Virus record (IMG/VR): IMGVR_UViG_3300029183_000248
Span: 1 to 31,850 of that record
From: a virus
Lineage: Duplodnaviria; Caudoviricetes
Strand: one strand, 5' to 3'
Length of the DNA stretch: 31,850 nucleotides
Part shown: one piece after another, positions 1-31,850 of the stretch
Layout: every line of letters begins with the position of its first letter
Numbering within the stretch: the stretch's first letter is position 1
Program-made: the position numbers and the translations under genes
Notes under the pieces: generated by a model
What the model was told of the DNA's origin: nothing
The model's database searches: none
Seen by the model: the letters and a program-made list of their open reading frames with translations, nothing else

Positions 1-216
1 CCCCTTCCGCAAGTACCAGCTTACTATGATCGCAATGATCGCCGGGATTGACCCGGCAACAGCGCCAGCGGTCCGCGCCTTCACCTGAAGAGTAGCAACA
101 CTCACTTCAAGCTTCGAGATATTCGCAGCCATCTTGTCCGCTTTCATCTCGATCCGCTCAAGGTCTCCGAGAACCTTCTTTTGGTAGGCGTTCCAGCCGT
201 TATCCCCTGGCGTCAT
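1..216 (-). CDS. Small coiled-coil protein with C-terminal TM helix (XhlA/holin-like); 3' end runs off the window
   Basis: Not in the ORF track. ATG at 216 lies 1 nt after the TAG (218-220) of the upstream gene. It reads MTPGDNGWNAYQKKVLGDLERIEMKADKMAANISKLEVSVATLQVKARTAGAVAGSIPAIIAIIVSWYLRKG: heptad-like N-part, hydrophobic helix, basic tail. Sits at the usual lysis-gene position after the fibres. Confidence 0.7.
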   Translation of the reverse strand, partial: MTPGDNGWNAYQKKVLGDLERIEMKADKMAANISKLEVSVATLQVKARTAGAVAGSIPAIIAIIVSWYLRKG

Positions 217-217
217 A

Positions 218-877
218 CTAATTCATCTCCCGAATGCTTTTCTGCAGGCTCCCTATGTCCCCGCGAATGTCGTAGATCTCACTCCGCGCGGCATGAAGAG
301 CGTCAACCAACGGGCTTTTCTTTTGTAGCGCATACCCTCGTGCAACAAAAGGAAATACCGACACGACACCCAGAAGATACAACAGACCCTGTGGCCACCA
401 AACAACAGAGATCACGATACTTGATACGGGAATAATGACCCCGAGAATCTTCCACCAAAGCGGAATCCCACCAGGATCACCAACACCGACCTGAGACACT
501 AAGCGAGAAGCGTCTTGGTGCGCTCCGTACATGTAGAGAGGCTTCCCGTCTTCGTCTCTTTCGATCGCTCCCCGGCAAATCACCCAGACAGTAGACCCGT
601 CTTTGTGAAGGTACCGGACAAGCAAGTTGTATCGAGTTCCGTGTTCCAGGTGGTTTCGAAATGCAGCCTTGGCCCGATCCGCGTCGTCCGGGTGGATCAG
701 CCGAAGAAATTCCCCGGCCTTGTTGGCAATCTCATGCTCCTCGTACCCGAGCGTTGCTTTGAACTTTGGACTGAACCACTCGTCTAGCTGTTCGAATGGA
801 ACCTTCCCTAACTGAGTCAGGTCGATCACCCAGACACCGTCAGTAAACAGGTCCGCGCGCCTTTCGAATTCCAGCAT
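218..877 (-). CDS. PAS-domain membrane protein (PAS/PAC, two TM helices, short C-terminal coiled coil); possible holin or lysis regulator
   Basis: PAS_3-like motifs GVWVIDL, FSPKFKATLGY, LIHPDD, RYLHKDGSTVWVICRG, DEDGKPLYMYGAHQD. Hydrophobic hairpin LWWKILGVIIPVSSIVISVVWW-PQG-LLYLLGVVSVFPFVARGYAL. ATG 877 follows AAGGAGAGGGG and is preferred over GTG 907. Confidence 0.85.
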   Translation of the reverse strand: MLEFERRADLFTDGVWVIDLTQLGKVPFEQLDEWFSPKFKATLGYEEHEIANKAGEFLRLIHPDDADRAKAAFRNHLEHGTRYNLLVRYLHKDGSTVWVICRGAIERDEDGKPLYMYGAHQDASRLVSQVGVGDPGGIPLWWKILGVIIPVSSIVISVVWWPQGLLYLLGVVSVFPFVARGYALQKKSPLVDALHAARSEIYDIRGDIGSLQKSIREMN

Positions 878-941
878 GAGGCTTGCCCCTCTCCTTGAAC
901 TTTCCACACGAAACCGTCAACGATCAAGGAAACGATTTCGA

Positions 942-971
942 AAAAACTGCGATTCGTACGTTCGTACGAAT
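942..971 (-). terminator. Inverted repeat followed by a T-tract; possible intrinsic terminator or operator
   Basis: ATTCGTACG-TT-CGTACGAAT at 952-971. On the minus strand it is followed after CGCAG by TTTTTT. Lies in the gap between the tail genes and the PAS gene. Confidence 0.4.
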
Positions 972-984
972 TTCCTTACTCCTC

Positions 985-1503
985 TCAAACCAACGCCTTA
1001 GACTTCTCTCTCTGAACCGCCTGCGAAGACTCCGTCAAGATGGTGCGGTAGCTGCAGTTGCGGCAGCGCATCGTCTTCGTCCCTGCGTCCGTGTCGATCG
1101 AGATCGTCTCAAAGCTGCGCCAGAAGCAGTTCGTGCAGATCGGACCGATCGACCACATGTCGTTGTCGTAGCTCGCATCGTCCGCCTCTTCGGTCAGCGT
1201 ATACACACGATCCGTGGAAACGTCAGCAATCGTTTCTGCGACCACGATCAGGTCCACGGTGATCGTAGGATCTGTCCCGGTCTCGTTCCACAGTAGAAGC
1301 GGGAGATGATAAAGGGCCGCCTGGACAGTTGCGATGTTCGCCGCGCTCATTACGAACCTGGCGAACGTGGCTTCCGTGTAACCGTCTGCATTCACCGTCT
1401 GTGTTTCTCGAAGGTCGAGGAAACTGCTGCTGTATGTAGTCAGGCCGTCGTTGCTCTCGAACGTTCCGTTCGTAACGACACCCAATGGAATCACAATCTT
1501 CAT
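985..1503 (-). CDS. Hypothetical protein with C-terminal CxxC...CxxC metal-binding ribbon
   Basis: ATG 1503 overlaps the upstream TGA (ATGA), giving MKIVIPLG..., 172 aa. C-terminus has CTNC and CRNC. Confidence 0.7.
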   Translation of the reverse strand: MKIVIPLGVVTNGTFESNDGLTTYSSSFLDLRETQTVNADGYTEATFARFVMSAANIATVQAALYHLPLLLWNETGTDPTITVDLIVVAETIADVSTDRVYTLTEEADDASYDNDMWSIGPICTNCFWRSFETISIDTDAGTKTMRCRNCSYRTILTESSQAVQREKSKALV

Positions 1504-2270
1504 CTCACACCCATGAACGACATCGAAATGCCCTTCCAGTTCGTGCCTGCGAACGCGATGACAGAAAATCGATCGCCCCACGCAAATCCCCAGTCCTCTG
1601 CAATTGACAGTGACTTCATTCCACCAGTTGTCTTGTCAAGAACTGCGGTACCAATCGACGACGAACTGTTCTTGCTCATAACAACGGTGAGATCGCTGGA
1701 GGGACTTCCAGAAATATCCCCCTCAATCACGAACGATCCTCTGTTCTTCGTAACCCCAGTGCCGAAGTTGGATCTGAGCCACACGGTGAACGGGAACACC
1801 ATCGCCCAGAGCGTTGTCGGGTTTGGCCCAAGGGTTCCCGGGTAGTGATGGGACCGGACGAATTCACTGCCGCCTATCGTGCGCACATTGGTTCCGTCGT
1901 ACCAGACACTGATCGTGCCCTTTGCATGAATCTCCGGCTGCGGATCTCCGGAATGACTGGCCGCCGTAATCCTGAGAGTGTTGTTTGAGTCGTTGTAGAA
2001 TGTCGCCCGCCCCTTCTTGGGACGAGCAGGAAGCGTAATAACATTCTCGGGGACGAGAGCGGCGACTTCGTCTCGCACCCAGAAGGCACCGTTCCGAACC
2101 CAGTCCTCGTCGGACAGGCTAATCGCATTCGCGTCGGCCGCGTGAAACGTGATCGTCTTACACCCCGCGATCGCGCTCGCGACCTCCCCTGTCGCACGAT
2201 TGAACGCGTCGTGAGCTACGTTCTCATGCTCCCAGAGATTGCTGATCTGTAGGTTGTCACTACGAGACAT
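1500..2270 (-). CDS. Tail fibre/tail-tip accessory protein, DUF2793-like, paralog 2
   Basis: N-terminus SDNLQISNLWEHENVAHDAFNRA. Shares blocks with the upstream gene (KTITFxxADANAI, SDEDW, TFYNxSNNTLRIT, DGTNxRTxGGSEF). Follows the GTA-like tip genes. Confidence 0.7.
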   Translation of the reverse strand: MSRSDNLQISNLWEHENVAHDAFNRATGEVASAIAGCKTITFHAADANAISLSDEDWVRNGAFWVRDEVAALVPENVITLPARPKKGRATFYNDSNNTLRITAASHSGDPQPEIHAKGTISVWYDGTNVRTIGGSEFVRSHHYPGTLGPNPTTLWAMVFPFTVWLRSNFGTGVTKNRGSFVIEGDISGSPSSDLTVVMSKNSSSSIGTAVLDKTTGGMKSLSIAEDWGFAWGDRFSVIAFAGTNWKGISMSFMGVR

Positions 2271-3020
2271 TTACCGCACTCCGATGAACGTCACCGCAAT
2301 CAGGTCCGCTCCCTGCAGGTTGGACGGCGTATGGATTTCAAGGGTGTCGTCATACGCAAAACCCCAATCCGTGGTGATGTCAACCGTACCCAATCCGCTT
2401 GTGGCAAAGTCGATCGTTCCGATCGTGGTTCCGTTCTTCTTGAGGGTCAAAGAGAACGCGGACGAAGGGGCAGTGTTTGCGAACGCAACGCACGTCGTAC
2501 GGCTTCTGGTTGCAACGGGTGACGTCCCCGTGTTTGCCAGTAGCCAAACAGTGAAGGGCATCTGCATGGCCCAGACAAGGGACGACGTTGCCGGTCCATC
2601 GAGAAACGCAGTCTGAATGAACTCGCTGCCTCCAACCGTGCGAATGTTCGTGCCATCATTCCAGACTGTCAGCGTTTGACCGTGCTGGATCTCGGGTCTC
2701 GGGTCACCCGTGTGCGTTGCAGTCGTGATACGAAGCGTGTTGTTGCTGTTGTTGTAGAAGGTGGTAAGTCCCTTCTTGATGTTCGGGCACGTGATGATGT
2801 TTTCGGGTGTCTCTACAACAACATTGTCCTCGATCATGAACGCGTTATATGTCTGCCAGTCCTCGTCCGAAATCGTGATTGCGTTTGCGTCGGCCGACTC
2901 GAACGTGATCGTCTTGACCTCGGAAAGTACCGAATCGATCGCGGCGAGAGCTTCGTTGATCTTGATGTGCTTATTGTTTTCAGAACCGGTCAACTGTGGA
3001 AAGGCTAGATTGGCACTCAT
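2271..3020 (-). CDS. Tail fibre/tail-tip accessory protein, DUF2793-like, paralog 1
   Basis: N-terminus SANLAFPQLTGSENNKHIKINEALAAID resembles the DUF2793 NLxLP...KHVTHNEAL..LD motif. ATGA overlap with the megatron-like gene. Confidence 0.75.
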   Translation of the reverse strand: MSANLAFPQLTGSENNKHIKINEALAAIDSVLSEVKTITFESADANAITISDEDWQTYNAFMIEDNVVVETPENIITCPNIKKGLTTFYNNSNNTLRITTATHTGDPRPEIQHGQTLTVWNDGTNIRTVGGSEFIQTAFLDGPATSSLVWAMQMPFTVWLLANTGTSPVATRSRTTCVAFANTAPSSAFSLTLKKNGTTIGTIDFATSGLGTVDITTDWGFAYDDTLEIHTPSNLQGADLIAVTFIGVR

Positions 3021-6000
3021 GAGAACAACTCCGTTGTGTCCTTGTTACGAATACTTACGTTTTGAATTCTTGAAAAACCACGCCCCACTTGCGACGAGAG
3101 TTGGATCACGCGTACATACACATTCAGGGTCGTCGAATCGACAATCCCGTCTTCCGTCTGATCGGCCACAGTGTACACGTACCGCTTGTCCCCGATCAGA
3201 TTTGATCCGGCCGTGTGGAAGATGTAGAGCGCACCGGAACTATCGTGCACATAAAGAATGACCTCGTACTCTTCCGAGTCCTCGAAGAGTGGTGCCGTCG
3301 GACGCAGGTCTTTGATCTGTCCGTCAACGCGAGTCCTTCGCTCCCACGTGATCCAGATGTCGCCGTTGTTCTGCCTCTCCGCAGCAATGCCGACCGGTGC
3401 ATACGGCCGCAAGCTGCTCCCCTTCGGGGTAACCGTGTAAACGGGCGCGTCCTCGAAGTCCTGGTTGAAGTGAACGACTCTCATTCTTGCCTCACCCCGA
3501 TCGAACATTCCGAGAGGGATCCGGACTACGGCCGGGGACGAGTTGCGATCGAGAAGAACCCACTCCACGCCCTTCCTCTCCGCAATATATGGTCCGACGT
3601 TCACCAGGTCTGGCGTCTCGGTCCCCTCTGCCATGGTGTCTGTTCCTCTCATGCCGCGCAACAGGTCCGAGATCTCGTAGCTATTGTCTCCTGTGTTGTT
3701 GACGGTTTTGAAGTACAGAAGCTCAACCTCGCCGTTGTCGAACAAGAACAGGATCCGGTTTACTCCGCTCCGCCACTCGTCGTCTGTGATGGTCGCAGGC
3801 TCTTCCGTCTGGTAGACAGGCTGCAGCGGAATCGTTGTACTTTCGTCCGGCAAAAGAACGCCGTTGTTTACGGTCGTGTCGTTTGTCCCGCCAGTGAAGT
3901 TCAAGTCGAGTAACATGGGCGACAGCCACTGGTGCGTTGGATCGACGACGCCCCACGAAGACTCTCTACCGACGCGACCCATCCTGGCCCAGTACGGAAT
4001 CGACACTCCAAAGATCTCGAACTCCAGAAGCACCCACACAGTTGCACTGATGAACGGGACATCGTCGTCCCTGGTTCTTGCAACAAACACGTGCAGGTTG
4101 TACCAGAGCCTGTCTTGCGCCTCCTGGTCGTCTTGTGTGTTTGGTATGTCGAGCATCATGATCTTGAGTTCTGGATAATCTCCGATCGCGCTCCCGGGGG
4201 CTGTTCCCGAATCTCCCTCAGCCGCACTCACATACTGTGCCGGGGACTGACACACCGCAGAGAACGCGAGCGCTAACCCGGCACCTGTGTCATTCGCCGT
4301 GATCCGCGCCGTATAGATTGTCCCGTCATCCATGTTGACCGTCACAACATCACCAGCATCGAGCACGACAAACTGCCAGTGCGAGTTGAACTCGTAGATG
4401 CACCGCTCTGTCCACGCCCCCTCAAGAAGCGCGGTCGCCTGCTGGCGCGCAACGTCGTCGGTCGATACGATCGGAATGTCTACCACGATCTTTTCTTCTG
4501 CCCACATTGCACGATCAGGGTATCGATTTCTCCTGGCCGGTTCGGCTCCCTGCTGCATGTCGTTGGCCAGGTTCTTGAAGCGGACAAGCGCCTCTCTCGG
4601 AAGCTCCCAGTCCTCCAGGCGATCGCTACGAAATGCGATCGAACCGTCCTCTCTGGAGATTCGGATCAAGTCAGACTCGCTGATAGTCATCACCGAAGTC
4701 GTGTTCTTTCTCTGGAACTTGATGATCCCGTCAGACTCGATCGCCTGGCACTGGAAATACTGGAACAGTTGTTCGAGAGCAGCGCGCGCGCTTGCCTGCC
4801 TCCCTACCGTGTATCCGTGCACCGTGATCGACGCGAGGTCCGTCACATCGATCTCCGATGCCTGAAGACCTACTTCTAGTGCAAGATCGCTGACGACGTT
4901 ATCTAGCGTGGCGTACTGAATACCAGTTCGGAACACGGGAAGCGCGACAAGTCCGCGCCTCTCCGCAATCGTCGTCTCAGTGGCAGCCGGATAGTACAGT
5001 CGCTGCAATTGGGAATCGAAAATGTACGGGTCAAAGGATCCTTCGCCACCGGCAACACCGTAGTCAACGGTCTCCTTCACGGAACCGTCCGATGGATCCA
5101 CTGTTACCACGTGGCTAGTCGTACTGGACTTGAACGAATAGATGTTCCGGTTGACTCGACTCCCCAGATCCTGGCCCGGGTAATACGAAACGTCGCTCTT
5201 CCATGGGAACGTAAGAGTGTTAGGGTCGTACTTCATGAACTGGATCGTGGATCCGTCCTTAGCACCGAACATGACCGTGTCGTCGGTGTTGTCATACACA
5301 AACCCGTCACCACAATCGTCGAGCGATGTGGCACCAGAAATAATGTCTGAGTCTTCCAGTGTTGCAACCAGGTCCACGGCCACGGTTTCGTTCCCATGGT
5401 TCCCTGTAATACGAACCCGGTACAGGAGCACGTCGTCAGACGAAGCCACGGAGTAGATGTCGCCAGTGAGAATCCACGCCTCCAGCTTGTCTTTCGTCGA
5501 GATGCCGCGACAAGCGGCGATGATTCGGTCGCCACTGAAAGAGAACGAGTCATTCCCCGTACTCCAAACAGTGTCCCAATCGCTTTCACGCAGAATACCG
5601 ACACACTTGTTCGACTGGTGTTTGTTCGCCCCGAGGATGTATGTGTATGGCTCTTTCCCGTTTGACCGTTCCCAGACCAGGGGCACCATGATGTGAAGCT
5701 GTGGGATGTTCCACGTCCCACCCGAGAAGGTCCAGTTGTACGGACCTCCCGATGCGCCCGACGTTCCGATCGTATCCTTCACACTCATCGTGTACTCATC
5801 AATCTTGACGACTCGAACACGGTCGGGGTCGTTAGAGTTCACGGCAGAGATGTGAACGATGTCATGATTCGGAAGCACACACATGGCAGGTGGGTATGCA
5901 CCGCCTCTGACCAGGTGCTGACCGGAAGAACTCGTGATCTGGTTCATGCGCGAGGACTCACGCACTCGATTACCGATCCCGTCGTCACCCTTTTCCGTGT

Positions 6001-6862
6001 ACTGAAAGTCGCTTCCCGAGACAGTCAGGTCCAACGGGATCGATCGGTATCCGTTCTGCGACTGATCATGTGCAGGCTCTGACACGTGAAGCCAACCCTG
6101 GCGCATCAGGAAGTCGATCGCAAAGATGTTAGGTTCGTACTCGCCCTCAACAAAACTGCTTCCCTCTGCAGGTGTCTCCATGTCGGTTTCGTAAACCGTC
6201 AGCGGATTACTGGCCGACTCCATCGCGATTTCCGCAAGGACCTCAGGAATCTTGTTTCCAAATCTCTTGAGAGGAACGTTCTCGAAGACGATGTATACCT
6301 CTCCTCGATAGCCAGGACTCAAGGCCGCGCCGACGTCGGCCTGCATCAAGGAGTCTGCGGTTTGGGTCTCAGATCCGTTGTAGAAGCGGAAGATCAGACT
6401 CTGGTCCTTATCGAAGATGTTCTCTTGCACTCCGGAGACTTGGTCGTACACGAGCGTCCCTGCGAACCAGATGCGCGTGACACCGGCCGCGACACCTTCT
6501 CCAAACCCAACGGCCCAGTTCCCGTAGTATTCGAATTCCTGAATCTTCAGGCCGCCCTCTTCTTCGCGCTCTACGACGGTCTCTGTTTCTTTCGGATCGA
6601 TCCACCAGAAGACGTTCCCCGCAGATCGATCGAGTCCGTACCGTCTCGGTCGCGGCACCCCAAGCGCACTCGTCTGCGTCTGCTGATCTCCCAGACGCGG
6701 ACCCTGCACAATGTCATCGCGGCCGCGCGAGAAGTGTCCAGACGCATCGATGACGCCGCCCACGGAAGACCCGAGCGCCCACCCTGCGGCCGCACCGCCA
6801 AGGCCACCCGCAAGAGCGCCAACGCCAGCACCGATTACACCGAATACAACAGATGCCGACAT
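3017..6862 (-). CDS. Central tail-tip/host-specificity protein (GTA megatron-like, Phage-tail_3 domain)
   Basis: Gly/Ala-rich N-terminus. GPRLGDQQTQTSALGVPRPRRYG...GNVFW, PGYRGEVYIVFEN.PL..FGNKIP, LLRGMRGT and C-terminal LRPYAPV...ITWERRTR match GTA g15-like proteins. Follows NlpC/P60. Confidence 0.85.
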   Translation of the reverse strand: MSASVVFGVIGAGVGALAGGLGGAAAGWALGSSVGGVIDASGHFSRGRDDIVQGPRLGDQQTQTSALGVPRPRRYGLDRSAGNVFWWIDPKETETVVEREEEGGLKIQEFEYYGNWAVGFGEGVAAGVTRIWFAGTLVYDQVSGVQENIFDKDQSLIFRFYNGSETQTADSLMQADVGAALSPGYRGEVYIVFENVPLKRFGNKIPEVLAEIAMESASNPLTVYETDMETPAEGSSFVEGEYEPNIFAIDFLMRQGWLHVSEPAHDQSQNGYRSIPLDLTVSGSDFQYTEKGDDGIGNRVRESSRMNQITSSSGQHLVRGGAYPPAMCVLPNHDIVHISAVNSNDPDRVRVVKIDEYTMSVKDTIGTSGASGGPYNWTFSGGTWNIPQLHIMVPLVWERSNGKEPYTYILGANKHQSNKCVGILRESDWDTVWSTGNDSFSFSGDRIIAACRGISTKDKLEAWILTGDIYSVASSDDVLLYRVRITGNHGNETVAVDLVATLEDSDIISGATSLDDCGDGFVYDNTDDTVMFGAKDGSTIQFMKYDPNTLTFPWKSDVSYYPGQDLGSRVNRNIYSFKSSTTSHVVTVDPSDGSVKETVDYGVAGGEGSFDPYIFDSQLQRLYYPAATETTIAERRGLVALPVFRTGIQYATLDNVVSDLALEVGLQASEIDVTDLASITVHGYTVGRQASARAALEQLFQYFQCQAIESDGIIKFQRKNTTSVMTISESDLIRISREDGSIAFRSDRLEDWELPREALVRFKNLANDMQQGAEPARRNRYPDRAMWAEEKIVVDIPIVSTDDVARQQATALLEGAWTERCIYEFNSHWQFVVLDAGDVVTVNMDDGTIYTARITANDTGAGLALAFSAVCQSPAQYVSAAEGDSGTAPGSAIGDYPELKIMMLDIPNTQDDQEAQDRLWYNLHVFVARTRDDDVPFISATVWVLLEFEIFGVSIPYWARMGRVGRESSWGVVDPTHQWLSPMLLDLNFTGGTNDTTVNNGVLLPDESTTIPLQPVYQTEEPATITDDEWRSGVNRILFLFDNGEVELLYFKTVNNTGDNSYEISDLLRGMRGTDTMAEGTETPDLVNVGPYIAERKGVEWVLLDRNSSPAVVRIPLGMFDRGEARMRVVHFNQDFEDAPVYTVTPKGSSLRPYAPVGIAAERQNNGDIWITWERRTRVDGQIKDLRPTAPLFEDSEEYEVILYVHDSSGALYIFHTAGSNLIGDKRYVYTVADQTEDGIVDSTTLNVYVRVIQLSSQVGRGFSRIQNVSIRNKDTTELFS

Positions 6863-6864
6863 CT

Positions 6865-7311
6865 TTACTCTTCCTCGTGCGTTTCAGTTACAAGTGAGAA
6901 GGCGCGCCTGAGCGAAGACCGCCAGCGTGAGTCGATATGCACTTCCACAACTCTTCTCGTAATGTCATGCGCATGGATGAACGCGGGTCGATTCTTCAGC
7001 GTCGTTCTAATACCGAAATGGTTGTGGAACGGACCGTGCTTGAACACCAGGAGATCTCCGTCCTCTACGTCATCCAGGGCTACAGGAGTGAAGCAACTTC
7101 GCAAGATGCTGACCAGGTTTCCTCCGGAGTAAGCAACGCGGTACAGGCGATCAATGTCATCCGGAAGATCAATCTTCTCCGCCTGGCAGACCTTCTCAAC
7201 AAACTGCACGCAGTCCACGGCACGCGATGTACTACTACGAATCCCTCGTGCGGGAATTCCGACAAGGGATCGAGCGGTCTTAACGATGGATGTCTTTTTA
7301 GGATGGGACAT
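6865..7311 (-). CDS. NlpC/P60 family tail-associated peptidase (GTA g14-like)
   Basis: ARSLVGIP, catalytic DC (AVDCVQF), GDLLVF, HFGI, FIHA. Canonical position between hub and megatron. Confidence 0.85.
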   Translation of the reverse strand: MSHPKKTSIVKTARSLVGIPARGIRSSTSRAVDCVQFVEKVCQAEKIDLPDDIDRLYRVAYSGGNLVSILRSCFTPVALDDVEDGDLLVFKHGPFHNHFGIRTTLKNRPAFIHAHDITRRVVEVHIDSRWRSSLRRAFSLVTETHEEE

Positions 7312-8992
7312 TGACGGCCCTCGTTATCGCATCGGCTCCCGGCACATTGGGAAAACCACGGAAGTTGTCGATGTTGTCGAACTTGGCAACGCAGGTATCA
7401 ACCTGGCCATCACAGCCTGGCGAAATGTATCCGATCTGACCCGGCCCGATCGGTTCGATGGGCTGCCTGTGTAGCTCAACCTCGAAGTAGATGTCTGGGA
7501 CTACTGACGTATAGAGCGTGGAGTTCTTGACCTCATACGCGCGACCGTCAGTGTTGACGTCACCGGTCTCAAACACAAGATTCCCATGATTCCACCAGCC
7601 GCTTCCTTTTCCCGTAGCCCACGAAGAACTACCGTTCAGCTTCGCTACGAACGTTGTCGGAGACAAAACGGTCTCGACCGTGAACTGCCTGGACCACGCT
7701 TCCCGACATGTCCAAGTAACAGACCCATCCGTGGTCGTGTTCCCGACAGTTGTGTCAAACGCCACCGCAAGTCCACTGCTCGTACCCGCAGTCGTACACT
7801 CATAGATTCTATTTTCATATTGCTCGTGTGACTCATGAAGTCGAAATGCAGGGATCCCCGCGTAAAGACTCATCGCCACAGAATCAAAACAGGAGTGGAT
7901 CTCAGCCCCCGTGATTCCGAATACCATCAAGCGTATCCGAATGTATCTTGCCGCTGCAGGAATGGCGACGTTCGTAACGCTTCTTGTTGTCCAGGTGTCG
8001 AGTGGTGAAATAGCTTCTGCCGTCGAATCGTAGAGATCCGAGATGAACGCCCTGTCCTCATCAAGGAACTCGACCTTTACCCGACCCTCGTCGTTGATAT
8101 CGTTGTTGGCGCGTTCAATCGAAAAGTCCGCGCGAAAGTTACCGTCTGCACCCTGCTGCACGTTGCGAGCGAAGTTCCCGACGGCACCACCAATATCAAC
8201 GTCTTGCGAACACTCACCGTCATTCCCCGTTCCCCCCTGAAGCCAACCGGTCCCCTCTTCTGCAGACAGTCCATCGTGAGCAGAGTCCCAGAGATAGAAC
8301 TGAATCCCATCCGCGATTGTCCAACCCGGGATCTCGGCCCCCGATACACCCGTTCCCGTGTGCTCTGCTTCCGTCCCATGCTCGAACCGTGGATTCTGAA
8401 CGACCTGATCATAAACCTTAGTGCTGGCCGCCGTAGCTACTCGAACGAAATCACCCAACGCATAAGCGGTTGAGTTTGCACGCAAGTCCGGCTTGATCGG
8501 GATCCCACACTTCGGGTGACCAACCTCGACGCGGCACAGAGTCTGGTACACGTCGATCACATTCTGGTCGAGCGCCGCGATCATCCCGGAAAGCTGAATC
8601 TCAAAGGTGCCGTCGTCCCTCCTCGTCGTCTTCCCCACACGCCCACGTCGAAGTTCGACAACACCCATGCTCACGTCTTCGTAATTGATCAGCGAGATCA
8701 CGAACTCTGCGTGATCGTAGTACCCGGCCTCTAGTTCCTTCTCGTCGATGCCGGACTCTGAGAAGATTCCCAGCACCTGAAGGTTGTCGATCGACAGGTC
8801 AGACGTTCCCTCGATGTTGGTGCGGCTGAATCCCGTGCTCGCCAGGTACGCGTTAGACAGGTATTCGATGTCCACGTCGAGAGACGTGAAATATTTCGCA
8901 GTTCCATCTTGCCGCACGAGAGACCAGATGTGCGTGACTGTCGTCGTGGACTGCGCGAGATGCGTAGTCATCGCTGTGCTGGCAGTCTTCAT
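7298..8992 (-). CDS. Baseplate hub protein DUF2163/BR0599 with inserted carbohydrate-binding-like domains
   Basis: N-terminal W.LVRQDG...FTSLD.D, CRVEVGHPKC, and C-terminal PGCDGQVDTC..KFDNIDNFRGFPNVPG (four conserved Cys). At 564 aa it is much longer than the basic hub. Confidence 0.9.
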   Translation of the reverse strand: MKTASTAMTTHLAQSTTTVTHIWSLVRQDGTAKYFTSLDVDIEYLSNAYLASTGFSRTNIEGTSDLSIDNLQVLGIFSESGIDEKELEAGYYDHAEFVISLINYEDVSMGVVELRRGRVGKTTRRDDGTFEIQLSGMIAALDQNVIDVYQTLCRVEVGHPKCGIPIKPDLRANSTAYALGDFVRVATAASTKVYDQVVQNPRFEHGTEAEHTGTGVSGAEIPGWTIADGIQFYLWDSAHDGLSAEEGTGWLQGGTGNDGECSQDVDIGGAVGNFARNVQQGADGNFRADFSIERANNDINDEGRVKVEFLDEDRAFISDLYDSTAEAISPLDTWTTRSVTNVAIPAAARYIRIRLMVFGITGAEIHSCFDSVAMSLYAGIPAFRLHESHEQYENRIYECTTAGTSSGLAVAFDTTVGNTTTDGSVTWTCREAWSRQFTVETVLSPTTFVAKLNGSSSWATGKGSGWWNHGNLVFETGDVNTDGRAYEVKNSTLYTSVVPDIYFEVELHRQPIEPIGPGQIGYISPGCDGQVDTCVAKFDNIDNFRGFPNVPGADAITRAVNVPS

Positions 8993-8996
8993 CTTC

Positions 8997-9650
8997 CTAG
9001 TCGGTCTCCCACAGTTCTACCAGTTCGATCTTCTGTGCGCGCCCGAGCATGTCCGCATTGTCGTCCGCGTTCTCACCCGGGTACACGAGTTCGAAGTCGA
9101 TCTTGTCTTCTACGAACCGCACGCAAACGTCGAACTCACACTGGATGTCAACCGGACCAGTAGGAGTGGAGTTGAAGGTGATTAGTCCAGTATCGTAGTC
9201 AACTGTGTAATCGCTCCCACCGCCCTCTGTTTGAACAACTGAATTGTCTCTGACCACCAACGTGCCATTCACGATCTTGACAATCGTTCGGTCGAACGTG
9301 AACGCGTCTTTCGTGTAGGTCTTCTTGGCCTGGTAGACAACGTTCGAACCACTGATTGCTTCGATCACCTGGTACCCATTCAAGTCGTCTGGGATCTGGT
9401 AATCCGAGTGATCTTTGAATCGAAACGAATACGCCCGGCCGCGCACGACCAAGAACAGATCTCTGATGTCTCGTAGATTCGTCATCGTCCTCACGCCATA
9501 CGCCACATCCCAGAGACCGCGAACCCGGCTGTTGTTCTGGTTTCGCTTTTCGTGTCCGCTGTCCAACTCGATTACGGTCGTGTCAAACATCGGGCCACCA
9601 CGCGCACCTACCTCAACGTCTGTTGGTAGCCGTACATCTCGGAAAGACAT
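8997..9650 (-). CDS. Distal tail protein DUF2460 (TIGR02217-like)
   Basis: F.DVRLP...GARGGPMFDT.VIELDSGHEKRN, RGRAYSFRFKD..DY, EFDV.VRF. Directly follows the tape measure. Confidence 0.9.
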   Translation of the reverse strand: MSFRDVRLPTDVEVGARGGPMFDTTVIELDSGHEKRNQNNSRVRGLWDVAYGVRTMTNLRDIRDLFLVVRGRAYSFRFKDHSDYQIPDDLNGYQVIEAISGSNVVYQAKKTYTKDAFTFDRTIVKIVNGTLVVRDNSVVQTEGGGSDYTVDYDTGLITFNSTPTGPVDIQCEFDVCVRFVEDKIDFELVYPGENADDNADMLGRAQKIELVELWETD

Positions 9651-12314
9651 CTACGATCTCCTCCATTCTCTCTCGGCAGCGCGCCGCGCCGACCGTGCCA
9701 GTTGCGGCGCAGATCTCCGGAACATGTCCGGGTTGTCGGTTTTGATTTGCTGAACCACCGTGACGCCTCCCTGCTTTGCAGCGAAATCATCTGGTGTAGT
9801 CCCGAGCTTGGTGACGAATTCCCCGCCAGGATTTGCCGTCCCGATCGGAGCACCTATAATCTCTCCACTTCCTGAGTTCCCACCTGAGAATGCACCAGAC
9901 AGAGCAGAGGTCAAAGTACCTACGATGAATTTCCGAAACGCCAGGCGCGCCAGGTCTGCCTGGATCGAATTGACAAGGTCCTTGAAGGTCACCTTTTGAT
10001 TCGTCGCGAACTGCACAAACAGGTTTTCCAGTCCACGCACGGAATTCGTAAACGTTCTTTCAAGCTGTCTCGCCGCATCACCATAAAGATTCTGGATGCG
10101 CAACGCGGAATCCCTGATCTTCCCGCGCGCCGTGTCGGAGAACGCGCGATCCATTGCCTCTCTCGTCTCATCGAACAGGTTGGGTAGTTCCTCTGCGCGA
10201 TCGTGTACATGAGCAAGAGCGCCTTCAAGATTCTCCAGTCCATTCACTGCGTCCTGAATGCCTGAAATGTCTTGTGGGAACTCAAGCAGTTTTTCAGGCG
10301 CTTCCTTCCCGTCGAGCGTCACGCTTGCCAGTGCACCCTTCACCGCATCCAGGCTTGCCTGGAGACTGTCCACGGCCGCGATCTGGTCGGCTACGTTGTC
10401 TTTCACGTCAGACGTTACGAAGTTGAACTGATCGCGGTACTCCATGATCTCGCTCTGGACGCCAACGATCGAAGCTCCGACCTTCGCAATGTCTTCTTCT
10501 GTCTTCGCGCCTGCAACAGCGGCCTGAATCTGTTTGATCGCGCGGCCAGTTTTCTGGAACTGGGTTTCAATCTCCCGCTGCTCCCTGAGTGCATTTTCTG
10601 TCAGGCGCATCGCTGCCACCATCGCTGCTTCATCGACGATCGCTGACGAGTCAAAGTTGATTGGAAGGAACAGGAACCTCAGAACATCGGCCAGGCTCTT
10701 CACCTCGATGCCGATCGCGCTCAGAGATCCAATGACACGGGACCTGAGTTCACCTGCGACGAAATCGTTGAAGTCACGGGCAGCCGACGCCGCGTCCGCA
10801 AATCCCTGCCGAATTCCGGACAGGCCGTCACTCATTACAACTGCCGTCCCACGGAAGATGTCTCCGAGAGAAACAGTCACCGAAGACATGCTGGAAGTTT
10901 CCTCTCGCATAAAGACGATGGCATCAGCCCACTTCATGATCTCTTTTCTGAAGAGCACTACACCGACGAGAGTCGATCCGATTGCTGCAGCGAATGCACC
11001 GATCGGGTGAAGCCGGATTGCCGTGAACAGGAGAGCAATGTTGCTTCTCAACGAACCGATCGCACCCACACTCTTTCTGCCAATGCCGTCCGCAATCAAG
11101 GTCGCAAGTCCACCAAGTGCACGCGCGGCCAACTTCACCGCACCAGAAGCAAGGACAGTCCCAAGCACGATCGCCATTGTCTTCACGACCGGCACAAACG
11201 CTTCCACATTCGACGACAAGGCGCGTATCGCGGTAGCCGTAGATCTCACCGCAGAAGTCAACGTACTCTCCGCTCCGAGATCTCCGATCTCAAGGATCAG
11301 ACCCTGAATCGCAGACTGCACGGCAAAGATCGCACCGTTCAGATTGTTGTCCATCGTTGCGGCCACATTCTTCGCGAAGTCATCCAACTCCTGCATCTCC
11401 TGGCCCATCTCTTTGAGCTTCGGAATGGAGTTGACCAGGACGTTTACGGCCGCTGCGGTTCTCTTGTCGAACAATTCAACGGACTCTGCCACGCCAACGT
11501 TCGCAGCCTTCAGCTTCTCAAGCACGGGGATCAACCCGTCCGTCTCGATGCTGACTCCGCCCAGAGTTCTCTGCAGTTCCTCTGACGGCGCAGCGAGCTT
11601 GACCAGAATCGACCGAAGACCAGTACCGGCAAGAGTCGCCTGAATCCCTGCATCGGAAAGAGCGCCGATCGCAGCCGACGTGTCCGATACCGAGAGGTTG
11701 AGTCCAGCAGCAATTGGTGCTGCGAACTTCATCGCCTCACCAAGCTGCTCGACATTCGTGTTTGCGTTGTTAGCTGTGAACGCCAGGACATCGACCACAC
11801 GATTCGTCTTTGCCGCATCCAGCCCGAAACCGGTCAGAATGTTCGACGCAATGTCCGCTGCTCGCCCGAGATCAAGCGCACCGGCCTGCGCAAGCAGAAG
11901 GGTTCCCTCTACCGCCTCTAACGACTGCGCGGCACTGAACCCTGCCCTGGCGAGGAACGTGACACCCTCTGCAGCCTGTGTCGCGGTGAACCTGGTCGTA
12001 CTACCGAGACGCTTTGTCTCGTTACGAATCGCCTGGATCTCTTCTGCCGTACCACCCGAAACAGCACTGACCGTTGACATGGCCTGCCCAAAGTCTCGAA
12101 TGACACCGACGCTTCCCTGAAGCGCGAAGATGGCGGACCCTATTCCTACGACAGAGGCCGCCGTCCTGGCGAAGTTGTTCTGGAGAATATTGAGTCTTTG
12201 GGTGCCGTCGCGCTCGATGTCTCGGAAGATCTTCCTCGACTGGTTTCGTCCAGCGCGAAGAGGTCCAACATCTGCCCCGACCGTGGCAAAGAGTTCACCG
12301 ATCGAAAGTCCCAT
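9651..12314 (-). CDS. Tail tape measure protein (TP901-family core)
   Basis: 887 aa, Ala/Gly-rich helical. TTRFTATQAAEG..FLARAG, LLLAQAG.LDL..AADI, TNVEQLGEAMKFAAP, AGTGLRS. Follows the chaperone pair. Confidence 0.95.
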   Translation of the reverse strand: MGLSIGELFATVGADVGPLRAGRNQSRKIFRDIERDGTQRLNILQNNFARTAASVVGIGSAIFALQGSVGVIRDFGQAMSTVSAVSGGTAEEIQAIRNETKRLGSTTRFTATQAAEGVTFLARAGFSAAQSLEAVEGTLLLAQAGALDLGRAADIASNILTGFGLDAAKTNRVVDVLAFTANNANTNVEQLGEAMKFAAPIAAGLNLSVSDTSAAIGALSDAGIQATLAGTGLRSILVKLAAPSEELQRTLGGVSIETDGLIPVLEKLKAANVGVAESVELFDKRTAAAVNVLVNSIPKLKEMGQEMQELDDFAKNVAATMDNNLNGAIFAVQSAIQGLILEIGDLGAESTLTSAVRSTATAIRALSSNVEAFVPVVKTMAIVLGTVLASGAVKLAARALGGLATLIADGIGRKSVGAIGSLRSNIALLFTAIRLHPIGAFAAAIGSTLVGVVLFRKEIMKWADAIVFMREETSSMSSVTVSLGDIFRGTAVVMSDGLSGIRQGFADAASAARDFNDFVAGELRSRVIGSLSAIGIEVKSLADVLRFLFLPINFDSSAIVDEAAMVAAMRLTENALREQREIETQFQKTGRAIKQIQAAVAGAKTEEDIAKVGASIVGVQSEIMEYRDQFNFVTSDVKDNVADQIAAVDSLQASLDAVKGALASVTLDGKEAPEKLLEFPQDISGIQDAVNGLENLEGALAHVHDRAEELPNLFDETREAMDRAFSDTARGKIRDSALRIQNLYGDAARQLERTFTNSVRGLENLFVQFATNQKVTFKDLVNSIQADLARLAFRKFIVGTLTSALSGAFSGGNSGSGEIIGAPIGTANPGGEFVTKLGTTPDDFAAKQGGVTVVQQIKTDNPDMFRRSAPQLARSARRAAEREWRRS

Positions 12315-12331
12315 TACCTACACCGACTTTC

Positions 12332-12760
12332 CTACGAAATGCCTTTCTTCTTTTTGTGCTCCTCCCACTGCGCACGCAGGTGAGGCCAGCCCGCAAAGAT
12401 CTTTTCTTGTATCTCGTTCGGTGTCATCTTCGGTTTCGCGCGGCGTGTAATCGGTTGGTGATCGTGTGGTATTAAGTGTCGTGGATCTCTTGGAAGGAAG
12501 ACTTCGGGTTTGACCGTGCCCAACTTCCGTTTCGTTTTTGTCTGAAGAATTTCCCTCGTTCGGTTAACCAGGTTAGCGTTTGATACAGCGTGCCTGGTCC
12601 AGTTTGCTTTCTCCCCGAAAGGTTCAAGCTGTTCGTACAGTTGCCACTCCATGATCTCCTTCGGAGTGATCATCGTCTTGAGTATTCGCGGACTCGGTAC
12701 TCCCAGTTCTAAACAGAGTCGGTATTCGAATCGCTTGGACTGGGATCTGGCGAGTTTCCC
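12332..12760 (-). CDS. Tail assembly chaperone, gpT-like extension reached by -1 frameshift
   Basis: The -1 frame from the slippery site is open: KLARSQSKRFEYRLCLELGVPSPRILKTMITPKEIMEWQLYEQLEPFGE, a typical gpT-like pattern. The ORF track shows only 12332..12673. Confidence 0.85.
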   Translation of the reverse strand, partial: GKLARSQSKRFEYRLCLELGVPSPRILKTMITPKEIMEWQLYEQLEPFGEKANWTRHAVSNANLVNRTREILQTKTKRKLGTVKPEVFLPRDPRHLIPHDHQPITRRAKPKMTPNEIQEKIFAGWPHLRAQWEEHKKKKGIS

Positions 12761-13212
12761 AAAGTCTTCTTCTGGGACTCCTTGGTCATCCCGGAGATCT
12801 CGAACGCCTTACCTGCAATCCGCTTGATCAGCGAGTCCGTCATATTACACAGGCGTTCTACATCCTGTGGGTACTCGAAGATCTTGTTCCTGTCCTTGTC
12901 TACCGTCGCAAGACAGGTAACAACAGGTCGCATATTGCGAACGTTATCCAGGCTCTTCACGATTCCGTCTTCTGCGACCTCGCCCTCCCCGCCAGCCTCG
13001 CGATCGCGAACAGCATCTTCGACTGCGTCTTTGTTCATGAGTACATTGACTTCGAGAATTTCCCTGTCCGACGCACTGAGTTCCTGTACGTAGACGAAGG
13101 ATCCTTCGCCTAGTTCCGGGGTCTCGACCTTTTCCAGTGCAAGGGGTGGTGCGTTATCGAAAAACTGGTTTCGATTCAAAGAGGCAGAAGGCTTGTCTGT
13201 CGGAGTTCCCAT
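12709..13212 (-). CDS. Tail assembly chaperone (gpG-like)
   Basis: ATG 13212 (MGTPTDK) after AAAGGGGA. EKVETPELGEGSFVYVQELSASDRE motif. The longer 13305 start overlaps a tRNA and is rejected. Confidence 0.85.
   Translation of the reverse strand: MGTPTDKPSASLNRNQFFDNAPPLALEKVETPELGEGSFVYVQELSASDREILEVNVLMNKDAVEDAVRDREAGGEGEVAEDGIVKSLDNVRNMRPVVTCLATVDKDRNKIFEYPQDVERLCNMTDSLIKRIAGKAFEISGMTKESQKKTLGNSPDPSPSDSNTDSV
12754..12763 (-). other. Programmed -1 ribosomal frameshift site (TTTGGGAAAC)
   Basis: In-frame ACT TTG GGA AAC contains G GGA AAC (X XXY YYZ) near the end of the chaperone gene. The shift joins it to the downstream open frame, as in lambda G/GT. Confidence 0.85.
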
Positions 13213-13263
13213 TACGATCCCCTTTCCTTTGTCCGCAGAGTTTCGTTCTCTGTGGTTTTCGAT

Positions 13264-13338
13264 TGGCGAGGGCAGAAGGATTCGAACCTCCGTTCTCGGG
13301 ACCAAAACCCGATGCCTTGACCGCTAGGCTATACCCCC
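13264..13338 (-). tRNA. trnQ: tRNA-Gln (UUG)
   Basis: GGGGGTA TA GCC TAGCGGTCAA GGC A TCGGG TT-TTG-GT CCCGA GAAC GGAGG TTCGAAT CCTTC TGCCCTC G CCA: complete cloverleaf with encoded CCA. Confidence 0.93.
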
Positions 13339-13353
13339 AAAAAAATGGTGAGT

Positions 13354-13430
13354 TGGTTAGGGCGAGAGGATTCGAACCTCCGACTCCCTGGTCCCAAACC
13401 AGGTGCGCTACCAAACTGCGCTACGCCCTA
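13354..13430 (-). tRNA. trnP: tRNA-Pro (UGG)
   Basis: TAGGGCG TA GCGC AGTTTGGTA GCGC A CCTGG TT-TGG-GA CCAGG GAGTC GGAGG TTCGAAT CCTCT CGCCCTA A CCA: complete cloverleaf with encoded CCA. Confidence 0.95.
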
Positions 13431-13446
13431 ACAACCCCCATGTCGT

Positions 13447-13860
13447 TTACGTGATCAGAGTCGGCTGTCCGGTCACCTTGATCGTCGCCGTCATCGTGAT
13501 CAGTTCGTCGGTACTCCCCTTGAGAGGAGTCCCCGTTACGAACCCGTCGAGTTGAATGGTGAAGTTACCGGCATCCGGCATCACCATTTGATACGTCTTC
13601 GCAGTCGAAGACAAGAAGTCCGTCCACATGCTGTTGAACGCGGCCACCGTGAAGTTCATTTCTAGCGTGATCAGTCCGCCGTCTCTGAAACTCGGCGTCC
13701 ACGTACGCCAGCCACCGGACGTATCCATCGTGGTCGTTTCGAGAAAGTCACGCTCGAACTCCGGCCCGTCGAACGATCGAATCTCTGCGATGTTGTCGAA
13801 TACTCCAGACGAAACATCGTTCTCTCTCTTGAACGCAAATCCTACGGCCGCGAGTGCCAT
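13447..13860 (-). CDS. Major tail tube protein
   Basis: IAEIRSFDGP..ERDFLETTTMD..GGWRTW.P..RDGG.ITLEMNF, F.GFVT, TATIKVTGQP: siphovirus tube pattern. 137 aa. Confidence 0.9.
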   Translation of the reverse strand: MALAAVGFAFKRENDVSSGVFDNIAEIRSFDGPEFERDFLETTTMDTSGGWRTWTPSFRDGGLITLEMNFTVAAFNSMWTDFLSSTAKTYQMVMPDAGNFTIQLDGFVTGTPLKGSTDELITMTATIKVTGQPTLIT

Positions 13861-13883
13861 AATGAAACCCCTTTCCCTTTGAC

Positions 13884-14294
13884 CTAACTTTCGTCTCTTC
13901 GCTTCACGCGAAAAGTTGCGGAGAATTTCGGACGATCATTCGAGTCGTAGCCAATTGAACCTGGTGCAATCAGCGTCCAGATCTTGATGTATCTGGTCGT
14001 CCCGATGAGTTGGTCTCTGACGGCCGTTAGAATCCCTTCGACATCGCGTGCCAAAGATTCGGCTTCGTCATAGTCACCCTTGTCTCCCCGCACGGTCACT
14101 TGAAGTCGGGGGTTTTCGATGTCGTTCACTTCAGTTGCGATCTCCGGTTCTTCGCCAGGAGAGTCAACGAGAACGACGCACAGTCCCTTCGTCTTCGTCG
14201 GGATACGCCCTCGATAGAGATTCGTTGCCGACGTCAGAGGCACAGAAGAGTCTGCGTCTAAAAGAACTAACATATCCATGCTGACAGAGTTCAT
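13884..14294 (-). CDS. Tail terminator protein
   Basis: ENPRLQVTVRG...YDEAESLA, IGYDSNDRPKFSATF. Immediately precedes the tube gene. Confidence 0.8.
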   Translation of the reverse strand: MNSVSMDMLVLLDADSSVPLTSATNLYRGRIPTKTKGLCVVLVDSPGEEPEIATEVNDIENPRLQVTVRGDKGDYDEAESLARDVEGILTAVRDQLIGTTRYIKIWTLIAPGSIGYDSNDRPKFSATFRVKRRDES

Positions 14295-14315
14295 TTTTTT
14301 GTATCCTGACCGCCC

Positions 14316-14579
14316 CTACTCGGCCTCGCTCTTACGCCCGTACAGGACTTCAGTGCAACTCGTTAGAGCATTCACGCGAGCTTCCAGGCAGTCGCCTTCT
14401 ACCCAGACCTCGATCCATCCAGGGAGCGTTGCCGACGCCGAGATCCGGCTTACACGACCGTTCCTCGCTAGCTCGCCCATCTTGTAGACTCGACCGTCCG
14501 CACATCGGAGCGTGGTGATCGGCTGCTCTGCTGCCTCGAATAGACCTTCGCCTTCTACTACTACCTGATCATTGTCCAT
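14316..14579 (-). CDS. Hypothetical protein
   Basis: 87-aa ORF filling the gap between the gp10-like gene and the terminator on the same strand; no recognisable motif. Confidence 0.55.
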   Translation of the reverse strand: MDNDQVVVEGEGLFEAAEQPITTLRCADGRVYKMGELARNGRVSRISASATLPGWIEVWVEGDCLEARVNALTSCTEVLYGRKSEAE

Positions 14580-14926
14580 CTCTGTAGAATCCTTAATGCC
14601 TGGTGGCGTTCATTGATGATTGCGACTTCCAAGAACTTCCACTGTCCCACCTTGTAGTTCTTGTTCTTCTCGTGCACGGCCGCTGCATACTTGGCCGTGT
14701 AGTAAATGATCACGGCCCATCCAACACGCGACTGGTAAGTCCGGATCCCGGCCGTTGCCCGCAAGTGACCCGTGTCGATCGGGGTGAGCTTGATTGCGGC
14801 CGCGCGAATATGAAACCCGACTGCAGCCATCCCCGATCGCGACCGGTTCTGTATCGCGCGAATCTCTCTGTTGAGATTCTTGATGACCTTCCGCGCGCCA
14901 CGAACACGCTTGACCTTGGGACTCAT
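14561..14926 (-). CDS. HK97 gp10-like tail-completion/neck protein
   Basis: Basic protein with TPIDTGHLRA, YAAAVHE and GQWKFLE motifs. Confidence 0.85.
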   Translation of the reverse strand: MSPKVKRVRGARKVIKNLNREIRAIQNRSRSGMAAVGFHIRAAAIKLTPIDTGHLRATAGIRTYQSRVGWAVIIYYTAKYAAAVHEKNKNYKVGQWKFLEVAIINERHQALRILQRWTMIR

Positions 14927-15279
14927 ACAAGGAACCAGGCAAGGAGAACGTCGCCCTCTCCTGATGGATCGGGGTTCCTCTCTTTTCCTTTCACCTGAAA
15001 CGAGTTCTCTTCGTCTGCCGGTTGCGTCGATGCCCCCGACGCCAGGTCAGTCAGCTTCCCGAGAAACACCCAGTCACCAACTTCCAACACGACGTCCGTG
15101 TAGATGCGTGCGCGAGATACGATCTCTTCCCCTGAGTCGTCCTGGAACGTCTCGTTGCGATCCTCCCACATGCAGGCGATCTCAGCAGCGTCAGGAAAAG
15201 TTTCCTTCGCTGCTGCATCTGTCGTCTGGCCGGTCCACCTGACGGCGGTGTCCGTATAAAACTCAGCCCATTCAGTCAT
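14923..15279 (-). CDS. Head-closure (stopper) protein
   Basis: CMWED....F.DDSGEEIVSRARIY...GDWVFLG. Located between the adaptor and gp10-like genes. Confidence 0.75.
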   Translation of the reverse strand: MTEWAEFYTDTAVRWTGQTTDAAAKETFPDAAEIACMWEDRNETFQDDSGEEIVSRARIYTDVVLEVGDWVFLGKLTDLASGASTQPADEENSFQVKGKERNPDPSGEGDVLLAWFLV

Positions 15280-15285
15280 GCCACT

Positions 15286-15678
15286 CTACCTGTCTATCGC
15301 GCCATACACTTCAATACCGGCCTGCTTCTCAGCAGACTGCATGTTCGCGAGCGTCCCCGAGGTATCGATTAGAAGCGCCGTCTGACCGAACACGGTCGCG
15401 TTGAGACGTTCGCCCATCTTGCCCATGTCGTGCTTGAGACTTGCCTGACCGACCTTCTTCTGCACGATCGTGTTCGAAGTCTTCTTCGTAAGCGTCACGA
15501 TGTGTGCCGCTATATTCAGTTCGAGATCGACTAACGTTTCATCACTGTGCCCGACCGACGTGAGGTTCGTCGTCACAATGTTGTTCGCGATCTTTACGTG
15601 CAGGTCGATGTCCTCAGGGGTGAGCATCGTGTTCTTCATGTACCGAAGGACCGCTGCGCTTTCGACTCGACAACTCAT
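15286..15678 (-). CDS. Head-tail adaptor protein
   Basis: LELNIAAHIV, KVGQAS, LNATVFGQTALLIDTSGTL motifs; first neck gene. Confidence 0.8.
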   Translation of the reverse strand: MSCRVESAAVLRYMKNTMLTPEDIDLHVKIANNIVTTNLTSVGHSDETLVDLELNIAAHIVTLTKKTSNTIVQKKVGQASLKHDMGKMGERLNATVFGQTALLIDTSGTLANMQSAEKQAGIEVYGAIDR

Positions 15679-16415
15679 CTTCTTGCTTCCTCTCTGATTG
15701 ACTCGTGAACGTCAAACTGTCCTGCGTGCCACAGCGGCTGGATCATCGCGTCAGCTACTTTGTCCTGGTCCCACGGGAGAGACAGAAACTTGGCCATGTC
15801 CCGAATGTGGACCATGTCTCCCTTCGAGAAGACCCGATTCGGCCAGAACTCCTGCACTTTCTCCACTCTCTTGACCTGGTCGATCCTTGATTCGTACAGC
15901 CTCACCCACTTGAGCGGATCTCCCATCCGGGTGTCCTTCTGAAGAAACGACGCCTGCTCCCGCAGTCTCTTCAAGAGAACGCCCTTATCCTTCCGTACAA
16001 CCACCCAGCGAGCGTCAGGAAACGCCTGTCGTATGATCGGCCATGCCAGGAGAGCTTCCGGACCCGCGTACAGCCACGGCCCTCCGCTGTAGCCCTGATC
16101 CCAAATGATCGACAGGCACTTCCTACGCCAGGCGCGCGCTATCTTCTCGTCCATGGACTGGCACCGGCCCACCAGGCTCGTTTCTGTTCCGGCCCCCATG
16201 TGGTGGAACCCCATGCCCAAGAAGAACGGCTTGACTAGCTCGTGCAGGATCGTGCTGTTCGACCAGAAGAGATCCACCTTTCCGCCCTTGGCGGCGCGCG
16301 TCCCCCACACACCAAGAGCGCCCAGCGCCACCCACGCTAGCCACTCGGAAGATCCTGGCGCGCCCGTCACGATGATCGGGTCTGGTGTGCTTGGCCTAAC
16401 ATTCATCTTCGTCAT
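15675..16415 (-). CDS. Sulfotransferase-fold protein with a degenerate PAPS-binding loop
   Basis: PIIVTGAPGSS (cf. PI.ITG.PRSGT), GPW, AFPDARWVVVRKD (cf. FP.AK.I...R), FLSLPW. Confidence 0.65.
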   Translation of the reverse strand: MTKMNVRPSTPDPIIVTGAPGSSEWLAWVALGALGVWGTRAAKGGKVDLFWSNSTILHELVKPFFLGMGFHHMGAGTETSLVGRCQSMDEKIARAWRRKCLSIIWDQGYSGGPWLYAGPEALLAWPIIRQAFPDARWVVVRKDKGVLLKRLREQASFLQKDTRMGDPLKWVRLYESRIDQVKRVEKVQEFWPNRVFSKGDMVHIRDMAKFLSLPWDQDKVADAMIQPLWHAGQFDVHESIREEARR

Positions 16416-17125
16416 TCTTTCGGGTGCTCCTGGTGAAACGCGAGCGCGTTCCCTAGAAACACAAACCGAAACTTTCCATCTGTGAGACGAGCGGCAAGGT
16501 CACCGTCGTTGTTCTTTGCGATGTCTTCTCGGTACCCATCAACTCTCTCCCAGTCATCCTTGTGCATCCCCCCGAGAAAGAGGAACGGCATCGGGCGCTC
16601 CGGACCAGTGAACAACCGCACGCGATATTCGTCGCTGATCATGGGTGGATTCTGTGTCCCCCCGTCGGTCGGCGGCCGCAGTTCTTCGTGATCGGGGAAC
16701 TTCGTCTTCAAATCCTCCGACAATATGTCGATCGACGCAGTTGGACCGTCGTATACACGAGCGATCGCCATGGCACCGCCATGCTTGCACGTCTCGTAAA
16801 TCGGAGTGACGCAGTCGTTGAGATGGTAGACCTCACCGCCCTGTTCGATCAGAACGTCACCGCTAGCAAAGCCGCGCGCACGATTGAAGATCCCGCCCGG
16901 GTTCTTGAGATAGGAACCGGCACGACTTGTTCTTTGCAAGACCGCGTTGTCCCCCAGATGCGAGAACCATCGATCGAGAATGATCGGCGTTTGGTCAGTA
17001 GAACCATCGTCAAGGATTACGATTTCGACGTCGGTGCGGTGTGCATAAAGACGACTCAGAGACTCCAGGGATTTTTCGAGTTGCGTGGCTCTGTTGCGCG
17101 TGGCTATTACAATGCTGGTGTTCAT
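16412..17125 (-). CDS. Glycosyltransferase family 2 (GT-A)
   Basis: SIVIATRNRA, VEIVILDDGSTD, FNRA...ASGDVLI, WERVDGYRE, AFHQEH. Confidence 0.88.
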   Translation of the reverse strand: MNTSIVIATRNRATQLEKSLESLSRLYAHRTDVEIVILDDGSTDQTPIILDRWFSHLGDNAVLQRTSRAGSYLKNPGGIFNRARGFASGDVLIEQGGEVYHLNDCVTPIYETCKHGGAMAIARVYDGPTASIDILSEDLKTKFPDHEELRPPTDGGTQNPPMISDEYRVRLFTGPERPMPFLFLGGMHKDDWERVDGYREDIAKNNDGDLAARLTDGKFRFVFLGNALAFHQEHPKE

Positions 17126-18033
17126 TTTGCGTATTTCCTTCTCTGCCAGTCCACCGTTCTCTGGATCCCGTCTTTGATCGGTGTGTCCGGCTTGTGTTTC
17201 AGTTCAGTCTGTGCTCTTCGTGTATCCGGGTTCTTCTTGACGGCATTGTTGTAATCTAGCTTCCTGTAATCGATATGCCCGTCATCCGCACCCAGTGCTT
17301 CCAATACCATGTCGCTTGTTTCTCTCATCGTAAAACTGCGATCTCCGGCAATGTTGTACGCCTTGCCATGCCGAAAGTTCTTCGGAATGTTCGCGAGTGT
17401 ACGCACCGCGTCTTCGATGAAGATCGGCGTGCGCTTGTTGTCTTCGTAGACGGTGAGCGGCAGGCCGTGCATCGCGTGATAGATGAACCGACAGATCGCA
17501 CTCCGATATGGGTGATAGTCCTCCTCCGGACCGTACGTGTTGAAGAGTCGCACTCGAACGACTCGATTCCCGTACAGCTTGGCGAAGTTCATGACTTGCT
17601 GCTCATTCACCCACTTCGAGATTGCGTAGTCGTTCAGTTGGCGAATCGGCTCTTCGTCCGTGACAGACTCAAACATGCACGACTTGTAGTCTCCGTAGAC
17701 TTCGGAACTGGAGAACGCAACCAGGTCGAACTTCATGGACCTCTGCGCCTCAAGAACGTTCCTCGTACCGACAACGTTCGTCCGCCACAACTGCTCGTAA
17801 TGGTCTTCCCCGTTGATGCGCCCGAATTCCGCGGCCGCGTGATACACCAGGTGCGGATCAACCTCCTTCATCATGCGATCTACCTGGCGGAATTCACCTA
17901 CATCACAACGGTGGCTCCACCAATGGTCGCTATGAAGAAGGTCGAAGCTAAAAACCTCGTGCCCCTTTTCCCGAAGAAGCCTGCAGAGTGGCAGGCCGAT
18001 CGTTCCGTTCCCGCCTGTCACCACGATTCTCAC
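17122..18033 (-). CDS. NAD-dependent nucleotide-sugar epimerase/dehydratase (extended SDR)
   Basis: VTGGNGTIG (GxxGxxG), VYHAAA, NVVGT.NVL, SSSEVYG, YAISK (YxxxK), RLFNTYGP. Confidence 0.95.
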   Translation of the reverse strand: MRIVVTGGNGTIGLPLCRLLREKGHEVFSFDLLHSDHWWSHRCDVGEFRQVDRMMKEVDPHLVYHAAAEFGRINGEDHYEQLWRTNVVGTRNVLEAQRSMKFDLVAFSSSEVYGDYKSCMFESVTDEEPIRQLNDYAISKWVNEQQVMNFAKLYGNRVVRVRLFNTYGPEEDYHPYRSAICRFIYHAMHGLPLTVYEDNKRTPIFIEDAVRTLANIPKNFRHGKAYNIAGDRSFTMRETSDMVLEALGADDGHIDYRKLDYNNAVKKNPDTRRAQTELKHKPDTPIKDGIQRTVDWQRRKYAK

Positions 18034-18608
18034 TCGTATTCACCCCACGTCGCGTAGAGAACACGGTAACTCGGGCGGACATACTCACCGATACGCCGCT
18101 CACCAAGAGTCCAGAGCGCGCGAACGTGAAAGTCCTGGTTCTCCAGGTCACCGATACTCCACCCGCTCTTGTGTCCCTGATACGGATTCGATTCGAAGTC
18201 AGTCCCGTAACCTCGATTGATTGCAATCGTGGACTCGTTCGGGTGTTGCGGAAGGTCTCCCTCTGGCGTGAAGAGAATGATCTTCTTCGCGATCCTCTTC
18301 GCTTCCTTGATCAGATCCTCTCCGTCAGCCATCGTCATGTGCTCGATGACATCGATCATCAGGACCAGATCTGCATACCCTTCACTGAGGGTCGGTAGGA
18401 TCTCACGCGCATCTCCGTACCGATACTCCGCGCCCTCTTCTTTATCCATCTGCAGGCGCTCGTAGTCCTCGAAGATCTCGATCCCCTCTCGCCTTCTGAC
18501 AATGTCCGAGAACGCGGCCATGTAGTCCCCGAACATGCACCCGACGTCCAGGAGCGACTTCGCACCCGCCACGTCATTGCGCATCACTTTCACAAGTCTC
18601 TGGTCCAT
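18030..18608 (-). CDS. Class I SAM-dependent methyltransferase
   Basis: SLLDVGCMFG (motif I), GIEIF, GDA, DLVLMIDVIEHM, FTP. Confidence 0.9.
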   Translation of the reverse strand: MDQRLVKVMRNDVAGAKSLLDVGCMFGDYMAAFSDIVRRREGIEIFEDYERLQMDKEEGAEYRYGDAREILPTLSEGYADLVLMIDVIEHMTMADGEDLIKEAKRIAKKIILFTPEGDLPQHPNESTIAINRGYGTDFESNPYQGHKSGWSIGDLENQDFHVRALWTLGERRIGEYVRPSYRVLYATWGEYE

Positions 18609-19018
18609 CAGTCGCCCCCATCCTTGTCAGTATTCATTTTAATATTGTCGCGCCCCACCAAGGCTTCCACACCATGGTGAATCCACTTGTCGGTGTGTGC
18701 GGGTTGCACGATACGGTCGAACGGCAACAACTTCTTGCGCGCATCTGCTCGATCCCTCATGGCCTCCAGGACGTTGTCGATCTTCTCTTTGCACTCATCC
18801 GAACTCATGTAGTCATCAAGGAACAGAAACCCTTCCGGGTCGTCTCTCTTGTCGATCACATGCAGATGACCAGCAACCTCACCGATAGACCCGTCTTCAT
18901 TTATATTTCGCGGCAGACTAAGAGCAAGGCCGCACGGGTGTAAAAGAACTCGGTTTATTTCCTGGATAAATCCAAGATCTTGGAAATCCTTTAGGTCCAT
19001 GTTTTTGGTTTCGCTCAC
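18608..19018 (-). CDS. Hypothetical phage protein
   Basis: Coupled by overlaps on both sides. Contains GFIQEINRVLLHPCGLAL and D.RDDPEG, which resemble an uncharacterised phage family recalled from memory and not checked. Confidence 0.7.
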   Translation of the reverse strand: MSETKNMDLKDFQDLGFIQEINRVLLHPCGLALSLPRNINEDGSIGEVAGHLHVIDKRDDPEGFLFLDDYMSSDECKEKIDNVLEAMRDRADARKKLLPFDRIVQPAHTDKWIHHGVEALVGRDNIKMNTDKDGGD

Positions 19019-19758
19019 TGGATTCTCCTATTGTCTACGACCCACGGCTCGTTTACCTGGTTCGGCCGTGGCTGTCCATGAAAACAGACAACCATTGCGT
19101 CTTCCGGTAAGCCGCGATCGCGACAGTTGATCTTGTAGCTGTAGATCCCATCAACCTGATCCTGCCAACTCGACCACGTTGCCTTTCGTCTCTCCAGCGC
19201 CGACCTTATCCACTCCTGATCTCCGATGTGCGCGTGTCCGTTGCGATCGTGCATGCGCAACCGAGCACCGGCCTTCGATGTCCTGTAAAGAGGGGCAAAG
19301 TCTCGAACGAAGTCTTCCCACAGGAACGCGACGTCGTTCGGATTTCTCCACCCCATCAGCCCAGACTGCAGCATCGGATGTTTCGGTATGAAGGTTCCGA
19401 GAAAGATTGGATCTTCGGCGTGGAGAACAGTGTCTACAAGAGGACCGAGATCTCCGCAGATGACCGTGTCCAGGTCGAAATAGATGCACGGCCCACGGTC
19501 CAGCGTGAACATCTCCATCTTCGACCACCACCCGGGTAGGTTCCGTCGGAGACGAACCAGTTCCGCGCTTACATTCAGGTCCTCGAAGTACCCGAAGTAT
19601 TCTTTCCCCAGATTCGAAAGGACGACGAACCGATAGTCCACGCCCACGGGCATATGCCGCTGCAAGTTCGCAAGCAATCGCGTGACGTCGTGTGCACTGA
19701 AATCACCATCGCGATGCTCACTGAGAACGCATATCAAGTTTACTGTTTCGTCTTGCAT
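19015..19758 (-). CDS. Glycosyltransferase (GT-A, GT8-like phage family)
   Basis: LPGWWSKMEMF, IYFDLDTVI (DxD), SGLMGW, GDQEWI, SYK, VVCFHGQPRP. ATG 19758 after AAAGGGA. Confidence 0.85.
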   Translation of the reverse strand: MQDETVNLICVLSEHRDGDFSAHDVTRLLANLQRHMPVGVDYRFVVLSNLGKEYFGYFEDLNVSAELVRLRRNLPGWWSKMEMFTLDRGPCIYFDLDTVICGDLGPLVDTVLHAEDPIFLGTFIPKHPMLQSGLMGWRNPNDVAFLWEDFVRDFAPLYRTSKAGARLRMHDRNGHAHIGDQEWIRSALERRKATWSSWQDQVDGIYSYKINCRDRGLPEDAMVVCFHGQPRPNQVNEPWVVDNRRIQ

Positions 19759-20503
19759 CTTTATCCCTTTGCAAGATGTTCGCCCGGTTCGCCTCAAGAA
19801 CGTCCGGGTATACTTCCTCAGGATCGGCCATCGGGAATGCTTTTACCCCACTACCCGGGGTTGCATTGATACACGTCATCCTCATGTACGCGAAGTCTCG
19901 CGCAATACACTCAAGCGGTTGCGTGAACTCGCCTATCTTGTACGGATCCTCTTTCGGACGATACCGCCTGTCGATATGCACCAAGTCCGGGAACCACTTC
20001 GCGAACTCTCGATAGGCCTCGCTGAATGAATCGGTCGCGTCCTTGTATGGATCTTGTCTCCAATTCTTCTGCCCTTCAATCACGCGCATGTCGTAACCCA
20101 TCAAGATGATCGTGCCTGCGCCCAGCAGATACGCCAGGTTGATCGCCGCACCACCGCTCGACTTGTTGAACTTGATTCGACCGTCGTCGATCCCCGAGAT
20201 CCCCATGTCGTGCTTGACGACGTTCACGCCTTTGTGGCTCTTCAGCTTCTGTACGCGCGTGACTCGGAATCCCTTGAACCATTCCAGTATGGCGTCCTTC
20301 TCTGAATCCCAGAACGGATCATCCCCGAAATACAAAAAGTCCGCCCATGGGGCCACACGATGAGCGTGGTTGACGACGATCACGTGTGCACCCCTTAGGC
20401 GGTCAATGTCGATCTTAGGAAGCGATGGTCCTCCGGCTAGGATGTAACAGGGTGTCCCTTTGTAGAACTTCGGGACCTGCCAAAACTCGCCGCCTTTTCC
20501 CAT
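19718..20503 (-). CDS. DUF115/Maf-like Rossmann-fold protein, putative glycosyltransferase
   Basis: CYILAGGPSL, VIVVN, ADFLYFGD, SSGGAAINLAYLLGA..IILMGYDM, INATP.S....FP. Confidence 0.75.
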   Translation of the reverse strand: MGKGGEFWQVPKFYKGTPCYILAGGPSLPKIDIDRLRGAHVIVVNHAHRVAPWADFLYFGDDPFWDSEKDAILEWFKGFRVTRVQKLKSHKGVNVVKHDMGISGIDDGRIKFNKSSGGAAINLAYLLGAGTIILMGYDMRVIEGQKNWRQDPYKDATDSFSEAYREFAKWFPDLVHIDRRYRPKEDPYKIGEFTQPLECIARDFAYMRMTCINATPGSGVKAFPMADPEEVYPDVLEANRANILQRDKDARRNSKLDMRSQ

Positions 20504-20516
20504 CTTCCCGACCTCT

Positions 20517-21071
20517 CTACTTGCCGGGGTTCTTGTGCTTGTACTCCTTCAGGAAGTCCTCCGCGAGCTTCTTCGTGTTGAACGGTTTTTCATTCAACAC
20601 GGCATCACCCTTGACGACGTCCCACATGCCATCTTCGCGCTTCTCGACGACAGGAGCACTGTCATCACCACCGCTCTCGCTACCGCCAGCAGGAGGATCC
20701 GAAGTCTTCTCCTCCTGGCGATTCGGGGAGTCGTAGATGAGATCAGCATCCTTTCCTTCCGCGTACTGGGTCACAGCTTCTCGCGGAAGAGGATCTTCGT
20801 TGATCGGGTTTTCGCCGTCCGGGTTGAAGATGAAGAACAGGTCCTTCGACTCTTCGCTTGGGCGCGCGATGAGCGTGTTACGCGGAGTGTCGGGTTCCAC
20901 GTCCAGACACACGAACTCTTCGCGATGCCGTCTCGGTACTTCGGCCGGAGTCATCATGACAACGGCCCCGCGAGTGAATGTCATCAGCGGATATCGCGGA
21001 TGACCAGACCCGAACTTGTACTTCTTGGCTTGCACTTCATAACGAAGCGGCTTTTCTTTCTTCTTCGCCAT
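20517..21071 (-). CDS. Hypothetical capsid-adjacent protein with two short related domains
   Basis: GGGGAG RBS. Related segments LFFIFNPDGENPINEDPL and MWDVVKGDAVLNEKPF are separated by a low-complexity linker. Confidence 0.7.
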   Translation of the reverse strand: MAKKKEKPLRYEVQAKKYKFGSGHPRYPLMTFTRGAVVMMTPAEVPRRHREEFVCLDVEPDTPRNTLIARPSEESKDLFFIFNPDGENPINEDPLPREAVTQYAEGKDADLIYDSPNRQEEKTSDPPAGGSESGGDDSAPVVEKREDGMWDVVKGDAVLNEKPFNTKKLAEDFLKEYKHKNPGK

Positions 21072-21151
21072 TTGCTTTCCGTCTCCCCGTCTATTTTGGG
21101 TTGTCTACCGTAGTCGCCTTACACGACTAGACGTTTTTCGTTACCCGGCTC

Positions 21152-22129
21152 TTACGAACCGTGGACGATGCCGCACTTGTCGTCGATGTCCGATCGGACC
21201 TGCGGGATCAGGATGTTGAACACCAGGAAGTTCTTGACCATGCCGCCCATGCCTTCCCACATGACCGTGATGGTGTCCTGCGCGTTCACGATGCGCGCCG
21301 TCTCCGGCTGCATCTGGACGAGCACCACGTTGGAATCCGTCAGGCGATCCGCCGTACGCACGCCCACGATTCCGTCGATGTCCAAGATGCGCTGCCGGAT
21401 CGTCTTGTCCGACTCGGCTTTCTTGTCATCGTCCAGAACGGTGTCGTAGTTGGTCGGAACGTAGAGGATCCACGGGCCGTACTGGTTGTCGTCGATCGAC
21501 ATCTGCTTCATCGCAAGGACGTCTTGGATGATCGCATTCCCACCCGCAGTCGCCCACGAGACGGAGATGTTGTAGACGTTACGGTCCGGATGATCCGTGT
21601 ACCCGTAGATGGTCCCGCCGTCGTACTTGTACGACGAACTTCCATTCATCAGGAGATCTTCGTTCAGGACTGCCACCGAACGACCCGCGCGCTCGCCATT
21701 CGTAGTGTCGAGAGGGAGACCCTTCCGACGACTCGACGCCAGCATACGAGCAGGAAGCGAGAACTCTTTGTGAATCATCGGGAGCGGCAACCGCTCCAGT
21801 TCGAACTTCACCTGGTCCGCGTCCTGGTTCGAGATTCCGTGAAGGGACATCCCGGCCGGACTGATGTCACTCACTTTCTCGTGTTCGAGACTCAGCACGC
21901 CGAGTCCATTCGGAATCGTGTACGTGAGGTTTCGACCCAAGAGATCAGCGACACCCACCAGGCGCTGACGGCCAGCACCCACGACAGCGGTATCCATCTC
22001 GCGCCACGCATCTTTCTGCAGAAGCGTGTTCGGTCTGAGCACTTCCGGGTTCATGTCGTTCATGATCAGAAGATCCAACATGCTCACGGGCATGCCAGCA
22101 GACCCGAAACCAATCTGTGCAGTATTCAT
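21152..22129 (-). CDS. Major capsid protein, HK97 fold, encapsulin (Linocin M18)-like
   Basis: W.EMDTAV....RQRLVG, LPLPMIHKEF.L..R.L.SSR..GLPLD.....AGRSVA..NEDLLMNG, GPWILYV. ATG 22129 after AAGGTG. Follows the protease and decoration genes. Confidence 0.9.
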   Translation of the reverse strand: MNTAQIGFGSAGMPVSMLDLLIMNDMNPEVLRPNTLLQKDAWREMDTAVVGAGRQRLVGVADLLGRNLTYTIPNGLGVLSLEHEKVSDISPAGMSLHGISNQDADQVKFELERLPLPMIHKEFSLPARMLASSRRKGLPLDTTNGERAGRSVAVLNEDLLMNGSSSYKYDGGTIYGYTDHPDRNVYNISVSWATAGGNAIIQDVLAMKQMSIDDNQYGPWILYVPTNYDTVLDDDKKAESDKTIRQRILDIDGIVGVRTADRLTDSNVVLVQMQPETARIVNAQDTITVMWEGMGGMVKNFLVFNILIPQVRSDIDDKCGIVHGS

Positions 22130-22272
22130 TTCCAGCACCTTTCTCTGTGCCCCCGGAAGGTGTTCACCCAACCTTGAGCTATTCGATAAACGAATCGTGT
22201 TTTTCTGTTTCGAATTTGAGCGGGAATCGTGCGGTACAGTCGTGCAGTCAGATTAGTTCGGGTCTGTTCGCC

Positions 22273-22740
22273 TTACTTGGCGCGACAGAGCAGTCTTTGT
22301 TCGGCCAGGGTCGCCCCCGCGCTTCCGCTGAGGTCCAGCGTTTCACGTGCGATCGCGATGATCGAACCGACCTGGATCGTAGCAGCCGAACTGTCTACGA
22401 CCACCTTGCGGAACTTGCCGTCACCGTTCGACTCCAGGAAGTCGCCCTTCACGACACTCTCACCGTTTGCCAGGATCCCCAGGAACGGAGTGCCGGACGG
22501 GAGGATCGCGGCATTGACTTCTTCCGCGATCGTATAGATCGTGCCGATCTCTTCGCCCTTGGACATATCCTCTCGCGCAATGATGCACTGCGCAGGACCA
22601 CCGGCAGTCGTGTGCTCCGAAAGACCCGTCGAGAGTTCCTTCAGAAGCATGCCGGGGTAGATATTGGCGGTAGCCGCCTTGTCCTCGACGCTGGTGTACG
22701 GCGTCCCCACCGAACTGATGATCGTGTTTCGTTCACTCAT
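22273..22740 (-). CDS. Head decoration/cement protein
   Basis: ATANIYPGMLL, GESVVKGDFLESNGDGKF, IAIARE. Between scaffold and MCP; AAGGAG RBS. Confidence 0.8.
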   Translation of the reverse strand: MSERNTIISSVGTPYTSVEDKAATANIYPGMLLKELSTGLSEHTTAGGPAQCIIAREDMSKGEEIGTIYTIAEEVNAAILPSGTPFLGILANGESVVKGDFLESNGDGKFRKVVVDSSAATIQVGSIIAIARETLDLSGSAGATLAEQRLLCRAK

Positions 22741-22770
22741 TTTCTTCTCTCCTTACAGAACCAGAACGAT

Positions 22771-22805
22771 TTCTTTGTTGACAATCCTTCTCGTCAGTCA
22801 AAGAA
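22771..22805 (-). promoter_or_regulatory. Intergenic stem-loop between scaffold and decoration genes
   Basis: TTCTTTG/CAAAGAA outer stem plus TGAC/GTCA inner stem with an internal loop; no U-tract, so more likely an mRNA processing or stability element. Confidence 0.35.
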
Positions 22806-22810
22806 GGAGC

Positions 22811-23425
22811 TTAGGCCGCGCCTTCTTTTTGCTCCTTGTTGATGAGGGGCACGAAGCCGGTCTCCGTCGGAGTGACCTGGTCACTTCCGTTTCCGTGCAC
22901 GACGCTCATTTCCGGACCACGTCCGCCGCCCTCGTAATTGTTTTTCGGTTCCGTCTCGCCCTGGAACTGGATGAGCTTTTCGAGTTGCGAATAGCTCATG
23001 CCTTCCAGTTCTTTGTCGTCGTACGGATTGTTCTCGTTCGACTTGATCTTTCCGATCATGTCCGCGCGTTCCTTACGATCGCGCGCGAAGTTGCGCTCCA
23101 TGATTTCGCGGTGTCGCGGATTCTTGATGTTCGCAAGAACCTGCTCTTCCGTTTCTTCTTCATTCTCGACGGGATCCTCTTCCGAACCGGGAGTCGAATT
23201 CGGAGTGACTTCTTTCGGAGTCTCGTCGGCTTCCGGAGTGGCCGGGGTATTTTCCTTCGGCGTTTTCTCCGGAGCTTCCGGATCCGCTTCGTCTTTGTTC
23301 TCGAACGGCTCCGCCGTCTTGCTGAACTGACAGTCCGTCATGTTCGTCAGGAACTCCTGGTCCTCTTCGGTCCAAGGTGCCTTTTCATTGGCGATCAAAG
23401 CTTCGATTCGGTCGGTGCGTTTCAC
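22811..23425 (-). CDS. Putative nested in-frame scaffolding protein (internal GTG start)
   Basis: AAGGAG-9 nt-GTG at 23425, in frame with the protease and located where the scaffold-like region begins (MKRTDRIEALIAN...), 204 aa. Confidence 0.6.
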   Translation of the reverse strand: MKRTDRIEALIANEKAPWTEEDQEFLTNMTDCQFSKTAEPFENKDEADPEAPEKTPKENTPATPEADETPKEVTPNSTPGSEEDPVENEEETEEQVLANIKNPRHREIMERNFARDRKERADMIGKIKSNENNPYDDKELEGMSYSQLEKLIQFQGETEPKNNYEGGGRGPEMSVVHGNGSDQVTPTETGFVPLINKEQKEGAA

Positions 23426-24394
23426 AGCACTGTTCTCCTTCCCCGGCTCATTCGCCGCAGGTCCAACATCCTTGTTCTGAATCGGAAGGTAATCCGTTTT
23501 GCGGACGACTTCCGTTTCCTCTTCACCGATGTCCACACCGGTATCGTCGTTTTTGACTGTGTAATCTCGCCGGAGAAGTTTGTAGATCCGGCCGTTGTCG
23601 CAGAGTGGGTACTGTTCGAACACGAAGTAATCGCTAAAGACCGCCATAACCCAGTGCCCGACTTCTCCCGGAATATCCATCTCTTGGATGGACCTTTGCA
23701 AGTGATTTCTTATTTCTTGATGGGCAAGCTCATTCGCCTGGAGGACATAGTCCTTCGAACTAAGAACCCGATACCCCGCCTGCTCCAGGATGATTCTGGA
23801 CATCGTTTCGGTCAGCGTAGGTTGATTTTGCGCGCTATTCGCGCGCACGCCACATCCCATTTGCAAGTCGCACGCACCCTTCTCGTTCGGGAGAATGGCC
23901 AGGTGATCCGGCCGGTATCCGCGAACCGTTGAGATGTACTCCTGGTTTTGGAATACACCAGATACACCATCCTCTTCAAGGAAAAGTCCGGTGGAGACCT
24001 CAATCGGCTTCTTGTCGCGAATGCGATCGAGGACCTGTGGCGAGTGCTCCGTTGCCCGGTTCACGCTCACCCACGCTTCCGCCCAGAGGCGCTTCGTCTC
24101 TGGTTCGAGTCGCGAGTTGAACACCCATCCGATGTTCCTACCCTCGAACACTCCTGGCGAGTTTGCAGAGATCGGGGTACCGTCCTCGTCCTTCGGATGG
24201 TATTCGAGAACGGTGCTGCCGTTCCACGCCTGGTGGAACCTTTCGATCTCGTCCCACGGATAGAACAGGTTGTTCAGGATCCCTTCCGTAAGCATGACCA
24301 TGGGAACGACAAGATACTCTTCGCCGTTCAGCTTCTCTTCCCTGACCTCGTAGCCCTCTAGGCTGCTCGCTGTGTTGACAATGCTCTTGCCCAT
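22811..24394 (-). CDS. DUF2213-like prohead protease fused to an acidic scaffold domain
   Basis: LVVPMVMLTEG..N, YHP, EVSTGLF, PDHLAILPNEKGAC..GCG, followed by an Asp/Glu/Pro-rich C-terminal third. AAGGAG RBS before ATG 24394. Confidence 0.88.
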   Translation of the reverse strand: MGKSIVNTASSLEGYEVREEKLNGEEYLVVPMVMLTEGILNNLFYPWDEIERFHQAWNGSTVLEYHPKDEDGTPISANSPGVFEGRNIGWVFNSRLEPETKRLWAEAWVSVNRATEHSPQVLDRIRDKKPIEVSTGLFLEEDGVSGVFQNQEYISTVRGYRPDHLAILPNEKGACDLQMGCGVRANSAQNQPTLTETMSRIILEQAGYRVLSSKDYVLQANELAHQEIRNHLQRSIQEMDIPGEVGHWVMAVFSDYFVFEQYPLCDNGRIYKLLRRDYTVKNDDTGVDIGEEETEVVRKTDYLPIQNKDVGPAANEPGKENSAVKRTDRIEALIANEKAPWTEEDQEFLTNMTDCQFSKTAEPFENKDEADPEAPEKTPKENTPATPEADETPKEVTPNSTPGSEEDPVENEEETEEQVLANIKNPRHREIMERNFARDRKERADMIGKIKSNENNPYDDKELEGMSYSQLEKLIQFQGETEPKNNYEGGGRGPEMSVVHGNGSDQVTPTETGFVPLINKEQKEGAA

Positions 24395-25374
24395 ATTCTT
24401 TTTCTCCTTTGATTCCCTACAGGACCCGCGCCCTCGCGCTCAACAATCATCGGTGACGCAACACACCGACACTGCGCATGAACGGGAATGAGAATTTCAA
24501 TTTCGTCTAGCGTAAACACCTGGCCCGAAAGCGAGTCACAATCGGGACACACTCTCTCGTCATCAGCAGTCACAAACTCTGCCTTGACGACGGCCTGGAC
24601 CGCAAGCCCTTCTTCTTCAAGAATTGAATCGACGAGGCGCATCTCGCCAACATTGCCCGAATGATGCGCGGCGATGATCTCTGTCCGCATCAGTATGATG
24701 CCGCGACGTTGACCGACCTTCTCCATCGATTCCTTGTAGTTCTTCGCGAACTCGCGCAAGGATGCCTTTGGTCCCCGGCCATCAATTACAGCGCGCGCCA
24801 GGTGCACTCGCAGATCTTCGTCAAGCTGCCTCCGGATTCTCGCATTCGTAACGTCCGTGATTGTCTTGAGGCCATCGAACGTTCTCGTGTATGCGGCCGC
24901 AACCCGGTCTGCGTGCACAGGGTGATTGAACGCGGTGTCGATCGTCTCGTCCAGATACGAATTGATGAACGAGTTTCTGAGCTTGAACGGACGGAGTTGT
25001 TTCTTCAGACGGCGCTTTGAATAATGGATCCCCTTCTTGTAGGAATCCTGAATGTACAAATTGCTCCACGGGTTCTGCCCGAACTGACCAGGCACGCTCT
25101 TCAATTCCAGGATCCCCGCGTCCTGCTCTGCCCGTAACCACTCCATGAACGCATCGACCTTAGCGGTCGTCGTAGAGAACCCAGCGAACGCGCGTTCCGG
25201 TGCAGCCTCTGCAGCCTGGAACGAGTCGAGTGCAAGCGCTCCGAAGACGTCGTTGTCCACGATAGAAACACGCACATCCTTCGCATGCGCATTCCATCTA
25301 CGACGAATCGACCTCACCGCACGTGCGCGCAAGGTCGTCGTCTGAGTAGGATCAACTTGTCTTCGAGTCGCCAC
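24358..25374 (-). CDS. Head morphogenesis protein (Mu gpF/SPP1 gp7-like)
   Basis: DPTQTTTLR, RTEII.AH, TADDERVCPDC..L.G..F, IPVHAQCRC. Confidence 0.9.
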   Translation of the reverse strand: MATRRQVDPTQTTTLRARAVRSIRRRWNAHAKDVRVSIVDNDVFGALALDSFQAAEAAPERAFAGFSTTTAKVDAFMEWLRAEQDAGILELKSVPGQFGQNPWSNLYIQDSYKKGIHYSKRRLKKQLRPFKLRNSFINSYLDETIDTAFNHPVHADRVAAAYTRTFDGLKTITDVTNARIRRQLDEDLRVHLARAVIDGRGPKASLREFAKNYKESMEKVGQRRGIILMRTEIIAAHHSGNVGEMRLVDSILEEEGLAVQAVVKAEFVTADDERVCPDCDSLSGQVFTLDEIEILIPVHAQCRCVASPMIVEREGAGPVGNQRRKRIWARALSTQRAA

Positions 25375-27165
25375 CTAGTACAGTCTCCTCTGATTCTGAA
25401 CCGGCTTGATCTGCAGGCACGACAATCGCATCATGCCGTTCACGTTCGTACCGGCCAGCAGATTGATGTCGAATCGTATTGAAGTAAGAAGCTGATTCTC
25501 TGGGATCCATATGATCTGTGAGAACGCCTTGAACGTCCCGACGTCGCTCACGTCAGACTCCATCCCATCCCCTGCACGGAACGCACCCTGAATGTTGTCC
25601 CCGAGACTGAGGCTGTAGTGTGTGAACTCCTCACCTGCAGTTGCACTCCGGAAGTTCCACGCCCCCCAGTTCATAGAATCGAGACGGCTGTTCACGCTGT
25701 CCGGGTTTGCCCACTGTGCGTATGTGGCGCGATCTGTAAGGATCGTCGTCTCCATAACAAGCTGGATGTCATCATGGTTCGCAGTAGACCATGCCTCGTC
25801 GTGCCTCCAATACCCGCTGATCTTCACGTAGTTCCCGCTTGGGAAGTTCTTTACAATACGGATCCGATTGCCGGTATTGAACTGCCGCTGAAACACGACT
25901 TCGTCAGTTGATCCCCATCCAGTACCACGACTCACCCACGGGTACCCCTCTTGCGCAACCCAGGACGATCGGTCGGCCGTGTTCTGTACACTCGCATAGT
26001 AACAGCCATCCATCTCATAGGTCGTGGACGTCGTCGAATCCTCCGTGATCACAGGATTGAATTCGACATCGCCCGATCCGAGAGAGTCGTAGACAAGATC
26101 CGTGAAGTTGTACCACTTCGGATTGTTCCAGAAGTCACTGGCCGGATCGATCGGACGGAAGAACACGTTCTGCGCCGCTTCGTATGGAGTCGTTACATCG
26201 AGAATCCCTGAGGTGTCGGCTTCCGCCAAACGATTCAGCCACGTACAAAATGCGTCCCACAGAATAGGAGCATCGGAGTCAATCACTTTCACCGGAAGAT
26301 CGTGACCCGTAAATGTCACCATCCCTGACACGGCTACTGCGTTCTGAACCGTGTTGATGCAAGTGGGCAGCGCGTTCGCGCCGAAGGATACTCGGGGAAT
26401 CGCGTGCGGACGAATCCAAGCTGGTTTCGTTCCGACACCAACGATCCTTGCACCGTTCGGTCCGAGACGTGCGATCGACGCGCTGAATGGATAGTCCGCA
26501 TCGCCGTAATTCGACCCGCTCAAAAACGCAAACGCAAATCGATCCGCGATCGCGTTCTCAACCGCAGGGCTTGCATAGCTGTTCGGGTATGCCCACCACT
26601 GTTTGTAGCGAGGAACCCCCAGCGCATCGAGTCTCGCCTGTGTTGAGTCCAGATCTCTTTCCACGTCCTTCAGGGTCCAATAAGGAGTGGCCGTGTGGTC
26701 GGTCTTGAACCCGCCCGAATCCTGATAGATCTCGGTGTACCAAGCCCCGACACCATCTCCGTCGTCAGGCGTGCACGTTCCATCGGTAGAGCAGAAACCG
26801 TGCCCACCGACCTCCCATCCGCGAGCGATCAGAGTTCGGATCTGCGCAGAAGTCAGGCGCGATCCCTCCACGTCCGTCTTGCGAGTCTCGATCGCAACTC
26901 CCATGGCCATGTCGCCGCGTTGCATTCCATACCGATCTTCGATCGCCACGATCGTGTCACTGATTGTCATTACATCGTCAACACCATCATCCCAGATGAA
27001 GACAATCTGCGGCTTCACCTTGAACCCTCTCGACTTCAGCTTCTCGACGGAGATCTCGCCGCCAGGAATGCTGCTGTCGATCACTCGTGGCCTTGGTTCG
27101 GCACCGCCCGCCCATACGTTCACCGCAAACAGGACGCCTACAAGCGCCAGCATCAGTCGTTTCAT
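25375..27165 (-). CDS. Exported polysaccharide deacetylase-like protein (CE4/NodB fold plus C-terminal beta domain)
   Basis: Sec-type signal MKRLMLALVGVLFAVNVWA. Motifs IVFIWDDG, GWEVGGHG, WAYPNS, VTFTGHD. Aromatic and beta-rich C-terminal half. Confidence 0.78.
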   Translation of the reverse strand: MKRLMLALVGVLFAVNVWAGGAEPRPRVIDSSIPGGEISVEKLKSRGFKVKPQIVFIWDDGVDDVMTISDTIVAIEDRYGMQRGDMAMGVAIETRKTDVEGSRLTSAQIRTLIARGWEVGGHGFCSTDGTCTPDDGDGVGAWYTEIYQDSGGFKTDHTATPYWTLKDVERDLDSTQARLDALGVPRYKQWWAYPNSYASPAVENAIADRFAFAFLSGSNYGDADYPFSASIARLGPNGARIVGVGTKPAWIRPHAIPRVSFGANALPTCINTVQNAVAVSGMVTFTGHDLPVKVIDSDAPILWDAFCTWLNRLAEADTSGILDVTTPYEAAQNVFFRPIDPASDFWNNPKWYNFTDLVYDSLGSGDVEFNPVITEDSTTSTTYEMDGCYYASVQNTADRSSWVAQEGYPWVSRGTGWGSTDEVVFQRQFNTGNRIRIVKNFPSGNYVKISGYWRHDEAWSTANHDDIQLVMETTILTDRATYAQWANPDSVNSRLDSMNWGAWNFRSATAGEEFTHYSLSLGDNIQGAFRAGDGMESDVSDVGTFKAFSQIIWIPENQLLTSIRFDINLLAGTNVNGMMRLSCLQIKPVQNQRRLY

Positions 27166-27566
27166 TACGGCTTGTCTCCTTCTGCAATCACAAGAAGGGT
27201 AGCAGCGGGAGAACCGCTCGCCACCCAGACCTGATCTGGATTGATGTTTGGCGTGAACTTCTCGCCTTCAACCACTGGGAACGTGTCCAACCTCACTTCG
27301 GCCGCAATACCAAAGCCTGCAGAGAACGTATTCTGCGTCACTACACGAACCGGAGTATCACCGTTCCCCCTGGTGATGAAAGATACGATCGACACCTGAT
27401 CGACCATGCACGCACCGGCCCCGCTCAAAATCGCCTTCTTCACTTCGTTCTCATCCGTGGGAAGACTGAACTCGGTAATACACCAGTCACGTGCACCCGT
27501 CCCAGCGCCCATGGCAACCGCCGCGATCGCGACCAGGAGAAGTCCCGTCAGGATTCTTCGTTTCAT
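27165..27566 (-). CDS. Small exported protein (signal peptide)
   Basis: MKRRILTGLLLVAIAAVAMGA: basic n-region, hydrophobic h-region, small-residue cleavage region. GGAAGGA RBS; 1-nt overlap with the next gene. Confidence 0.75.
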   Translation of the reverse strand: MKRRILTGLLLVAIAAVAMGAGTGARDWCITEFSLPTDENEVKKAILSGAGACMVDQVSIVSFITRGNGDTPVRVVTQNTFSAGFGIAAEVRLDTFPVVEGEKFTPNINPDQVWVASGSPAATLLVIAEGDKP

Positions 27567-27570
27567 TTGC

Positions 27571-27855
27571 CTATCCTTCCTTGCAGATAATGCAGATCGA
27601 CATCTTCTCAGACCTGCCTGCTGCAGTTGCGATTTCGTTCGTCAGTACATAGCTGGTTCCCGCTGTGCCACCGGACAGCCACACAGTTCCCGTGGTCGTC
27701 GTCTCATCGTCACTGTCAATCGTGATCCCGGCATCGTCCGCAGTCCAACTACTCGACGTTAGCGTGTCTCCTGTCTCTAACCATGTAGACCAGTCGATCG
27801 TGTAGTCTTTGACCGCGCTTGGGTCCTTGCGAAAACTCTGCAGTATCTTTGCCAC
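27571..27855 (-). CDS. Small beta-sandwich fibre adaptor protein (KDP..DY..DW type)
   Basis: KDPSAVKDYTIDWSTWL..GDTLTSSSW, TVWLSGGTAG.SY.LTN.I.TAAGR: motif of small phage fibre-adaptor proteins. Confidence 0.78.
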   Translation of the reverse strand: MAKILQSFRKDPSAVKDYTIDWSTWLETGDTLTSSSWTADDAGITIDSDDETTTTGTVWLSGGTAGTSYVLTNEIATAAGRSEKMSICIICKEG

Positions 27856-27870
27856 TTGTCTCGCCTTCCT

Positions 27871-29037
27871 TTATACGACAACCGTTCGGTCTTCATGCGG
27901 AACCAGTACAGATCGTTCTTCGTACGGAGCCTTCGCGCTTCGATCCTCGTACGGCACCGTTGCTGTCGTCTCCGGGTCAGGATCGATCGACCCACCACCC
28001 TCTAAAAAGTTCACTACCAGGTCTCTCACGCGCGGAGTATGAATCCCAAGACCCTCCGCGTTCGCAGATCTCGTCAGCGTGACTCGTATCTTGATCGCAT
28101 CCTGCCCATCACCATCACAAACAATGGCCTGTAAATTCACAGGAGTCGCGGCCAACCAGGTCCCGTTATAAGTGGATCCACCGTCCGTTGACCACTGAAA
28201 TTCGTAAGTGAAGGACCCTCGATATCCGATCCCGTTCTCGGTAGCGCCCACACTGTTCCATCGATCGACGCTTGGCGGTTGCGCCTTTGGAGTCTCCACC
28301 GTTCCGGGGTTGGATGAGTATGTCGGAACTCCGGCCGCACCCCGAATGCGATCGACGTACAGAGGCTTCCCGTTTTCCTGAGTGCGGATCCCGATCCCTT
28401 TAGCTCTTTCATATCCGGGGTTTGCATTGTCTGCGTAGTTGAGAATGCGGCCAGCGTCCAACCACATCTGCGCTCTCGTATTAAGAGCGCCTAGATTCTC
28501 GCTCAGACCGTATCCAAAGTAATGCCAGCCTGTAGATCGAAGAACACCCGTATCTTCCCACTGTCCCGAGATCGGATTGTAGTAGACGTATGTATTGTCA
28601 TCCCCAATGTCCTCGATGCCGATCCCGGCCACGACGATAAACGGTGCCGCTGCACCATCACGGGACAGGAAGACTGCGCGGCGCTGTGATGTTCGGGCAG
28701 CCCCGTCATCGTAAAACCAGAATTCAACGGGTGCGTACGCGGTCGCGGCCGGACCACCCCATGGAGCGATCGAGGAGATGTCATCTACCACGCTTGCTGC
28801 TTGCGCGCAGTTCGCTCCAAACAGTAGCGGCGATACGGTTTCTTGCGTCAGGCTGGATGCATCGAACCATGCGGCAAAAGCGGGGTCGTCAAAGTCCTCT
28901 GTGGTAGCACTCAGATTGAGTGCCAGAATGAATCCACCTACAGAGTCATCGTTGATCGCGGTCGATACTTTGGTGTAGCCGACGTCGGATTGCATTTCCC
29001 ACGTCGCGGTGCCACCGGCAATGGTCGGTTCAGCCAT
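27871..29037 (-). CDS. Putative head fibre/spike with LamG/ConA-like lectin domain
   Basis: VEFWFYDDG, TGWHYF, QMWLDA, LYVDRIR (LamG-like). Pro/Thr linker and C-terminal triple repeat. Lies between portal and adaptor. Confidence 0.65.
   Translation of the reverse strand: MAEPTIAGGTATWEMQSDVGYTKVSTAINDDSVGGFILALNLSATTEDFDDPAFAAWFDASSLTQETVSPLLFGANCAQAASVVDDISSIAPWGGPAATAYAPVEFWFYDDGAARTSQRRAVFLSRDGAAAPFIVVAGIGIEDIGDDNTYVYYNPISGQWEDTGVLRSTGWHYFGYGLSENLGALNTRAQMWLDAGRILNYADNANPGYERAKGIGIRTQENGKPLYVDRIRGAAGVPTYSSNPGTVETPKAQPPSVDRWNSVGATENGIGYRGSFTYEFQWSTDGGSTYNGTWLAATPVNLQAIVCDGDGQDAIKIRVTLTRSANAEGLGIHTPRVRDLVVNFLEGGGSIDPDPETTATVPYEDRSAKAPYEERSVLVPHEDRTVVV
27874..27960 (-). repeat. Three imperfect 30-nt (10-aa) tandem repeats at the fibre C-terminus
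   Basis: TVPYEDRSAK / APYEERSVL / VPHEDRTVVV, i.e. P(Y/H)E(D/E)R(S/T) three times. Confidence 0.8.
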
Positions 29038-29055
29038 TTCGAAACCTTAGAGGTT

Positions 29056-30519
29056 CTAGTCGTCGTTCTCGTCAATGTCATCGTCGTCCTGTTCCGGTTC
29101 GGTTTCTTCTTCGGTTCCATTGGCGTCGGCGTCGGTTGTTTCTTTGACTTCCTTGACCCAAGCTTCCAGTTCTTCTGGCGTAACGCCCCATCTCTCTGCT
29201 AGGGCACTCAACGGGATGAATTCTTCTCCGCCAGAATCGATCCACTTCTTGAGACCGTCCATCATCTTGTTGACCAGGTCGGCTTTTTCGTTGTCGGATC
29301 GTGCGTTCAAATCTTGCCATTCGACCTCGTACTCTCCTCCCGTGGGCGCTGGAAGAATCTTGTACTGAACAAGTCGATCGATGATCTGTCTCAGGATGGT
29401 TGGCTCACAGAAGTTGATGTTCCTGTCTTCAATCTTCTCGTTCCACTCTTTACGGTCCTGCGAAGACGCAAGCTCACCGCGCTCCGTACCAGTCAACATT
29501 CGATTCGGGAATCCGTGCGTCCCTGCAATCAAATTCACCAGCATGTCGAAGGTCTCTTTTGGCTTCCCGATCTGTTGCTGGAACTCCTGGACCTTCATGT
29601 TCTTGAGCTTCATGTGACGACGGAATCCATGAATGAACATCTGAATCTCGTCTTCGAAGTCTTCTTTTGCGTCTGGCGATAGGTTCGTGTCTTCATCCAG
29701 AAGGAACGCCATGCCCGCAAACGCAAGCTGCCAGTAAGCCTCCGACTGACCGCCAACCACAAGTTCCAGGTTGTCAAAACGGTTGTAACTTGCTTCGAGA
29801 ACTGGGATCCCAAGGATCTCAGACTCTAGACGGTCTTCCGCGATATGAACGATGCGAGACTCGTGCACGACCTTGGTTGCCGTTTGCGTTTCCGATACGC
29901 CGTCGTCACGGTGTGCGGCCGTTGCAACCTGATACGTTTTCGGCATCTCGAACTTTGGATTGCTGGGGTCCGTATAGTAGTCCTTCACCTGTGCATTCTT
30001 CTGACTGTACGGACGAATAAAGATGAGGTCCTTGGGGTTCTCTACTGGATCCGAAAGTTTGACTGCACCTGGTGCATCCGGAGATGTCACGTCATTGAAT
30101 CCGAGAAGGAGGATCGAGTAATTGCCAATACGTGCGAGTCTGTCGGCGCGCGCGATGTAATGGAAGATCTTCGCTCGCTTCTCGATGTCAATCCATCCTT
30201 GTTCGAATGGACTCTTGTTCTTGCCATTACCCGCATCACGGATCGTGGGAAGGTGACTCCACGACTTGTTGACTGGCCTGTCGATGATCGCCTTCGCAAG
30301 GTCTTGGCGGAGATACTTTTTCAGGTAATCGTCGAACTCAAGCTTCTTCTTGTATCCGAGAGAGTCGTATACGTCGCGCGCCTCTCCGAAAGACTTCCCG
30401 AGTCTTGAGATTACACCTGCCCGAGTAAGTTGAGAAAAGATCCGAACCGCGTCTTCTGCGTTTTGGATCAGAGGTTTGGACTCTTGGGCTTCCTTGTCTG
30501 TGGTCTCCGTGGTCACCAC
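29056..30519 (-). CDS. Portal protein (DUF1073-like)
   Basis: YLRQDLAKAIIDRP, ADRLARIGNYSILLLG, VHESRIVH, G.P.RMLTGTERGELASSQD..EW; acidic tail; follows the terminase. Confidence 0.92.
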   Translation of the reverse strand: MVTTETTDKEAQESKPLIQNAEDAVRIFSQLTRAGVISRLGKSFGEARDVYDSLGYKKKLEFDDYLKKYLRQDLAKAIIDRPVNKSWSHLPTIRDAGNGKNKSPFEQGWIDIEKRAKIFHYIARADRLARIGNYSILLLGFNDVTSPDAPGAVKLSDPVENPKDLIFIRPYSQKNAQVKDYYTDPSNPKFEMPKTYQVATAAHRDDGVSETQTATKVVHESRIVHIAEDRLESEILGIPVLEASYNRFDNLELVVGGQSEAYWQLAFAGMAFLLDEDTNLSPDAKEDFEDEIQMFIHGFRRHMKLKNMKVQEFQQQIGKPKETFDMLVNLIAGTHGFPNRMLTGTERGELASSQDRKEWNEKIEDRNINFCEPTILRQIIDRLVQYKILPAPTGGEYEVEWQDLNARSDNEKADLVNKMMDGLKKWIDSGGEEFIPLSALAERWGVTPEELEAWVKEVKETTDADANGTEEETEPEQDDDDIDENDD

Positions 30520-31850
30520 GTCGCCTCCGTCTTCTGCTTGGGCAGTTCTTGTAGCATTTGGTAGGCACCGCTTGCAGCGTCTGCCTCATCGGACTCAGAA
30601 TTGTTGGTTCCGTCGAAGTTCTGCATCCGTTGAACAAATAGCTGATTCCAGGGTCCTCGCACAAGGAAAACATTTCCGGCCTCTACCTGTGCCGACAGGG
30701 GCAGTGCCCGCTTGCCCTTGTCCTCTCTGACTGGATTGCGCCTGGCGTTGTATCCGGCCAGATAGGCAACCTGCCGTTCCGCCGTCGATTTCCCCGATCC
30801 ACCAGGCTCTTGCTCGATCGCAATGAATACGTCTTTCCCGTCTTCACTGGCCATGTTCCGCATCGCGCGCTTTACCCCAAGCTCCCTCGATCGGAAGGCG
30901 TGCACGTCGAGAATGTACACGCGCTCTTCATCTCCTTCTCCCACGATCCCCATCTTGACGCATGCAGTTCGCGACGAGTTCGCCGTTGCATCGGCTTCGT
31001 CTGTTGCGGCCGTATCCCAGTAACGGAATACTGCCGTCAACGGTGGTGCCGTCCGTACGTATTTGAACCACTCTCTTTGGTAATACATCCCGGCCGAGTA
31101 CCGGATGTTCCAGTTCTGATGAAGAAGACGCTCTCTCTCCACAAGAGAAAGCTTCATCAGCTTCTTCTTGTAATCGGGATCCTTGGTCATCCCGATCTGG
31201 TTGTCTTCCATCTTTGCTGGAATGAACGTCACCGACAAAGAGACGATATCGCCGTTCTCGTCTAACTGTGGTTCGTCGAACCATTCGACCTGGTCGTTAT
31301 TCCCCATCATCATGTGACGATGAACGCCCGACCGTTCCTCTATCGGTTTCCCTGTACCTTCGTCGATCCACCAGTCAATGAAGTCTCGTAGCCACCCACC
31401 GACTTCGTCCTCTCGATCGATCGGATTGCAAGTGGCGCGTATGTATGGGTGCACCTTTGCATCGGGGTTTCTGTTGCGCGACATCATGTACTCAAACTGC
31501 TTCCAGGTGAACGTCTCCAACTGGTCGAAGTTGATCAGACTGATCTGCCACCCCTTGAAGTTGAAGCGGTCCTTCTCGTGCTGCATGTGATTGAAGGAAA
31601 CTTTTGCGCCAGATGGGAAGCTGTACCAGTGCTTACTTTGGTTCGGTTTTGCGTCGATACCAGGGACCGTATAGAGATCCATCGACTCGTCCCACATACC
31701 CCCGACACCTTCGATGTCTGTAGTGAGTCGTCTGAACGTCACGCATGTAAACCCGGGATCCGAAACGTGTGCGAGTGGTTGTAGCAGGAGGGCAAAGGTC
31801 TTGCCGCCGAAAGCGGCTCCACCGTAGATAACGATGTCTGCTGAGTTGGA
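30513..31850 (-). CDS. terL: Terminase large subunit (5' end outside the window)
   Basis: The frame stays open to the window edge: ADIVIYGGAAFGGKT (Walker A), INFDQ (Walker B-like), RATCNP, RYWDTAAT, EQEPGGSGK, DKGKRA.P.SAQVEAGNV, DEADAASGA (RNase H-like nuclease). Confidence 0.96.
   Translation of the reverse strand, partial: SNSADIVIYGGAAFGGKTFALLLQPLAHVSDPGFTCVTFRRLTTDIEGVGGMWDESMDLYTVPGIDAKPNQSKHWYSFPSGAKVSFNHMQHEKDRFNFKGWQISLINFDQLETFTWKQFEYMMSRNRNPDAKVHPYIRATCNPIDREDEVGGWLRDFIDWWIDEGTGKPIEERSGVHRHMMMGNNDQVEWFDEPQLDENGDIVSLSVTFIPAKMEDNQIGMTKDPDYKKKLMKLSLVERERLLHQNWNIRYSAGMYYQREWFKYVRTAPPLTAVFRYWDTAATDEADATANSSRTACVKMGIVGEGDEERVYILDVHAFRSRELGVKRAMRNMASEDGKDVFIAIEQEPGGSGKSTAERQVAYLAGYNARRNPVREDKGKRALPLSAQVEAGNVFLVRGPWNQLFVQRMQNFDGTNNSESDEADAASGAYQMLQELPKQKTEATW

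Follow-up and report, generated by a model that had tools for sequence, protein, structure and literature searches.

Gene content of the locus

The window analysed here is a stretch of 31,850 bases that makes up the whole contig of a tailed phage. Its sequence is present in DNA runs from a single aquatic metagenome study, and no RNA runs carrying it were found. Genes on the minus strand are ordered from terminase through head, neck and tail genes to the contig's left end. Directly downstream of the tail genes lies a gene that joins a PAS sensor domain to two predicted membrane helices, here called the PAS-hairpin gene, and 1 nt separates its stop codon from the ATG of the following gene. This placement was noted in an earlier model-made reading of the sequence (the earlier note), and it is borne out by the coordinates and by family matches. 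The contig terminates inside the last gene, ahead of the stop codon, which is why no lysis gene is visible in the window. The features of the region are as follows.

985..12314, minus strand: tail genes, comprising tape measure, DUF2460, BR0599, NlpC/P60, Phage-tail_3 and two paralogous fibre-like genes (family matches)
952..971, minus strand: terminator-like hairpin after the tail genes and ahead of the PAS gene (one found against 1.5 expected; fold z -1.8; not above chance)
218..877, minus strand: gene of the PAS-hairpin protein (P0001), 219 amino acids (open reading frame; singleton cluster)
500..877, minus strand: PAS_3/PAC domain, residues 1-126 (Pfam, structural model, Foldseek)
461..499, minus strand: Gly/Pro-rich linker, residues 127-139, modelled as coil from residue 131
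398..460, minus strand: predicted membrane helix 1, residues 140-160 (hydropathy, model)
329..388, minus strand: predicted membrane helix 2, residues 164-183 (hydropathy, model)
221..313, minus strand: amphipathic C-terminal helix, residues 189-219, predicted to be cytoplasmic (sequence, model)
227..231, minus strand: GGGAG ribosome-binding-like site of the partner gene, within the last codons of the PAS gene (sequence)
1..216, minus strand: partner gene of the GW family, with an N-terminal helix, a coiled coil and a C-terminal membrane helix, truncated where the contig stops (profile match)

One public contig extends 352 nt beyond base 1 of the window, and one matches positions 89-1700 with zero differences. 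The PAS-hairpin fusion is therefore not an obvious frameshift, with the caveat that the matching contig may be the window's own source run.

Architecture of the PAS-hairpin protein

The PAS/PAC domain is complete, as the earlier note had held. Residues 35-119 match PAS_3 (PF08447) in Pfam with an E-value of 2.9e-22 (79.2 bits against a gathering cut-off of 25.6). An AlphaFold2 model of the 219-residue protein, built on a 35-row alignment, shows a complete PAS fold for residues 11-130 at pLDDT 93-97; the fold obtained from the single sequence was poor, at pLDDT 57.5. The domain keeps most of the conserved residues of its subfamily, and its best match among solved structures is 3mr0 (Foldseek, E 3.5e-10), the title of which names no ligand. 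LOV photoreceptors carry their flavin-adduct cysteine within an NCRFLQ motif. This motif is absent from the window protein, in which the sole cysteine, C101, lies in VICRG, and a LOV photoreceptor was therefore rejected.

Between the PAS domain and the hairpin, the model places a Gly/Pro coil, not a helix, at residues 131-139. Helices follow at residues 140-159, 164-185 and 189-218, all at pLDDT 52-70. Hydropathy peaks in 19-residue windows fall at residues 144-162 (2.08) and about 164-183 (1.63), the hairpin is flanked by basic residues (K143; R180, K186 and K187), and its WWPQG loop is uncharged. The two-helix hairpin with an amphipathic tail, as originally described, is thus matched by hydropathy peaks and modelled helices, and the proposed N-in/C-in topology fits the hydropathy and the flanking charges; both are predictions. 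By the same predictions, the protein has the two membrane helices and the N-in/C-in arrangement of a class II holin.

Neither Pfam nor NCBIfam detected a kinase, GGDEF/EAL or DNA-binding domain in the 219-residue protein, again as first stated. The NCBIfam kinase models that do match cover the PAS part alone, and no kinase, GGDEF or EAL remnant follows the PAS domain.

The GW partner family

The product of the partner gene belongs to a family named GW for the pattern of its N-terminal helix, GW..W/Y...VL.EL.RL. A profile made from 66 other members gives it 68.7 bits (E 1e-20), compared with 5.4 bits for the best of 500 shuffles, and it matches phrog_1103, a PHROG of unknown function, at E 4e-6. 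Its C-terminal membrane helix lies at residues 51-69, with a hydropathy of 1.88. The partner gene and the PAS gene may well be translationally coupled.

The family was extended from one member to 63 proteins. Pattern scans of viral contigs then returned 82 stretches and at least 119 stretches (about 270 estimated for the second scan), corresponding to 68 and 86 distinct proteins. Two loci without a usable reading frame and merged duplicates were removed from the first set, and 12 rejected stretches and merged duplicates from the second. A special role for the W-to-Y change seen in the window's GW helix was discarded, as at least 119 stretches also have tyrosine. Among GenBank phages, two queries gave no GW match and a third gave one weak, unrelated match. 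A scan of species genomes detected GW in two contigs of one Anaerolineales assembly, which are too few to name a host. The GW proteins, coiled coils with a tail anchor, make up a previously undescribed phage family.

The partner gene had been described in the earlier note as XhlA- or holin-like. In architecture this label fits, as the product, like XhlA, is a small coiled coil that carries a single membrane helix at its C-terminus. At the level of sequence families, however, it does not hold: none of 65 GW members matches XhlA in Pfam at E 0.01, the PHROG 'hemolysin' match of the window product reaches just E 0.11, and holin matches among GW members are single weak ones only.

A sensor–GW gene pair in diverse phages

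Sensor domains recur beside GW. A PAS profile made from host proteins was run on 154 GW loci, covering 8327 reading frames from both strands, and all 32 hits fell in a gene adjoining GW (the hit in one locus, L261, was placed in a separate check). Pfam adds four PAS loci missed by the profile, and in locus L234 some PAS genes lie two genes from GW. Removal of 25 short loci, one false hit (L226) and one locus with a bad reading frame (L153) left 127 loci, which were collapsed by shared neighbours into 82 phage groups. A sensor domain stands beside GW in 39 of these groups (cupin in 20, PAS in 17, receiver in 3 and GAF in 1), with the cupin profile built from 13 of its 20 hits. On this sequence evidence, the conserved unit is the pair of a sensor gene and a GW gene. 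In a quick tree, the PAS domains linked to GW split into three or more lineages; together with the grouping of the window PAS with host domains (below), this fits repeated recruitment of PAS domains into one slot.

Most GW-adjacent sensor genes, as well as many short genes without a sensor, share a conserved N-terminal helix with an LxxLT motif. In the 68-locus first set, on which the motif was also defined, the helix occurs in the frame just before GW at 35 of 68 loci and just after it at 4 of 68, against a background of 9 and 8 on the two strands of 427 kb. A score matrix trained on that set reaches 8 or more at 49 of the 86 second-set loci, compared with 4 of 321 other genes. The gap between the helix-bearing gene and GW is -41 to +15 nt in 73 of 80 cases. 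A complex prediction for the helix-PAS and GW proteins of L130 (2:2), a family pair and not the window pair, scored 0.08 against a mark of 0.32 and was given no weight.

The window contains a GW protein and, across the 1-nt gap, an adjacent PAS_3 sensor without an output domain, but not the LxxLT helix. The best score of the window protein is -3.8 against the mark of 8, no regular-expression match occurs anywhere in the window, and no helix remnant was found upstream of the PAS gene in any frame. The score matrix also gave no support to the C-terminal tail as a mimic of the LxxLT helix. Since the window protein has a hairpin where the LxxLT helix is missing, it may represent a self-tethered variant of the sensor subunit. 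As the protein is both a singleton and helix-less, the family evidence reaches it solely through gene order.

Individual loci show further features. In L234 (positions 1-2046), from a phage with a gp23-type capsid gene, the order after the head genes is PAS, a 64-residue membrane protein, GW, PAS, PAS and a membrane coiled-coil gene, an arrangement that is analogous but unrelated to the window fusion. The residues HxH...E...H are typical of metal-binding cupins, and they are kept by the GW-linked cupin at L189:3092-3484 and by 16 others. In a large phage, a PAS-GW pair has an ion-channel gene (L254:261-1148; Ion_trans, E 3e-24) at a distance of some 1.7 kb.

Relatives and origin of the PAS-hairpin protein

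The 219-residue protein is a singleton cluster in a collection of 15 billion proteins, and every non-self match is confined to its PAS part. This part has the fold of the PAS_3 domains located at the N-terminus of bacterial sensor kinases and cyclases (PDB 3mr0), and over the domain it shares 43-46% identity with relatives from metagenomes. Most of the 80 best such relatives are long host sensor proteins in which the PAS domain runs into extended cytoplasmic signalling regions. None of these 80 has a hairpin after the PAS domain (one, L083, has a single hydrophobic stretch far downstream). Together with the lack of a kinase remnant, this argues against a simple truncated host kinase, the origin that the earlier note had named as fatal to its own reading. 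Only one viral relative was found, as four identical copies. It is a PAS protein on its own, and the gene directly after it encodes a coiled coil with a membrane helix at the C-terminus, similar to the partner product. Among GenBank phages, the PAS query retrieved only a host-like gene in an unannotated record. One unverified phage record (OQ572411.1:20624-30947) holds apparent Pseudomonas chromosomal genes, including one for a PAS-GGDEF protein and two that we take to be ptsP and lgt, and is probably host contamination.

For the hairpin part, residues 118-219, no homologue was found in viral contigs, Atlas features, PHROGs or NCBIfam. No holin family matched these residues in PHROGs or NCBIfam, or the whole protein in Pfam. 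The hairpin did not align with the 64-residue membrane protein of L234, and its match to the GW profile had a probability of 0.7%. A search of 1.84 billion proteins used the whole protein and was dominated by multi-PAS proteins, so that it tests only weakly for relatives of the hairpin; among the 150 matches listed, only the self-match has a best stretch that passes residue 129. A LegC2/C7 match at E 0.006, scoring 15.5 bits where the cut-off is 350, was dismissed as a chance resemblance between helices.

One explanation of this pattern is a recent and largely inert fusion, in which a captured PAS fragment of a host kinase was joined to a small membrane gene or to newly coding DNA, with no sensing involved. 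The protein is indeed a singleton, and in a quick tree, to be read with caution, its PAS domain clusters with those of host proteins (SH-aLRT 91) on a long branch, the host sequences having been picked for likeness. In the same direction, the domain scores 93.9 bits with host PAS domains and no more than 73.2 bits with GW-linked phage PAS domains, in a comparison where the host set was likewise picked for likeness. Third-position GC content of the hairpin part is 0.53 over 93 codons, compared with 0.62-0.76 in nine other stretches. However, the PAS fold is complete and has retained most of its subfamily's conserved residues, and the gene has a ribosome-binding site of its own (AAGGAG/AGGGG at 896-886, 8 nt ahead of the ATG). 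Moreover, PAS is paired with GW in 17 phage groups, so the position of the window gene is unlikely to be due to chance. An inert fusion is accordingly regarded as quite unlikely.

Evidence for and against a role in lysis

The earlier note asked whether relatives of the PAS-hairpin gene occur with lysis genes. Some GW relatives do lie in true lysis cassettes. The cassette at L264:2585-4068 looks complete, with an M15-like endolysin, PAS, GW and GTA_holin_3TM; the order is cupin, GW, receiver and lysozyme in L163, and cupin, GW and M15 peptidase in L147. Nevertheless, a survey of same-strand reading frames of 90-420 residues within 2.2 kb of GW detected a wall-lytic enzyme near GW in just 8 of 82 groups, five with a sensor and three without (Fisher p 0.47), or in 11 of 82 once small two-helix genes were added. 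By a rough estimate, the rate of 8 in 82 is about what a 7-kb stretch would catch by chance, and this counts against the lysis reading. The survey covered about 255 of 321 cluster representatives and some others, the rest being left out by eye, and four of its nine enzyme calls (L128, L133, L141 and L264) were made by eye or motif.

The same sensor–GW module could have a membrane output other than lysis; it might, for instance, anchor the assembly of heads or tails, exclude superinfecting phages or interfere with signalling in the host. The 74 groups without a wall-lytic enzyme nearby point in this direction, as does gene order: in the largest group (32 T4-like loci), the sensor–GW pair adjoins the prohead protease, and at other loci it lies among neck, portal or terminase genes, both of which count against lysis. 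The host-sensor type of the window PAS domain also agrees with such an output. On the other hand, the lytic enzymes that are present mostly lie one or two genes from GW, and their detection is insensitive, as Pfam at E 1e-5 missed the L264 enzyme and holins shorter than 90 residues fell outside the systematic scan. The architecture of GW is, moreover, that of XhlA and gp24.1, as far as these are described in the available text of PMC6316719. A non-lysis output is possible, if doubtful, and by analogy a link between the module and lysis is plausible.

Comparison with two-component holins

In the portion of PMC6316719 available, SPP1 gp24.1 and PBSX XhlA are described as having one C-terminal helix, and killing requires a two-helix partner. 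The pairs PBSX XhlA/XhlB and SPP1 gp24.1/gp26 thus share with the window pair the combination of a one-C-terminal-helix protein and a two-helix protein at a late position. They differ in that no sensor domain is described for them in that portion, and in that the window has no XhlA profile match or visible endolysin. Mycobacteriophages provide a second parallel. In F1 mycobacteriophages (LysF1a/LysF1b; PMC13056207, in part) and in D29 (LysA2a/LysA2b), a one-helix regulator is reported to act on a two-helix protein, and in D29 the gene for this lysis regulator lies outside the lysis cassette (10.64898/2026.08.27.747656, in part). According to the same partial sources, these pairs resemble the window pair in combining a two-helix N-in/C-in protein with a one-helix partner. 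The helix of LysF1b, however, is N-terminal (N-out/C-in) and that of GW is C-terminal, and the accessible part of PMC13056207 has no PAS domain in the mycobacteriophage pairs, which were compared by description.

These parallels bear on a third explanation, close to the inference of the earlier note: that the hairpin works on its own account as a holin or antiholin of class II type, forming the XhlB- or LysF1a-like half with GW as the other half, and is gated directly by the fused PAS domain. The two N-in/C-in helices predicted from charge, at the end of the tail module, would suit this role, and so would the pairing of two-helix and one-helix proteins seen in SPP1 and PBSX and, apart from partner topology, in F1 mycobacteriophages (available parts of PMC6316719 and PMC13056207). 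In L157, L170 and L208, a small two-helix gene is found no more than two genes away from GW, and the series of PAS, 64-residue membrane protein with a short tail, and GW in L234 looks like a split analogue of the fusion. Yet these small two-helix neighbours occur in just 3 of 127 loci, the hairpin has neither a holin family match nor a relative, including the L234 protein, and a membrane helix follows the PAS domain in none of the 32 PAS hits at GW loci. The linker, furthermore, is a flexible coil in the model, which would favour tethering over rigid gating of the hairpin. Direct helical gating by the PAS domain is thus unlikely on the model, and a PAS-gated holin was lowered to a distinctly improbable explanation. 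Of the overall reading in the earlier note, what survives is an output-less PAS-hairpin protein beside a one-helix membrane protein; the identification of the hairpin as a holin was not supported.

A proposed mechanism

The explanation preferred here, though held tentatively, is that the PAS-hairpin protein is the sensor subunit of a two-gene module that acts on GW at the inner membrane and probably tunes the time of lysis. In typical members, the LxxLT helix would dock a soluble sensor on the GW helix. In the window protein, the hairpin and cytoplasmic tail would replace the LxxLT helix as a tether, so that the PAS sensor would be made in step with GW and kept at the inner membrane by the hairpin that it carries. 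The PAS domain might then read a cytoplasmic ligand or redox state and alter the association of the two membrane proteins. Taken jointly, a docking helix, a hairpin tether and PAS-controlled association seem fairly probable. That the output on top of these steps would be lysis, by analogy with holin pairs of one-helix and two-helix proteins, is put at slightly better than even. A bolder proposal is that many uncultured phages time lysis through an XhlA-like GW protein with plug-in PAS, cupin, GAF or receiver sensors, and that fusion of PAS to a two-helix holin half has here produced a signal-gated two-component holin; this is considered rather unlikely.

Signal-dependent systems in other phages

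The timing of holin action is usually viewed as set by the holin's own sequence, and T4 lysis inhibition is the main signal-dependent exception. If a widespread GW protein does accept PAS, cupin, GAF and receiver partners interchangeably, phages would have a general means of coupling a late membrane event to host physiology, in the form of a small module (about 70 plus 130-220 residues). The window gene would add a second mode of coupling, in which the membrane hairpin of a sensor without the LxxLT helix takes the place of the docking helix, and the window pair has the layout of known two-component holins, with a two-helix protein beside a one-helix protein. The PAS-hairpin gene is part of an undescribed phage sensor–membrane module, and through this pair a signal inside the host is likely coupled to a late membrane event, which may be the timing of lysis.

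Two characterised systems are instructive. VqmA has a PAS domain and a role in the choice between lysis and lysogeny. It acts by DNA binding, in contrast to the window protein, which lacks a DNA-binding domain and is predicted to be membrane-bound. Like the proposed window sensor, the VqmA of vibriophage VP882 is a phage-encoded receptor for a host signal (PMC8284805, in part). In T4, a soluble cytoplasmic partner tunes a membrane lysis protein, as proposed here, within the system of holin T and antiholins RI and RIII; the signal there is periplasmic and arises from superinfection, and no PAS, cupin or GAF domain features in the available part of the source (PMC8385771). What is accessible of PMC12781566 concerns host genes only. 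Among the titles and abstract openings searched, which took in few subscription journals, there was no published account of a PAS-hairpin lysis gene or a sensor–GW module; even with a non-lysis output, the module matches no system found in that literature.

Other genes of the contig

Several other genes of the contig deserve mention. The last gene of the tail module (985-1500, minus strand) has no family match, and its product carries two CxxC pairs at the C-terminus, resembling a zinc ribbon. Between the major capsid and neck genes, a block at 15678-20503 (minus strand) encodes a glycosyltransferase, an NAD-dependent epimerase, a methyltransferase and a sialyltransferase-like protein, and may possibly serve virion glycosylation. 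The major capsid protein itself (21155-22171, minus strand) matches DUF6260 and the encapsulin family Linocin_M18. Two head-region genes at 25378-27566 (minus strand) start with signal-peptide-like hydrophobic stretches, and the one whose product has 596 residues shows a weak match to polysaccharide deacetylase (E 7e-4).
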